The translations under genes were made by a program, and so were the position numbers. DNA of 64,000 bases from Candidatus Binatia bacterium (GTDB lineage Bacteria; Desulfobacterota; Binatia; HRBIN30), in contig JBBRSP010000008.1 of assembly GCA_038245295.1 (NCBI GenBank), positions 128,001-192,000 on the forward strand. The letters are read 5' to 3'. The notes under the pieces were generated by a model. The model saw only the letters and a program-made list of their open reading frames with translations. It searched no databases and had not been told where the DNA came from. Numbering within the stretch: position 1 is the stretch's first letter; each line of letters begins with the position of its first letter. Of the stretch, positions 1 through 64,000 are shown in pieces.

Positions 1-2
1 GT

Positions 3-944
3 GATTTGCGTCGCAGCCTGGTGGTGGTCACCCTGATGGGTATCCTGCTGCCGCTGCGTCCCTGGGACCGCATCTTCGCCCACGTTCCGTTCATCGCCGC
101 GCTGCAATATCCGTGGCGATTCCTCTCCCTGGCGACATTCGGTTTGGCCGCCTGCGCCGGCTTCGCGACCCGCGAGCTGTTGAACGCTTCCGCGCGGTTC
201 TCCGATACAGCCCGCTGGCCGCGCTTGATACCGGGGGGCGTCGCGGCGCTTCTGCTCTGGGATGCGTTTCCGTACAGCGGCGCCGTCGACTGGTCGCCGC
301 CGTACGAGGGCGTTGCCTTCATGGTGCCGCAAGACGACACGTGTGGCGCGCGGTTCGGGTGCTGGGAGACTCACCCCATCGAAGGTGACTTGCCCCTTCG
401 TGCGGCAGGCTTGTTGTTGTTACCGCCCGCCGACTACGAGCACGACCTTTCGCGCGTTGGATTTGTCTATCCGGAGCTGTATTCACCGGCGCTTTGGACG
501 GCGTTCTATGAACCTCACTTTGGCCCTCAGCGTGACGAGGTCCTGCGCCACGCTGGTGTCGGGCTGGTGATCGCCGGTCAGCCGCCCAGTGCTCAAGTGT
601 TGAAAGCGGATCCTTATGCAGAGCTCCTGAGCGACGGTCATGACCCGATCGCGCTCGGCTTCAATCGGAAGGCGGGTCGCATCTCACTTGCCCTGTCCGG
701 CGAAGGCGGCCGTGTCGTCGTTCGGGAGCAGTGGTTTCCCGGGTGGATGGTCCGCACGGCCGACGGATTGACGGAGGCAACTCCGACCGCCGCGGGCTTC
801 TTGCAAGCCTCGGCTCGCGCCGGCCAGACGAGCATGACGTTCGAGTTTTTGCCTCGCTGGCCCGAGGCCACAGGCGAGGCGGTTTCGCTCATTGCCGCCG
901 GAGTTGCCTGGCTCGCCTTCCGCAAGAATCGCATTCGGGAATGA
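3..944 (+). CDS. Membrane protein, YfhO/PTPS-related GT-C-like (5'-partial)
   Basis: Frame is open from the window edge. LQYPWRFL motif after TM helices; C-terminal WFPGW...G followed by a terminal TM helix, as in YfhO-like proteins. Confidence 0.6.
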   Translation, partial: DLRRSLVVVTLMGILLPLRPWDRIFAHVPFIAALQYPWRFLSLATFGLAACAGFATRELLNASARFSDTARWPRLIPGGVAALLLWDAFPYSGAVDWSPPYEGVAFMVPQDDTCGARFGCWETHPIEGDLPLRAAGLLLLPPADYEHDLSRVGFVYPELYSPALWTAFYEPHFGPQRDEVLRHAGVGLVIAGQPPSAQVLKADPYAELLSDGHDPIALGFNRKAGRISLALSGEGGRVVVREQWFPGWMVRTADGLTEATPTAAGFLQASARAGQTSMTFEFLPRWPEATGEAVSLIAAGVAWLAFRKNRIRE

Positions 945-951
945 TCCGGTG

Positions 952-3384
952 TCACGAACTCGCGGCCGTGCGGTGTTTTGCCGCCAGCGGGTGCGAGCGT
1001 GCCTCGACGGCGAAAAAGATCACGGCCAGGACGGAGAGTGCCGTTCCGAGCCACGCCGACCAGTGGTGCCACCGCGAATAGCTGAAGTGCGTTTCCGCCT
1101 CGCTCGGGACAAAGATCATTCGTTCGGCCGCGGCGTGGAACAGCCGACCCGATGCGGGTGCCCAGTAGGGAAAGTAGGAATAGGCGATCGAAACGGGTAC
1201 CGATGGGGTAGTTCCGCGCAGCGTGAATCCCTGGCCGTCCGGTTCCCATTGCAGCATCGGCAGTGGCGATTCGGAGGCCGGTTTTGGCGTCGTTTTCAGG
1301 AGTTGCGGAATCAGTGTTGTGTTGGCAAACGTTCTCAACTCGTCAAACAGCCGCTGCTCAGGATTCAACGCCTGCGGTGAGGATGCTCGAGCGGCTAGAT
1401 TCACGGGGGGAAAAAGAATGACCACGGTTCGGTCGGAGCCGCTCACCGCCGCACCGTTGACGATCCAGCGCTCGACGACCCCGGCACCCTCGGCGACGTC
1501 ATGCAACTCGATCAACTCGAAGCGGGCGCGCAATTCCGGGTGGTACGAGAACAGAAGGCTCACGAGCTTGAACGGCAAATTCCCGAGTTGATCGACATAT
1601 CCGATCAGCTCGCGCCGAATCGGTGCGACCGATGGTGCGGGAGCGGCATCGACGGTGAAGATGCTGTACGGACCGATCACCGTCGGTGCGGCAATCGGCA
1701 GCGTCCTGAGCCGGTCGCGAAATTCCGCACTTGCCGCAACGACGTGGCTAATCCCGAAGCTCCGCAGATCGGAAAGAATATCGGCGGACAATTCGAATGG
1801 GCCGGGCGCGTCGAATAGATACGTGTGACCGCCGAGCGCTTTCATCATGGCGGCCGGCGGTATCCAGGCCGCGGAGCTCTGGATGAAAAGGCCATTGAGA
1901 CTCTCGACGCCAGTCTCGGCGAGTTTCGAATAGATGTAGTGCGGCGACCGAAGGGCAAAGATTCGTGCGTCGTCGAAGTATTCGAACAGCACTCTTCCCG
2001 TACTCTGCCTCTGCAGAAACTCGACAACCGCATCGTCGTCGGCGTACCGCGAGCTCCAGCGTGCCGACCACGTCGCCTGCAGCGTCATCGGTGGGTTGCG
2101 CTCGATCGCCACGATGCTGCCGACCCAGACGATCGCGATCGCCGCAATCGCCACCGGCCGACGGCGCCTCGAGGCGGGCAGAAACGCGAGGGGCGCAACG
2201 CTGGCGATTACCGCCGTGAGGAGAACGATGAGCGAAGCGAAGCGATAATAGTGCAAACCGAACGCGACGCTCATGGCGACGTAGCTACTCGACAAGACGA
2301 ACGCGCTGATGATTACGATCAGAAAGAAGTGGCGGGCCGATTGGCCGTGTCGCCACGCGCGCCGTGTCAGCAGGAACAGCGGCAGAAGAAACAGCAAGAA
2401 TGGTTCGGTGAGTGTCAGTGGAGCTCCCGCCCCGAACAAGCCGGCCATAAACAGACCGGGTAGGTCCTGTAGAGGGTAACGGAACACGATGGTCAGCAGG
2501 TCTCCCACCCACGGCTCGATATCCAAGTAGGTAAACCGCGACGCCAGCACGACGCACGGAAGCAACCAAAATGACGGTAAGGCGACGCCGAGCGCCAGCG
2601 CCAAGACAAGCCGATGGCGCCGTTCGACGGGCACCGCGAAGCAAGCCAATGCGCCAAGGCCTGCTGCATAAACCGCGCTCAGCGTATGCGTGAGCAAGAG
2701 CGCGGCGAGCCAACCGGCGACGCCGCACAGCGATGGCCGCTGCCGCCGGCGTAGAAACTCAATGAGGCTGGCGCAGTACCAGAGCAACAGGTGCCAGGCA
2801 AAGAGCTGCGGGTAGAGTCCTCCATGAATGATCGAGCTGGCTCCGATCCCGAACATGTCCTCACTGCCAGCCAGATACCAGAACGTGATCGCGCAGGAAC
2901 CCAGCGCCGCCAGCACCCGCGCTGGTTGGCGCTGCGTGTGATCGTCGGCGACGAGATCTTCCGCCATGCCGCGCCCAGCGAGGTAGACGGACCACGGCAA
3001 GGTCGTGCATCCCAGGACGAGCAAGATTCGTGTTGCCAGCATCACCGGGTCGTCGGAAATCCAGCCGAGCGGCAGCGAAACCAGGCAGGTGAGCAGATGC
3101 GCACCGAAACTGTAGAAGGTCAGGGCGGGCCAGCCGGAAAACGCCGTCCGGTCAAAAAATTCGAACCGGCCTTGGAGAAGCAGACCCCGCAGGTGGCGCA
3201 TGAGCGCCAGTTGCCCAGGTAGATCTACCGACGGAATCGGCCTCGGGTTCAGGTACGGAGCGTACCAGGAAGCGAGAAATAAGCTGAACCCCAGGAGAAC
3301 GAGCCGCTCCGGTGTCAGTAGCCCGAGACGCTTTGAAGCATCAGGCGGCTTGCGCGCGGCATCAGGACTCAAGTGCACGGCCAA
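952..3384 (-). CDS. Multi-pass membrane protein, PTPS-related/YfhO-like GT-C glycosyltransferase fold
   Basis: 810 aa; N-terminal DLPGQ..GWPALTFY, many TM segments, C-terminal YSYFPYW and a terminal TM helix. Confidence 0.6.
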   Translation of the reverse strand: MAVHLSPDAARKPPDASKRLGLLTPERLVLLGFSLFLASWYAPYLNPRPIPSVDLPGQLALMRHLRGLLLQGRFEFFDRTAFSGWPALTFYSFGAHLLTCLVSLPLGWISDDPVMLATRILLVLGCTTLPWSVYLAGRGMAEDLVADDHTQRQPARVLAALGSCAITFWYLAGSEDMFGIGASSIIHGGLYPQLFAWHLLLWYCASLIEFLRRRQRPSLCGVAGWLAALLLTHTLSAVYAAGLGALACFAVPVERRHRLVLALALGVALPSFWLLPCVVLASRFTYLDIEPWVGDLLTIVFRYPLQDLPGLFMAGLFGAGAPLTLTEPFLLFLLPLFLLTRRAWRHGQSARHFFLIVIISAFVLSSSYVAMSVAFGLHYYRFASLIVLLTAVIASVAPLAFLPASRRRRPVAIAAIAIVWVGSIVAIERNPPMTLQATWSARWSSRYADDDAVVEFLQRQSTGRVLFEYFDDARIFALRSPHYIYSKLAETGVESLNGLFIQSSAAWIPPAAMMKALGGHTYLFDAPGPFELSADILSDLRSFGISHVVAASAEFRDRLRTLPIAAPTVIGPYSIFTVDAAPAPSVAPIRRELIGYVDQLGNLPFKLVSLLFSYHPELRARFELIELHDVAEGAGVVERWIVNGAAVSGSDRTVVILFPPVNLAARASSPQALNPEQRLFDELRTFANTTLIPQLLKTTPKPASESPLPMLQWEPDGQGFTLRGTTPSVPVSIAYSYFPYWAPASGRLFHAAAERMIFVPSEAETHFSYSRWHHWSAWLGTALSVLAVIFFAVEARSHPLAAKHRTAASS

Positions 3385-3841
3385 CCTTATGCCAACCGCG
3401 ATTGCTCGGGGCTTATCCCCGTGCCGATGGCCAGCGGCGCCGCAGCCAGGCCAAGAGCCAAGAACCCAAGAACACTCCCAACACGCTTGTCGAATGGAAC
3501 CAGTGCCATCTTTCGCATCGATCCCGTTAAACCCATCAATTCCAACTCGCGCCTCCGTCGTCTTTTGGGAATTCCATCACATCTGCCGTCGCGGCTAAAG
3601 AGACGCTACGCCCCGAGCTGCCGTGCCCGAGCTGTGATCGCCGTCCGAGAGGTCGCGATTGCGCTTCCAAGAAGCGCTTGAACACAGAGGGCCCTCTCCC
3701 GGTCCGCCGCCGGCCACTTCGGATGAAACGCGTGCGACGAACCAAACCCGTTGCTCAGGCTCGCGCTGGGTCGCCAAATAATGATTCGTGTCTCAACGTC
3801 GCGGTGCCAATTTCGTGGGGCTCGTTTTCGAAAAGGCAAAT

Positions 3842-4582
3842 TCACTCGGGACAACTACCAAGCTGTTTCCCGGCGACGGTGGCGCACAGTAGCTCGATCG
3901 TGAAGGTGCTGCCGTCGTCGGCGGTCTCCGTGGAGCGAACCGTGCCGATGCCGAGCGTCACTTCGCTGACTTCCTCGGTGCGTGTGTGATTCGCTCCCAG
4001 GTCAACCGTGCTGATGCGGTGCAACTCGAAACGCGTGCCATCGGTGTCCGGTAGCCGGCGAGCCCACCGCAGTTGCTTGATGGCACCGCGCGCCATTACT
4101 TCCTGGTCATTGCTGAGCATGCTGACGCGGACCGCCGTGTCGACAGGATCGCGTCGACTGCGCAAGGGTATGTTGGCGCTCGGCAGGGGTGTTTCGTAGG
4201 TCATGCGCAATCCCGCCTGCACCAGCTCGGCGCTCAGCATGTAGCGCGCGTTGTCGCCAATCTGGATGATATTGCGCGACACTTCGTTGTCGGCTTGCCG
4301 CAGTGTGATGCTGCATGTGGTGGCGCGTTCGCAACGAACGTGTTGCGTGTAGATCCCGTCGGCCAAGGCTTTGTTGCCGGTCACACGAACGGTGAACACG
4401 TCGCCATCGTGGAGCGGGGCAATCTGCTGCACGTCGCCGTCGAACAGCACTTCGTCTTTCAGGTCGGGCGGGATCGCGAAGCGGTCGACCGGTGCTGCCG
4501 GGCGGCTGGCCGTACAAGCGGAGAGTACACTCAGGGTGAGGGCGAGCATGGCTCGGGCGTGATACGAACGCATGTCGATCAT
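3842..4582 (-). CDS. Hypothetical lipoprotein
   Basis: Signal peptide with lipobox LSAC; beta-rich body; start could be 4573. Confidence 0.6.
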   Translation of the reverse strand: MIDMRSYHARAMLALTLSVLSACTASRPAAPVDRFAIPPDLKDEVLFDGDVQQIAPLHDGDVFTVRVTGNKALADGIYTQHVRCERATTCSITLRQADNEVSRNIIQIGDNARYMLSAELVQAGLRMTYETPLPSANIPLRSRRDPVDTAVRVSMLSNDQEVMARGAIKQLRWARRLPDTDGTRFELHRISTVDLGANHTRTEEVSEVTLGIGTVRSTETADDGSTFTIELLCATVAGKQLGSCPE

Positions 4583-4650
4583 CCTGACTGATCAGCCACC
4601 CGGCTGGCAAGGTGGTGTGTCGTTCGGAACGGGGCGGTTGGCAAAGTACC

Positions 4651-5652
4651 CTACGACCAGACCCGCTCCCAGCGTCGCGACTGTGCCGATCGGTACATGG
4701 CGAGCGCACCGCGCAGCTCGCCCAGGGAAGACTCGGGCGGTGCGGCTAGAGGTGTGCCATCGAGCACGGCGGCTTCGAAGTCGCGCCACTCTCCTTCGTA
4801 ACTCTGCATGTACTGACTGTCGCCGACGATCGTGCCGGCTCCACCCATGTTACCGAACTGATGGACGTGGGCGGCATCAATCACGATCTCGCCCGCCATG
4901 CCGGTAATTTGAAAGCGCGGCACATTGGCACCGGCTGCCACGGCGAGCAGGGCGTCGAAGCTGGCGACGACGCCGCTATCAAAGCGGCACAGGGCGCGGC
5001 AAAGGGATTCTCCCTGCATGGCGGCCTGGGGATGTGCCGTGACCGCGATGACCTCGTCAAGCTCGCCGCACCACAGGCGCAACGGGCGCAGGAAGTGAGA
5101 ACCGGCGTCGATGGCCACACCGCCACCGGCCGCATCGAGCGAGAAGCGCCATGCCTCCTTGGCGTAGAACTGCGGCATGAACGGCATCGAGCACCAGGCG
5201 CGCGCCGTGATCAACGTGCCGATGGCTCCGGCATCGATGAGTTCCTTGGCTTTGATCACGCCGGGCCAATACTGGGCGTTTTCGGCGACCATGAACACGG
5301 TGCCCGCCGCTCGCGCGGCGCTCAGGATGCGGTCGCAGGCGTCGGGATCGGTGGCCATCGGTTTTTCCAGCAACAAATGGCGCTTTGCGGCGAGTGCTTC
5401 GAGCGCCAACGTTTCGTGCAGATGGTGCGGCACCATGATCGCCACGGCATCGGCCGCGTCGGCGGCGAGGGCGTCGGTCAATGAGGCGAATGGCGTCCCG
5501 CCGGTCTTCGCCGCCAGTGCCTTCGCCTGTGCTGCATTTGGATCGACGCAGGCGGTAACACGCGTGCGTTCGGCGGCAACGCGGATCGCGTTCCAATGCC
5601 ACTCGGCGATGGCGCCGCAGCCAACAATGGCGACTCGTAAGGTTTGGCTCAT
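4651..5652 (-). CDS. Gfo/Idh/MocA family oxidoreductase
   Basis: VAIVGCGAIA Rossmann motif, LEKP motif, GGVAIDAGSH. Confidence 0.9.
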   Translation of the reverse strand: MSQTLRVAIVGCGAIAEWHWNAIRVAAERTRVTACVDPNAAQAKALAAKTGGTPFASLTDALAADAADAVAIMVPHHLHETLALEALAAKRHLLLEKPMATDPDACDRILSAARAAGTVFMVAENAQYWPGVIKAKELIDAGAIGTLITARAWCSMPFMPQFYAKEAWRFSLDAAGGGVAIDAGSHFLRPLRLWCGELDEVIAVTAHPQAAMQGESLCRALCRFDSGVVASFDALLAVAAGANVPRFQITGMAGEIVIDAAHVHQFGNMGGAGTIVGDSQYMQSYEGEWRDFEAAVLDGTPLAAPPESSLGELRGALAMYRSAQSRRWERVWS

Positions 5653-5716
5653 CGGCGGACGGCTACCGCATCCCGCCAATCGCCTCAACCTGTGCGGGTC
5701 ACACCGGCATATCCGC

Positions 5717-5786
5717 CGCGGCTAAAGCTTGCGCCTACCGGGGCGGGATTTGGACGAGCACGGGTAGGCGAAGGCTTCAGCCTGCG
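5717..5786. repeat. Pair of GTAG-type REP-like palindromes (gtaggcg-aggcttcagcct-gcg family)
   Basis: cgcggctaaagcttgcgcctac (5717-5738) and gtaggcgaaggcttcagcctgcg (5764-5786). 5760-5786 matches the reverse complement of 58633-58659 at 26/27. Confidence 0.7.
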
Positions 5787-5833
5787 CTGCGAATTCATTG
5801 TTTCCGTCATCAAGGCGAGATAAACCGCCGCCG

Positions 5834-6592
5834 ATGTCAGCGACCCACAACGCGACGCGCTTCGACTTCGGCGGCGCCCACGTCCTCGTCACCGGCGGCT
5901 CCAACGGCATCGGTCGGGCCATTGCCACGGCGTTTGTCGAAGCGGGCGCGCAGGTGTTCATCACCGGCACGCGCGCCGCGGCGGCAGACTATGACCACGA
6001 CCTGTCGCGGTTTGGCTATCACCAACTCGACGTGCGCCAGGCCAACGACACGGCGACCCTCGTCAAGCGTCTGCCGCGCCTCGATATTCTGGTCAACAAC
6101 GCCGGCGCCAACTTCGCTCGCCAGCCGAGCGAATGGGACCCCGAAATCTTCGAGGACTCCATCCGCCTGAATCTGACCGGTGCCTTTCGCCTGGCCGTCG
6201 CCTGCAAACCTTTGCTGGTAGCGAGCCAACTCGAGGGCGGTGCGAGCATCCTCAACGTCGCCAGCATGAGCTCGTTTTTCGCAGTGCCGGTGGTTCCGGC
6301 GTACGGTGCTGCCAAGGCGGGGATCGTGCAGCTGACCAAGAACCTGGCGGTCGCCTGGGCCGGTGACAAGATCCGTGTCAACGCCGTCGCGCCCGGGCTG
6401 ATCGAATCCAACATGACCGCCGGCATGAAATCCGTGGCCGCGGCGGCGCAACCGCATTTGGACCGCACGGCGATGCACCGCTGGGGCCAACCCGACGACG
6501 TGGCTCCGTCGTTCCTCTTCTTCGCCAGTTCCGCCGCGCGCTTCATCACCGGCCAGACACTATGCGTCGACGGCGGCTACTCGGTGACTTGA
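5834..6592 (+). CDS. SDR family oxidoreductase
   Basis: TGGSNGIG, NNAG, YGAAK catalytic motif, VDGG. Confidence 0.92.
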   Translation: MSATHNATRFDFGGAHVLVTGGSNGIGRAIATAFVEAGAQVFITGTRAAAADYDHDLSRFGYHQLDVRQANDTATLVKRLPRLDILVNNAGANFARQPSEWDPEIFEDSIRLNLTGAFRLAVACKPLLVASQLEGGASILNVASMSSFFAVPVVPAYGAAKAGIVQLTKNLAVAWAGDKIRVNAVAPGLIESNMTAGMKSVAAAAQPHLDRTAMHRWGQPDDVAPSFLFFASSAARFITGQTLCVDGGYSVT

Positions 6593-6644
6593 TGCAAAAC
6601 AGTGCCGTGTCAACGAACCGCCAACCGCCCAACCGCCTACTTCA

Positions 6645-7907
6645 ATGATGCCAACCAACCGTCCCCCCATCTGGCGCACACGCCCAACCGGCTTCGACAT
6701 CGCCCCGGCGACGACTGTGCGCCACGGCGCGATCAACGACTTCGCCTATGTCTCCGAGGGCACGACCAACAGTTATCTGTTGGTGACCTCGGAAGGACGC
6801 GTCGTCATCAACACCGGCCTCGGCTTCGAGGCCCTGGTCCACAGGCAGTACTTCGACAGCATCGACCGCGGACCGGTGCGCTACATCATCCTGACGCAGG
6901 GGCATGTGGACCATGTTGGCGGCACCGACCATTTCTCGGAGGCGGGGACGGAAATCGTCGCCCACGTGAACAACCCGGCGCATCAAGCCGACGACGCGCG
7001 CATCCAACCCTTTCGGACGCGCCGTTCGTACTTTGCCTGGGCGGCGGCGATTGACGGCAAGACGCGGCCGCAAAGTGGGCAGGTGCCGGTTCAGTCGCGT
7101 CCAACGGCAACCATTCTGGTGCGCGATACGTTGCGCTTTGAGTTGGGTGGCCTGGCGGTCGAGGTGGTTCCGTGCACGGGGGCCGAGACCGTCGACTCGT
7201 TGCTGGTGTGGCTGCCAAAGCAACACATGCTCATTACGAGCAACATCTTCAGCGCTCTTTTTGGTCACTTTCCAAATCTCGTGACTATTCGCGGCGACCG
7301 CTATCGCGATCCGTTGCCCTATGTCGCAACGCTCGAGAAAGTGCAGGCTCTCGGAGTCGAGACGTTGCTCATCGGCCACGGCCCGCCGATCGTTGGTCGC
7401 GATCTGATCGCCGCCGAACTCGAGCGTATGAAGGGCGCCGTCTTGTCCGTGCACGACGCCGTCGTGACAGCGATGAACGCCGGCAAGGATTTGTGGGCGA
7501 CGATGCGCGAGGTGTCGTTGCCGCCGGAGCTCGAACAAGGCGAAGGGTACGGCAAGATCAGTTGGTCGGTGCGTGCCATCTGGGAAATGTATGCTGGCTG
7601 GTTTCATCACCAGTCGACCACCGAGCTCTATCCGGTGCCCTACTGGAGTGTGCACGCTGATTTGGTGCGGCTGGCCGGCGCCGATGCGATTGCCGCCGCG
7701 GCGTTGGCCAAGGCGACGAGTGCGCCGGTCGAAGCCTTGCACCTGGCTGAAGTGGTCCTGTCGCACACGCCGGCGCACTCCGGTGCCGTGGCGGCGAGCC
7801 TGTCGGCGCATCGGGTGCTGCTGGCGGCGAGTGTAAATTTCTGGGAGACGCGCTGGCTCGAGCATCAGATTCGTTTGCTCGAGGCGCGGCGGGCGGAGCC
7901 GACATGA
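6645..7907 (+). CDS. Metallo-beta-lactamase fold, alkyl sulfatase-like protein
   Basis: QGHVDH variant of HxHxDH; FPNLVTIRGDRYRD, GHG and GYGKISWSVRAIW motifs typical of SdsA-like enzymes. Confidence 0.8.
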   Translation: MMPTNRPPIWRTRPTGFDIAPATTVRHGAINDFAYVSEGTTNSYLLVTSEGRVVINTGLGFEALVHRQYFDSIDRGPVRYIILTQGHVDHVGGTDHFSEAGTEIVAHVNNPAHQADDARIQPFRTRRSYFAWAAAIDGKTRPQSGQVPVQSRPTATILVRDTLRFELGGLAVEVVPCTGAETVDSLLVWLPKQHMLITSNIFSALFGHFPNLVTIRGDRYRDPLPYVATLEKVQALGVETLLIGHGPPIVGRDLIAAELERMKGAVLSVHDAVVTAMNAGKDLWATMREVSLPPELEQGEGYGKISWSVRAIWEMYAGWFHHQSTTELYPVPYWSVHADLVRLAGADAIAAAALAKATSAPVEALHLAEVVLSHTPAHSGAVAASLSAHRVLLAASVNFWETRWLEHQIRLLEARRAEPT

Positions 7908-9157
7908 GCGACGCCGCGTCCAAGATCCGCATCACCGATCTGGCCGCGCCGCTGCTCACCGACGCCCAGCGCGCCGCAATCGCGTACGCAACCACCGTTC
8001 CGTGCGATTTGTCGGAGGCGGCGGTGATTGCCGCGGCAGAGCGCCAGACCGGCTTGTATGACTTCGGCGACGACGACTTCCGTGATCGTCTGCGTGTCTG
8101 GCTGCAGGCAGTGAATGAGGACGAACGACTTGGGCCTCTTGGACGCCTCGGACTGTTCGGCAACTGCGTGCGCTTTCTGCGTAATCGGTTGCGCCTCGAG
8201 GATCTCTTGAAGCGTCACCCGGCGATCCTCGACATCGAGATCCGAAAACCGATCATTGTCGCCGGACTGCCGCGTTCAGGAACCACCCACCTGTTGAATC
8301 TGCTCGCAGCCGACACGCGTCTGCGTTCGTTGCCGTTCTGGGAAGCGTTGGAGCCGATTCCCGTGGAAGGCGAAGGGCCGGGGCGCGACGGCCTCGATCC
8401 ACGCTTCCTGCGTTGCCGGAGCATGTACGAAGGAATCTCGGCACGCCTGCCTTTGTTGAAGGCGATGCACGACATGCCGCCGCAACACATTCACGAAGAA
8501 GTCGAGCTCCTCGATCTCGACTTCGCTTCGTACCAGCTCGAGTGGGTGTGTTTGGCGCCGCGTTGGCGCGACTATTACCTGTCGCTCGATCTGCGGCCGC
8601 ACTACGCCTACATGAAGAAGGCGCTGCAGGCCCTGACTTGGTTCCGCGGCGGCGAGCGCTGGGTGCTCAAATCGCCGCAGCATCTCGAGCAGCTTGGGCC
8701 GCTGTGCGAGACGTTTCCGGACGCCACGATCGTGCTGACGCACCGCGATCCGGTGGCGGTCATTCAGTCGGCGATTACCCTGATGGCGTATGGCGAGCGC
8801 TTACGCCGCACCAAGATCGATCTGACGGCGTTGGCCGAGTACTGGATTGACCGTGTCGAGCGCCTGCTGCGCGCTTGCGTGCGGGATCGCGACAAGGTGC
8901 CGGCCGAGCGCAGTGTCGACGTATTGTTCCATGAGTTCATGGCGGATGATCTCGGCACCGTCGAGCGCATCTACGCGCGGGCCGGGTTGCCGTTGACCGA
9001 GCAGGCGCGCGTCGAGATGGAGGCGTTCCTCGAGGCGAACCGGCGCGGTAAACACGGTCAGGTGGTGTACGATCTCGAGCGCGACTTCGGAGTCGATCCC
9101 GATGCCGTTCGTCGGCGCTTCGAGTTTTATTTCGCGCGCTTCGCGGTAAGTAGGTAG
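7904..9157 (+). CDS. Sulfotransferase family protein
   Basis: GLPRSGTTHL PAPS-binding loop, LKSPQH, THRDP; ATGA overlap with the upstream gene. Confidence 0.9.
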   Translation: MSDAASKIRITDLAAPLLTDAQRAAIAYATTVPCDLSEAAVIAAAERQTGLYDFGDDDFRDRLRVWLQAVNEDERLGPLGRLGLFGNCVRFLRNRLRLEDLLKRHPAILDIEIRKPIIVAGLPRSGTTHLLNLLAADTRLRSLPFWEALEPIPVEGEGPGRDGLDPRFLRCRSMYEGISARLPLLKAMHDMPPQHIHEEVELLDLDFASYQLEWVCLAPRWRDYYLSLDLRPHYAYMKKALQALTWFRGGERWVLKSPQHLEQLGPLCETFPDATIVLTHRDPVAVIQSAITLMAYGERLRRTKIDLTALAEYWIDRVERLLRACVRDRDKVPAERSVDVLFHEFMADDLGTVERIYARAGLPLTEQARVEMEAFLEANRRGKHGQVVYDLERDFGVDPDAVRRRFEFYFARFAVSR

Positions 9158-9186
9158 CCGCAGGCTTTAGCCGGCTTTAGCCTGCG
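9154..9186 (+). repeat. GTAG-type REP-like palindrome with an internal 10-bp duplication
   Basis: gtagccgcaggctttagcc(ggctttagcc)tgcg; its TAG is the sulfotransferase stop codon. Confidence 0.6.
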
Positions 9187-9402
9187 CCGACGGCCGTGCG
9201 TATCTTCGACCAGGCTGCCGAGATCGGCGGCGGCGACGCTGCCGCCGACATCGAGGTGCTCGGCTGGCGTCCCTACATCGAGTGCCTCTCGATCCGGGCC
9301 ACCGCGCACACCTTCCTGGGCCGCCCCCGCGAGGCACTCGAGTTCGTGGAGCGGCAGAGTTCAAACGGGTAGCCTGGATCGGTGCATCGGCCGTGGCCAT
9401 CG

Positions 9403-11022
9403 TTACGGCAACGCGCACGAGAAGCTGTCGGGCGAGTTCACATCTCCCGAGCCGTTGTACCGCACGTACGCCGGCCAGCGGCAGAGCGGACGGAACGGCA
9501 GCAGCTGATTGGTGTTGGGATCAGGCCGGTAGCCGACCAGATCGGCGGGTGCCGCGCCTCCTTCGACCCACGCGTCGATCGGCGTGAGAAAGTCGTTGGC
9601 GGCCGCGCCGACACCGCCGCCGGTGTGATCGACGCCGGGCGACAAGTAGAGGCGCAGAAACTGATCGGCCGCGGCCTGGCCACCCGCTGCCGTGACGGTG
9701 CGCTGGTAGTAGTCGATCGTGTTGTAGGCGCTGATGCCGTAGTCGGACAAACCGTGCCACAGAATCAGCTTGCCGCCGCGGGCGCGGAACGCTGCCAGGT
9801 CGGGATCGGTAGCGTCCATCAACGCCGACAGGGCTTGCAGCGGCGCGCGGTATGCCGTCGGGTCGAAGTGCAGCGTGTCGAAGTGTGGGTCCTTGGTCAC
9901 GAAGTACAGAAGGAACTGTTCCTGCAGGGTGAAGCCGAAGCTCGACGGCGTCTCCGGCGATGATCCGGTTAGCCACAGCGGCCAGGCGCCGGACGAGTCC
10001 TCGAGGCCGAGGGGCCAACCGCGATAGGTGTTGAGGCCATTCGCCAGATCGATGCCGAAATCCCCGTCGGCGTGGATGAGGTTGACGGTGGCGATTTGTG
10101 CGTCGGTCAGACAGCCGCTCGTCTCCGCGGCGTTGCAGCGCAGGCTCTGCGGATCGACGTGACAGGCGGCGAGATGGCTGACGATCCCGTCGGCAAGCCC
10201 GTCCAGCGCGTCGCATGCCTGGGTCACGGCGTCGCCGACGAGCCGGACCGCGTCGGCGTCAAGGTAGCCGCCGGGCGTCACGAACATCTGCTGTACGATA
10301 CGGTTATGCGCCAGTTGCAGCGCGGTGAAGTTGAACGCCGGCTCGCGTGCGATCACGCCGTCGAAGTCGTCGGGAAAACGTTGCGCTTCGATGAGCGCTT
10401 CGCGTCCGCCTTCCGAGCCTCCCTCGAAGTAGGCGCGCCGTGGCATCGCGCCGTAACGGGCGGTGAGGATTTCACGCGTGGCGAGCAAGACGCGATGGGT
10501 GGATTGAACTGCGAAGTTGTCGACCGCCTCCGCATCATTGAGGGCCCACGAGCCGTCGAGTTGGTTGCCGCGGTGGCCGCTGTCGGTCGCCACGGAGGCG
10601 AAGCCTTTGGCGAGGATGCCGGTGCTGCGACCGCCGTCATCCGGTGAACCAATAATTCCGTCGTACCCGCCGCCGCCCAGAAAGACGAGTTTCTGATTCC
10701 AGTTCGTCGGTAGGCGCAGCTCGAAGTTGAGCGCCGGATCAATCTTGGCGGTGACCTTACAGTACTGGGGTGAAGGCGGGTTGGCGGCGACCAGAGTCGT
10801 TGAGCCAAGGTGTGCGGTGCCGATCATCATGCCGGAGAGGGCGCGGCATGCGGTGGCGGGATTAACGACGGTCGGTGTTACGGAGGCCGTCGGCGAGGCG
10901 GTGGCCGAACGACTTGCAGTTGGCGTTGCCGCCGCGACAGCCTCGTCATCCGAGTTGTTGCCGCAACCGTAGAGCAACGCGAAGCAGAGCGGCGCCAGCG
11001 CCAGACGAGAGGTGCGATTCAT
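9403..11022 (-). CDS. Tannase/feruloyl esterase family lipoprotein
   Basis: Lipobox LYGC; FELRLPTNWN, TDSGH, GGSEGG nucleophile, GGKLILWHG.D, GVDH, RPLC.WP. Confidence 0.9.
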   Translation of the reverse strand: MNRTSRLALAPLCFALLYGCGNNSDDEAVAAATPTASRSATASPTASVTPTVVNPATACRALSGMMIGTAHLGSTTLVAANPPSPQYCKVTAKIDPALNFELRLPTNWNQKLVFLGGGGYDGIIGSPDDGGRSTGILAKGFASVATDSGHRGNQLDGSWALNDAEAVDNFAVQSTHRVLLATREILTARYGAMPRRAYFEGGSEGGREALIEAQRFPDDFDGVIAREPAFNFTALQLAHNRIVQQMFVTPGGYLDADAVRLVGDAVTQACDALDGLADGIVSHLAACHVDPQSLRCNAAETSGCLTDAQIATVNLIHADGDFGIDLANGLNTYRGWPLGLEDSSGAWPLWLTGSSPETPSSFGFTLQEQFLLYFVTKDPHFDTLHFDPTAYRAPLQALSALMDATDPDLAAFRARGGKLILWHGLSDYGISAYNTIDYYQRTVTAAGGQAAADQFLRLYLSPGVDHTGGGVGAAANDFLTPIDAWVEGGAAPADLVGYRPDPNTNQLLPFRPLCRWPAYVRYNGSGDVNSPDSFSCALP

Positions 11023-11138
11023 GCGGCGACCTCTACACGAATCCCGCGTCGCGTTACCAGCGTGCTCGGATGGATGCGCATCGAATTGGTCATCTTCGGT
11101 CCTCTGTTGTGGGTTGTCCGTTTTTCATTGGTTCCGGC

Positions 11139-11282
11139 GTTGGGGCGGTTCGGGAACCGCCCGGTTCTGCCCGCTGCGGTACATGCACCGGCGGAACGGG
11201 TCGACAAACGCCGCACGCGTAGGCGACCGTCCGTGTGGATGTGGGCCGCCGGTTCGCCGGGCGGTTCTCGAACCGCCCCTAC
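11139..11282. repeat. Inverted REP pair (REPIN-like), gtaggggcggttc..gaaccgccc family
   Basis: gttggggcggttcgggaaccgccc ... gggcggttctcgaaccgcccctac. Confidence 0.65.
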
Positions 11283-11587
11283 AATACAACAGATGGCTCC
11301 GATACCGCCGGGTGTCCGAGTCGGCTCTGGAACGAGATTATCGGCCATGCCCCAGGACGAAAGCGATCGCTCCTGGAGCCCCAACTTGAAGCAGTGTGCG
11401 ACCCTCACGTCTGCCAAAAATATCCAATAAATTAAGGGGGTGAATGCGTCCGCCGACCAACAAAAGTCAAAAAACGTTGAGTTTGTGTGCGTAGGTAGAG
11501 TCGTCCGGACCCGCGAGACGCGATCCTGGGGCTTCCTGGTGCGTCTGCTGGCGGGTGCGGGTTTGCGAAATGCCATATTTTGCGAGG

Positions 11588-12184
11588 TCAGTACGAGGGT
11601 GGTGGAGGCGGATTGCCGCGCGGCGGTGGTGGTGGAGAGCCGCGCGACGGTGGTGGAGGCGGTGGACTACCACTCGGCGGTTGCGGCGGCGGCGCGCTGT
11701 TGTCTGTTCTTACGGTTGCCTTGAACGGCGACGGCGGACGGCGCATTCCGGGCGGCAGCGGAACCTGGTTTCCCTTAGCGTACATACACTGCACGTAGGC
11801 GTTGTCGTAGCGGCGCTGCAGCGACCACGCGGTTCGATTCGCCTGGTCGGCACCGGCGGCGCTGCCGCCGGCCAGGCCGACTCCGGCGCCGATGGCCGCG
11901 CCGGCAGCCGGATCCCCGGCGGCGGCACCAATCGCTGCTCCAGCAGCCGCACCAACCGCTGTGCCGACGACCGCACTGGTAACAGCGGCATCATTGGCGG
12001 CGTGCTGGGGCTTGCCGCCGATCGATTGCAGCGCCCAGTCTTGGCATACGGCATCGTCGTATTTGAATTGTTCGAAATCCTTGGTGCTGCCGGGCAGCAC
12101 CATGACGCTTGGACCGCTCGGGACGCGTGTGCATCCGCACACCAGCAACAGCAGACCGACACAGACTCTGAAGCGTGTTGTCAT
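11588..12184 (-). CDS. Glycine-zipper lipoprotein
   Basis: Lipobox VCGC; GTAVGAAAGAAIG zipper; QRRYDNAYVQCMYAKGNQVP; Pro-rich tail. Confidence 0.85.
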   Translation of the reverse strand: MTTRFRVCVGLLLLVCGCTRVPSGPSVMVLPGSTKDFEQFKYDDAVCQDWALQSIGGKPQHAANDAAVTSAVVGTAVGAAAGAAIGAAAGDPAAGAAIGAGVGLAGGSAAGADQANRTAWSLQRRYDNAYVQCMYAKGNQVPLPPGMRRPPSPFKATVRTDNSAPPPQPPSGSPPPPPPSRGSPPPPPRGNPPPPPSY

Positions 12185-12202
12185 GTGAGTACTCGCTTGC
12201 TC

Positions 12203-12724
12203 CTACTCGGGGACGGGGGGAACACGAATCCACTCCTCGTTGCAGGTCGGCACCGTGGGGTAGTACCCGCCGCCGCTGGCGCAGTAGTACCAATATCCGG
12301 AAGGCAGGGGCGCGTCTGGCTCGGGTGGCTCCCGCTCCGTGTAAACCGTCGGGCCCTGCACCGCAGCGGGCGGATAGTAGTCGTAGGCGTACGGGTATGT
12401 GTAGGCGTAGGGATACGCGTAAGGATACGCGTACGGATAATACCCCGGCCACCACAGCGGACCGACGTAGGCGCCGCCGTGCCAGCCGCCGCCATGCCAA
12501 CCACCACCACCATGATAGTACCCGCCGCCCTGGTACCCGTAACCACCGCCGCCGCCGTGGTACCCGCCGCCGCCGTGGTACGCACCGCCACCGCCGCCGT
12601 GGTACCCACCGCTGTGCCCGCCACCGCCATGTCCGCCGCCCCCGTGTCCGCCATACGCGTGAGCGCTGGCCGCGCAGAGTGTCAGCACCAGAGCGAAGGC
12701 CGATCGCGCGATGAACGTTTTCAT
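12203..12724 (-). CDS. Secreted Gly/His/Tyr/Pro-rich protein
   Basis: Signal peptide, GGGYHGGG repeats, YAYP repeats, YWYYC..GYYP.V..C...W C-terminus; GAGGAG RBS. Confidence 0.8.
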   Translation of the reverse strand: MKTFIARSAFALVLTLCAASAHAYGGHGGGGHGGGGHSGGYHGGGGGAYHGGGGYHGGGGGYGYQGGGYYHGGGGWHGGGWHGGAYVGPLWWPGYYPYAYPYAYPYAYTYPYAYDYYPPAAVQGPTVYTEREPPEPDAPLPSGYWYYCASGGGYYPTVPTCNEEWIRVPPVPE

Positions 12725-13167
12725 GTGTGTCTCCTCATTCGCGTCTCAAGAGAGCGACGCCGACGGCGCAGGGCTGTTCACCTCAAACGACCGACTCATT
12801 TCGAAGCGCACCGCCGTGTCCACATCGGTGATGCTCTCAGAAGAGCCTGCGATCAATAAACGCGCTCGTCAACGCATGGTCGCGCGGTTGGAGGAGAAAG
12901 AACCGAAAGATTTCCTGTTGAGCTCTAGCTGCGCCTCGCAAGCTTGGGCAAAGCCGGCTCAAGCTCAGGCTTCAAAACTTGCGGAGCCGGCTTCGATAGG
13001 CTCAGCTTAGGGCAGAGCCACCGCCGGCCCACCGCCGTGCAAGTAGTGCGGCGTGGATTCTGAGCCGCATGATCGCCTGATCGGCTCGACGCCGGCGATG
13101 TTCGTTCATCGCGTGCCTTACCACCGAGGGGCCTTGGGGAGGCCCACCCGGCGGCCGAGGCGAACTC

Positions 13168-13284
13168 TTACTGGTCCTGACGTCGTCCCCGAATCTTCTC
13201 TTCCCACTCACCTGTAAGGATCCCTGCCACGACAATGACGGTAACCAAGAGACCCCAGAGAAACACCGCGATGTCGATGTTCAT
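13168..13284 (-). CDS. 38-aa single-TM small protein (not in ORF track)
   Basis: MNIDIAVFLWGLLVTVIVVAGILTGEWEEKIRGRRQDQ; a paralogous remnant (IVTGEWEEK) lies at ~18371-18397. Confidence 0.65.
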   Translation of the reverse strand: MNIDIAVFLWGLLVTVIVVAGILTGEWEEKIRGRRQDQ

Positions 13285-13300
13285 AGCTGTTCCAGGCCTT

Positions 13301-13477
13301 TCAGCGGCGCCGCTGTACCGAGGTCAACAGGTTGCCCAGGGATAGGATCGAAGGCACCCACAGCCCGATAAAGAGTCCCGTCTGGCGATCAATCAGGAAC
13401 CACGAGCCGACCGAGCCGAGAAAGGACAGAAAAGCGGCGAGTAACCAAAGTTTCACGGGCAGACTGAGTTCCGACAT
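13301..13477 (-). CDS. 58-aa two-TM small membrane protein (not in ORF track)
   Basis: GGAGG RBS; MSELSLPVKLWLLAAFLSFLGSVGSWFLIDRQTGLFIGLWVPSILSLGNLLTSVQRRR; paralogous remnant at 18325-18368. Confidence 0.75.
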   Translation of the reverse strand: MSELSLPVKLWLLAAFLSFLGSVGSWFLIDRQTGLFIGLWVPSILSLGNLLTSVQRRR

Positions 13478-13573
13478 TAAGCGTCACCTCCTGGTCATCT
13501 CTGTCGGGCGGCAACCTCTCAACAACAGGGTCCTTCTGCAATAGCGCGACGCCGGCCCGAGACCGATTGGACC

Positions 13574-14029
13574 TCACGCGGCGACGCTACGCCGGCGCGA
13601 CAGGCTATCGAGTTCGCGGCGTAGGTTGCCGATTGCCGAGCGTACGTTGGAGGCGAACAGCCAGGCGAACAAGGGGTCGAGGATCTGTAGCGGGCCGGCA
13701 AATCGGATGTCGGCGTCCCAGGTAACCCGACAGCCACCGCGGCGCGGCTCCACCAAAACCGTGTCGGTAGCGGTCACTGTTGCCGTCGTGCCCACCAACA
13801 CGGCGCGCCGGTTCGGTTTGTACTCTGCGACGCGGTAGTCGAGCGTACTCTCCATGCCGAGGAACCCGAGGGTGACGCGGAAGCGGGTGCCGACGGTGAT
13901 TGGACCTGGCGTGCTCTGCTCGACTCGTACGATGCTCGGGTCCCAAGCGGGCAGGTTGTTGAAGTCGCTCAGGAACGGAAATGCCGCGGCCGACGCGGCG
14001 GTTGTGTCGATGACTTCTTTGAATCGCAT
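13574..14029 (-). CDS. SRPBCC (polyketide cyclase-like) family protein
   Basis: F.FLSDFNNLPAWDP...GPITVGTRF pattern, ~151 aa. Confidence 0.85.
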   Translation of the reverse strand: MRFKEVIDTTAASAAAFPFLSDFNNLPAWDPSIVRVEQSTPGPITVGTRFRVTLGFLGMESTLDYRVAEYKPNRRAVLVGTTATVTATDTVLVEPRRGGCRVTWDADIRFAGPLQILDPLFAWLFASNVRSAIGNLRRELDSLSRRRSVAA

Positions 14030-14199
14030 CCAAGGATAATACTGGAAACAGGAAGCGAGACCAGGAATTGTCTCGTTAGCTCGGATCATGCACTATTGGG
14101 AGCTGGAGTGAGTTGTTGGCCCTCTACCAACTTCTTGAAAATCGGGCGGCGACGAGATTCGGACTCCAGTGACTTCGAGCTTCTTGAGGAGATGAATGC

Positions 14200-14952
14200 A
14201 TGACGACGACCGATATTGATTCGACGCCCTCCTACCTCGTGTTCGGCGCGACCGGTGGAATCGGTACGAGCTTATGTCACCGATTGGCTTCGCGCGGCGC
14301 TCGCCTGGTCATTGCCGCCCGCAACGGTGATAAGGCCCAAGCGTTGGCCGACAAACTGCACGCATCGTCATACCTGCTCGATGTGACTGTTCTTAGCGAG
14401 GTGGATGCGTGCGTGGAGAAAGCCCTCCAACTACACGGTCGACTGGACGGTGTCGCGAATTGCGTAGGATCGCTGCTTCTCAAGCCGGCCCACTCGACGA
14501 GTGAGGCCGAGTGGCTATCCACTCTCGCAACGAATTTGACCTCGGCATTCGCGGTAGTCAGGGCCAGCGCCAAGGCGATGATGCATACGGGCGGCTCGAT
14601 GGTTCTTGTCTCTTCCGCCGCAGCCCGAATCGGCCTGGCAAACCATGAGGCCATTGCCGCCGCCAAGGCTGGTGTGATCGGACTCTCTTTGTCTGCCGCG
14701 GCTACCTATGCCTCACGTGGCATTCGCGTCAACTGCGTCGCGCCTGGTTTGGTTCGCACCCCGATGACCGCTCGATTGACCGCCAACGAAAACTCTTTGA
14801 AGTCCTCGACGGCCATGCACGCTCTGGGGCGGATCGGGGAACCGGAAGACGTAGCAGCAGCGATCGAGTGGCTACTCAGCCCTGAGCAGAGTTGGGTCAC
14901 GGGCCAGGTGCTGGGAATCGATGGCGGCTTGGGCTCCGTCCGCTCACGCTGA
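14200..14952 (+). CDS. SDR family oxidoreductase (atypical catalytic motif)
   Basis: GATGGIG, NCVG, HEAIAAAK, VNCVAPG, IDGG; GAGGAG RBS. Confidence 0.9.
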   Translation: MTTTDIDSTPSYLVFGATGGIGTSLCHRLASRGARLVIAARNGDKAQALADKLHASSYLLDVTVLSEVDACVEKALQLHGRLDGVANCVGSLLLKPAHSTSEAEWLSTLATNLTSAFAVVRASAKAMMHTGGSMVLVSSAAARIGLANHEAIAAAKAGVIGLSLSAAATYASRGIRVNCVAPGLVRTPMTARLTANENSLKSSTAMHALGRIGEPEDVAAAIEWLLSPEQSWVTGQVLGIDGGLGSVRSR

Positions 14953-14967
14953 ATTGCGAAGTGTCCC

Positions 14968-15903
14968 ATGAACTCTCTCTCGGAACGAACACAATCGCCT
15001 GTTTGGGCGAGTGGTTGGCTAGTGGCCGCGGGCGTCTACAACCTGCTGTGGGGGACGCTGACAATCGCGTTTCCCCATCTTGTCTTCGATTTATCCGGTA
15101 TCGAGCGGATGAACTATCCCGAGATCTGGCAATGCGTCGGGATGATTGTTGGCGTCTACGGCATCGGGTACATCGTCGCTGCAGGGGACCCGCGAACTCA
15201 TTGGCCAATCGTGCTCGTGGGGCTGCTGGGTAAGATTTTTGGCCCCATCGGGTTCGCCGCGGCTTTGCTGAGAGGGACTTTTCCGCCGCTCTTCGGTTTG
15301 ACGATCCTCACCAACGATCTGATTTGGTGGATCCCGTTCGCCATGATTCTTTGGGATGCCGCGAGGCAGCCGAGGCAGCATCAGTTGTCTGGTGCCGGGT
15401 CGCACTATGTGAAGGAAAGCCGAATCAACGCCCCGCCAGAGGTTGTGTTCCGCTTTCACGAAAGCCCCGACGCGCTGCGCTCTTTAATCCCGCCCTGGGA
15501 GAAGATGGAGGTCGCCGAATCCGCCGGCTCTCTCCGAATTGGCAGCAGGGTCGTGTTGCGCGGGCGCCTCGGTCCGATCCCGATCCAATGGGTCGCCATC
15601 CATACCGAATACGATCCACCTCACTTGTTCGCGGATCGTCAGGAGGCGGGCCCGTTTGCCTGGTGGTATCATCGGCATCGGTTTCTCGATGACGGTGAAG
15701 GGGGCACCATCTTGAGGGACGAAGTCCAGTATCAGGCCCCGCTCGGGATGATCGGGCATTGGCTGGGCGGTTGGCTGATCCGCCGCAAACTCAATCGGAT
15801 GTTTGCCTATCGCCACGAGACGACGCGCTGTTTGATCGAGTCAGGGAAGTCAACTGGACCGCACCCCGCACTCGATCAACGGCCGACGAAAGAGAAGAAA
15901 TGA
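14968..15903 (+). CDS. Membrane domain fused to SRPBCC domain
   Basis: Four-TM N-terminus (YPEIWQCVGMIVGVYG..HWPIVLVG) plus VFRFH..FADRQEAGPFAWWYHRH SRPBCC domain. Confidence 0.75.
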   Translation: MNSLSERTQSPVWASGWLVAAGVYNLLWGTLTIAFPHLVFDLSGIERMNYPEIWQCVGMIVGVYGIGYIVAAGDPRTHWPIVLVGLLGKIFGPIGFAAALLRGTFPPLFGLTILTNDLIWWIPFAMILWDAARQPRQHQLSGAGSHYVKESRINAPPEVVFRFHESPDALRSLIPPWEKMEVAESAGSLRIGSRVVLRGRLGPIPIQWVAIHTEYDPPHLFADRQEAGPFAWWYHRHRFLDDGEGGTILRDEVQYQAPLGMIGHWLGGWLIRRKLNRMFAYRHETTRCLIESGKSTGPHPALDQRPTKEKK

Positions 15904-16721
15904 CTCTCGATGTGCTGATCGTCGGGGCCGGTCTGGCAGGTCTGTGCTGTGCGCGCCGACTACAAAGCCAGGGCATTCGCTTTCAAATCTTGGAGGCCTC
16001 CGACGCAGTCGGTGGCCGAATCCGTACGGACTACGTGGAGGGATTCCGTCTGGACCGCGGCTTTCAAGTCTTTCTCACTAGTTACCCCGAGGCGAGGCAG
16101 TCGCTTGACTATCAGGCACTCCGATTGAGACCTTTTCAGCCAGGCGCCCTGGTACGATATGGTGGCAGATTTCATGAGCTCTCCGACCCCTGGCGAAGAC
16201 CGTTGGCGTCGCTTGGTTCCCTGATCTCGCCCATCGGTTCTCTAGGCGACAAATTGCGAGTGGCTCGCCTCCGCGCCCGGGTGCTGAAGGGCAGCATCGA
16301 GGATCGATTTTACGACCCCGAGCTGACGACTCTCGGGGCTCTGCAAGACGACGGTTTCTCGGCCTCGATGATTGATCGCTTCTTCCGGCCATTTCTGGGA
16401 GGTATTTTTCTCGACGCTGAGTTGCGCACATCCAGCCGGATGTTTCAGTTCGTCTTTCGGATGGTCTCGCTGGGTAGCGTCTGCCTGCCGGCGGATGGCA
16501 TGGAGGCTATCCCTCGACAGTTGGCCTCCGCGTTGCCTCCAGGCAGTATCCGTCTCGGGGCCCGGGTCGGCGCTCCACCGGCCCTAGCCGTGCCGGAACG
16601 CCCCGTTCGCTGGCAGCCCGGTATCTACGTTTGTGGTGATCATCGAGATAATGCCTCGATCCAGGGAGCGATGGCCTCGGGCCGCCGGGCGGCCGAGGCC
16701 TTGCTGAATGATCTAAAGTGA
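15900..16721 (+). pseudogene. FAD-dependent (amine oxidase-like) oxidoreductase with probable in-frame internal deletion
   Basis: GAGLAG, GGRIRT, LDRGFQV and C-terminal CGDH..SIQGAMASG are present, but the protein is only 273 aa and jumps from IRLGARV to APPAL. Confidence 0.65.
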
Positions 16722-17167
16722 ATGACACGCTGATCCGATTCCTTGTTCTAGCGCATCTGGCATCCACATTGTTCATGCTGGGTGTCATCTGGTTCGTCCA
16801 GATCGTCCACTATCCGCTCTTCGCCAGCATGGGGCGTGCGGAGTTTCGGGCCTACGAGCAGCGGCACACCGATCTGACCACGTGGGTCGTTGCCCCGCCG
16901 ATGCTTGTGGAAGGGATTACTGCCTTGCTTTTGTTTTGGTTCCGACCAACAGGAGTCTCGATCGGGCAACTGTCGATCGGACTGGCTCTAGTGGCCGTCA
17001 TCTGGCTATCGACCGCGCTGCTCCAGGTGCCATGTCACAACGTGTTATGCCAGGGCTTCGACCCGGTCGTGCATCAGCGACTCGTCGGGACCAACTGGAT
17101 GCGGACGGTCGCCTGGAGCGCGCGTGGGTTGCTGGTTTTGTGGATGGCGATTTCCTCATTCCGCTGA
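16718..17167 (+). CDS. Conserved membrane protein
   Basis: GVIWFVQIVHYPLF, PMLVE, QVPCH, NWMRT; four TM helices. Confidence 0.75.
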   Translation: MNDTLIRFLVLAHLASTLFMLGVIWFVQIVHYPLFASMGRAEFRAYEQRHTDLTTWVVAPPMLVEGITALLLFWFRPTGVSIGQLSIGLALVAVIWLSTALLQVPCHNVLCQGFDPVVHQRLVGTNWMRTVAWSARGLLVLWMAISSFR

Positions 17168-17179
17168 GGGAGCAAGACC

Positions 17180-17662
17180 TTGAAACCCGATCACAAACGG
17201 CACATGCGACAAGCGATCGCGCTGACGGCGAACGTGCCGGAGCTACCGTTCGGGTCCGTCATTGTTTACCGGGAAAGCGGGGAGACTGCGGCCGCGGGTT
17301 GGAATAGATCGAAAACCAATTCGACCTGGCATGGTGAGATTGACGCTCTCAACGCCCTGTTCCGATGCGGTCAGACGGGTGATCGCAGCGAGTTGGTCCT
17401 TTACACTACCGCGGAGCCTTGCCCCATGTGCATGGCTGCGATTCTTTGGAGCGGCATCCAGATGGTCGTGTTCGGCACATCGATCCGGTTCCTGCAGCAA
17501 CACGGTTGGCGACAGATCGACGTCCTCGCTGAGGAGATTGTCCGTCGCAGCCCGGGCTGGCAATGCACGATCGTCGGTGGCGTGCTGCAAAAGGAATGCA
17601 ACAGTTTGTTCGCGGCAGGACCGCCTAAACTTGTTCCTCACCGCCCCGATATCAGCGGATGA
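17180..17662 (+). CDS. Nucleoside deaminase (CDA/TadA-like)
   Basis: PFGSVIV, HGE, EPCPMC zinc motifs. Confidence 0.9.
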   Translation: MKPDHKRHMRQAIALTANVPELPFGSVIVYRESGETAAAGWNRSKTNSTWHGEIDALNALFRCGQTGDRSELVLYTTAEPCPMCMAAILWSGIQMVVFGTSIRFLQQHGWRQIDVLAEEIVRRSPGWQCTIVGGVLQKECNSLFAAGPPKLVPHRPDISG

Positions 17663-17803
17663 CCGCTGGCCAGTTTTTCACTTTTTGGCTCTGCACCGGT
17701 CTGAACAGTGGCTTACTCGATCCCAGTCGCGTGCCCACTTCTTCCTCCAGGCGAACATTCGGCCGAAGGGATAGATGATCGCGGCCCGGGGCATGAATCA
17801 GTT

Positions 17804-18320
17804 TTACTGGCCGGACTTTGGGGTCGGCAGGTGCTTGTCGACGGAGATGCCGACCTGCCGAAGGATACAACCGGCAGCGGCAACACCGGAACGGAATGCC
17901 CCCTCGACCCGGCCACCAGCCAGCCAGTCGCCGCAAACGACCAGCCGCGTGTCGTCGTCGAAGAGCACCAGCCGATCGAGTGACAGTGGGGTGGCACTAA
18001 ACAGCCAGCGGTGCGCGTCGAGGTGAACCGGTGTTTGTGCGGGTGCGGCCGTAATGCCGGCGAAAGCGCTGAGCAGTGTGGCCTTCACGGTATCCCGGGC
18101 GAGATCCTGATGGGCCGCCGACCAATCGGGCGAGGCGTGCAGTACCCAGCAATCGTGTGAGCGATCGCGACCCGGCTTGGAACTGTTGCGAGCCACCCAA
18201 CCCAGCGGCGAACCGTGAACGAATGCCCCATCCCACGCCGCCTCGATGCGCGCCTCGAACGCGGCCAGCACTGCCCAGCAGGGCGTCATCGGAATGGCCC
18301 GCACTTCGGCCGCAAGCGCA
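17804..18320 (-). pseudogene. C-terminal fragment of renalase-like FAD oxidoreductase
   Basis: MTPCW, RNSSKPGR, WVLHASPDWS, HRWLFS, CGDW..GGRVEGAF.SG; N-terminal FAD-binding domain absent. Confidence 0.8.
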
Positions 18321-18324
18321 TGGT

Positions 18325-18400
18325 CGGCAAACCGGGCTCTTTATCGGGTTGTGGGTGCCTTCGATCCTGGATCGTGACGGGCGAATGGGAAGAGAAGTTC
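18325..18400 (+). pseudogene. Collapsed remnant of a paralog of the 13168-13477 small-protein pair
   Basis: Encodes RQTGLFIGLWVPSIL then, in another frame, IVTGEWEEK. 18337-18368 is an inverted copy of 13344-13375 (31/32). Confidence 0.75.
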
Positions 18401-18530
18401 CTCTGCGACCGTCTTCGATGCAATGCTCCGTGAGGTTCTCTGGGTGAAAGCCCTTTCGGTAACGCCGCTCAACTGCAGCAAAGCTGGATGCGAAAAGGAA
18501 CGGACCCGCATGCGACGCAGGCAGCAGGCC

Positions 18531-20297
18531 TCAAGGATTCGTCGCCACGAACGTTTTGAATGCGTCGTACGCCGGTTTCTGACGCGACGGCATCACGGAT
18601 TGGTCCAACAGCCCAAGGTGGTTGAAGACATCGGTTTCGTTCTGCAAATCGGAAAGAGAGAACCACAAACAGATACTACCGCCGTTGGCCACGCACGCAC
18701 CGAGGCGCGCCGAAACTTGCGCCGCTTCGATCTGCTCGAAAAGAGCGAGATTCTGCGTCCACGAAATCGGTGTTCCGGCGCAGCGCGAATCGGGGCCACT
18801 GTTCTCGGTTGATATCCAACGTTTCCCTGCGGGCAGATGATCGCGCACCCACTGAACCTTCGCCGGGATGTCGTTGACACAACCGTAAAAGTGCAGGTCG
18901 GCTGCGTCGTACTTGCCGGTGCTCAACAGAGTCGACAGGCGATCGATCTGATAGCTCGAGTGCGGGTCGCTCGGGTTGATCACGGCGTCGAGATTTTCCG
19001 AAGCAAAGCTGCTGGCAATCACCGGAACGACGCTGCTGGCCGAACGCACACCATCGTAGAACGACGCCAACTGCGTCAGGTACTGGTCGTTGGTGCCGCG
19101 CCAGTAGCGCGAGTCGGGGCTGAGGGAAGCGTCGCCGACTTCATTTTCGCATTGCAGCCAGACGCGCCCCGAGTCGACACCGTTGATGCGCGCCAACGTG
19201 TCGCGGATGTCCTGCTGGTACTGATCTTTCGACACATAGGGAAAGCCGGCATTGGGCCAGGCGGCCAGCGCCTGGCCGGCATTGGCCGCACCGGAATACG
19301 TCAGATCGATGTTGGCCGGGTTGCGGTTGTTGAGTGTGATCACGACGTTGATACCAGCAGCGAGGAAGGGGTTGAAGTCGATATCGTTCGCGGCGTTGCC
19401 GTCGAGCGCGAGATTGATCCGTACCCATTGCGCGCCGAGGTCGTTGACCGCGGCGACCGTACCCGGGCGTTGCCCGAGGCTGGCGTGGACGCCGAAGCGG
19501 CCGACACGGCAGCCCTGATCGCACCCGTCGCCGTTGCTACGATTGCCGTCGTCGCACTCTTCGTGATCCATGTCGACGATCCCATCGCCGCAGGTACTGG
19601 GACGACACTCGAGCTTCAGCGTGTCCGTATCGGTCGTACCGGAAGATGTCGTGCCGGCGATCTTGATGCTCGTCGTGTGCTTCTTTAGCGCGCCGCCGGT
19701 GCTGACGTGCAGAGGTGCCACCAGCGCAACCGGAGAGGCACAAGCGTTCGGTGTTGCATTGGCGGTGCCGGCGGCGATCGGCGTCTTCTTGCGCTGGACC
19801 GTCAGTCCAAACCCGCCGGGGCCGGCGAGGCCCTCGAGTGCTCCGAGGTTGGCGACATCGTTTGTATCGGCGGAGGTTGATTTCGGCGCCTTGACCTCGA
19901 ACGTGGCGACATCGGAAGGAACGCAGCCGGTCTGCCGCGGATCGGCGTTGTTGAGACAGAGCTTTGGCGAGAACGCGCAACGATGATTGCCGAGGTCGGC
20001 ATCGACGTCGCACAAGCGGTCGCCTTCGTAACAGATGCTGCGATTCTTCGGCACGCCGCCGCGAGTCAGCGTCGGCATCGGCGTCACGATCCATTCCATG
20101 CTGCAGTCGCTCTTCTTTGTCCCGCCACCCGGGATGCACGGGTTACCAGGCGTCGGGTCTGTGCATTCGATCGTCGGCGTCGGAGTCACCGTCGGTGTAG
20201 GTGTAGAAACGGCGCCGGCGCCGGCGACGCGCGCCAGCGCGAGCATGGCGAGTGATCCAAAGCAGATGGCAGGCCAGACACGCTTGTTCATCGCCAT
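18531..20297 (-). CDS. Secreted protein with Cys-rich (myxobacterial-type) repeat and glycoside hydrolase-like TIM barrel
   Basis: Signal peptide, PT linker, CGDG..EECDDGN..GDGC repeat; C-terminal ENE, DLHFY and ISTE motifs resembling clan GH-A. Confidence 0.7.
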   Translation of the reverse strand: MAMNKRVWPAICFGSLAMLALARVAGAGAVSTPTPTVTPTPTIECTDPTPGNPCIPGGGTKKSDCSMEWIVTPMPTLTRGGVPKNRSICYEGDRLCDVDADLGNHRCAFSPKLCLNNADPRQTGCVPSDVATFEVKAPKSTSADTNDVANLGALEGLAGPGGFGLTVQRKKTPIAAGTANATPNACASPVALVAPLHVSTGGALKKHTTSIKIAGTTSSGTTDTDTLKLECRPSTCGDGIVDMDHEECDDGNRSNGDGCDQGCRVGRFGVHASLGQRPGTVAAVNDLGAQWVRINLALDGNAANDIDFNPFLAAGINVVITLNNRNPANIDLTYSGAANAGQALAAWPNAGFPYVSKDQYQQDIRDTLARINGVDSGRVWLQCENEVGDASLSPDSRYWRGTNDQYLTQLASFYDGVRSASSVVPVIASSFASENLDAVINPSDPHSSYQIDRLSTLLSTGKYDAADLHFYGCVNDIPAKVQWVRDHLPAGKRWISTENSGPDSRCAGTPISWTQNLALFEQIEAAQVSARLGACVANGGSICLWFSLSDLQNETDVFNHLGLLDQSVMPSRQKPAYDAFKTFVATNP

Positions 20298-20641
20298 GGC
20301 CGCGAGGATACAATCGACCGACCGAGGGTTGTCAACGAGGTATTGATCGGTTCGTCGCGTCTCCGAGCGACTATGGCGCAGTCGATCGATGAGCGCATCA
20401 CGCATGCAGGCCATGTTGCTGCGCCAGCCGACATCGATCGGCGACTTCGACAAGACATTGCGCGATTGCTTCTTGGCGCTCAGCCTCAAGGAACGGATTC
20501 AAAGCGCCGCCAACTGGGTCAATACTCATTGAGACAATTCGCCCCATTCGATCCGCTGACGATCCTGACGCAGCTGCGTGAGGCCGAGTATCTGGTCGTC
20601 GGGTGGTTTTGCCGCCGATCGTTGCGCCAGTGCAGCGACCC

Positions 20642-20689
20642 ACAACATGGCAAAATAGCCAAATGACGAAATGGCCAAACGGCCAAATG
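20642..20689. repeat. Degenerate octamer tandem repeat (gccaaatg x6)
   Basis: acaacatg gcaaaata gccaaatg acgaaatg gccaaacg gccaaatg. Confidence 0.75.
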
Positions 20690-20694
20690 AAAGC

Positions 20695-20782
20695 TGGCGG
20701 AGGGGGCGAGATTCGAACTCGCGGACCCTTGCGGGTCGCCGGTTTTCAAGACCGGTGGTTTCAACCACTCACCCACCCCTCC
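20695..20782 (-). tRNA. tRNA-Ser (anticodon TGA)
   Basis: GGAGGGGTGGGTGAGTGGTTGAAACCACCGGTCTTGAAAACCGGCGACCCGCAAGGGTCCGCGAGTTCGAATCTCGCCCCCTCCGCCA: full cloverleaf, long variable arm, encoded CCA. Confidence 0.97.
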
Positions 20783-21036
20783 GTTGGCAGCGCCAACCAT
20801 TTGCAGCGGCGGGGCACTTTTGATGCGACCCGTCGTAACAAACTCGCGCCACGCGATAGCAGGTTCACACTAAGTTGTGGACACCTCTCGTGGCAGTTGA
20901 TCAAACGCCACGATCCGGCACCAGCCGGTGAGCGATACCTCAAGTTCCAAGCCGTCGACCGAGCGCTAGCCGAACGAGATGTGCGAACTTCGCGCCCGCT
21001 CTTTTCGGGCGCGGATCACGCCGACTACGATCACCT

Positions 21037-21996
21037 CTACGGCTCCGGCCCCGCCTTCGCGAATGCGTCGAACAGGCGCGCGCGCACGGTGCTCACGAGC
21101 CGGTCGGAAGGTGGCGCCACAGTTGGTTCGGGCAGGAGCTGACCCAGGAACCGAAAGACGGCGCCAAGCAATTCGCCGCCCGCCGCCGCAACCCGGTCGC
21201 GCTGCGCCAATTGCCGGGCCTCTTGCTCGGCCCGTTGCCTTGCCGATTCGTCGATCGGGGCTTCGGGCTTGGCACCCAGCAAGACTTCCAGCCGCTGCTT
21301 CAGATCTTCAATGCTGCTGACTAGATCAACGGCGTCGACTTCGGAGTCGGCGTCCAGCGCGGCGAGTGCCAGATCGCGCTTGGCGGCAAGCGTTGCCAGT
21401 AGATTGTCTCCAATCGTTTCTTCGGTCACCAGCACGTAGACCTGCACCGGCCGCTTCTGGCCCATGCGGTGGGCGCGGCCGACTCGTTGCTCCAGCACGG
21501 CCGGATTCCACGGCAGATCGACGTTGATCACGGTGTTGGCCGCCTGCAGATTTAGGCCAACAGAACCGGCGTTGGTGGTGATGAAGAGTTTGCAGTTGGA
21601 GTTGGCTTGGAACTCGTTCACCAGTTGCTGTCGCTGCTTCTGCGGCACTGACCCGTCCAGCCGCACGTAACGCAGGCGTCGCGCGTCGAGCATGGGCTCG
21701 ATGAGATCCAGCATCGTTGTCCACTCCGAGAACAGGACCACCTTGCGGCCTTGCTCCTGGAACAAACGGTCGAGTAGGTCGTTCAAGTAACCGAGCCTGG
21801 TCGAATAGCCAGGCGCCTGTTTGTCGACGAGGTAAGTGCTGTTGGCCGCCATGCGGCACATCAACAATGCCTTCTTCAGGCGCACCCGCAGGCCGGCGCC
21901 ACAACCCTGATCATCTCGCTCGGCATTGTGAGCAAGCCGTTCTACCTGCTCATTATCGAGGTCGCCGTCGCGCTGCTCGCGCTGCAGGCGATTCAT
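21037..21996 (-). pseudogene. SNF2-family helicase C-terminal fragment
   Basis: KVVLFSEW, RLDGS, AGSVGLNLQAAN, DLPWNPA.LEQR.GRAHRMGQ; Walker A/DEAH lobe missing. Confidence 0.85.
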
Positions 21997-22214
21997 GAAC
22001 CGCCTTGCAGGCCTCGACGATCCAGTTTGGGTGAAGCGCGCCCCGAACGGGAAACAGCGGCAGAATGGGATCTCGCAGATTGACAGGGCGCTTGAGCCGG
22101 CTGCTAGCCCGCTGCTAACGGAGTCCCTGGCAGCGAGGTCACATGCCTTGAGCTTCGCTCAGGAGGCAGGCGACACGAGAGGAGCGGCGTTCAAAGCCGC
22201 ACGCGGAGGGCACA

Positions 22215-23423
22215 GTGATACCCGTTTCGATCGAAACCACGGCGCGAACACGGCAGGTTCATAAATCGTTTGCGCTCTTCGCGCTGGGCTTTCGCCCCTT
22301 TTTCCTGGCTGCCGCGCTCGCCGCGGTCGCTCTGGTTGCCCTCTGGGTCGCCGACTACGGCGGGGCAGTCTCGTTGCAGACGTATTACGGCACCGTCACC
22401 TGGCATGGCCACGAGATGGTTTTTGGCTATGCCGCTGCGGTGGTGGCGGGGTTCCTGCTCACGTCGGTGCGCAACTGGACCTCGATCGACACGCTGCGCG
22501 GCGGTTCGCTGGCGGCCCTCCTGACGCTCTGGATTGTCGGCCGCTTGGCGCCGTTTGCGTCGGGTACTGTGCCCGGGTGGCTCATCGCTGCGGTAGACGT
22601 CGCCTTCCTGCCGGTGCTAGCCGCGAGTCTATCCACACCGCTGCTGCGGCGTCGGCAATGGCGCAATCTTCCCTTCGTGCCAGTGCTGTTCCTCCTAGCG
22701 TTCGCGAACCTGCTCGTGCATCTAGACGTGCTCGGTGTCCTTCCGGGCCGTGCGACGACGGGCCTTTATCTCGGCGTCGACCTGATCGTGCTGCTGATCA
22801 CGATCATTGGCGGACGCGTGATTCCGTTCTTCACCGAGCGCGCACTGCCGGGTGCCAGGCCACGTGTTTGGAGATTGGTGGAGTGGGTATCCATTGCCAC
22901 GGTGGCAACGGTCGCCATTCTCCGCACCATGCCGCTAGCGCCGCAACTCACACTGTCGCTGGCGGCGGTCGCCGTACTCGCGCACGCGACGCGGTTGTGG
23001 GGTTGGTCCGATCGCCGCATGGGGTCTGTCCCGTTGCTCTGGATCCTCTACGTCGGCTACGCCTGGGTGGTCGTCGGCTTCGCCCTTGAGGGCCTTTCAG
23101 CAGTCGCAATGGTACGGCCGCAGCTGGCGCTGCATGCCTTAACCACTGGCGCGATCGGCACGATGACCCTCGGCATGATGGCTCGCGTTGCGCTCGGACA
23201 TACCGGTCGGCCGCTGCATGCCGCGCGGCCGCTGGTGGCAGCGTTCGTCCTGGTGACGGTTGCAGCTCTGCTGCGCGTCTTCGCTGCCTGGTGGCTGCCG
23301 GACCAATGGTATGTGTCGCTGATCGTTGCCTCTGGGGTGGCGTGGATCGCCGCCTTCGTCCTGTTCCTGGCGCTGTACGCGCCGATTCTGATAAGGCCAC
23401 GGACGGACGGGCTCGAGGGCTGA
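22215..23423 (+). CDS. nnrS: NnrS family NO-tolerance membrane protein
   Basis: LGFRPFFL, WHGHEMVFGY, GFLLTSV.NWT, IGGRVIPFFT, HALTTG, MMARVALGHTGR. Confidence 0.95.
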   Translation: MIPVSIETTARTRQVHKSFALFALGFRPFFLAAALAAVALVALWVADYGGAVSLQTYYGTVTWHGHEMVFGYAAAVVAGFLLTSVRNWTSIDTLRGGSLAALLTLWIVGRLAPFASGTVPGWLIAAVDVAFLPVLAASLSTPLLRRRQWRNLPFVPVLFLLAFANLLVHLDVLGVLPGRATTGLYLGVDLIVLLITIIGGRVIPFFTERALPGARPRVWRLVEWVSIATVATVAILRTMPLAPQLTLSLAAVAVLAHATRLWGWSDRRMGSVPLLWILYVGYAWVVVGFALEGLSAVAMVRPQLALHALTTGAIGTMTLGMMARVALGHTGRPLHAARPLVAAFVLVTVAALLRVFAAWWLPDQWYVSLIVASGVAWIAAFVLFLALYAPILIRPRTDGLEG

Positions 23424-23529
23424 TCAGCCGATGGCGCGCATGCCTGCGGCCAGCTCGTTGCGGTTACGGCGAGGGCGCGGTCACGCATAGGTGAGGTAGA
23501 ACTTCGGCGCCTTGTCTTTCGGGAAGACC

Positions 23530-24489
23530 TCACTCCGGGTTTCCCCAGTGATGTAATAGACGCTCCCTTAGTTTGCGGTGCCGTGGCAGGAAATATGCGA
23601 GCATCGCCGTCGCGGCTAGGATGTTCGCCACAAAGATGGTCCACCAGCCGAGTGATTCGACCAGCGCCTCGTCGATCAACATCACCACGCCGAAAAAGAA
23701 CACCTCGAAGCAGGTGAACAGAATGAAGGCGCCGAGCAGGAGTATCGGCTCTCGCTCGGCGACTGCCAGTAGAACGGCTGCCAGAATGCCGAAGATGATG
23801 AAGGCCGTTGCGTGAAGCACGGTATAGCCAAGGACCACAGCGGTCGAAATGTGCAGGGTCGCCGGGTCCCGTAAGCCCTGGAGGATGGCAGCTCCCAGCA
23901 AGGCTGGGGTGTACAATGGTCGATCAGTCGCAGTGTCGTACAGGACGAACCATACGGCCACCGTAGCCGCTCCGATGATTCCACCCACGACGCCTTCGCG
24001 GACGACCCCGGTCCACGGGCCAAGCAGCGCTCGCCCCAGGGCATGATGCCCGAAAAAGAAGTACCCGAGCATCGCGCCGCTTGCGAGTAGGTTGCCCACG
24101 AGAAGGCTCCACCACGAGATGTTCGCCATGAGCGTCGGCCCATGGAACATGACGAGAGCGATGGAGAAGACTTCGAACCCGCCGAAGAAGATGAAGAGCG
24201 CAATCACCAGCCCCGCCTCACGCTCCGCGGCGGCGATCAGCGCCGCCGCCGCAATGCCGAACAACGTGAAGGCGATTGCGTGCGCCACGCTGTATTGCAC
24301 TACAAGTGGCCACGTAATGACCGGTAGCTCGCTGCCTGAGGCCCCGTGGAAGAGTACGGCCGCAAGCAGCCCCGGCGTTTCAAACAGTCTTCCCCGGCTG
24401 GCATCAAATACCAGGAACCACAACGCCACCGCGGCCGCGCCGAGCAACCCGGCGATTATGCCGTCGCGCACGACCTCGCGTTTGCTCAT
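23530..24489 (-). CDS. Internally duplicated integral membrane protein (last gene of respiratory operon)
   Basis: Two homologous halves (VVR(D/E)G..GA..VA.WF..D...TP.LL; Y.V.H..AF; FEVF); ATGA overlap with ctaG. Confidence 0.75.
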   Translation of the reverse strand: MSKREVVRDGIIAGLLGAAAVALWFLVFDASRGRLFETPGLLAAVLFHGASGSELPVITWPLVVQYSVAHAIAFTLFGIAAAALIAAAEREAGLVIALFIFFGGFEVFSIALVMFHGPTLMANISWWSLLVGNLLASGAMLGYFFFGHHALGRALLGPWTGVVREGVVGGIIGAATVAVWFVLYDTATDRPLYTPALLGAAILQGLRDPATLHISTAVVLGYTVLHATAFIIFGILAAVLLAVAEREPILLLGAFILFTCFEVFFFGVVMLIDEALVESLGWWTIFVANILAATAMLAYFLPRHRKLRERLLHHWGNPE

Positions 24490-25289
24490 CTTGTGGTCAC
24501 CCGCGTCAACCCTACTACCGCGAGCGGCCGCCCTGCCAGCGGCTCGTCCCGGTCCTCGCGTTGCGCCCATCGGAAGAACATGATGGTGAACACACTCATG
24601 AAGTAGAGCCCGGCGCCGACCCACATCAGCAAGCCCCCCAAGACCTGATCAACGAGGGGAGTGAGCCCCCACGGGTGCGGACCCTCGAGATACCATGGAT
24701 AGATGACATCCGGCGCGAGCGTGATCGGCGCCGAGACGGCCGCCATCGGGATCAGGAGCAAAAAGAGGTAGAGAGTCTGCGCCGGATAGCCGAGACGTGG
24801 CAGCTCCGGCATCGGACTGAGCAACGGCCACCACATGATCGTGCCTGTCACCATGAGCAGCACGTGCATAGCGATGTGCACGTTTTCGTCGCGCACCATG
24901 CGCTCGAACACCGGCTGTGTATGGATGACGGCGAGAAACGCATTGTAGAGGACAAATGCCACCAATGGATACGTGATCATTCGAGCAAGGCGCTGGACCA
25001 CCGGCCACCGTAGGAGCGGCCGCAGCATCCATCCGGGGGTTCCCAGCAGCAGGAGTGGTGGCATCACGAGAGCGAGCAGCAGATGTTGCAACATGTGCGC
25101 GGTGAACATTCGGTCGTCGGCGAGCGCATCGACTGGTCCATTGAGCGCAAAGAACATCGTCGTCAGAGCGCCGACGAAGGAAGCGACCTGTCCAGCGCGC
25201 ACGCGCTGGTGTGCCAGGAACCACATCAGGGCATAACACGCCGCCAGGCCGAAGATTCCCGCGATCACGGTAGGGTGTAGATCCTCCAT
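24486..25289 (-). CDS. ctaG: Cytochrome c oxidase assembly factor, caa3-type CtaG
   Basis: FTAHMLQHLLL...PPLLLLG, DQVLGGLLMW. Confidence 0.9.
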   Translation of the reverse strand: MEDLHPTVIAGIFGLAACYALMWFLAHQRVRAGQVASFVGALTTMFFALNGPVDALADDRMFTAHMLQHLLLALVMPPLLLLGTPGWMLRPLLRWPVVQRLARMITYPLVAFVLYNAFLAVIHTQPVFERMVRDENVHIAMHVLLMVTGTIMWWPLLSPMPELPRLGYPAQTLYLFLLLIPMAAVSAPITLAPDVIYPWYLEGPHPWGLTPLVDQVLGGLLMWVGAGLYFMSVFTIMFFRWAQREDRDEPLAGRPLAVVGLTRVTTR

Positions 25290-25293
25290 CGGT

Positions 25294-25596
25294 TCACGTA
25301 CTCGCGCGGTAGAACGTTGCGAAGAGAAGGCTCAGCGAAAAGATCAGCACCGTCGCAAAGAACAGCAGGAACAGAAAGATGGCCGTGTACGTCCAACGGT
25401 CGAATTTGAGGTGCATGTAGAACATCACGACCAGCGCGAACTTGGCTGCGGAAAGCAGCAACAGCACGGGTAGCAGCGCCGGCTTGAGCGCCCGCACGTA
25501 AAAGACTGTCACCTCCATCGCCGTCAGCACCGTCAGAAAGACCGCGACGATCAAATAGGTCGCTGTTCCAGGCTGTCCGTGCGTCGCCTCGGTCAT
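25294..25596 (-). CDS. ctaF: Cytochrome c oxidase subunit IV
   Basis: Three TM helices, LTAMEV, AKFALVVMFYMHLKFD. Confidence 0.88.
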   Translation of the reverse strand: MTEATHGQPGTATYLIVAVFLTVLTAMEVTVFYVRALKPALLPVLLLLSAAKFALVVMFYMHLKFDRWTYTAIFLFLLFFATVLIFSLSLLFATFYRAST

Positions 25597-28043
25597 GCGC
25601 CCTTCACTCCCTGCAGCAGGTAGACCAAGGTAAAGATGACGATCCACACGATGTCGACGAAGTGCCAATAGAGCCCGCAGAGCTCAACCGACAGGCTGCG
25701 TTTCTGCGGCAGCTGGCCGGCCAGCGACGCGATTGCCAAGGTCACGAGCCACAGCACCCCGACCGTCACGTGCACGCCGTGAAACCCGACGAGCGTGTAG
25801 AACGTCTGGCTGAACAGGTTCGTCTGCAGCGCCAGGCCTTGGTGATAGAAGTGAGTGAACTCGTACACTTGGCCGAGCAGAAATATCACGCCGAGCCCGG
25901 CCGTTCCGAGCAACCAACGCCGACTCCAGCGCACGTCGCCGCGCTGCGTGGCGGCCAGAGCCAGGACCATCAGCAAACTGCTCATGAGCAGCACGAAGGT
26001 GCTCACAGACGTCAGGGGCACTTCGAGGATCTCGGCACCCGGGCCAGCAACGTTGTGTTCCTTATAGATGAGGTAGGTCGAGAGCAGCGACGCGAAGAAG
26101 ATCGACTCCGAACCGATGAACGCCCAGATGCCTATCTTGCGGTTGTCGAGTCCTGTCGACAAGACGCCCGCCACACCGGTGTGCTCGGCTTCCCCGAAGT
26201 TGGAGTATTCGAAGCTCATGCCGATGATGCTGAGCAGCACGACGATTGCGCCGATGACGGCGACCTCCACCCGGGTGATCGCACCCACCGCGGTCAGCAG
26301 GACACCGGCGGCTAACATGAGCGGAAAGATCGAGGGACCCGGCACGTGAATCGCCTCCGGGGTTGAGGCCTCCAAGGCGGGACGGTCTGCATCGGGGGCC
26401 ATGGACGGACGCGGTCGTCCATACTTGAGCGCCCAGAAGGGATCGCGTGCGCGCACGACCGGGATGCGGGCGAAGTTGCATGCCGGCGGCGGCGACGGGG
26501 TCCACCATTCCAGCGTGCGCGCGTCCCAGGGATCCGCACCGGCCGTGACGCGCCGTCGGAGGCTCATCAAGATGTTGATCAGCAGGATCGCCACCGACAG
26601 ACCAAGGATGAAAGCGCTGACCGTTGCGATCAGGTTCCACGTGTCCCACCCCATCCCGGGCGCGTACCGGTATATCCGTCGCGGCATGCCTTCGGCACCG
26701 AGGAAGTGCATCGGGAAGAACGTGCCGTTGAAGCCAATGATGGTGAGCCAGAAATGCAACTTGCCGAGCCGCTCGTTGAGCATATTGCCGGTGATTTTCG
26801 GCCACCAATAGTAGAGCCCCGAGAAGATCCCGAATGCAGAGCCGCCGAACAACACGTAGTGCAGGTGTGCTACGACAAAGTACGAATCCGTCTGCTGCAA
26901 ATCGATTGGGACGGCGGCGTGCATGATGCCGCTGAGGCCGCCGATGGTGAACTCGAAAATGAGACCGATGGAGAACAGGAACGCCGTCGTCAGACTCAAC
27001 GCGCCACCCCACATGGTCGCGATCCAGGTAAAGATCTTGATGCCCGTCGGAATCGCGATCAGCATCGAGGTCACGGCAAAGGCGCTGTCCGCTGCCGGCC
27101 CCATGCCGACCGCAAACATGTGATGACCCCACACGCCGTACGACAGGAACCCGATCAGCGCCGTCGAATAGGCCATCATCGGGTAGCCGTACAGGGGCTT
27201 GCGCGAGAAAACCGGAACTACCTCCGAGACAATCCCGAAGGCGGGCAGAGCCATGATGTAGACTTCTGGGTGCCCGAACAGCCAGAAGAGATGCTGCCAC
27301 AGCAGCGGTGTGGCGCCGGTCGTCGCGACGTAAAAGTGGGTGCCGTAAAACCGATCCATGAGCAGCAGAATCAGCGCGACGGTGAGCGCCGGGAAGGCCA
27401 GGAGAATAAGCACCACCGTCACCAGCATCGTCCATACGAACATCGGCATCCGCATGTAGGTCATGCCCGGCGCCCGCATGTTGACGATAGTGACGAGAAA
27501 GTTGAGGCCGGTCAGCATGGTCGAGACTCCGAGCACGAGCAGGCCGAGGACCCAGAAATCCATGTTGGTGCCGGGCGAGAAGTAGCGCTCCGTCAGATTG
27601 GCATAGGCAAACCATCCGGCGTTGGGCGCGCCGTTGAAGAAACAGCTCGCGTGCAGGAACACGGCACCGAAGAGGAACAGCCAGTAGCTGAGCGCGTTGA
27701 GGCGCGGGAAGGCCACGTCCCGTGCGCCGATGTGCAGCGGCAACACGAAGTTGGAGAAAAAGCCGACCTCCAGTGGCATCACCACCAGAAAGATCATCGT
27801 GGTGCCATGCATCGTGAACAGCTGGTTGTATACGCCGGCTGTGAGGAAGGTATTGTCTGGGTACGCGAGCTGGACGCGGATGAGCAACGCCTCGATGCCG
27901 CCGATGAGGAAGAAGGCGAGCGCGGTCACGCCGTACATGACCGCGATCCGCTTGTGGTCCACGGTGGCGATCCAACTCCACAGGCTACCGTGCAGGTAGT
28001 TACTCTCTTCTGCCATTTCCTCGATGCGTACTGCGGCTTGCAT
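25593..28043 (-). CDS. ctaD: Heme-copper oxidase subunit I fused to subunit III (A1 type)
   Basis: VDHKRI, TMHGTTM, GHPEVY, WGHHMF, PTGIKIF, AHLHY, then a subunit III domain (WAFIGSE, GFHGVHV, YWHFVD.VW). Confidence 0.95.
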   Translation of the reverse strand: MQAAVRIEEMAEESNYLHGSLWSWIATVDHKRIAVMYGVTALAFFLIGGIEALLIRVQLAYPDNTFLTAGVYNQLFTMHGTTMIFLVVMPLEVGFFSNFVLPLHIGARDVAFPRLNALSYWLFLFGAVFLHASCFFNGAPNAGWFAYANLTERYFSPGTNMDFWVLGLLVLGVSTMLTGLNFLVTIVNMRAPGMTYMRMPMFVWTMLVTVVLILLAFPALTVALILLLMDRFYGTHFYVATTGATPLLWQHLFWLFGHPEVYIMALPAFGIVSEVVPVFSRKPLYGYPMMAYSTALIGFLSYGVWGHHMFAVGMGPAADSAFAVTSMLIAIPTGIKIFTWIATMWGGALSLTTAFLFSIGLIFEFTIGGLSGIMHAAVPIDLQQTDSYFVVAHLHYVLFGGSAFGIFSGLYYWWPKITGNMLNERLGKLHFWLTIIGFNGTFFPMHFLGAEGMPRRIYRYAPGMGWDTWNLIATVSAFILGLSVAILLINILMSLRRRVTAGADPWDARTLEWWTPSPPPACNFARIPVVRARDPFWALKYGRPRPSMAPDADRPALEASTPEAIHVPGPSIFPLMLAAGVLLTAVGAITRVEVAVIGAIVVLLSIIGMSFEYSNFGEAEHTGVAGVLSTGLDNRKIGIWAFIGSESIFFASLLSTYLIYKEHNVAGPGAEILEVPLTSVSTFVLLMSSLLMVLALAATQRGDVRWSRRWLLGTAGLGVIFLLGQVYEFTHFYHQGLALQTNLFSQTFYTLVGFHGVHVTVGVLWLVTLAIASLAGQLPQKRSLSVELCGLYWHFVDIVWIVIFTLVYLLQGVKGA

Positions 28044-28051
28044 GACGTGTC

Positions 28052-29062
28052 CTATTTCAGACTCCCCAGGTACGCGACGAGCTGCGACACTTCCTCCGGC
28101 GAGAGGCCCAGTTTTGGCATCTGCGCACCTGGCTTGAGTGCTCCCGGATCGCGCAACCACCCTGCAAGGTTGTTGGGCGTGTTGTCCAGGATCCCGCCAG
28201 CCAGCGTGGTACGACCCGCAAAGTGCGTGAGGTCCGGGCCGACCTTCTGTGTCGATACCCCGTTGATCGTATGACACGTCACGCAGGCGCTCATCGCATA
28301 CAGCCGCGCGCCCGCTGAGACTGGGTCAGTTGCCTCCGCGGGGCGTCCAGGCACCGCTGCCGGTGCCGTCTGGTGTGTGCTCCAGGTGTCGAATTCCGCC
28401 GGCGTATCCACGAAGACCCGAAAACGCATGTTGGCGTGCGACAAGCCGCAGAACTCGGCGCACTGCCCAAGGTACACGCCCGGGACGCGTGGGATGAACG
28501 TGACGGTGTTGATGTGGCCGGGGATAACGTCGCGTTTGCCACCGAGTGCCGGGACCCAGAAGCTATGGATGATATCCGCTGATTGCAGCTGGATCTGCAC
28601 CGGTTGCCCCGCCGGCAAATGAATCTCGTTCGCCGTCCGGATCTCCAAGTCGGGATACTCGATCTGCCACCACCACTGGTGTGCCAAAACATTCACTATC
28701 AGCGCGTTGGCCGGTGCGACGGCCGGCTGGGTGCGAAACGTCGTGCGAACGGTCGGGATGGCGATTGCCAGCAGCACTAGCGCCGGGCCGACGGTCCAGG
28801 CCACTTCGAGCCCAAGAGACTCAGGGCTCGCCGGTGGTGTTTCGTGCGGCGCGCGCACCCGCGTCGAATAGCGGAAGATCGCCAGCAGCGTCAGCACCGT
28901 CACCAAGACGAGGATCAGGGTAGTCCACCCGATCACCTGCAGGTACAGGGTCTGCGTCCACTCCGCGAAGTCTGACTTCGGTGCGAAAGTGGTCATCGGC
29001 GGTGGCGCGGTCGAACAGCCGGCGAGCAGCCACAGGAGAATCAGGCCGAACGATTGTTTCAT
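28052..29062 (-). CDS. ctaC: Cytochrome c oxidase subunit II with C-terminal cytochrome c (caa3)
   Basis: Lipobox LAGC, HQWWW, DIIHSFW, CAEFCGLSHANM CuA motif, CVTCH heme motif. Has its own GGGAG RBS but is in frame with upstream actF. Confidence 0.93.
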   Translation of the reverse strand: MKQSFGLILLWLLAGCSTAPPPMTTFAPKSDFAEWTQTLYLQVIGWTTLILVLVTVLTLLAIFRYSTRVRAPHETPPASPESLGLEVAWTVGPALVLLAIAIPTVRTTFRTQPAVAPANALIVNVLAHQWWWQIEYPDLEIRTANEIHLPAGQPVQIQLQSADIIHSFWVPALGGKRDVIPGHINTVTFIPRVPGVYLGQCAEFCGLSHANMRFRVFVDTPAEFDTWSTHQTAPAAVPGRPAEATDPVSAGARLYAMSACVTCHTINGVSTQKVGPDLTHFAGRTTLAGGILDNTPNNLAGWLRDPGALKPGAQMPKLGLSPEEVSQLVAYLGSLK

Positions 29063-30205
29063 TGCTGAGCTCCCGCCACGGTTGCCATTGACAAGCCGCA
29101 ATCCGGGAAGCGTACAGAGTCCGAAGAGCCCGAAGAAGCCGGCGGAAATCAGCACCTCAACCCAGCCGAACGGAATTATGGTGGGCGACAGCGATGGCAC
29201 CACCAGCACGTAGCGCTCGATCCACATACCTATCAATCCGAGCGCGCAAACCGCGCCGAGAATTCTCGGAGTCCTTTTTGCTCTCTTGCCCAACAACGCA
29301 ATGAACGGGATCAGCCAGATCAGCAGCAACGCGATCCATGCAAGTACGCCCCACGGCAAGGCGTGAATGCGCCGTACCAAGAAGAACGTCTCTTCGGGAA
29401 TGTCGGCGTACCAGATCGGCAGGTACTGCGACCACAGCAAGTAGGCCCAGAATATCGAGAAGGCGAAGACTAACTTGCCGATGTCGTGCAAACTTGCGGA
29501 ATGTTCGGCGCTCTCGCCACGCGGCACTGGCCGCCAACCGACACTGGCCAACACGCCCATCGCCGCCAACGCGCTCCAGTAGGCGCCGGCGAAGAAGTAG
29601 GCGCCGAAAAGCGTGCTGTACCAAATCGGCGACAGCGACATCACGAGATCGAACGCGATCAGCGAGTAGACGATCGCGTAGATGATGATCACCGCCGGGG
29701 CGAGGCGCCGGAGAGTGGCGGGAGGCAGCTCGATGTCGGCCGCCGACTCTGCCCATTCCACGGCATCGGCGCGGCGCGAGGCGTACACGAACCACACGCT
29801 CAGCGCGGTCAGCAGCAAGAGTCCACCGCCGTCGCGCCCGAAGAGAAACGGGACGTTCAGCCACGCGACTTTTTGCGGCAGCGGATGCAGCACCCACGGG
29901 AAGATCAGCTGCTGGCCCGCGAGGAGGAGCCAGAAAAGGAGAAACCCTAGCGGCAGGAAGCCGGCGAAACTTTCGGCCAGCCGGTACACGCTCGCGCCGC
30001 CCCAGCGTGCTTGGGTCAGGTACAACGATGCGGATACCACGACGCCGCCTTGGGCGACACCGAGCCAGAAGAGCAGGTTTACGAGGAAGGCCTCCCAGGC
30101 GCGCAGCGACGCCCCACGCGTCAGCGCCACGCTGAAGGCGGCAACGCCGGTGATCGCAAGGACCACAAAGCCGCCGGTTGCGATGCGCCGCGACGAACGG
30201 GTCAT
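29063..30205 (-). CDS. actF: Alternative complex III subunit ActF (no stop codon before ctaC)
   Basis: FDLVMSLSP.WYSTLFG, HDIGKL.FAFSIFWAYL.WSQYL.IWYADIPEET. Confidence 0.88.
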
Positions 30206-30711
30206 TCCATGCCCAACCTTCCCTGCAGATGACGCAGGTACAGCACGATCTCCCAGCGCTCGTCCGCTGCCATGGCATCGCCATAGGCAGGCATCACGAT
30301 ACTGCCGTTGCGGATGGTGGCGTCGAGATACCCATCACTGCGCTCTGCCGGCTGCGCCGTCGTCAGGTCCGGCGGCGACACAATCATCTGAAAGGCAACC
30401 GGACCGTTTCCCTTGCCGGCGTCGCCATGACATGGCGCGCAGTGGGTCGCGAACAACGCTGCTCCAGAATGAAGGTGCGCAGCAGTCGGGGTGACGGGGT
30501 TGCGCAGACTGTCGTCGGCCTCCTCCCGTATCAGCGGTGGCTCCCCACCCTGCACGGGAAGCGTGCCCGGCGGCATGTTGCGCGGAGGGAGTGCGAGCGG
30601 TTGGACGGCCGGGCCGCGAAACATGTCGGTACTCCACGGAAAGGCAGTTGCCCGGTGCGCGCCAAGGAAGAGGAGAAGCACAACGAGCCTGAGCATCTGC
30701 TGGGCAGTCAT
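30202..30711 (-). CDS. actE: ACIII monoheme cytochrome c ActE
   Basis: DM..P...PPGTLP, NPV, CAPCHG..G.G.G, MPAYG...ERW.IV.Y; position in the operon. Confidence 0.85.
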   Translation of the reverse strand: MTAQQMLRLVVLLLFLGAHRATAFPWSTDMFRGPAVQPLALPPRNMPPGTLPVQGGEPPLIREEADDSLRNPVTPTAAHLHSGAALFATHCAPCHGDAGKGNGPVAFQMIVSPPDLTTAQPAERSDGYLDATIRNGSIVMPAYGDAMAADERWEIVLYLRHLQGRLGME

Positions 30712-30712
30712 T

Positions 30713-31258
30713 TCATCCCTCGCCTTGGTCCTCTCCGCGAGGGAGATTGGCCCCGAGGACCGTAACCCCTGTGGCTCCAGCAGCGAGCAGCAATATCTCG
30801 ACGCGCCCGCGTTCGCTGGCTGCGCACTCGATCACCACACCGAAGCGGTCGTTGCTGAAGTCCAGTTGATAGCCCGGCACCGGCTCGAGGCGCGGGAATC
30901 TGCCGTGGACCAGGAATCCGGCCACACCTGACAACGCCCCGAACAGGATCGTCAGCTCGAAGGCGATGACCACGAAGGGCGGGATCGAAACAATCGGCAT
31001 GCCGGCGGTCACGTGCGGATAGTCGGCCGACAACCCGATGGTAAGTGCAAAACCGCTGGCACAGCCGGCAATGGCACCGAACAACACCCAGCGCCGCACT
31101 GGGCTGTGGGCGGCATCCAGCGCTTCGAGTATCCGTTCGCTGGCAAATGGTGAGAAGACGCGCGGTTTGCGCAAGCCGGCGGCGCGGACGGCAACGATTC
31201 CGCGCGTGCAGGTCTCCTCGTCAGAAAAGAGACCGGTGAAGAGCAACGTCTCGCTCAT
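30713..31258 (-). CDS. actD: ACIII subunit ActD (DUF3341)
   Basis: FSPF, two TM helices, GMP..SIPPFVVIAFELTILFGA, FSNDRFG. Confidence 0.9.
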   Translation of the reverse strand: MSETLLFTGLFSDEETCTRGIVAVRAAGLRKPRVFSPFASERILEALDAAHSPVRRWVLFGAIAGCASGFALTIGLSADYPHVTAGMPIVSIPPFVVIAFELTILFGALSGVAGFLVHGRFPRLEPVPGYQLDFSNDRFGVVIECAASERGRVEILLLAAGATGVTVLGANLPRGEDQGEG

Positions 31259-31272
31259 GCCGTCCCCTGGCG

Positions 31273-32604
31273 TTACTGCGCCAGTGCCTGTTTCTGCCAC
31301 GCAATGCCCTCCTTCACCTCGGTCATCGACACGATAGGTAGGAACTTGGCGAACAGAGTGAACCACATCAGGAACCAGGCGAAGCTGGCCACCGTGATCG
31401 TAATCTCAACCCACGTGGGCTTGTAGAAAGCCCATTGCGACGGCATGAAATTGGTCGCCAGCGAGCCGGCGATGATGACGAAGCGCTCCGTCCACATGCC
31501 GATGTTGATGAAGATCGAAAGGATGAAGAGCCCACTCATGCTCCGCCGGACGCGTGGCGAGAACAGCACCAGCGGCACGACGCAGTTGCAAAAGACCATC
31601 AGCCAGAAGAGCGGCCCATACGGTCCCCAGTAGCGCATGTGGAACGCCATCTGCTCGAATGGGTTGGCGCTGTACCACGCGATGAACGCCTCGGTGACAT
31701 ACGAGTATGTCACCACCAGGGACATGAACAGGATGACCTTGGAGAGGTTGTCGAGATGCCACGGGGTAATCGCCTCTTCGAGCCCCATCAGCCGGCGCAG
31801 CGGAATGAGCAATGTGAGCACGAGGGCGCATCCCGAGAAGATCGCACCGGCAACGAAGTACGGCGCGAAAATGGTGCTGTGCCAGCCGGGCAGCTGCGTC
31901 ATGGCGAAGTCCCAGGAGACAACGCTGTGCACGGAGATCACCAGCGGCGTTGCCAGGCCGGCGAGCAACAGATAGGCCGCGGAGAAATGCCGCCATTGAT
32001 CGTCACTACCTTGCCAGCCGAGGGACAGCAGACGGTAGAACGTTTGTCGCCACCCGGTCGCGGCATCGCGCGCTGCTGCGACGTCGGGAATGAGACCCAT
32101 GAGCAGAAAGACCCAACTCACGATCAAGTAGGTGGAAACGGCGAAGGCGTCCCACACCAGAGGAGAACGGAAGTTGGGCTGCAGCCAGCGCTCGTTGGGA
32201 TACGGCATCAGCCAGTAGAAGAACCACGAACGGCCCAGATGGATGAGCGGGAAGAGGCCGGCCGTCAACACCGCAAAGCCAGTCATGGTTTCCGCGGCGC
32301 GGTACACCGGTGTGCGCCAGCGCGTACGGAACAGTAACAGGATAGCCGAAATCAACGTGCCCGAGTGCGCGATCCCTACCCAAAACACGAAGTTGGTGAT
32401 GTAGATCGCCCACATGTTCGGCTGGCGCAGGCCGGTGACGCCGAGACCGGCGTAGATCTGGTACGTCCAAGTCGTGATTCCTATGGCGACGACCGCTGCG
32501 AGAAAGCCCACCCAGAGCCAGTACGTGCGGCCGGGAGGCTTCAATGTCTGCAGCACCCAGCGGTTGACATCGCCGTATCGCAGCTCATCCGTCGCCATGC
32601 TCAC
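31273..32604 (-). CDS. actC: ACIII quinol-oxidising membrane subunit ActC (NrfD/PsrC family)
   Basis: NFVFWVGIAHSGTLISAIL, HLGR.W, FRSPLVWD, SVHSVVSWDFA, GWHSTIFAPYFVAGAIFSG. Confidence 0.95.
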   Translation of the reverse strand: MSMATDELRYGDVNRWVLQTLKPPGRTYWLWVGFLAAVVAIGITTWTYQIYAGLGVTGLRQPNMWAIYITNFVFWVGIAHSGTLISAILLLFRTRWRTPVYRAAETMTGFAVLTAGLFPLIHLGRSWFFYWLMPYPNERWLQPNFRSPLVWDAFAVSTYLIVSWVFLLMGLIPDVAAARDAATGWRQTFYRLLSLGWQGSDDQWRHFSAAYLLLAGLATPLVISVHSVVSWDFAMTQLPGWHSTIFAPYFVAGAIFSGCALVLTLLIPLRRLMGLEEAITPWHLDNLSKVILFMSLVVTYSYVTEAFIAWYSANPFEQMAFHMRYWGPYGPLFWLMVFCNCVVPLVLFSPRVRRSMSGLFILSIFINIGMWTERFVIIAGSLATNFMPSQWAFYKPTWVEITITVASFAWFLMWFTLFAKFLPIVSMTEVKEGIAWQKQALAQ

Positions 32605-35498
32605 GACTCCTCCCGCCGTCGGTAGATGTCGCGTAGGTATACGATGGCCGGTTGCGTGTTCAGGTCTTCCAGTGCCCGGTAGCCACGCAGGCCGTTGTCG
32701 GCACGGCGCTGCATCATCGCGCTATCGGTATCCTTCATGTCGCCGAACGTGATGGCCTGTGCTGGACATGCCTGCGCGCACGCCGGTACGATCTCCCCGT
32801 CGCGCACCGGACGGCCGTCGGCCTTGGCGTCCATCTCCGTGGCACGGATACGCTGAATGCAGAACGTACATTTCTCCATGACGCCGGCGCCGCGTGCCGT
32901 CACGTCCGGATTGAGCTGCAAGTGCGACGGCGCCGGCCATTCGGGCTTGAACCAGTTGAAGCGGCGTACCTTGTACGGGCAGTTGTTGTTGCAATAGCGG
33001 GTGCCGATGCAGCGGTTGTACACCTGCGCGTTTAACCCCTCGTCGGTGTGCGACGACGCGTAAACCGGGCAGACAGACTCGCACGGTGCATGATCGCACT
33101 GCTGGCAGAGCATCGGCATCATGTAGAGTTGTGGCGCATCTGGTTCCGTGGGAACGAAACGCTCGATGCGAATCCACGACATGATGTGCCCGCGCGCCAC
33201 CTCTTGCTTGCCGACCACGGGCACGTTGTTCTCCGCGTAGCAGGCGGCGACGCAGGCACTGCAGCCGGTGCAGGTGTTGAGATCGATGGTCATCCCCCAC
33301 TGATGATTGGGATACAGGTGCTTGGCGCGCATCTCATACGGCTCCGGCACTTGCGGACCGTGCTCAGGCGGCGCGACGCCGCGTCGCAAGTCGTCGAGGC
33401 TGATCGCCTCGACGATCGGTCGTCCGAGCATGTTGGGCAAACCGAGGGGGCCAACCAGGGTCCGTTGCCCGCCGGTCTTGCGGACTTCCACTTCAACGAC
33501 ATGCGTACCGAACGGCAGCACCTGCCATGGATTGGCGCCACGATCCGCGGCGTAACGGCCATATGCACTGTGGCCCTGACCGAAGGGGACGCTCAGCGTA
33601 TCAGCTTGCACGTGCGCGCTGAGATGCGCCGGCACTTCGATGCGAGCCTGCGAAGAACGAATCTCCAGGATGTCCCCTTCGGCAACGCCGAGATGTTGCG
33701 CGGTCGTCGGGTGAATGTCCGCCCAGGTGTCCCACACCAACTGCGCCACCGGCTCCGGGATTTCCTGCAGCCACGGCTTGTCGGCGCCGCGGCCGTCGTA
33801 GAGAAAGATGTGGGGAAAAGCGGCGAGCGTCAGGCCGGAGCGTTCGTTTGGCAGATCGAGCGCTGCGGCCAACGCCTCGGAACGCAGCGCGACCGTCGCC
33901 ACGGGTGCGGGAGTGAAGACGCCGCCCGTCTCACGCGCCTGGCGCCAGAAGTCATCAAAGCTCCTGGCTTCACGTTTCTGCGTGTGCAGTTCCCGCCATG
34001 TCGTCTCGACAGCGGCCTGCGTATTCTCCGACGACAGCGCGTCGGCGGAAACACCGGCAGCATGTACGGACGCCAGCAGGATGTCACCGAGTGGCAGCGT
34101 CGGAAACACCGGCTGCATCGCTGGCTGGCCTAGCAGGGTCACGCCGGCGCGAGGCGCGGCGTCGCTCCAAGTTTCAAGTGAGTGATGGCACGGCAAGAGC
34201 AGGTGTGCGAGTGCGGCAGTCTCGTCCGGAACACCGTCGGACCAGACGACGAAGGGCACCCGGCTGACCGCATCGTTGAAGCCGGGCAACGTGAACGCCG
34301 GATTTGCGCCGTGAACGACGAGCACGTCGATGGCCCCCCTGCGCATGTCATCCAAAAGGGCTTTAACCATTTCATGTCGACTCGATGGTGCGGGCGGTGC
34401 GCCGTCCAGGAACCGCACCGTCTTGCCGAGATTGCCGGTGGCGGCGTTCAGGATTGAGGTCACCACGTGCGTCGCCCCATCCGCCGTCCCGGCCAGTGCC
34501 ACCGCGCCGGTTGCTCTTCCAAACGACTCCGCCATGCTGTGGATCCTCGCGGCGGGCACACCCGTCCGTTGCGACACCGCGGCGGGCTCGTACCCGTCAG
34601 TGAAGTGTTTCAAGCGATCGGTATCGATATCCGCTCTTGCAAGACCGCCATGTGCGACCGCGTGTAATACCCCAAGCGCGACGAGGGCCTCGGCGCCGGG
34701 GCGCACGGATATCCACTCATCGCACTTGGCCGCCGTGAGACCGAAACGTGGCCCGACGTAAACGGCATGCCCCAGCATGATGCCATTGCTGCCGAGGCGA
34801 GGCTTGCGAAAGGCCGCGTACTGGCGCGTCAGCTCAACCGGCGAGCGCCACGTCTCCAGAAAGTCGGCACCGAACGACAGCACGACCTCCGCTGCATCGA
34901 GTTGATAGACCGGCAGGTCGCCGCGGCCGAAGCACAGCTCCGCGGCGGCCCGCGCGGCATCTTCGTCAAGCGCTTCATAGTGCAAGCGGCGGTTTGATCC
35001 CCACACCTGCAGCCAGCGCTCAACGATCCGATCGAGTGTCGGGCCTGACGAGGGACCGATGAAAGCCACCCGGTTTGTGCCGGCCGCAGCGGCGGCGTGC
35101 AGGCGCTGCGCAAGCGTCTGCAGACCGACCTCCCACGTGATTGGCGAGAGCGCGCCATCGCTGCCGCGCTGCTGTGGGGTCACCAGGCGGTCAGGATTGT
35201 AAAGTCCTTGCAATGCGGCTTGCCCACGGGCGCACAATGCTCCGGCACTGATCGGGTCCTGTGGATTGCCTTCCAGCTTGATGACCCGTCCTTCACGGAC
35301 ACGCGCCACGACGCCGCATCCGGCTGGGCACTCCCTGCACATGGTGGCGTAGAAGTTAGGGACGCCCGGGATGATGTTCTCGTCGGGAATGACGTAGGGC
35401 ATCAGCTCTCGCGTCGGCGGCTCCGTGCAGCCGGTAGCCGCCGCACTGGTCACCGCCACAATTTTCAAGAACGATCGTCTGGATAGTTCGCCCGGCAT
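32601..35498 (-). CDS. actB: ACIII subunit ActB (molybdopterin-oxidoreductase-like domain plus Fe-S domain)
   Basis: Tat motif SRRSFLK; N-terminal CxxCxxxC-x27-C; C-terminal CTGCSAC, CQQC..APC..VC, CIGTRYC..NC, EKCTFC, PACAQAC. Confidence 0.93.
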   Translation of the reverse strand: MPGELSRRSFLKIVAVTSAAATGCTEPPTRELMPYVIPDENIIPGVPNFYATMCRECPAGCGVVARVREGRVIKLEGNPQDPISAGALCARGQAALQGLYNPDRLVTPQQRGSDGALSPITWEVGLQTLAQRLHAAAAAGTNRVAFIGPSSGPTLDRIVERWLQVWGSNRRLHYEALDEDAARAAAELCFGRGDLPVYQLDAAEVVLSFGADFLETWRSPVELTRQYAAFRKPRLGSNGIMLGHAVYVGPRFGLTAAKCDEWISVRPGAEALVALGVLHAVAHGGLARADIDTDRLKHFTDGYEPAAVSQRTGVPAARIHSMAESFGRATGAVALAGTADGATHVVTSILNAATGNLGKTVRFLDGAPPAPSSRHEMVKALLDDMRRGAIDVLVVHGANPAFTLPGFNDAVSRVPFVVWSDGVPDETAALAHLLLPCHHSLETWSDAAPRAGVTLLGQPAMQPVFPTLPLGDILLASVHAAGVSADALSSENTQAAVETTWRELHTQKREARSFDDFWRQARETGGVFTPAPVATVALRSEALAAALDLPNERSGLTLAAFPHIFLYDGRGADKPWLQEIPEPVAQLVWDTWADIHPTTAQHLGVAEGDILEIRSSQARIEVPAHLSAHVQADTLSVPFGQGHSAYGRYAADRGANPWQVLPFGTHVVEVEVRKTGGQRTLVGPLGLPNMLGRPIVEAISLDDLRRGVAPPEHGPQVPEPYEMRAKHLYPNHQWGMTIDLNTCTGCSACVAACYAENNVPVVGKQEVARGHIMSWIRIERFVPTEPDAPQLYMMPMLCQQCDHAPCESVCPVYASSHTDEGLNAQVYNRCIGTRYCNNNCPYKVRRFNWFKPEWPAPSHLQLNPDVTARGAGVMEKCTFCIQRIRATEMDAKADGRPVRDGEIVPACAQACPAQAITFGDMKDTDSAMMQRRADNGLRGYRALEDLNTQPAIVYLRDIYRRREES

Positions 35499-35508
35499 GC
35501 GTACCTCA

Positions 35509-36027
35509 TCAATAGTGACAGATCGAACAGTCCTTGCTCACGTGGCGCTCGGTGTGACACGAGATGCAAAAGCCCATGTTGATGTCGTGGACGGGGACGA
35601 CGCGGTCCATCGTCTCCACCGGCCCGTGACACTCCTGGCACGCGACACCGGCGAGGATGTGCGGCCGATGTGCGAAGCGTACGAAGTCGGGCAGCGTGTA
35701 AACGCGGTTCCACACGATCTCGCCTGGTGGCTGCTTCGTATCGGTCCACGGCTGGGTCACGGCCGCGAGCACCGGCTGCTCACCACCCACCTTCATGTGG
35801 CAACCGAGACAGCGCTGCACAGATGGCACCCCGGCCGTCTGTGATCGGCGTGCGGACGCATGGCAATACTGGCAAGGAATCTTGCGTACCCCGGCATGGA
35901 CTCGATGGCTGAACGGGATCGGCTGAACGACGTCGCGGCTTGGCGACCACGGATGCTGGGAAAACATCGCCACCCCAGCCCCTACCAGAAACAGGAACAG
36001 CGTGATCGACAGGACGACGCGATTCAC
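35509..36027 (-). CDS. actA: ACIII pentaheme cytochrome c ActA
   Basis: One TM anchor, QPIPFSH, five CxxCH motifs (CQYCH, CLGCH, CQECH, CISCH, CSICH), LPDFVRF.H; GTGA overlap with the upstream gene. Confidence 0.92.
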   Translation of the reverse strand: MNRVVLSITLFLFLVGAGVAMFSQHPWSPSRDVVQPIPFSHRVHAGVRKIPCQYCHASARRSQTAGVPSVQRCLGCHMKVGGEQPVLAAVTQPWTDTKQPPGEIVWNRVYTLPDFVRFAHRPHILAGVACQECHGPVETMDRVVPVHDINMGFCISCHTERHVSKDCSICHY

Positions 36028-36521
36028 GGCGGCGTCTTTTGGGCCGCCGTGGGCGGACAATCAGGGTGCAAAAGCATCTGCGCGCTCGACGCGGCGTCGA
36101 GCCGCACGCCATCCGCAGTCTTGCCATTGGAATGCAACGTGTACGCCAGAACGTTCCAGTACTGCGCGCTCTCGAGGCTCGCCGGTTGATCGGCGGGCAT
36201 GGTCGCCGAAACATAGTCGTAGACGTCCTTGACCGTGCCGAAGTCATGTTGCCGGATCTTCTGGAAGAGACGCGGTTTGCAGGGGAGTGCACTGGGGCCG
36301 ATCAACTCTGGCGCTCGAAGGCCCTTGAACGAGTCGTCTTTGCCTTCGCCGTGATCTCCGTGGCAGCGGGCGCATTGGTGCTTGTAGATGTTCTCACCGC
36401 CGCGCGCCTGGTTGTCGGTGAACGCCCACACGTTGTTGGTTGTGGCGAACAGGATCACACTGGCGGTAACCACTACGCGTGCGCCGTATTGTTGGAGAGG
36501 TGAATGGCCTGAACCTCCCAT
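36024..36521 (-). CDS. Periplasmic monoheme cytochrome c
   Basis: Signal-like N-terminus, CARCHG, AP.LIG, MPADQP.SL; start uncertain. Confidence 0.85.
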   Translation of the reverse strand: MGGSGHSPLQQYGARVVVTASVILFATTNNVWAFTDNQARGGENIYKHQCARCHGDHGEGKDDSFKGLRAPELIGPSALPCKPRLFQKIRQHDFGTVKDVYDYVSATMPADQPASLESAQYWNVLAYTLHSNGKTADGVRLDAASSAQMLLHPDCPPTAAQKTPP

Positions 36522-36605
36522 CGGAGACCGTCCGCCACAATTGTCGAACACTGGGGCCCTCATCGAATGAGGGTTGCACGTCTCTGGATCGGTGCGAGTC
36601 CGCTT

Positions 36606-36623
36606 CTTTGCGCTGGCGCAAAC
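36606..36623. promoter_or_regulatory. NnrR/Crp-Fnr-type binding box upstream of the ACIII-caa3 operon
   Basis: cTTTGCG-CTGG-CGCAAAc palindrome, 14-bp core 36608-36621, fitting the TTGCG-N4-CGCAA NnrR-type consensus. Confidence 0.8.
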
Positions 36624-36718
36624 AAGCACCTCCACTGACCGGGCGAGCGGTCTCCAAAGTGAGCAACACCGGAACGCGCCCGGTGCAGCGAACCGAAGTC
36701 GCTCGCGCAGCGCCGCGA

Positions 36719-37489
36719 CTAATTCCGTGCCGCGTCGCATACCGGCCACTCCGTGCGGCTTCCCGGATCATCGGCAATAGCCGACAGCCCCTGAGCGTGC
36801 AGGATAGTCACTCGCTGGCGCCCAATGTCGACGAGTCCATGGCGTTTCCAAGCGCGCAAAACTCGGCAGACCGTGTATAGCGTCGTGCCGGTCATCTCGG
36901 CCAGATCCTGATGCGAGAGGGGCATGTCGATCAACAGGCCCGCTTCCGTCTTCCAACCCGCCTCCGTCGCCAGACGCATCAGCGCGTGCGCTACCCGGCG
37001 CCCTACGGGCTCCGTGGCCAGCTCGCGATAGCAGTGCTGTAGCTCTCGCATCCGCCTGCTCTGCGCGTACAGTAGGTTGATGGGAATCTGAGGAAACGAG
37101 ATCATGAGCTCGTGCATTGTCTTCCCACTCCAGACGAACGCTTGACACCAACGCACAGTCTGAGCGGACACTGGATGTACTTGATCTTCTGCAAACGGCG
37201 TCGCGCCGAACAACTCTCCGGGGCCGACGAATTGCAGCAGCACCCGATGGCGCTGCGGAGTCGTCTCGGAAAGTTTCAGCCGCCCTCGGTTCAACACGAA
37301 CACTTCGTCAGCCGCCGAGCCCTGCTCAAAGAAGAAGGCTCCGGTGTCGACCTCGCGCAGTTGCGCGGCGTCGGCGACGGCGGCGAGCTCATTCGGCTTG
37401 AGATTGCGAGCCAGTCCGGTTACGCGAAGGAGAGCGATAGCGTGAGAGGTCTCAATCATGTGAGGCATTCCCAGATCTTTTGTTCCCAT
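36719..37489 (-). CDS. Crp/Fnr family regulator, NnrR-like
   Basis: cNMP-binding-like domain; HTH SHQDLAEMTGTTLYTVCR resembles NnrR (..AEMTGTTLHTVSR); no FNR Cys cluster. Confidence 0.85.
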   Translation of the reverse strand: MGTKDLGMPHMIETSHAIALLRVTGLARNLKPNELAAVADAAQLREVDTGAFFFEQGSAADEVFVLNRGRLKLSETTPQRHRVLLQFVGPGELFGATPFAEDQVHPVSAQTVRWCQAFVWSGKTMHELMISFPQIPINLLYAQSRRMRELQHCYRELATEPVGRRVAHALMRLATEAGWKTEAGLLIDMPLSHQDLAEMTGTTLYTVCRVLRAWKRHGLVDIGRQRVTILHAQGLSAIADDPGSRTEWPVCDAARN

Positions 37490-37604
37490 ACGTCACCCGT
37501 AAATTCAAGAAAGGCTTCCGATCGTCAGATTTCCTTTGCGCGACCTCCGCAACGAATTGGCTTGCCCTGCTGCAGGAGGACAAACGTCGATCCCGCCACA
37601 ACAC

Positions 37605-38036
37605 TCAGTTGAGAAGGGTGGCGTCGAGGGTAATGTCGGCCTTAAGAAGCTTGGAAACCGGACAGCCTACTTTGGCCATTGCAGTGAGCTTTTCGAACGT
37701 TGCCTGATCAGCGCCCGGAATTCTGGCCTTCAAAGTCAGATGCACGGCGGTTATCGAATACCCCTCACTGACCTCCTCGAGTGTCACCTGCGCCGAAGTG
37801 TCCAGATGCTCGGCCGTGAGCTTAGCTTCGCTGAGAGCCAAGGTGAGCGCCATCGTGAAGCAGCTAGCGTGGGCGGCGGCGATCAGCTCCTCAGGATTGC
37901 TGCCTCGCTGGCCCTCGAAACGGCTGGCAAAACCATAGGGATAGCCTTTCAGCGCGCCACTCTCCGTGGAAATCGTGCCCTTGCCGTCCTTGGTTCCACC
38001 CTGCCAGGCAGCCGACCCTTTTCTCTTAATCTTCAT
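37605..38036 (-). CDS. osmC: OsmC peroxiredoxin
   Basis: SRFEG..GSNPEELIAAAHASCF, CPVSK. Confidence 0.92.
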   Translation of the reverse strand: MKIKRKGSAAWQGGTKDGKGTISTESGALKGYPYGFASRFEGQRGSNPEELIAAAHASCFTMALTLALSEAKLTAEHLDTSAQVTLEEVSEGYSITAVHLTLKARIPGADQATFEKLTAMAKVGCPVSKLLKADITLDATLLN

Positions 38037-38129
38037 CTCTGTTCTCCTTCGCTGCGGGGGGTCGTTTCCGATCCGCCTTCTGATTAATCGAGTCGTCCCC
38101 GCGGGGATCGCGATTGGTCCAAACCGTTG

Positions 38130-38492
38130 TCATTCGACGTGCAACGTTCCCTTCATCGTCTTGTGCAACGTGCAGGAATAGGGAAACACCCCAGCTCTTT
38201 TGGTTGTGTATTCCCAGGACTTGTTAGGCGCGATGCTTTCCGAGTCGAAGGCGCCGGCGACCGCGGTCGCAGTGTGAGGGAACGGGTCGTTGTTGATCCA
38301 TATCACCGTGTCGCCCGCTCGTACGGTGAGAGTCTCTGGCTCGAACCGGGTGCCGTCGATGAGTACGGTGTGCGTCGCGGGCGCGGCGTCCGCCGCAAAG
38401 CCGGTGCCGGCGGCGCCTGCCAAAACGACCGCTATGACAAGTACAGCGGCGATTCGATACTGCGTGCGAACGATCATCGAAGTGCGCACCAT
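38130..38492 (-). CDS. Blue copper protein (amicyanin/plastocyanin-like cupredoxin)
   Basis: Signal peptide; FEP..L.V..GDTV.W.N; PHT and CTLHKTM type-1 Cu ligands. Confidence 0.9.
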   Translation of the reverse strand: MVRTSMIVRTQYRIAAVLVIAVVLAGAAGTGFAADAAPATHTVLIDGTRFEPETLTVRAGDTVIWINNDPFPHTATAVAGAFDSESIAPNKSWEYTTKRAGVFPYSCTLHKTMKGTLHVE

Positions 38493-39022
38493 CAGCTCTT
38501 CTTGGCGAGCGCGGCCTGCATCTGCTTGGCATGCTCGAGATGCGCGACAAAGGCCGGCCGGACCTTTACGAGGAGTGCCTTCAGTTCCTCGTTCGTAGCG
38601 CTCGGGATCAATGTCTTGTCGAGCGCGTCGATCACGGCCTGATGATACGCAACCTCGTTGTCGACATAGGCCCTATCGAACGCAGCGCCTTTGAGACCCT
38701 TGAGCTTCTTCACGTTCGCTTCGCCGCCCGCCTTGAGGCTTGCGCTGGTAGGGTTGTCCTCCGGCTTGACCATGAGCTTCTTCACCAACGCGGTCGCCGA
38801 TTGGTTGACACCGGTGTGGTCGGTAATCATCTGCCGCGCGAAGGCCCTGACTTCCTTGTCGGATGCCTTGGTCTTGGCGAGCTTGCCAGCGTCGATATCG
38901 ACTTGATTCGCCGTAACAACAATCGATGCGATTTGCGCGTCGTTGGGCGCGGCCTCCTGTGCGACTGCGACGGCTGATACAAAGACCAGAGTACTCACGA
39001 AAGCGATGGTTGTAGTTTTCAT
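38492..39022 (-). CDS. DUF4142 domain secreted protein
   Basis: NDAQI, VRAFARQMITDH, FDRAYVDNEVAYH, HLEHA; AGGAGG RBS. Confidence 0.88.
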   Translation of the reverse strand: MKTTTIAFVSTLVFVSAVAVAQEAAPNDAQIASIVVTANQVDIDAGKLAKTKASDKEVRAFARQMITDHTGVNQSATALVKKLMVKPEDNPTSASLKAGGEANVKKLKGLKGAAFDRAYVDNEVAYHQAVIDALDKTLIPSATNEELKALLVKVRPAFVAHLEHAKQMQAALAKKS

Positions 39023-39182
39023 AGTTCGATCCTCCTAGTTGGTTGAGTTACGTCCGACAGTAATACGCCGCAGACCTGCGCGCGTGATGTCCACTTGTGT
39101 GACCATGCCGGCCGCACGGTCCGCGCCTTCTCTGTTCTCGTCTAACTTCGTCGATCGTGATTCCTGAGCCACCGAACGCCCT

Positions 39183-40220
39183 TCAGAGCTTTGGCTCACC
39201 ACAGACCGGACTTATCCCTCCGTCCTCCGCGTGCCATTCGGCGGGAGTGCTAGCAGCCGTGTCGGACTTGGCACTCTGCAGCGACCAACCCTGTCCTGAG
39301 CCACGTGGACGGAGGAATCGATCCATAGAAGACACGCTGGCCGCAGGCCCTAGCGCAGCCACGGTGCGCATCACCGACTCCGGGGTCCCCCAATCACTCC
39401 AGCCCGTGCCGCCGGCCTCCACAACCACCAGGTGCTCGGGGATATGGCAGAGAAAGTCTCGGCTGAAGTTCCAGGGTAGTAGATCGCCATACGCCTTCGC
39501 AGTGGCGGTTGCGTCGCCCAGAACACCGTCGAAACGAGCCACCGGGTCCGGAAGACGTTCGCGCAGCAGCTCGAGCATCCGAGATACGCCAAAGACCATG
39601 ACGAATGAGTTCCACATGGCACCCTGGCTCACCAAACGGCGCGCCATCTCCGCTGAAGGTTTCTCTTGAAAGGCCGCCACATGAAAGGCCGGGGCAACGC
39701 TACCAAGCGCCAGCGGGCCGGCCGGCAGCACGTACCCGTAACCGGGCTCGGCACGGTCCGGGGGAATGCCGACTAGGGCGATCTTGTGGGGCAGCTGCGC
39801 AACGATCTCCACCGCGCGGTTGACGTGGGCAAGGAATGCACCCGCGTCACCGACGTAGTGGTCACTCGGGAAGACCGCCAGGACCGCCTCCGGGTCCCGG
39901 CGGACAACGTATCGCAGGCTCAGCAGCAGGCCCGGACCTGTATCGCGGTTTGCTGGTTGGACGATTACGTTTTGGTCCGGAATGGATTCAAGCTGGGGCA
40001 AGGCCAAGGGGAGATGATCCTTGTTGATGATGACGGCCGTGCGCTGAGCCGCGGTGAACCCCTGGATCCGACTCAGTGTCGCTTGCAACAGCGAGCGGCC
40101 ACCGGTGATACTGCAATACTGCTTCGGAATCGGCCTGCCCGAAATCGCCCGGGTCAACGCCTGCAGCCTCTTTCCGTCGCCGCCCGCGAGAATTAACGCC
40201 CAACGCCGCTTCGTTTTCAT
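39183..40220 (-). CDS. Mannose-1-phosphate guanylyltransferase-like nucleotidyltransferase
   Basis: LILAGGDGKRL, PKQY, QPANRDT, FPSDH, FQEKP, WSDWG. Confidence 0.85.
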   Translation of the reverse strand: MKTKRRWALILAGGDGKRLQALTRAISGRPIPKQYCSITGGRSLLQATLSRIQGFTAAQRTAVIINKDHLPLALPQLESIPDQNVIVQPANRDTGPGLLLSLRYVVRRDPEAVLAVFPSDHYVGDAGAFLAHVNRAVEIVAQLPHKIALVGIPPDRAEPGYGYVLPAGPLALGSVAPAFHVAAFQEKPSAEMARRLVSQGAMWNSFVMVFGVSRMLELLRERLPDPVARFDGVLGDATATAKAYGDLLPWNFSRDFLCHIPEHLVVVEAGGTGWSDWGTPESVMRTVAALGPAASVSSMDRFLRPRGSGQGWSLQSAKSDTAASTPAEWHAEDGGISPVCGEPKL

Positions 40221-40669
40221 TGGCTCACCCGCTGTGGTACGTGATTGTCGCGCATCGAGAGGAATCGGTTCGCGACAGAGCGTGGGGGGCTCGCAGAGCT
40301 GGGGGTCGGAAGCGAGACGCACCGGAATGAGCGACTGACTAGATCGCGGGCGAGCTGCTTTTCGTACCATCGCTGCAGGCCGCTGCGTACGTATGTCGGC
40401 TCGAGCCCGAGGATCGCGCAGACATGCTCGTACGAGAATGGCTCCTCATTCTCGCTCATCAGCCACGATTCCGCCTCCCTGAAGAGCCGCCGATTCCGGT
40501 TGCGGCTGGCAAAGATGTACGTCTGGAAGCAATTGATCGCGTCTTCGAGGATTGCCAGGACGAGGCGGCGTTCGCCTTGCGCCGGTGGGTGTCTGCGTAG
40601 TGCGAAGAATTGGGTTGGGAGAATCAAGTCGGGTTGCGGTACCATGTACTTCTCTTCCCCATCGATCAT
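40217..40669 (-). CDS. Conserved hypothetical protein (LPTQFF..ERRL.LAILEDAI..EAE.W..FSYE.VC..LG family)
   Basis: AAGGAG RBS; ATGA overlap with the downstream gene; recognisable recurrent motif pattern. Confidence 0.7.
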   Translation of the reverse strand: MIDGEEKYMVPQPDLILPTQFFALRRHPPAQGERRLVLAILEDAINCFQTYIFASRNRNRRLFREAESWLMSENEEPFSYEHVCAILGLEPTYVRSGLQRWYEKQLARDLVSRSFRCVSLPTPSSASPPRSVANRFLSMRDNHVPQRVSQ

Positions 40670-40806
40670 GCGAGCCACTCCTTGCGCTTGGTGTTTCTTT
40701 GCGCCTGGTGAGATCCTATGTTCCCGACACTTACCCGTAAATTTGGGAAAGCATTCCCGCGGTCGGATTTTCTTTACACGCCCGCCGTGGCACACTCAGA
40801 TGTGAG

Positions 40807-41586
40807 ATGAGCCCACAACCACCCGCGCCCACAGTCTTCGTCGTCGATGACGATGTGGCGATCCGAGAATACGTGCAGTGTTTGTGTGAATCGGTGGGTC
40901 TTGGAGCGCAAACGTACCGCAGCGCCCGCGAGTTCCTAGACGCCTATGACGGTACACGCCCGGCGTGTCTGGTTCTCGATGTCCGCATACCCGGGATGAG
41001 CGGCCTCGATCTCCAAGCGGAGCTAGCCGCTCGACACATTGCACTCCCCATCATCATGATGAGCGCCTTTGGCGAAATTCCGATGGCCGTGCGCGCGATG
41101 AAGGCGGGGGCGATTGACTTCCTGCAAAAGCCGTTCGACGGGCAAGCCCTGCTCGATCGTATCGACGAGATGATTGGAGCGGATCGTTACGCGTGCCAGT
41201 TGGAGACGAAGCTCACGACTGCGGCCAAGGAACTGACACGCCTGACACCACGGCAACGGCAAGTGCTGGACGGGTTACTTGCCGGGAAGCGCAACAAGAT
41301 CATCGCCGACGAACTGAGCATCAGTCCGAAAACTGTCGATGTCCACCGCTTCCGTATCATGCAAAGGGTAGGGGCGGAGTCACTCTCTGATCTCATCCGG
41401 CTCGCGCTCTCGGCGCCGCATCAGGTAACTCCATCTGGACAACCCCCGCTCATGCCGTCGGTTTCTGTTGCACCAAACCGGCCACCACTGCCACCAGATG
41501 AGCGGCGTCGGGGGGTTTCGGGAGGTGCGCCGCGAAGCCTGCGGCGAGTGCACGTTCGCGATCGCCTGCCTCAGCGTAAGCCGTGA
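40807..41586 (+). CDS. FixJ-like response regulator (REC + LuxR HTH)
   Basis: VVDDD, LDVRIPGMSGL, AMKAGAIDFLQKP, LTPRQ..NK.IA.EL.ISPKTV..HR. Confidence 0.92.
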   Translation: MSPQPPAPTVFVVDDDVAIREYVQCLCESVGLGAQTYRSAREFLDAYDGTRPACLVLDVRIPGMSGLDLQAELAARHIALPIIMMSAFGEIPMAVRAMKAGAIDFLQKPFDGQALLDRIDEMIGADRYACQLETKLTTAAKELTRLTPRQRQVLDGLLAGKRNKIIADELSISPKTVDVHRFRIMQRVGAESLSDLIRLALSAPHQVTPSGQPPLMPSVSVAPNRPPLPPDERRRGVSGGAPRSLRRVHVRDRLPQRKP

Positions 41587-43516
41587 TCGCAACCGCCGGA
41601 ACGTTCCCGCCACGCTCCGGCGGAAGCGCACGGACTCGGCGCAGAAGCGTGTACCCGTCTTCGGCAGACATCGCGATATCCGTGAGGAGCACATCCACCG
41701 GCTCGCGCTCGATCACGTTCACCGCCGCGGACGCGGATTCCGCGGTGACAGCGCTTGCGCCGTGCTGCTCAAGTAGGGTGACGAGGGCTTGACGCATCAT
41801 GCTGTCGTCGTCGACGACCAGCGCCCTCATACCGCAGAGGGCGCTGCTGGATGACGCGTCGCCCGATGCGGGCGGTTGGATCGTGGCGGCTTGATGCGCC
41901 TCCGCGACGGCCGTCAAGAGCGGGAGCCTCACCGTAAACCTCGCGCCCCGCCCGATGCCATCACTCTTGGCCGCGATCGTCCCGCCGTGGAGCTCGACCA
42001 GGTGGCGAACGATCTTCAGCCCGAGGCCGAGGCCGTCGTGCCGCCTGGCACTGACGCGCTCGGCCTGCTGGAAACCTTCAAACACGTGAGGCAAGAAATC
42101 CGCTGGAATGCCCTCGCCGGTATCGGCAACCGAGATCTCACCTTCCGAGCCCTGGCGACGAACCTCTACGGTAATGCTCCCAGCGTCCGGGGTAAATTTG
42201 ATTGCATTCGACAGCAAATTCCCCAAGATCTGCTGTAGGCGCGCGACATCCACTCGTACGGCCATGCTGCCTGCGCCTCTGACGACATTCAGGGAGAGGT
42301 TCTTCGCCTCGGCATCCGGGCGAAGCGCTTCCACGCTGGACGCAATACATAAGGCGAGATCAACGGTGGAAACTTCGATTGTGAGTTTGCCGAAGATGAT
42401 CCGCGAGACGTCAAGGAGGTCGTCGATCAGGCGCGCTTGCAGCGCGGCTTTACCTTCGATTAGTTCGATGGCGCGTGCTGCCTTCTCAGCGCTGAGGTTG
42501 CCGGTGCGCAGCAGGCCGAGCCAGAGACGAACGGCGCTCAGGGGCGCCCGCAGCTCGTGTGACAGGTTCGCAAAGAACTCGTCGCGCGCACGATTGGCGG
42601 TCTCGGCCTCAGCGCGAGCGGCGCGCTCCCGAACGAGCAAGTCTTGGCGTTCGTTATCGATGCGCTTCAGGTCGGTGATGTCGTTGAAGGCCATGACCGC
42701 GGCGATGACACTGCCATCGCGATCCCGGACGGGCGCGGAGAAGGTGCGCATCACACCCGGCGTCCGATCGGCGCGCACCACGTCGATCTCTTGCGCGGCG
42801 ACCGCCTCTCCCGTCCGCATCGATCGCGCGATCGGCAACGTTGTTGAGGCGTCCAGTGGCGCTCCGTCCCGACCCACAGGAACCTTGCCGTTCTCGAAGG
42901 CGGGGCGATCGGGTTGCGACGGATCGTGCCACAGCATCGCGGCGCGCTCGTTCACTAGGCGGACGATGCCCGATGGCGCCTCGCTGATCACGACCCCAGC
43001 CGGCATCTGCTGGAGGACGGCTTGCGAAATCCGGTTGATCCGCTCGAGGCGCTGGGACTGCCGGCTGAGGAGGTGCAACAGGCCCGCGACCACCAGTATC
43101 TGCAACACCGAAAGGGCGCGGTTGAGCGTGACGTTGTCAAGCGTCAGCGCCGGCGGAACTCCCCAGGCATACGCCGCACAGTTGAAGAATACCGCGAGGA
43201 GCGCGACAGACCACAGGATGCGGAGATCCCGAGTCCAAGCACACAGGAAGAGCGGCACGGCGTACGTGAGTGAGAACATGATGTCGGTCGGAGCCAGAAG
43301 ATCGGCGAAGAAAACCGCCGCTGTGAGTGCCAGGCACACAGCGAACAGGCGCTTGGGCAATGCAGGGTTGGCAAAGCTCAGCTCGGGGAAAGCAGTGGCC
43401 CCTTGCCCTGTGGCTTCGCGATACCAAGCCCTCCGCAGCACGTTCGACATCGATTGAATGACCTCCAGCAAGGGTGGCGTTCGACACCGACTCGCGTCCA
43501 ACGACCAGTATGTCAC
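41450..43516 (-). CDS. Membrane-bound hybrid sensor histidine kinase (TM-PAS-HisKA-HATPase-REC)
   Basis: SHELRAPL H-box, NLLSNAIKFT, DTGEGI, GLGLGL, C-terminal receiver; start may be 43450. Confidence 0.92.
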   Translation of the reverse strand: MTYWSLDASRCRTPPLLEVIQSMSNVLRRAWYREATGQGATAFPELSFANPALPKRLFAVCLALTAAVFFADLLAPTDIMFSLTYAVPLFLCAWTRDLRILWSVALLAVFFNCAAYAWGVPPALTLDNVTLNRALSVLQILVVAGLLHLLSRQSQRLERINRISQAVLQQMPAGVVISEAPSGIVRLVNERAAMLWHDPSQPDRPAFENGKVPVGRDGAPLDASTTLPIARSMRTGEAVAAQEIDVVRADRTPGVMRTFSAPVRDRDGSVIAAVMAFNDITDLKRIDNERQDLLVRERAARAEAETANRARDEFFANLSHELRAPLSAVRLWLGLLRTGNLSAEKAARAIELIEGKAALQARLIDDLLDVSRIIFGKLTIEVSTVDLALCIASSVEALRPDAEAKNLSLNVVRGAGSMAVRVDVARLQQILGNLLSNAIKFTPDAGSITVEVRRQGSEGEISVADTGEGIPADFLPHVFEGFQQAERVSARRHDGLGLGLKIVRHLVELHGGTIAAKSDGIGRGARFTVRLPLLTAVAEAHQAATIQPPASGDASSSSALCGMRALVVDDDSMMRQALVTLLEQHGASAVTAESASAAVNVIEREPVDVLLTDIAMSAEDGYTLLRRVRALPPERGGNVPAVAITAYAEAGDRERALAAGFAAHLPKPPDAAHLVAVVAGLVQQKPTA

Positions 43517-43602
43517 ACCAGCGGGTGCGCGCCAATTCCAGGATCCGTTCAGCGGCGCTCAACCCTGCGACTCCTCCGGGACCACAAGCAGCCTCCGGCT
43601 TG

Positions 43603-44640
43603 TCACGCTCCCTCACACCTCCGCATGGTCCCTTCGATCATCACGTCGAAGTCCACTCCTTCCCAGCGATCCGCGTTCAGCCAAAGGAATGTGAATCGCA
43701 CGGCGCTACCGGGAAGCAGCCTGTCAGTAGGGAGATCGGCGAAGTGTCCCCCGAGTTGCGTATCCGTAGTGTGGCTATCGTGCAAAGTCTGCCAATCGTC
43801 CACGCTCCAATGGATGCTGGCTCGCGCCAGCACCTCGACGCGGAGAACGGTCCCCGCCGACATGCGACGCCGCTTGTGGTTGAACCGCCAGAAGCAAAAA
43901 GGCGACACGACGTTCTCGACTTGATAGCGCTGAACGGTCTGAGGGGGCATGTCGAAGACCCCGGGCATCGCACAATGAACGGAGGGGCTTGATGTACTCG
44001 TGCGCCCATACCGGCGGCATCGCTGAACCAGATGGATGCCCGCTCAACAGCTCACGCTCAGGTATGTCGGCTGCTTCCCACACCGGCTCCGCGATCAGCC
44101 CGCCCGGTCTAGTCTGCGCCGCTATCACACGGCACAATCGTCCTGCTTCGTCTGCGCGCCCCAAGGCCAATTCGTAGTGTGCTCGCTCACCCACCAACAG
44201 CGGCCAACCGCGACCGACGCCGGTGCCGTCGAACGGGGCGCCGTCCTCGTGTTCGCCGTACCCGTCGCCGTTGGAGCGATGCCAGACTGGCCCCGTAGCG
44301 GTCTCAACTCTGAGCACCGCGTCGGTCACTTCTATGGTGAGGGCGAGTACCACCGTCCTCCTCCCAACAATTCTGTTGGGTCACGGGGCCGTCGCAAACC
44401 ACGAAACGTGCCGCCCATCGCACCACGGGCCAGGAATCCAGGCCGCCTCGCGCACGCGTGCGCCGCGGGACGTCAGCGAGGAGAACGGGGAGGGCAGCCT
44501 CATCCATCTGAATCCCGCTCCAATACGGCGTGCCGTCGAGCCACATGTTTTGCGGCCAGTGCCCGTCAGTCTCCGGCGTCGACATCAAGGAGCGCAGAGT
44601 TTGGACGGCGCTGGTATGTCCAGCGCGGTGGGAGACCAGG
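43603..44640 (-). pseudogene. Glucoamylase/glucodextranase (GH15) remnant
   Basis: Fragments in several frames: GHWPQNMWLDG..IQMDE, QQNCWEEDGG, GDGYGEHEDGAPFDGTGVGRGWPLL.GERAHYELA, SAMP.VWAH, WRFNHK. Confidence 0.88.
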
Positions 44641-44772
44641 ATGTCCCGGCGCAGTGCTTTCGCCCATATCCGTTACTACCGGATTTAGAGTGCTCCAATG
44701 ACGAGCCGCAAGAGAGGGCGGCTCGTTGTCCTGCTGTTCGGCGCGCCGCCGGCATGCGACTGCACGGACTGC

Positions 44773-45168
44773 TCAACCTTCGGCGGGATGCTTGGCTTCG
44801 GTGGATAGTGTCAGCAGAAATGCCGATTCTGCGGAAGCTTCAACCGTGTGGCGCACCCCGCCCTGCAAGACTAGCAGCTGTCCGGTGCGCAGCGTCACGG
44901 TTTGCGAGTCGGTGCTGAGCTTCAGTTCGCCGTCGATCACCTGGAGGCTGAGAGGGCTGTCGGTGACATGTGACAGGAGCACGGATTTGGGGTGCATGGC
45001 CACCAAGACAACGCGCAATCCACGACTCTTGGCGAGCGTCATGGCGTCGTGCCCGCGCTGCCAGCTCGGCTCGGTCCTGAGCTGCGCCAGTAGCGTGAAA
45101 ATCTCAAAAGTCAGCAGGGGCGCGTCCAGTTGACGCTCTGTGGTCACGTGCGGTCTGTCGGATGTCAT
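44773..45168 (-). CDS. Cupin domain protein
   Basis: TLAKS.GLRVVLV.M, H....SLQV..G, H.VEA..ESAFLLT; GGAGG RBS. Confidence 0.85.
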   Translation of the reverse strand: MTSDRPHVTTERQLDAPLLTFEIFTLLAQLRTEPSWQRGHDAMTLAKSRGLRVVLVAMHPKSVLLSHVTDSPLSLQVIDGELKLSTDSQTVTLRTGQLLVLQGGVRHTVEASAESAFLLTLSTEAKHPAEG

Positions 45169-45426
45169 ACTAGTTCCTCCGTGTTGGCGACGCTCATCTG
45201 ACGCCGTCCGAATGGGTTAGCCAGTGAGCTCTCCGGTGCGAATAATCGTCGTCATCCATATCGGTGCGGTTCAATATGGTGCGTCGTACCCGCTGGCCAT
45301 GTCTGCTGGTCCCGCTATACAACAAGTGCCGGACTCGACGCTGTGAACGACTCCTCGCAGCTGTCAACTACCGGTCACTCGCGTATTAGGGTGACACTTC
45401 GCCGCTGCGCGCGGAAGTGGTTCTAT

Positions 45427-45440
45427 TTGCGCCAGCGCAA
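45427..45440 (+). promoter_or_regulatory. Second NnrR-type box, upstream of the PAS gene
   Basis: TTGCGCCAGCGCAA, identical to the 36608-36621 box read in its transcription direction. Confidence 0.75.
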
Positions 45441-45562
45441 GTAGGGCGCATTACCATCCGATTCGAGATGCGCGATGTTTGGCACCAAACCGTGGGCGAT
45501 ACGATGGACCGTGTGCCGCGCGATTCGCAGTAGGAGACAAAAGAGCAACTGGAGTATGCGCA

Positions 45563-46033
45563 ATGCCGAACCACCTGGATAAGGAACTTTGTCAGCAGAT
45601 TGTCGAAGAGAGTCAGGACGCGATCATCTTTGCCGATCAGGAGGGCGTCATCTGCCTGTGGAACACGGGCGCCGAAGCCATGTTCGGCTACCGAGCCGAA
45701 GAAGCGATAGGCAAATCCCTGGACGTGATCATCCCGGAGCGTCTGCGACAGCGACATTGGGACGGTTGGCGCAAGGTCATGGCCACAGGCGTGACGCGTT
45801 ACGGCAGCGAGGTGCTGGCGGTGCCGGCGATGCGCAAGGACGGTACACGCATCTCGATAGAGTTTACCATCGCTGTCCCGCGCGATGCCGACGGCAAACT
45901 CGTGGGCGCGGCGGCTACGATTCGCGATGTCACAACCCGCTGGCAACGAGACAAGGACCAGAAGCAGCGCTTGGCGGACTTGGAAGCTCGGCTGAAGCAA
46001 CTCGGCCACGATTTGACCAAGTCAGTGGAGTAG
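45563..46033 (+). CDS. Stand-alone PAS domain protein (FixL-like heme-His position retained)
   Basis: DAII..D..G.I.LWN.GAE.MFGY..EEAIG.SLD.IIPERLRQRHWDG..VMATG..RKDG. Confidence 0.85.
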   Translation: MPNHLDKELCQQIVEESQDAIIFADQEGVICLWNTGAEAMFGYRAEEAIGKSLDVIIPERLRQRHWDGWRKVMATGVTRYGSEVLAVPAMRKDGTRISIEFTIAVPRDADGKLVGAAATIRDVTTRWQRDKDQKQRLADLEARLKQLGHDLTKSVE

Positions 46034-46275
46034 GGGAAGCCTGCATACGGCTGCCAGCCGGCGATGGCCTGTTGCACGCGCTCATAGTCTTAGTCTGTGG
46101 CCGGCGCCGGTGCAGAAAGTGCGCCAGGTAGTTGCGGGCGCAACGTCGTCGCCACGAATGATATCGAGGCGTCCGATGCCGCAGAGCATAGCGGCGCAGA
46201 GAAATATCAGAGCAGAAGCTACGTTTTCCGAACGCTCGAGCACGCGAGACTACGCGGTGGACAAATCCAAACGCA

Positions 46276-46316
46276 TTTCAAGACCGGTGGTTCCAACCAC
46301 TCAGCCACCCCTCCGT
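46276..46316 (-). repeat. att-like copy of tRNA-Ser 5' half
   Basis: tttcaagaccggtggttccaaccactcagccacccctccgt versus 20744-20784; 39/41 identical. Confidence 0.9.
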
Positions 46317-46504
46317 GGTTGGGTAACTGCCTGATCTTCGTTTGATCAGAAAATCACGTTGCCTTTGGGGTAGCGGCGGTCAGATGGAGTTGCAAACACT
46401 TGGCAACGGCGGCCCTGGCGATCATGGCGCGCCGGGGCCTTGGGCGAGCGCGGAGTAGGAGACAAATGGTGTGGCGCCTTCGGCGCGTCCGATGAGCATG
46501 CCAT

Positions 46505-46665
46505 TGTAGGGGCGGCTCGGGGGGCGCCAGGCGAACCGGCGCTGCGAGCTAAATCTCAACGGAACGAATCGAAACGAGGCGCCGGGCGGGCGGGCCGCAC
46601 CGCCCGCCGCCGGGGGATCCACACCGCCAGGGCGGCCGCCGGGCGGCGCCCGAGCCGCCCCTACA
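46505..46665. repeat. Inverted GTAG REP pair (REPIN-like)
   Basis: tgtaggggcggctcggggggcgcc ... ggcggcgcccgagccgcccctaca; 17-bp perfect terminal inverted repeat. Confidence 0.75.
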
Positions 46666-47392
46666 GCAGCTCGGGTAGTCTGGTGAAGGAGTCAACGATG
46701 TGAAGCGGGGCTGCGTCACCAGCCATGTCGGGGGCAAGGCCGGTGTTGATCCACACGCTAGGGATGCCGGCGTTGTGTGCGCCGACGACGTCGTCGTCCC
46801 AACTGTCGCCGATGTACATGGCCTCGGATGGTGCGACGCCGAGCTTCTCCAGGACGCTGATGAAGATGGCGGGGTGGGGTTTGCGTCGTCCGAATTCCTC
46901 GGAGATCAGGATCAACTCGAAGAAGTGATCGACTCCGTGGTCGCGTAGGACGCGGCGCGCGGTGGCGCCGTGATCGAAGTTGGAGATCAGAGCCAGTCGG
47001 TAGCGCGATCCGAGGTCGCTCAAGGTCTCCTGGTGCCCGGCTGGCAGCATCGTCTGCGAGGCCAGGTGATCCATGTGGACCAGGGATAGTCGCTCGGCCG
47101 CTGCCTCGATGTTCGGGATCGGTTGCGGCAGCTGCTGCAGGGCTCGCAGAAAGCGTTGTCGCGACGGTAGCTCGAGATACTCGGGAGCGCGCTGACGCGT
47201 CATCTCCGCGGTCACCGACATCAGCGCCTTGGTGAAGGCGTCGAAGCTTATGTCCGGCAGTGTTTCGCGCACCGCGTCGCTCAGCCACCCCATCGTCGTG
47301 CGCCACTTCTCGCCGCCGATCTCCACGGTGGGGACACGTGGGGCGAAGTGGACGACGGTGCCGAAGAGGTCGAAGAGGAGAGAGTTGGTCAT
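46661..47392 (-). CDS. HAD family hydrolase
   Basis: LFDLFGT, ISN, RKPHPAIF, IGDS..DD..GA. Confidence 0.9.
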   Translation of the reverse strand: MTNSLLFDLFGTVVHFAPRVPTVEIGGEKWRTTMGWLSDAVRETLPDISFDAFTKALMSVTAEMTRQRAPEYLELPSRQRFLRALQQLPQPIPNIEAAAERLSLVHMDHLASQTMLPAGHQETLSDLGSRYRLALISNFDHGATARRVLRDHGVDHFFELILISEEFGRRKPHPAIFISVLEKLGVAPSEAMYIGDSWDDDVVGAHNAGIPSVWINTGLAPDMAGDAAPLHIVDSFTRLPELL

Positions 47393-47459
47393 TTGGCTAT
47401 TTGGTCATTTGGCCCTTTGGTCAAATGGCAAGACGACCAAATGGCAACATGGCCAAATG
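47382..47459. repeat. Octamer repeat array in back-to-back orientation
   Basis: About five catttggc-like units followed by about five gccaaatg-like units. Confidence 0.75.
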
Positions 47460-47467
47460 GTCCCGCT

Positions 47468-47917
47468 TCACCGGCCACGCAGTCCCAGGGCCACGAGCCC
47501 GCCGAGAAGTACGACGACATTCAGTGTCACCGCCAGGTGATGCAGCCGATCGAATTCCGGCTTCGTTGTCGCTTCGGTTGCGGGGTCGTGCAGCAGCGGG
47601 CGCATCGCCGCGGCGCGCGGCTGAATTACGATGCCGGCATACAGCGTCAGCGCCAGCATGATCGTCGTCAGACCGACGCTGATGCTCCAGCTGCCGTTGC
47701 CCATCCATTGCAAGGCGATGGCGGCGACGACGGTAATCAGCCCAGCAACGATACCGAGCTGGTAGTAACGTGGGAAGATGGTGCCGATCACACGTCCTGC
47801 TTCCTGATTCGGCAGGGCGCCGAAGATTCCGGGCGCGACGATGAACGAGAAGAAGACGATCGAGCCCACCCATAGAGCGAGAGCAATCAAATGTGCGACG
47901 CGCAGGCTGGTGATCAT
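47468..47917 (-). CDS. DUF4149 (TMEM205-like) membrane protein
   Basis: WVGSIVFFSFIVAP.IF, AG.V...IFPRYY, FDRLH. Confidence 0.85.
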   Translation of the reverse strand: MITSLRVAHLIALALWVGSIVFFSFIVAPGIFGALPNQEAGRVIGTIFPRYYQLGIVAGLITVVAAIALQWMGNGSWSISVGLTTIMLALTLYAGIVIQPRAAAMRPLLHDPATEATTKPEFDRLHHLAVTLNVVVLLGGLVALGLRGR

Positions 47918-47924
47918 CGGGGAA

Positions 47925-48039
47925 CCCTCACCCCAACCCTCTCCCACGCCTGAAACGACGGCGCGGGAGAGGGGGAGAGTTCACTCCCTCTCCCACCACA
48001 TGTGGAAGCGGAGTAGGTGGGAGAGGGTTGGGTTGAGGG
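47925..48039. repeat. Inverted pair of ccctcacccc..ccctctccc-N-gggagaggg REP-like elements
   Basis: ccctcaccccaaccctctccc...gggagaggg followed by the inverted copy ending gggagagggttgggttgaggg. Confidence 0.75.
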
Positions 48040-48056
48040 CACCGAGATGTATTCTC

Positions 48057-48479
48057 TCATTGGAGGTAGCGCGGCCGGCCGATTTCGTGATCGATCGGGA
48101 GCCGTCCGGTGAAGCCGCCGTCCATGGTGTGGTAGTGGGTGATCTCTTTCTCGCCGTATTGCCAACATAGCAGGACGATTTCGCCTTCGCGTTCGGCGGG
48201 GAAGTCGACCAGTCCAAGGTCCAATCCTTTGAAGTCACCGCCGTAGTCTTCGATCTCGCCGACGAGACGCTCGACTTCGGCCATCAACTCCGCCGTTTCC
48301 GGTTGTTGGGCCAGCAGCTGCTCGGCGTTGATCTGTTCCGGCAACTCGCCGCTTTGATCGGCCAGGCGGCGGATGGTTTCGCGTAGCCGCATGCCGTTGG
48401 CCTGCAGCTGCTGCATGATGCTCTCGAGTCGCGGGATCAACGCGTTGGCTTCTTCCACAGTAAATAGACGCTGACGCAC
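48057..48479 (-). CDS. DUF2203 family protein
   Basis: [31 protein letters not shown]...GF.GR.P; GGGAGG RBS before GTG. Confidence 0.9.
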
Positions 48480-48633
48480 GGTGCCTCCCATTCGCCTTCG
48501 TGGGTTATCGGCTGCGCCGCGGTGTGTCAACGTCCTGTGTCGAACGCGACCTTCGCGGCGAGAACGGGGGAAATCACGCCCGTGCGATCATTCACCCTTT
48601 ACGGATCGTAGGCTCGGCCTTAGGTTGTTCGGC

Positions 48634-51051
48634 ATGACACATCCCGAAGACGATCCCGAAGCTACGAAGAAGTCGAAGTTCCTTGGTTTCGGCGAGGATG
48701 TCAGCGACACTCCGATTCCCGAAACGTTGCCGATCCTGCCGCTGCGCGGGGTCGTGGTCTTTCCCTCCGCCATTGTTCCTCTGCTCATTTCACGCGCCGG
48801 TTCTCTGAAAGTTGTCGAAGAAGTGCTGGCGGGCGACCGTTTGCTCGGTGTCGTCGCTCAAAAGAGCCCGGAAGACGAACGACCGACGCCCGATGGTTTG
48901 CAACGCATCGGCACCGCCGGTCGCATTCTGAAGATGCTCAAGTATCCCGACGGCAGCGTGCGCATCCTGGTTCAGGGCCTGCGCCGCATCGAGCTTGGCG
49001 AATTTGTGCAACAGGAGCCGTTCTACAAAGCCCGCGTCACCGTGCTGGCGGATGTAGATTCGCCCGGCAACCTCGTTGATGAACAATCAAAGATGGTGGC
49101 GCAGTTCTCCAAATACGTCGCCATGATTCCGTATTTGCCCGACGAGCTGCAGTCGGTGGTGAGCAACATCAAGGATCCGGCGAAGGTCACCGACCTGATC
49201 GCCTCGAACCTCAACATCACGATCGACGAAAAACAGGAGCTGCTGGGCACCCTCGAGGTGAAGGGACGCCTCGATCGCCTGACCTCCATCCTGCACCGCG
49301 AGATCGAGTTGCTCGAGCTTGGCCACAAGATCCAGTCGCAGGTGCAGACGGAGCTCAGCAAGAATCAGAAGGAATTCTACCTGCGCCAGCAGATGCGGGC
49401 GATCCAGAAGGAGCTCGGAGAGGGCGATCCACGCGCCGCCGAGGTCGACGAGCTGCGCAAGAAGCTCGACGAAGCGAAGCTGCCGCCCGAGGCCCTCAAA
49501 GTTGCCGAGAATGAGATGGAACGCCTGCGCATGATTCCGCCGGAATCGGCGGAGCACAGCATGGTGCGCACCTATCTCGAATGGTTGATCAACCTGCCGT
49601 GGTCGGTGTCGACCGAGGATAATCTCGACATCGCCCACGCCCGCGGCGTGCTCGACGACGATCATTACGACCTGGCGAAGATCAAAGACCGCATTCTCGA
49701 GTTCCTTGCCGTGCGTAAACTGAAGCCCGATTCGAAGGGGCCCATCCTGTGCTTCGTCGGGCCTCCGGGAACCGGCAAGACCTCTCTCGGCCGCTCCATC
49801 GCGCGTGCCCTCGGTCGCAAGTTTGTCCGCCTCTCGCTTGGCGGTGTGCGCGACGAAGCGGAGATTCGCGGTCACCGCCGCACCTACATCGGCTCGCTGC
49901 CGGGCCGCCTGATTCAAAACCTCAAAACAGCGGGCTCAAACAACCCGCTGATCATGCTCGACGAGATCGACAAGTTGGGCGCCGACTTCCGCGGCGATCC
50001 GTCCTCGGCGCTGCTCGAAGTGCTCGACCCGGAGCAGAACTCGGCGTTCGTCGATCACTACCTCGACGTGCCGTTCGATCTGTCGAAGGTCATGTTCGTC
50101 ACCACCGCCAACGTCCTCGATACCATCCCGCCGCCTCTGCGTGATCGGATGGAGGTCATCGAGCTGGTCGGATACACGGAGGAGGACAAGCTCCATATCG
50201 CGCGGCAGCACCTGATCCCCAAGCAGATCGGCGAGAACGGATTGAAGCCCGAGCTGATCGAGTTCACCGATGAAGGCCTGATGCACCTCATCCGCCACTA
50301 CACGCGTGAAGCCGGATTACGCAACATCGAACGCGAGATCGGTAGTCTCTGCCGCAAGGTGGCGCGCGCCTACACCGAGGGCAAGACGGATCTGGTGACC
50401 ATCGATCCGGCCAAGGTTCAGGAGCTGTTGGGTCCCGAGAAATTCTTCTCGGAGATCGCCGAACGTACCCAGGATCCTGGCGTCGCGATTGGCCTCGCCT
50501 GGACGCCGATGGGCGGCGAGATCATGTTCATGGAGTCGACCAAGATGGCCGGCAAGAAGGGCCTGACCCTAACCGGACAGCTCGGCGACGTAATGAAGGA
50601 GTCGGCGCAGGCGGCGCTCAGTTACATTCGCTCACACGCCGAGGCGCTCGGTATCGCGCCGGACTTCTTCGAGAACGTCGATATCCACGTGCACGTCCCC
50701 GCCGGCGCCGTGCCCAAGGACGGCCCGTCGGCCGGCGTAACCCTGGCGACTTCGCTGGTGTCTTTGCTGACGCGGCGCCTGGTCCGTCACGACGTTGCAA
50801 TGACCGGTGAAATCACCCTGCGCGGTAAGGTGATGCCCGTTGGCGGCATCAAGGAGAAAGTGCTGGGTGCGCGCCGCGCCGGCATTCGAACCATCCTGCT
50901 GCCGCGACGCAACGAAAAGGACTTGCTCGATATCCCCGAAGCGGTGCGTAACGAGATGACCTTCCATCTGATGGATACAATCGACGATGTTCTACAGCAC
51001 GCGCTCGAGCCGCTCGCCGGCGCGACGCCGCTGCGCGCTGCCGCGTCCTAA
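48634..51051 (+). CDS. lon: Lon (endopeptidase La) ATP-dependent protease
   Basis: LPILPLR N-domain, [37 protein letters not shown]. Confidence 0.97.
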
Positions 51052-51093
51052 CCCTCACCCCGGCCCTCTCCCGCGAAAATGCGGGAGAGGGAG
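51052..51093 (+). repeat. ccctcacc..ccctctccc-N-gggagaggg REP-like hairpin after the lon stop
   Basis: ccctcacccggccctctcccgcgaaaatgcgggagagggag; same family as 47925-48039. Confidence 0.7.
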
Positions 51094-51282
51094 CTCTCTC
51101 TCTGGATTGATGATTTCAGCACTGGCCCCCGCTGGCCGGTTCTTCTTCTGGCTCCTTCGCTGAAAGCCTTCTCGGTTCGACCGAACCGTGCACCCGGACC
51201 CCGAACCCTCGCCCGTGCAAAACCGGGTGATCGTTAGTCCCCAGCCTTGGGGCATACCCGGCCCTACGCTAAACGATCGACA

Positions 51283-52725
51283 ATGCGCGTGATCTTCGCC
51301 TCGTCGGAGGCGGTGCCGTTCGCTAAGACCGGCGGCCTTGGCGACGTTGTCGGCAGCTTGCCGCGCGCCCTGGCGCGCGACGGTGTCGACGTCAGTATCA
51401 TTCTCCCAGCCTACGGATTCATTGATCGCGGGCGCTACACTGTTGAAGCCACCGGTTGGCAGTTGTCGGTGCCCGTGTCGGACCGCTTGGTGTCATCAGG
51501 AGTCTTACGAGCCGACCTCGGTGACGGGGTGAACGCGTTTCTGATCGACGCGCCGCAGTACTTTGCGCGCCCGGGTCTCTATGGCGAAGGCGGTAGCGAC
51601 TATACCGATAATGCCGAGCGCTTCGCCTTCTTCAGTCGCGCCATTCTCGAGACCTTACGCTGCTTGCCCGCAATCGACGTGCTGCACTGTCACGATTGGC
51701 AAGCCGCGATGGCGATCGCGTTCTTACGTGCCGACGCCGCACGCTACTCCGACCTGCAACACACACGCGCGGTGCTGACGATCCACAACCTCGGATACCA
51801 GGGTGTGTTCTGGAAGAATGATTGGCATCTGCTCGGGCTGGACTGGAAGCTCTTCCACATGGAGGCGCTGGAGTTCTACGACCAGATCAATTTCCTCAAG
51901 GGCGGCATCGAGTTCGCCGACGCGCTCACCACCGTGAGCCCGACCTACGCGCGCGAGATCCAGAGCCCCGAATTCGGTTGGGGCCTCGATGGCGTCTTGC
52001 GGCGGCGTGCCGCCGTGCTGCGGGGAATCCTGAACGGTGTCGACTACGCGATCTGGTCGCCGGAACACGACGCAACTCTGCCGGCACGCTACTCGGCGGC
52101 CGACCGCGCCGGCAAGGCGATTTGCAAACGTCTCCTGCAGGAGCGCTCCAACCTGCCACAAGAGGGCGGCCTGCCGGTGGCGGGGGTCGTCTCACGCCTG
52201 GCTTTGCAGAAGGGCTTCGATCTCATTGGAGATCCCTTCGCGGCGCTGCCACATCTACCCTTCCAATTAATCGTCCTCGGCGCCGGTGACGCAAAGATCG
52301 AAGCGGCGCTCGGCCAACTCGTCGAGCGCTATCCCGAACGGATGGCTTTGCATCGTGGGTTCTCGGATGATCTGGCGCACCTGATTGAAGCGGGCAGTGA
52401 CATGTTCTTGATGCCGTCGCGCTACGAACCCTGCGGGCTCAATCAAATGTACAGCTTGCGCTACGGGACCATTCCCATCGTGCGCGCCACCGGCGGGCTG
52501 GCCGACAGCGTCATCGATGCCGATGAGCGGCCCGGCTTCGGCAACGGGTTCAAGTTCCACGCTTATACTCCCGAGGCGCTGTACTTCGCCCTGTCACGGG
52601 CGTTGTACGCCTATCGCGATCGACCAGCCTGGGAGAATCTGACCGGCAACGCGATGGCGGCCGACTTCTCGTGGGAACGCTCGGCGCGCGAATACCTGGC
52701 GCTGTACTCGTCGCTGTCCGGGTAG
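51283..52725 (+). CDS. glgA: Glycogen synthase
   Basis: KTGGLGDV, HCHDWQ, TIHNLGYQG, PSRYEPCGL.QMY, TGGLAD. Confidence 0.96.
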   Translation: MRVIFASSEAVPFAKTGGLGDVVGSLPRALARDGVDVSIILPAYGFIDRGRYTVEATGWQLSVPVSDRLVSSGVLRADLGDGVNAFLIDAPQYFARPGLYGEGGSDYTDNAERFAFFSRAILETLRCLPAIDVLHCHDWQAAMAIAFLRADAARYSDLQHTRAVLTIHNLGYQGVFWKNDWHLLGLDWKLFHMEALEFYDQINFLKGGIEFADALTTVSPTYAREIQSPEFGWGLDGVLRRRAAVLRGILNGVDYAIWSPEHDATLPARYSAADRAGKAICKRLLQERSNLPQEGGLPVAGVVSRLALQKGFDLIGDPFAALPHLPFQLIVLGAGDAKIEAALGQLVERYPERMALHRGFSDDLAHLIEAGSDMFLMPSRYEPCGLNQMYSLRYGTIPIVRATGGLADSVIDADERPGFGNGFKFHAYTPEALYFALSRALYAYRDRPAWENLTGNAMAADFSWERSAREYLALYSSLSG

Positions 52726-52748
52726 CCCCCGCCCCTGCGCGCTAGGGG

Positions 52749-54542
52749 CTACGCCGGCTGACGCCGCGGCGCCGGAGTCGGCGGTGCCGCACACGTCGGG
52801 TCCGCCTTGATCAAGTCAGCGATCGGCACATCCATGCTGCTGAACAGAACACCGCTGTCGGGTTTGCGGTACGTCATAATCTCGTGCCCGGGATAACAAC
52901 GCTTGAGCGCGTTAATGGCGGCGAATTGTTGGCCCATCAGGAGAAACGTGACGGCGCGACTGCGCTCGATGCCGCCCGGGATCACCGTGGTTTCGATGCT
53001 GTCATAGTCGGGACAGAAGAGCGGCACGGCGTCGCTGCGCAGCAACGGGTCGGCGCCGGGCAGAACATAGAAGTGGCGACCGTCACAGTGTTCGGCCAGG
53101 AAACGCATGGCGGCAGACCATGGCATATCCTTGCCGTCGCCGCGTGTGTAATCGGTGAACAGGAGACGATAGTTCTCGCCGCCGATCCACACGGCCAGGG
53201 CGAGAACGAGGAGCGGCCGGACCGTACGGCCGTAGCGGGTCGGTGGTGCGCTCATGCTGCGCAGAATGCTGTCGACGGCGAATCCGCCGAGCAGCACCAG
53301 AGCCGGCAACGCCGCGGCAAGCCGGTACGAGGCGCGCGGCGAGTCGGTGAGGGCGACGCCGGCGATGAAGGTAATGGCCGCCCACATCGCGACGAGTAGG
53401 GCCGGCGCCGACCCCTCGAGCAAGGCGAAACACAAACCGGCAATCACCAGGACCAGGGTTACGGGATCGAAGAGTCCCGCGGGCGATCGGTTCAGCACGG
53501 CGACATCGGCCCATTGCGTGAACATCCGCGAGGACTCGGTCACGTTCCGCCGCAGCAGGCTCGACCAGTCGTAGAGCCCATAGCGTCGTGTCATTTCGTC
53601 GAAGATGCCCGGTCGCGTGATGAGGATGTCCTGCGAGTGTCCGGCCAGTGCTTTGGCGCCGACGAACCAAACGATGGGAGCAAGTGCCAGCAGCATCGGC
53701 ACGGCGAAGATGCTGAGCGCGCGCAGCGCTTCATCCGCCGAGTAGCGGAGATGCCGCAGCATACCGACGAGAGCGAACGGCAGGATCGGCAGCAGGATGC
53801 GGACCGGAAAGTAGAACTCCAACGCGAGGGCGGTGACGACACCGGCGATGGCCAGACGGCGCTCGTTGCGATCCTGGAGCGCCGACACCAGAAAATAGAG
53901 TGCCAGCGGCGGCATGCTGGATGACTGGGGGAAGGGAAAACCGGTCCGACTGTTGTGCAGGTGCCAAAAGCCCACGGCCATCAGGAAAGCCGCCACCATG
54001 GCGGTGCGTGGGGAGAACAGCCGGCGCCCCAGCAGGAACGTGAACCAGATGCCGCACAAGCCGGTGAGGGCCGAGGCGATGCGCAACGCGTGGAATGGCT
54101 CGAAGAGGCCGGTGCGAATGATCAGGGCGGCCGGCGCGAAGGTCAGGTTCGGCAACGAGAACCAGCCGATGCTGGCAAAGGCGTTCGGCGCCTGACCCAT
54201 CGCCATGCGATACGAATCGAGCATCGGCAGCAGCTCGTCGACACTGATGTTGGCCGGAATGTCGTAGATGCGCGGCAGACGAAGAGCCGCCGCGCCAACC
54301 AGGATGATCGCCAGGGCCCACATCTCGCCGACACCGACTCGTTCCCAGCGTCGCATCGCGCCGGCGAAGCTGAGGGCGAAACCAAGCAAGCCCATCGCCC
54401 AGAGTGCGAAGCCGACGCCGTAATGATTACCGTTCGTGTGCCAGGTGACGATGCCGATCACGGTGAGGGCCAGACCGACGAGGCGAGCTGGCCAGCCCTC
54501 AAGGCGGGAGGGCGTGGTGTCGGCGGACTGATCGATGTTCAT
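52749..54542 (-). CDS. GT-C (ArnT/PMT-like, family 39-type) membrane glycosyltransferase
   Basis: LRL..I..IP..I.VDE motif, ALR..SAL.G, WHLHNSR, many TM helices, periplasmic tail. Confidence 0.75.
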   Translation of the reverse strand: MNIDQSADTTPSRLEGWPARLVGLALTVIGIVTWHTNGNHYGVGFALWAMGLLGFALSFAGAMRRWERVGVGEMWALAIILVGAAALRLPRIYDIPANISVDELLPMLDSYRMAMGQAPNAFASIGWFSLPNLTFAPAALIIRTGLFEPFHALRIASALTGLCGIWFTFLLGRRLFSPRTAMVAAFLMAVGFWHLHNSRTGFPFPQSSSMPPLALYFLVSALQDRNERRLAIAGVVTALALEFYFPVRILLPILPFALVGMLRHLRYSADEALRALSIFAVPMLLALAPIVWFVGAKALAGHSQDILITRPGIFDEMTRRYGLYDWSSLLRRNVTESSRMFTQWADVAVLNRSPAGLFDPVTLVLVIAGLCFALLEGSAPALLVAMWAAITFIAGVALTDSPRASYRLAAALPALVLLGGFAVDSILRSMSAPPTRYGRTVRPLLVLALAVWIGGENYRLLFTDYTRGDGKDMPWSAAMRFLAEHCDGRHFYVLPGADPLLRSDAVPLFCPDYDSIETTVIPGGIERSRAVTFLLMGQQFAAINALKRCYPGHEIMTYRKPDSGVLFSSMDVPIADLIKADPTCAAPPTPAPRRQPA

Positions 54543-54567
54543 AGGAATACAAACGAGTGAGATCTGC

Positions 54568-55341
54568 CTATGAGTGCCATGCCTGCACGGCCCAAGGCAG
54601 GACTACGAGGAGTTGAATCGCATCGAACACGCCGTGTGCCACGATACACGGCAGTAGCTGACCGGTGCGTTGAAACAAACGACCGATAACCAGGGAGATC
54701 ACTAGAACTCCGACAACCAGGAATGGCAATCCGTAACTGAAGTGACCACACGCGAACAGCAGACTCGACGGGATCAACCCATAACGCGTCTGCAAGAAGC
54801 CACGGAAGAACGCCTCCTCGATGGTCATTGCCGCAGTGATGATGAGGAGCTTGTGGCCAATCGGTAACGTTGCCATCCACGAGACAACGGGTGGGATCTT
54901 GTCGGGCTCTGCCGCGACTCCGGCGCCCGCAACCGCCGTGGCAATCACCATGGTGACGGCCAACGTCAACGCCCAACCGGTCAACCCGGCCTGGAGACCG
55001 CTCCAGATCTGTCCCGGCACGTCGTTGAACGACAGGTGCAAAAAGCCGGCCGGTGTCTCGCTGCGGCCAATCCCCCACCACAACACCAGAAAGGCGGTGA
55101 GCGCGAAATGACCAACAAACAGGGTAGGGAACCAGATCTCTTCCGGCTTGATCTCGTCGCCGGCGCCGAATTCGCTGATCGGTAGGAACACCACGAGACC
55201 GAGGATGGCCGCAAGAAGGAGCAGACCCGCGGCTTGCGCGATTGGATTGTGAAACTCGCGGCGATGTGGCGCCAGACCGACGACAGCGAACGCGCTCACC
55301 GCGAGCAGCCCGAGCAGCAGGGCGAGATGGAGTTGATTCAC
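54568..55341 (-). CDS. CPBP (CAAX/Abi) intramembrane metalloprotease
   Basis: EEAFFRG, SSLLFACGH, HGVFD motifs; start uncertain. Confidence 0.88.
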   Translation of the reverse strand: MNQLHLALLLGLLAVSAFAVVGLAPHRREFHNPIAQAAGLLLLAAILGLVVFLPISEFGAGDEIKPEEIWFPTLFVGHFALTAFLVLWWGIGRSETPAGFLHLSFNDVPGQIWSGLQAGLTGWALTLAVTMVIATAVAGAGVAAEPDKIPPVVSWMATLPIGHKLLIITAAMTIEEAFFRGFLQTRYGLIPSSLLFACGHFSYGLPFLVVGVLVISLVIGRLFQRTGQLLPCIVAHGVFDAIQLLVVLPWAVQAWHS

Positions 55342-55414
55342 CGCCCTAGGAAACCGAGAACGCGGCGGCAGGTCAAGGTTGCACCCGGGTAACGACACGC
55401 AAGGCCAAACCTAC

Positions 55415-56356
55415 TCATCCAGCCAGGGCCAATCCGTCGGCGATGCGCTCATCGACATTGCCTTGGCGATCGCCAAGGCGGTCGGCGCCTTCGAGCAGCG
55501 GTCGTAAGCCGCGATGGTTGGCGAGTTGAATGCCGAGTCCGGGGCGGGCGTTGAGCTCGAGGATCACGGGGCCGCGTTGGGCATCGACCACTACGTCGAT
55601 CCCGAAGTAACCGAGGCGAATGGCGTCGTAGCTGGCGGCCGATATCTCCAGGATGCGGTTCCAACCGCTGAGCTCGATGGTGCGTAGCGGTGCTGCCGTG
55701 TCGGGATGGCGCTCGATCGCGGTGTGATTCCAGATCGCATGCGTCGGTTTGCCGGTTGCCAGGGAAAGCCCAACACCGATGCCGCCAACGTGCAGGTTGG
55801 CGCGCCCATCGGAGGCACGGGTCGGTAGCCGCAGCATTGCCATCAGCGGAATGCCGTGCACGACGATGACACGAATGTCGGGGACGCCGCCGGGGCTGAA
55901 CGCGGCGAGGGAGGCGTCACAGTCGAGCCGTTCTTCGACGAGGACTTCATCGCGGTGCCGCGCCAGGGCGAAGGCGCCGGCCAGGATATCGGCGGCATGG
56001 ATCGCGATATCGCGATCGCGGACCACGATGCCGCTGGGACGCTGCCAAACGCCCGCTGCGCGACCAAGCACCAGGACACCCTCGCCGCCGGCCCCGTGCG
56101 ACGGCTTGATCACACAGGAAGTATACGCGGCGAGATCTGTCGCCAGGGAGCTCAGGCTGCCATTCGTGGCGTAGCGCGCATAGGTCGCCGGCACCGGCAA
56201 GCCGTGGCGCTCGAGCAGTTCCTTGGTTCGCACCTTGTTGTCGACCAGGGCCACCAATGGCGCTGCATTCAACCGGATCATGTATTCCTGATTGCGGCGG
56301 TTGAGTCCTAGAACTTCGCGACGCAGTAGGCGCAATCTTTGGATCAGCTGTTCCAC
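55415..56356 (-). CDS. Alpha-L-glutamate ligase-like (RimK-related) ATP-grasp protein
   Basis: VLGLNRRN, VDNK..TK, IKPSHGAGG.G, GVPDIRVIV, MLRLPT..SDGRANLH.GG, LELNARPGL.IQLAN. Confidence 0.92.
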   Translation of the reverse strand: MEQLIQRLRLLRREVLGLNRRNQEYMIRLNAAPLVALVDNKVRTKELLERHGLPVPATYARYATNGSLSSLATDLAAYTSCVIKPSHGAGGEGVLVLGRAAGVWQRPSGIVVRDRDIAIHAADILAGAFALARHRDEVLVEERLDCDASLAAFSPGGVPDIRVIVVHGIPLMAMLRLPTRASDGRANLHVGGIGVGLSLATGKPTHAIWNHTAIERHPDTAAPLRTIELSGWNRILEISAASYDAIRLGYFGIDVVVDAQRGPVILELNARPGLGIQLANHRGLRPLLEGADRLGDRQGNVDERIADGLALAG

Positions 56357-58548
56357 GGAGCCCGCTTTCCGCTCAGCGACCAGAACCGCTTGTATTCGAG
56401 CAGGCGCAGGCCGCGTACCTTGCCAAGCACGACGTCGACGACGATGGCCGCAACCAACAGCTCGGGGAAGGTCAGCAGCACCGACTGTAAGTCGCCCGCT
56501 TCCACGACGAGGTTGCAGAGTGCCGCGAGCATCAGGGTGTTGAGGGTGAGGCGCACAGCTTCGCGCGTGCCGAACTCGGCGCGCGACGAGGTGAAGTTCT
56601 CGATCATGTTCGACATGATCACCATGGGGAAAATGCTGACGTTCATCAGCGGGCCAATGCCGAAATAGGCGCCGAGCACGGTGAGGCCGGCCATGATTCC
56701 GGCGACCACGGCGATCAGAATGGCGAGGCGCGCGACGAGTTGCAGGCGCACATGTTGCAAGAGCGTGCGCACCGTCGCGCCGACGCCGACAATCACGGCA
56801 AAGATAGCGACGCCCCAACGCAGACCGGTCGTCAAGAAGGCCAGCGAGACAATGACGGGTGAGAAGACGCCGAAGGTTTCGATGCCGACCACGGTGCGCA
56901 GCACGACGACCATGGCGGCGATCACCGGCAAGACGAGAATCAGTGTCAGGGCCTGCAAGGGCACTTGCGCGCGAACGGCGCGTGCCCAGGCGCCGAGCAC
57001 ATGGCGGCGCCACGGGCTGAAGTCGGCGACGACGCGCGCATCGACGATCTCCGGCTGCAGGTCCCACTTGGCGCCTTCTTCTTCCATCGGAACCCCGTCG
57101 AGCACGTTGGCGCGCACCATCTCCCAGAGGCCGAGCATTCCGGCGGGGCGGTTGATCAGCACGACCTGACCGGCATCGATCAGGTGTTGCAAGACGCCGC
57201 CGAGCATCTGCCCGGCCGACCGTCGAAAGCGGCCGGCGACGACGATGCGCACGTCGCCGAGCTGCAGGTCCTGTTCGCCCAGAGCCAGCAGCCCATAGAG
57301 CCCGGCGTCGTCGTGTGTCGCCACGAGCAGCACATGGGCGTTGCGAATGAGCGTTAGGTTGTTGCTGATGAGACGCTGCAGATACTGCTCGCGAAAATAG
57401 CGGGATTCAAAAGGAGCATGCAGAATCACCAGGTCGATCTCCGCTTCGTGGGCTTCGCGTAGCATCCGTTCGGTTACGTCGTCGGCAATCGTCGAGTCGG
57501 CGATGACGACGACCGAAGCCACCGGCCGCTCGACGTATTCAGACAGGGTGCGTAACGTCTCGGTCCCGAGCACGGCAGGCGGACGCGCGGTGTGCGCCGC
57601 TGATGGGCGCGCGGCGGCAGGATCCTTGCGCACGCGATGCATGAGGAAGTCGTAGTCCACGCCGACGCTGCCGGAGTGGACGATCAGCGGCAGATCGTCG
57701 TGGTACAAGGCCAGATACTGATTCGGAATCCAGCCGAAGTAACCGCCACCGGGATCAATCGGGATCCAGCGGCCGCCGGCGTAGATCTCAACCCAGGCCG
57801 TCGTGGCGCGCTTCTTCTTCGCGTCTTCGAGCTTCAGGCCGCCGACCAGCCGGGCTGGGATATGGCTGGCACGCAGTAGGGCCACGAGCAGACGCGCCTT
57901 GCCTGTCGAGTTGCCACTGCCGTTGTGCAGGACGGTAAGAGCATCCTGGCGTGCTTCACCCGGGCCGGTGCGCACGAAGGCGGCGACGTGTTGGAAGAGC
58001 GCCCAGGCGACGGCGTCGAGGGTCTGCGCATCGCCGATCAGACTCTCCGCAACGGCGCGCAGCTTAGGATCGTTGCTCTGCATCAGCGGCGACGGTTGAA
58101 GCGAGGTGGGATCCGTCTCCGGAGCAACAATCTCATTCAGAGGTAACGCGGGCACCGTGTCGGTCGAATCGGCGACCGCCGCGGTGAAGTCGACGCGCAG
58201 GTCGGCGGCTTCCGCACCGCGCTGTCGGAAGACACCCCACAAATTGGCATTCGACGTTTCCTCGCGGAACTCGAACGTCGGTGCGTCGACGTGACGCTCG
58301 AGCATCATCTGTCGGGAGTCGGAGAGCGGCAGGAGCACCTGAACACGGCTGCCAGGCGAGTCCCCCTTCAGCTTGAGGAGCAACTGAACGCGCCAGTACG
58401 TGGTTTGTGGTGAGGTGGGTCGTTCGCGCGGCGCGGCAACGTCACCGCCGCCGGTGAACACTTCCGTGCGCGGCGTCGCGGTCGGGTGAACTTGCGGCGT
58501 GGCAGTCGCGGCCAACAGCCACACCGTGAGACCGGTGAGCCAACGCAT
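56344..58548 (-). CDS. Inactive transglutaminase fused to 7TM domain, with an extra inserted domain
   Basis: Signal peptide; TGase core (ARLLVALLRA..IPARLV.G; AWVE.Y..GRWIPIDP) lacking catalytic Cys and His; 7TM part with GIETFGVF.P, FPMVI...IE, GLRLLEY.RF. Confidence 0.88.
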   Translation of the reverse strand: MRWLTGLTVWLLAATATPQVHPTATPRTEVFTGGGDVAAPRERPTSPQTTYWRVQLLLKLKGDSPGSRVQVLLPLSDSRQMMLERHVDAPTFEFREETSNANLWGVFRQRGAEAADLRVDFTAAVADSTDTVPALPLNEIVAPETDPTSLQPSPLMQSNDPKLRAVAESLIGDAQTLDAVAWALFQHVAAFVRTGPGEARQDALTVLHNGSGNSTGKARLLVALLRASHIPARLVGGLKLEDAKKKRATTAWVEIYAGGRWIPIDPGGGYFGWIPNQYLALYHDDLPLIVHSGSVGVDYDFLMHRVRKDPAAARPSAAHTARPPAVLGTETLRTLSEYVERPVASVVVIADSTIADDVTERMLREAHEAEIDLVILHAPFESRYFREQYLQRLISNNLTLIRNAHVLLVATHDDAGLYGLLALGEQDLQLGDVRIVVAGRFRRSAGQMLGGVLQHLIDAGQVVLINRPAGMLGLWEMVRANVLDGVPMEEEGAKWDLQPEIVDARVVADFSPWRRHVLGAWARAVRAQVPLQALTLILVLPVIAAMVVVLRTVVGIETFGVFSPVIVSLAFLTTGLRWGVAIFAVIVGVGATVRTLLQHVRLQLVARLAILIAVVAGIMAGLTVLGAYFGIGPLMNVSIFPMVIMSNMIENFTSSRAEFGTREAVRLTLNTLMLAALCNLVVEAGDLQSVLLTFPELLVAAIVVDVVLGKVRGLRLLEYKRFWSLSGKRAPWNS

Positions 58549-58632
58549 GTGACGATGGCTGTACCAGCGGCGACAGGGGCCTTCAAGCAAGCAGTCGGCG
58601 GAAGGGTTGCGGGTAGGGGTTTGCACCGGCTC

Positions 58633-58659
58633 CGCAGGCTGAAGCCTGCGCCTACCCGT
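58633..58659 (-). repeat. GTAG REP-like palindrome
   Basis: cgcaggctgaagcctgcgcctacccgt; same family as 5760-5786. Confidence 0.7.
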
Positions 58660-58740
58660 CGGTGCAATTGCTCCGACGCGACGAACAGGATAACCACGGC
58701 GGTCGCGAGCACTTCCGAGTCGTTCACAGAGGAGCAGTAG

Positions 58741-59889
58741 ATGACGCCAGCTGATGTCCGTGAAGAAGTTCTTTCCACCGTGCGCCGTTTTGTCGACCGC
58801 GAGGTGATGCCGGTCGCCAGCGGGCTCGAGCACCGCAACGAGTATCCCACCGCGCTGGTCAAACGCATGAAGGAGCTCGGTCTGTTCGGTGCGACGATTC
58901 CGCAGGAGTACGGCGGACTCGAGCTCGACGTGACAACCTACGCGATGGTGGTCGAAGAGCTCTGCAAGGGCTGGATGAGTTTGAGCGGCGTGCTCAATAC
59001 GCATCTGATGCTGGCCTTCATGCTGCGCATGCACGGCAGCGAGGAGCAGAAGCAGTGCTACCTGCCGGGAATGGCGCGTGGTGATCACCACGGTGCACTG
59101 TGTCTCACTGAGCCACATGCCGGCAGCGACGTGCAGCGTATCCGCACGACGGCGGTGCGACGCGGCGACGACTACGTGTTGAACGGCAGCAAGATGTTCA
59201 TCACCAACGCGCGCAGCGCCACGCTGTATGCGATTGCCGCCAAGACCGATCCGAAGATCGATCCGCCGTACAAGGGCATGACCATGTTCGTCGGCGAGAA
59301 GGGACCGGGGCTGACGGTCAGCCGCGACATCGACAAGCTCGGTTACAAAGGCATTGAGACCTGCGAAGTGAATTTCGAGGACTACCATGTTCCGGCGGCC
59401 AACTTGATCGGCGGCAAAGAGGGGCAGGGCTTCTTTCAGGTGATGAGTGGACTTGAGGTAGGGCGGATCAATATCGCCGCGCGCGCCGTTGGTGTGGCCA
59501 CGGCGGCGTTCGAGTGTGCCATCAAATATGCGCAGCAGCGCGAGACCTTCGGCAAGCCGATCGCCGAGCACCAGGCGATTCAGCTGAAGCTTGCGGACAT
59601 GGCGACCAAGGTCGAGGCGGCTCGCCTACTCACCTACACCGCGGCCGCCAAGAAGGATCGTGGCGAGCGCTGCGACCTCGAAGCCGGCATGGCCAAGCTG
59701 TTCGCGTCGGAGACCTGCCTCGAAGTGGCGACCGAAGCGATGCGTATTCTTGGTGGTTACGGCTACACCGCCGAGTTCCCCGTCGAGCGTTACTTCCGCG
59801 ATGCGCCGCTAATGATCATCGGCGAAGGCACCAACGAGATCCAGCGACTGGTCATCGCCAAGAACCTGCTGCAGAAGTACAAAATCTGA
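58741..59889 (+). CDS. Acyl-CoA dehydrogenase
   Basis: LTEPHAGSD, NGSKMFITN, KLGYKG, RETFGKPI, GGYGY, IGEGTNEIQR. Confidence 0.96.
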   Translation: MTPADVREEVLSTVRRFVDREVMPVASGLEHRNEYPTALVKRMKELGLFGATIPQEYGGLELDVTTYAMVVEELCKGWMSLSGVLNTHLMLAFMLRMHGSEEQKQCYLPGMARGDHHGALCLTEPHAGSDVQRIRTTAVRRGDDYVLNGSKMFITNARSATLYAIAAKTDPKIDPPYKGMTMFVGEKGPGLTVSRDIDKLGYKGIETCEVNFEDYHVPAANLIGGKEGQGFFQVMSGLEVGRINIAARAVGVATAAFECAIKYAQQRETFGKPIAEHQAIQLKLADMATKVEAARLLTYTAAAKKDRGERCDLEAGMAKLFASETCLEVATEAMRILGGYGYTAEFPVERYFRDAPLMIIGEGTNEIQRLVIAKNLLQKYKI

Positions 59890-59903
59890 ACTTTCTGCTG
59901 TCT

Positions 59904-60003
59904 TTGCCCGGAGCGCGGCACTCCGTGCCGCCCCTGGGGTGCACGCCGTCTTGCTTGCATCGTTTCCGGAGTAGGGCGCCGCGGAGCGGCGCGCTCCGGG
60001 CAA
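59904..60003. repeat. Inverted pair of 30-bp hairpin elements (GGAG-type REP-like)
   Basis: ttgcccggagcgcggcactccgtgccgccc ... gggcgccgcggagcggcgcgctccgggcaa, 26/30 complementary. Confidence 0.75.
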
Positions 60004-60019
60004 CCTCGACCCAGCACCT

Positions 60020-60835
60020 TCAGTGCAGCGGCGTTGCGAGATTCTCGCGTAGTAGGACGTAGAAGCGTGGCGAGAACAGCATCATGTTGTGACCAATGCC
60101 GCTGACCTGGATGTTGAACGCCTCGGGGTAGCGGGCATTGGTCCACGGCAAGATCATCGCGTCGAATGTCGAGTACAGGGCAATCACGTCGTATTGGAAC
60201 GGCACGCGATCGAGCGCGTTGAGCTGATTGATCAGCGCTGAGCCGGGCGCCAGGCGTTTCTGCCACGGGCTGCGCGGTGCGGCCAGCAAGGTGCCGTAGT
60301 GTGGTGTCCCGAGGGTGACCAAACGTCGCACCGACGGGATGCGATGGCGGCGCGCCAAGTAGCGAATTACCAGACCGCCGAGGCTGTGACCGATCAGTGT
60401 CAGCGGTGCGGCTTGCGGTCCAAGTCCATCGAGGAAGGCCTTTAGCTGCTCAGCGGCCGTCTCGACGTCAGCGCTCAGCGACGGATATTCGAACGCATAA
60501 ATCGGCCCGAAGCCGTCGCGCGCCAGCCGGCGTCGCATCCACCACCAGCACCCGCGATTGAGGCTCCAACCGTGAACGAGGACCAAAGGGCCTCTGGGGC
60601 GTGTCTGCATATCGCGGGGCGATAGGAACCAGCCGGCCGGGACGAGCGCCACGACCGCGATGGCGGCGAACACCTCAGCCACAAACGCGGCACCGGCAGC
60701 GAACAAGCCCAAGGGCGGCTCCTCGTCGCAGGCGGCGAGCTGGCGCCATGTCCAGGCGCGCGCCACGTAAGTCGCGATCGTGAAGAGGGTTACGATCACG
60801 GCGACGAGGATGAGTGCGTTGACAACGAGGTGCAT
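60020..60835 (-). CDS. Membrane-anchored alpha/beta hydrolase (lipase-like)
   Basis: LVHG, GHSLGG, TLGTPHYG, D and GH triad residues. Confidence 0.9.
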   Translation of the reverse strand: MHLVVNALILVAVIVTLFTIATYVARAWTWRQLAACDEEPPLGLFAAGAAFVAEVFAAIAVVALVPAGWFLSPRDMQTRPRGPLVLVHGWSLNRGCWWWMRRRLARDGFGPIYAFEYPSLSADVETAAEQLKAFLDGLGPQAAPLTLIGHSLGGLVIRYLARRHRIPSVRRLVTLGTPHYGTLLAAPRSPWQKRLAPGSALINQLNALDRVPFQYDVIALYSTFDAMILPWTNARYPEAFNIQVSGIGHNMMLFSPRFYVLLRENLATPLH

Positions 60836-60920
60836 GGTTCGACGAGTAGCGCAGGTGATGTTCGGCAGACAACCGCCCGCCCGTGTCGCCCCATCGCCGA
60901 GCGCCTGCTATGTTTTACGG

Positions 60921-63533
60921 ATGGAAGTTTCCGCAGTCCGCCACCAGCCGAGCGATCTGCTGAGCGAGCCCGGTGCCCTGAACCGGTTGGGTTTCCTGCC
61001 GAACTGGATCTGCCAGCGCTTCTTGTCACAGGTGCGTATCGACCCCGGCGCGATAGAACACATTCGCGGCTTGGCGCAGCGTGGCAGCATCGTCTACGTG
61101 ATGCGCTATCGCTCGCTGGTCGACTACATGTTGATCGCCTTCACGTTGTTGCGCGAAGGGTTGCCGCTGCCGGCGTTTGTTTCAGACATTCCGAGTCTCC
61201 TCTTGCACCCGGTGAGCGAAATTCTCTCGACCTTGTGGCACCGCCTGCGCTCGGCGCGGGCGCTCGGCGGTACCCTGCGGCACCAGGATGATCGTGATCG
61301 CTGTCAGCGCTTGGTCCGTGGTGGACGACCGATCCTGGTGTTCATGCGCAGCCGAGCCCCGCGGCTGCGTTTCTTCGGCAGTCGGCGTGTCGCGTTGCAG
61401 CGTGTGCGCAGCGGCACCGACTACATGCGCGAGATCGTCCATGCGCGCGGTGGCGGTGACCATGAAGTGTTTCTGGTTCCGTTGGCGGTGTTGCGCGGCC
61501 GTGGGTACCAGCGCAAGGAATCGCGCCTGGCCACCTTCGTCTACAGCGTCCAGGAGGCGCCGGGCGAGATGAAGCGGTTGTTATCGATGCTTTGGAATGC
61601 CCGCGACACCAGCATCACCGTCGGCAAACACGTCGAGCTCGGTGAGTTCATCGAGCAGCATCGCGACGAGGGAGAAGAGCGTATCGTCCGCCGCTTGTCA
61701 CGCGCCCTGCAGGTGTTCCTCTATCGCGAAGAGAAGGTCGTTTGGGGGCCGACCCTGCTGCCGAAGCAACGCGTGCGACAGATGGTGTTGCAGACCGACG
61801 AGCTGTCGGCGCTGGTGCGCCAGTTGTCGCGCGAGAGCGGCGAGCCCGAATCGAAACTGTGGAAGACGGCCGAGCGCTACTTCGACGAAATGGCCGCCAA
61901 CTATCAGGGCAGCTATTTTGCGATCCTCGAGTTCCTGTTCAGTCGTGTCTGGCCACGCGTCTTCCAGGGGTTCGACTATCGCGGGCTCGACAAAGTAATC
62001 GAGCGGATCAAAGACGATCCGGTCGTTCTGGTGCCGTGTCACCGATCGCACTTCGACTACCTCATCCTGTCGTACCTGTTTCACGTCAATTACCTGAGCC
62101 CGCCGCACATCGCGGCCGGGGTCAACCTGTCGTTCTGGCCGCTTGGTCCGCTGTTCCGCGGCGCCGGTGCCTACTTCATCCGTCGAACCTTCGAAGGCAA
62201 TCCGCTCTACAAGACGGTGTTCCGCAACTACCTGACGTTCCTGATTCGCGAGGGCTACACGCAGGAGTTCTTCATCGAAGGCGGCCGCAGCCGCACCGGC
62301 AAGATCCTTACCCCGAAGCTCGGCATGCTCTCGGCGATCGTGAATTCCTTCGTGGATGGTGTGCGACGCGACCTGTACTTCGTGCCGGTGTCGATCCAGT
62401 ACGGCCGAGTCGCCGAGGAAGAGTCGTACAAACGGGAGCTGATCGGCGCGGAGAAAGAGAAGGAATCGTTGTGGGCGTTGTTGAAGGCGCGGTCGGTGCT
62501 GCGACAGCAGCGCGGTACTGTCTACGTGACCTTCGCCGATCCGATTTCACTGGGCGAAGCCCTGGGGCAAAACAAGGACCGCTTTCGCGAACCCGGCGGC
62601 GATCGTAACGTCGAGCAGGAGAAGCGGCGTTTCATCCAGAAACTCGGCTTCCGCATTTTGCGAGACGTCAATTCCGCCAGTTTGGCTGGGGCGACGTCGG
62701 TGACATCCACCGTGCTTCTGTCGTCGCCCCACGCGGCATGGCGGTACGCCGACTTCCTGGCGGCGGCACAGTCACTGGTGGAGTATCTGAAGAGCTCGGC
62801 GGTGACGCTGACACCATCCCTGGAGCGCAATGCCGACGACTTCCTCGAGAACCTGAACTTCCTCGAGAAAGGCGGCCTCGTGCAGCGCGTATCCGGCGCC
62901 GAGGCGATGATCCATCTGCCTTCCGAAAAGCGCATGACGCTGGATTTCTACAAGAACAACACGATTCACTTCTACCTCTTTCCGGCCTTGGTGATTCGAG
63001 CGCTGCGCCAAGGTGTGCCGGTCGCCGACGTCAACGCCGACGTCGGCTGGTGGCTCGAGCTGCTGCGCTGGGAGTTCGCCCTGCCGGAGCGCAGCGCCTT
63101 TCCCGCCGAGGTCGACAAGGTCTTGGCGTACTTGCGCGACCATGGGGCACTGGACGATTCGGTGATCGACACGACGCAGCCCTTCGTCCGGACGCTAGGA
63201 GGGCTGCTCGACAATTTTGCCGAGGCCTACTGGGTGATGGCGCGCGCGGCGGTGAGCTTGCCGGAGGCAGGCATGACCGTGAAGCAGTTCACCGAGTCGG
63301 TGCGCAAACGATTTGCCGCGAGCCTGTTGTTGGGCGAGGTCAAGCGTCCCGAGGGCAACTCCACCGTAACCTATGAAAACGCTCTCAATCGATATGCGGA
63401 GGTCGGTTGGCTGCAGTTGGAAGGGAAGGGGCGCAGCCGTGACCGCCAGGTTCGGCGCGGCCCGCGCTGGAGCGAGTTGGCCGACGTGGAGCGTCGTCTG
63501 TTCACGGCGCTGCAAGCTAGCGCGCGAAATTAG
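60921..63533 (+). CDS. plsB: Glycerol-3-phosphate acyltransferase
   Basis: PCHRSHFDY (HX4D), AGAYFIRR, FFIEGGRSRTGK, PKLGML. Confidence 0.9.
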   Translation: MEVSAVRHQPSDLLSEPGALNRLGFLPNWICQRFLSQVRIDPGAIEHIRGLAQRGSIVYVMRYRSLVDYMLIAFTLLREGLPLPAFVSDIPSLLLHPVSEILSTLWHRLRSARALGGTLRHQDDRDRCQRLVRGGRPILVFMRSRAPRLRFFGSRRVALQRVRSGTDYMREIVHARGGGDHEVFLVPLAVLRGRGYQRKESRLATFVYSVQEAPGEMKRLLSMLWNARDTSITVGKHVELGEFIEQHRDEGEERIVRRLSRALQVFLYREEKVVWGPTLLPKQRVRQMVLQTDELSALVRQLSRESGEPESKLWKTAERYFDEMAANYQGSYFAILEFLFSRVWPRVFQGFDYRGLDKVIERIKDDPVVLVPCHRSHFDYLILSYLFHVNYLSPPHIAAGVNLSFWPLGPLFRGAGAYFIRRTFEGNPLYKTVFRNYLTFLIREGYTQEFFIEGGRSRTGKILTPKLGMLSAIVNSFVDGVRRDLYFVPVSIQYGRVAEEESYKRELIGAEKEKESLWALLKARSVLRQQRGTVYVTFADPISLGEALGQNKDRFREPGGDRNVEQEKRRFIQKLGFRILRDVNSASLAGATSVTSTVLLSSPHAAWRYADFLAAAQSLVEYLKSSAVTLTPSLERNADDFLENLNFLEKGGLVQRVSGAEAMIHLPSEKRMTLDFYKNNTIHFYLFPALVIRALRQGVPVADVNADVGWWLELLRWEFALPERSAFPAEVDKVLAYLRDHGALDDSVIDTTQPFVRTLGGLLDNFAEAYWVMARAAVSLPEAGMTVKQFTESVRKRFAASLLLGEVKRPEGNSTVTYENALNRYAEVGWLQLEGKGRSRDRQVRRGPRWSELADVERRLFTALQASARN

Positions 63534-63695
63534 GGTGGCTGTTGAAAGTATTAGGAGAATCTCGGTGCGCGCGGCGCAGAGGGCTGTTGACGAGCGAGCG
63601 CATGGCGTGAGAGAAACCGGCCCGTCAGAGTTACAGTTGAAGCATGCCGGGGCAGCGGTGGCGCGACCGGTTGAACGGCAGGCGAGGCGTGAAGC

Positions 63696-64000
63696 ATGGC
63701 GCTAGACGAGCTTGGGCTCGAGCAGCGGGTGGAACAGACAACCCGTGATCTCGTGCAAGCCATCAATGATGGCGATCCGGAGATGCGTCTGACGCTACGT
63801 GAACTGGCGGTTGGGATCCTGCGCGACGAAGTGTTCGTTCCGGACCGTTCGACCGCGCCTGCCGGAGTGGGCGGCCAGGGTACGTTCAATGCGTTCGGGG
63901 TTGGTATTCCGCTGGTGTTGATGGGCTCGGTTCTGATCTTCCTGTTCCCGTTGCTTGGGCTCGTGATGTTTGCGGGTGCGGCCTTGATGATTGCTTGGGG
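63696..64000 (+). CDS. Hypothetical membrane protein (3'-partial)
   Basis: MALDELGLEQRVEQ... open to the window end with a hydrophobic C-terminal stretch. Confidence 0.6.
   Translation, partial: MALDELGLEQRVEQTTRDLVQAINDGDPEMRLTLRELAVGILRDEVFVPDRSTAPAGVGGQGTFNAFGVGIPLVLMGSVLIFLFPLLGLVMFAGAALMIAW

Follow-up and report, generated by a model that had tools for sequence, protein, structure and literature searches.

Does an alternative complex III (ACIII)-caa3 operon of a Candidatus Binatia bacterium answer to an NnrR-type regulator, and is nitric oxide (NO) the signal? The question arises from a sequence-only reading of the window (the whole 64,000-nucleotide stretch analyzed, positions 128,001 to 192,000 of contig JBBRSP010000008.1), which proposed a portable quinol-to-O2 chain induced by NO or low O2 and did not recognize the pairing as described. 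No such report emerged from our own search either: the literature searched, with most subscription papers lying outside it, yielded neither a regulator for an ACIII operon nor a paper naming NnrR together with alternative complex III. In the following, G000 denotes the genome under study, and G238, G242, and G244 are kin genomes of the same family.

Gene content of the ACIII-caa3 operon

Pfam and NCBIfam scans gave the order and strand of the genes as Crp/Fnr regulator, cytochrome c, actABCDEF, ctaC, ctaD fused to subunit III, ctaF, ctaG, a membrane protein gene, and a convergent nnrS. The operon lies on the reverse strand and opens with a monoheme cytochrome c (36024 to 36563; PF13442, one CxxCH motif; start codon as called by us), followed by the pentaheme cytochrome c ActA (35509 to 36027; five CxxCH motifs, PF14522), ActB (32601 to 35498; recognized by similarity to ACIII chains), the NrfD-family membrane subunit ActC (31273 to 32598; PF03916), ActD (30713 to 31258; PF11821, 122 bits), and the monoheme cytochrome c ActE (30202 to 30711; one CxxCH motif). 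Next, actF runs in frame into ctaC, with its CuA and cytochrome c domains, as one 717-residue open reading frame (28052 to 30205; TIGR02866 above cut-off). It is followed by ctaD, encoding the subunit I+III fusion of an A1-type oxygen reductase (25593 to 28043; TIGR02891, 707 bits against a cut-off of 671), ctaF for subunit IV (25294 to 25596; PF03626), ctaG for the caa3 assembly factor (24486 to 25289; PF09678), and the gene of a membrane protein of no known family (23530 to 24489; no Pfam match, unnamed Atlas clusters), a homolog of which accompanies this operon type in 16 of 24 close loci. The proposed gene order was thereby reproduced, except that actF and ctaC, read as separate genes, have no stop codon between them. 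The window's gene calls include no nir or nor genes, as had been stated; HMM scans covered 18.5 to 46 kb.

All operon reading frames are intact, metal ligands and channel residues are kept, and the actABCDEF set is complete in a single cluster, including pentaheme ActA and monoheme ActE. CtaC has the CuA ligands and the C-terminal cytochrome c of an A1-type caa3 subunit II. CtaD carries the motifs FGHPEVY, DVAFPRLN, and PTGIK together with the His ligands; we take the GHPEVY, D-channel, and K-channel residues to be marks of the A1 type. A complete ACIII plus A1-type caa3 oxidase is thus established at the level of sequence, and the ACIII is predicted to act as a quinol:cytochrome c oxidoreductase. 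The join of actF to ctaC stems from one extra base relative to G238, in which, as in all 24 related loci, the two genes are separate; ctaC still has a start codon of its own (ATG, 29062) and a signal of the lipoprotein type. An ActF-CtaC fusion serving as a conserved tether was rejected (0 of 24 related loci fused). An assembly artefact is improbable, since a contig from run X1, which may however be the source sample itself, spans the fusion with no differences.

As in Rhodothermus marinus (PMC5928083), actABCDEF precedes the oxidase genes, ActA is pentaheme, and ActE is monoheme. ActB is homologous over its whole length to R. marinus ActB and scores 466 to 470 bits against the ACIII chains 6F0K_B and 6LOD_B. 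Both chains lack the N-terminal CxxCxxxC...C (FS0-type) motif of the G000 protein, which is found in 20 of 21 close loci; in R. marinus the corresponding domain B1 has no cofactor (PMC5928083). The Binatia operon further differs in its A1-type oxidase with I+III fusion and CtaG, its extra leading cytochrome c, and in being a second copy that has a regulator to itself: an ACIII-A2 oxidase set without a box is encoded elsewhere on the same contig. ACIII and complex IV are reported for all Binatota genomes in PMC8262859; the portions of that account available to us mention neither two operon types nor a regulator.

Phylogenetic placement of the regulator

The gene directly upstream of the operon (36719 to 37459, reverse strand) encodes a 246-residue Crp/Fnr protein (PF00027 and PF13545). 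An in-frame ATG is also present at 37489. Its description as NnrR-like held up in identity, recognition helix, and two trees. Specifically, it is 35 to 41% identical to alphaproteobacterial NnrR-type proteins, with a near-identical recognition helix (GTTLYTVCR versus GTTLHTVSR) and, judging by the parts of the regulon accounts available (PMC1274295; PMC6710368), the same box consensus. It groups with NnrR, apart from FixK and CRP types, in a quick tree (SH-aLRT 91) and in a second tree, from which two rows on long branches and the bulk of the database homologs were left out (91/95), both trees being without Dnr, HcpR, or Fnr references. The regulator's own subclade (14 rows, 100/99 support), distinguished by a conserved W-C motif, contains no characterized protein, and in the second tree the regulator falls outside the characterized alphaproteobacterial NnrR proteins. 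Placement in the NnrR clade was thus obtained, but not among the characterized members. In one of the two trees the wider clade also included C13, a regulator on a long branch.

The regulator's best plasmid matches include the Sinorhizobium meliloti gene in an nnrS-nirK-nirV-nnrR cluster; Pseudomonas aeruginosa DNR scores 39 bits. The JGI name "nitrogen oxide reductase regulator" is attached to 7 of the 120 homologs listed out of 1005, and the NCBIfam matches, even those of the S. meliloti protein, included no model named for NnrR. A match to the regulator was present in one of 31 genomes whose ACIII loci are distant and in none of 400 other genomes of a phylum-wide sample; a metagenome scan returned five distant loci, none usable.

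The palindrome and its conservation in related genomes

A perfect palindrome was said to lie between the regulator and the first gene, and it does: the NnrR-type box TTTGCG-CTGG-CGCAAA (36607 to 36622) stands 97 nt past the regulator's stop codon and 44 nt before the called cytochrome c start. It has the form ctTTGcg-N4-cgCAAag found upstream of NnrR targets and fits the published consensus ctTTGcgnnnncgCAAag (PMC1274295). It is the top-ranked PWM site of the 6.6-Mb genome, a ranking that is partly circular because the training sites (19.4 to 26.3 bits) were picked by their likeness to the same 14-mer. The box is neither unique nor more frequent than chance. A second exact 14-mer (45427 to 45440), the third-ranked PWM site, lies between a divergent cupin gene (PF07883, below cut-off) and a PAS-domain gene (PF08448), and the genome holds 28 copies of the exact 14-mer. 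At up to one mismatch the window contains 3 palindromes against 5.17 expected, and 52 genomes together contain 28 perfect 16-mers against 24 for the control (our summation), about 0.5 per genome. The palindrome alone was therefore rejected as evidence. Scanning for sigma-70 promoters gave no useful signal, with 1 site against 3.1 expected.

What is above chance is the conserved position of the box in kin, not the palindrome itself. Among 52 genomes of the order, the operon's ActF type occurs in three and the regulator in seven. All three operon genomes share the arrangement of regulator, in some cases a universal stress protein (USP) gene, box, cytochrome c, and act genes, and G242 is a deletion remnant in which most of the operon is lost and the same regulator-box head is kept. 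The distance from box to start is 44 nt in G000, 45 in G238, 46 in G242, and 47 in G244, with box arms conserved and spacers and flanks differing. In G244, four of the five perfect 16-mers fall in the 30 kb surrounding the regulator gene. Across the 20 close loci with upstream DNA, a single site reached the training range (26.3 bits; the next scored 15.7), in the one genome, of 24 with close loci, that encodes the regulator; elsewhere in Binatia the operon is present without it. Regulator, box, and operon thus recur together in kin, and the patchy distribution of the operon fits the idea of a portable chain.

That the palindrome is a random match and the regulator an unrelated neighbor would accord with the control-level frequency of 16-mers, with no enrichment in the window. 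This reading is largely refuted by a position held within 3 nt in four genomes despite differing spacers and flanks, as well as by the absence of training-range sites wherever the regulator is absent, and we give it almost no credence. Because the box position is conserved, the regulator lies upstream, and the operon occurs elsewhere without it, a link between regulator, box, and operon is well supported by the comparison, the four genomes with regulator and box representing one family and not independent cases. The regulator probably binds the box, which is centered some 51 to 54 nt before the start codon, and would act as an activator of the operon from close by, much as at a class II site.

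Divergence of the regulator in G000

The G000 regulator is 59 to 61% identical to its orthologs, which are 72% identical to each other, a gap not seen for the Act and Cta proteins, and its end branch is 0.69 to 0.73 versus about 0.1 for the orthologs. Of 84 conserved columns it deviates at 15, against a median of 4 for the references; one of these is column 95, with His in G000 and Tyr in G238, G242, G244, and 94% of 109 homologs. According to an available part of PMC8510549, which cites the finding, Tyr93 of NnrR is needed for activity; it was matched to position 95 via S. meliloti Tyr92, the Rhodobacter sphaeroides sequence being outside the alignment. One might therefore suppose that a circuit functional in the ancestor is decaying in this lineage, with the regulator drifting, the island eroding, and the operon weakly controlled or silent. 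The loss in G000 of the USP gene that would stand between the regulator and its box, gene fragments at 43.5 to 44.4 kb, the one-base shift joining actF to ctaC, and the remnant in G242 point the same way. We nevertheless regard decay as unlikely: the box is perfect and top ranked, operon frames and ligands are all intact, H183 and C198 recur in a separate database entry (P0045) that is 84% identical across the C-terminal half, and His also occupies the Tyr95 column in an NnrR-type protein encoded next to nirK.

Relationship of nnrS to the circuit

The convergent gene at the far end of the operon is indeed nnrS (22215 to 23423, forward strand; PF05940, 380 bits). Its assignment to the circuit fared less well. 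The best upstream score is −4.8 bits versus 19.4 to 26.3 for the training sites, NnrS matches occur in none of 80 related loci and are absent from all 20 close loci with at least 10 kb of downstream sequence, and no close ortholog was found in G238, G242, or G244. Four close orthologs in other genomes also lack a box (best score, 10.1 bits in the fetched loci). Control of regulator, box, operon, and nnrS by NO as one unit would gain from the adjacency, which is real in the assembly, from the regulator homolog in three of the four genomes that have a close ortholog of nnrS (hypergeometric, 0.004, although the kin are not independent cases), and from the G243 ortholog, which comes after an aconitase gene resembling that of the island; set against the missing boxes and orthologs, such a unit seems highly improbable. 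An assembly artefact at the nnrS junction was rejected, as the X1 contig, with the same caveat on its origin, spans it cleanly and without differences. Probably, nnrS is a separate arrival; it seems to stand apart from the circuit, as a neighbor of like theme that this box would not control.

The surrounding island and the candidate signal

Beyond the regulator, the island (37605 to 46033; domain scans and gene calls) comprises osmC, cupredoxin, DUF4142, nucleotidyltransferase, FixJ-like regulator, and hybrid kinase genes, gene fragments, and the cupin and PAS protein genes. Five G000 island genes have 48 to 77% identical counterparts in the G244 island. Because the boxed genes in kin are USP, SOD/NDH-2, nuo (nuoA onward), zwf, a cNMP-domain gene, and one NirK-like gene (G238 island; 134 bits versus an HMM cut-off of 296), this is a respiratory-stress island and not a denitrification regulon. 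In kin it also holds aconitase, PDH, ETF, and GST genes; Ric or DUF1858 genes were not among the Binatia island genes scanned.

For the signal, NO or nitrosative stress is the likeliest candidate, at about even odds, because related Acidobacteriota regulators adjoin Ric, DUF1858, or NnrS genes: 9 of 12 such loci have a neighbor of these types, and 9 of 12 a nearby box. Also in favor of NO are the match of the box to the NnrR consensus, the S. meliloti gene among the best plasmid matches, the JGI names, the NirK-like gene beside a box in the G238 island, and the regulator homologs in three of four other genomes with a close nnrS ortholog. NO induction of the operon is thus plausible. Against NO, G244 has the circuit and no Nor-like, NirK-like, or strong nnrS match, and the qNor-like gene and nnrS of G000 are unboxed; NirK and NirS were not found in G000, and of the typical NnrR targets nirK, nor, and nnrS only the sub-cut-off NirK-like gene of G238 is boxed. 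Moreover, boxes of this type are not confined to NO sensors, since, in the available part of PMC6710368, a TTGCG-N4-CGCAA site precedes Bradyrhizobium diazoefficiens nnrR, a direct FixK2 target.

A possible, if less favored, explanation is that the wiring is real and the subclade now senses O2 shifts or redox/oxidative stress, the operon belonging to a kit for restarting respiration in which NO is irrelevant. The boxed kin genes, the aconitase, PDH, ETF, and GST genes, the gene complement of G244, the distinct subclade with its W-C motif, and the FixJ-like regulator and hybrid kinase within the island are all compatible with such a switch. It has to contend with related regulators of Acidobacteriota and Alphaproteobacteria that adjoin NO-stress genes, and with the choice of oxidase. 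A1 oxygen reductases have low O2 affinity. Low-O2 induction, the other half of the initial proposal, is a poor match for an A1-type oxidase in a genome whose cbb3-like and ba3-like oxidases have no box; such a choice would be odd for micro-oxia.

Overall, we favor, at roughly equal chances of being right or wrong, an accessory quinol-to-O2 chain that resides on a respiratory-stress island and is governed by the island's own NnrR-clade activator, responsive to NO. NO or nitrosative stress would trigger the regulator, and the operon would supply extra or tougher respiratory capacity once NO poisons the housekeeping chain, alongside the SOD, NDH-2, complex I, and G6PDH genes, which are likewise boxed in kin; signal and purpose together, as respiratory backup under NO, are again an evenly balanced proposition. 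It counts against this that NO inhibits most heme-copper oxidases tested (PMC9266656); mycobacterial bcc-aa3 (PMC7697965) and Thermus caa3 (PMC9266656) are reported to consume NO. The solved subunit I closest to CtaD is that of mycobacterial bcc-aa3 (575 bits versus 421 for R. sphaeroides), but such similarity does not establish that the enzyme withstands NO; electrons would here come from ACIII instead of bcc, and the I+III fusion resembles that of Thermus caa3. A bolder version, in which an NO-induced ACIII-caa3 supercomplex with a fifth Fe-S cluster in ActB resists and consumes NO in turnover, as is reported for mycobacterial bcc-aa3, and so serves as backup and NO sink in Nor-less Binatia, would be a long shot.

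Implications

In the available parts of PMC1274295 and PMC6710368, B. diazoefficiens NnrR also governs a cytochrome c electron carrier. The Binatia regulator forms a separate subclade with ACIII-caa3, USP, SOD/NDH-2, nuo, and zwf as putative targets instead of nirK and nor, and would carry the reach of the NnrR clade from denitrification into aerobic respiration and beyond Proteobacteria. The conserved predicted activator site makes the regulation of ACIII accessible to experiment. Should the signal have changed, the system would be a case of effector switching with DNA specificity retained; should it be NO, and should the oxidase tolerate NO, these common soil and sediment bacteria may possess a Nor-free route of NO removal.

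The operon, its box and its distribution

The gene run described in the sequence-only reading was verified with Pfam and NCBIfam, in order and on the minus strand: a Crp/Fnr regulator gene (36719-37459), then genes for a monoheme cytochrome c, ActA to ActF, CtaC, CtaD with fused subunit III, CtaF and CtaG, and last a membrane gene without known family (23530-24489). The nnrS gene lies on the plus strand, convergent with the operon. The box, TTTGCG-CTGG-CGCAAA (36607-36622), fits the NnrR consensus (PMC1274295). Weighing against a simple reading, a box of this type is also found in B. diazoefficiens ahead of nnrR, which FixK2 controls directly (PMC6710368). By itself the palindrome is nothing remarkable: with up to one mismatch, the window holds 3 matches versus 5.17 expected, and perfect 16-mers over 52 genomes numbered 28 versus 24 control matches (our own summation). 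A second exact copy of its 14-mer, at 45427, which the sequence-only reading had overlooked, has a cupin gene on one side and a PAS gene on the other.

Among 80 related loci, a close set of 24 was defined by ActF identity of at least 53% and a common act-cta order; the loci closest to the window operon are titled mostly as Binatia or deltaproteobacterial MAGs. The proposed co-occurrence of regulator and act-cta genes holds for kin in the window's order but fails in 23 of the 24 close-locus genomes: only L018 contains the regulator, and no other of these genomes encodes it. In the class sample, which takes in one row flagged as unpublished (G087), two families have the ActF type in nearly every genome (21 of 24 and 24 of 25), and no regulator was found in either. 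Among 52 genomes of the window's order, three have the ActF type and seven the regulator (source genome G000 counted in both). Upstream DNA was available for 20 close loci; of these, L018 had the highest box score (26.3 bits), followed by L031 (15.7) and the others (at most 11.6).

In kin that have both the regulator and the operon, the box is conserved in position upstream of the operon. Two relatives, G238 and G244 (the latter with coordinates identical to those of G206, which holds L018), share the order regulator, USP, box, cytochrome c, act, and a third, G242, retains this head with the rest of the operon mostly deleted. The gap from box to start codon (our call) is 44, 45, 46 and 47 nt in the four genomes, while the spacers differ. 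Four of five perfect 16-mers in G244 lie within 30 kb around the regulator. A box matrix trained on 14 sites from G244, G238, G242 and G229, all close kin, gave its top score over 6.6 Mb to the window box; C58:3910-3927 (23.2 bits), upstream of what we take to be a Kup-like potassium transporter gene, came second and the PAS box third. This ranking is partly circular, since resemblance to that 14-mer was how the training sites had been chosen. We regard the link between regulator, box and operon as probably real.

The membrane protein encoded at 23530-24489 is a candidate assembly factor or subunit. It contains an internal repeat, its gene comes after ctaG in 16 of the 24 close loci, and its Atlas clusters are from Methylomirabilota, Gemmatimonadota and Binatota.

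Other boxed genes, and nnrS

Boxed in kin are also genes for USP, SOD followed by NDH-2, G6PDH, a cNMP-domain protein and, in G229, the nuo (complex I) operon, from which the regulator diverges (L126, G229:C53:1-12000). In G238, a perfect box lies between SOD and a small two-domain copper protein (L124:12295-13269) that scores 134 bits with the NirK model TIGR02376 (cut-off 296) and presumably has NirK-type copper and catalytic residues. The island of G244 also contains aconitase, PDH, ETF, GST and DUF488 genes; no Nor-like, NirK-like or strong nnrS match was found in this genome. Five window genes at 40.2-46 kb have counterparts in the G244 island. A USP remnant persists in the window at ~43.5 kb, within a stretch (43480-44353) that also holds two gene fragments, which we take to resemble a broken glucoamylase (no Pfam match). 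Paralogs in G243 and G189 had no box in the stretches examined.

The inclusion of nnrS in the circuit did not hold up. Its upstream region scores -4.8 bits with the box matrix, NnrS occurs in none of the 80 loci (20 of them close and with at least 10 kb of downstream DNA), and a close ortholog is absent from G238, G242 and G244. In favor of a link, three of the four other genomes with a 75-78% ortholog have a regulator homolog (hypergeometric 0.004, the kin not being independent), and in G243 the ortholog comes after an aconitase gene; none of these orthologs has a box. The most plausible view from sequence is that nnrS lies outside the regulon, as a neighbor with a related theme. A C-terminal SNF2 helicase fragment (21037-21996) adjoins it.

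Identity and signal of the regulator

The best annotated matches of the regulator are alphaproteobacterial (34-47% identity, versus 24% to FixK) and include an S. meliloti gene in the order nnrS-nirK-nirV-nnrR, whose name rests on this gene context. In trees built without Dnr, HcpR and Fnr, the regulator falls in a 14-row subclade (100/99) nested in a broader NnrR-like clade (91/95), with FixK and CRP-type rows outside and a long-branch protein of contig C13 inside in one of two trees. The NnrR assignment thus stands for the broad clade but not for the characterized alphaproteobacterial NnrR group.

In a sample from the phylum of a Solibacter genome (Acidobacteriota), 12 of 401 genomes match the regulator. 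Twelve regions (L174-L185) from 13 matches were examined, with 27 of 133 called proteins scanned: in nine a box lies near the regulator, and in nine the neighbors include a Ric-type, DUF1858 or NnrS-family gene. Ric and DUF1858 proteins have a role in NO stress, and these neighbors tie the wider regulator clade to it. Hemerythrin genes, too, occur beside these regulators. YtfE and NnrS are reported to protect Fe-S proteins (PMC11526790). NO stress, at about even chances, is the likeliest trigger, ahead of a changed signal and then decay.

The G000 regulator deviates at 15 of 84 conserved columns (median 4 in 109 homologs; 1-3 in G238, G242 and G244), which weighs against a simple reading. Tyr is replaced by His at position 95, probably equivalent to Tyr93, cited as required in R. 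sphaeroides NnrR (PMC8510549); the same His occurs in a nirK-adjacent NnrR-type protein, and two HTH changes are shared with the database regulator P0045. A changed redox or O2 signal acting in place of NO is a possible but clearly less probable reading, and decay of the circuit in the G000 lineage is unlikely. In the operon itself, one extra base relative to G238 joins actF and ctaC into a single frame (28052-30205), a feature likewise overlooked in the sequence-only reading; this fusion, found in none of 24 related loci, is probably recent and neutral, and ctaC retains its own ATG, a ribosome-binding-like sequence and a lipobox/signal.

The respiratory chain and its genomic setting

Subunit I of the window operon scores above the TIGR02891 cut-off and shows motifs of the A1 type and of the D and K channels, while subunit II carries a heme c as well as CuA ligands. 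Against solved structures, subunit I scores 575 (7RH6/6ADQ), 560 (6KOC), 483 (2YEV) and 421 bits (1M56), compared with 434, 404, 443 and 405 for the housekeeping subunit I. By these scores, its closest solved relatives are 7RH6/6ADQ and 6KOC; the entries other than 2YEV are presumably from Mycobacterium, Bacillus and Rhodobacter. The mycobacterial bcc-aa3 is described as NO resistant and NO consuming (PMC7697965), and Thermus caa3 as degrading NO anaerobically, with most other oxidases tested being inhibited (PMC9266656). The likeness motivates the idea of an NO-resistant, NO-consuming caa3 and does not show such activity.

The ActB N terminus (35300-35360) carries an FS0-type four-cysteine motif, CxxCxxxC...C. 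Of the 21 close loci, 20 share it, as do five more distant ones, four titled Ignavibacteria and one Bacteroidetes (besides the window: L013-L040, L124, L049, L057, L082, L083, L092), whereas 6F0K, 6LOD and the housekeeping ActB are without it. The corresponding ActB domain is reported to lack a cofactor (PMC5928083), and ActB and QrcB to be without molybdenum cofactor (PMC6303296); the motif may ligate a fifth Fe-S cluster. Ten related operons (L017, L026-L030, L033-L035, L040) gave no match to the leading cytochrome c or actE, and their actD-actF spacing is too small for actE; they apparently represent an ActE-less ACIII-caa3 variant.

ACIII beside oxidase genes is a well-known arrangement (PMC5928083), and ACIII is reported in all Binatota (PMC8262859). 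Six genes of the heme-copper family are present in G000 (completeness 96.6%). One of them is part of a second ACIII-oxidase cluster (C8:212805-224618, A2-type motif), whose ActB, ActC and subunit I share 37, 51 and 43% identity with their window counterparts; this second set marks the window operon as accessory. The other heme-copper genes resemble cbb3, ba3, aa3 and qNor, as read from lengths and motifs, with no HMM call; no NirK above cut-off was found in G000, and cytochrome d1 matches were weak and partial only. Of its three nnrS genes, the second lies immediately downstream of a different Crp-type regulator (C13:117000-133000), which makes this region another candidate NO circuit. Also there are a hemerythrin-like gene in divergent orientation and an operon of molybdopterin/Fe-S type (labels by eye, Crp and NnrS excepted); the region may hold the main nitrogen-oxide circuit of G000.

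No description of an ACIII operon paired with an NnrR-type regulator was found in the literature searched. On a Chelatococcus plasmid, an NnrR-type regulator adjoins aox and nirK, so that NnrR-clade control of O2 respiration likely has parallels. Judged from sequence, the window circuit would function like an NnrR one, yet with a regulator outside the characterized alphaproteobacterial group and, unlike the circuits of that group, with targets that are not denitrification genes. The regulator would most likely activate the operon from a close-in site, and the operon would add a proton-pumping quinol-to-O2 route alongside the housekeeping chain.
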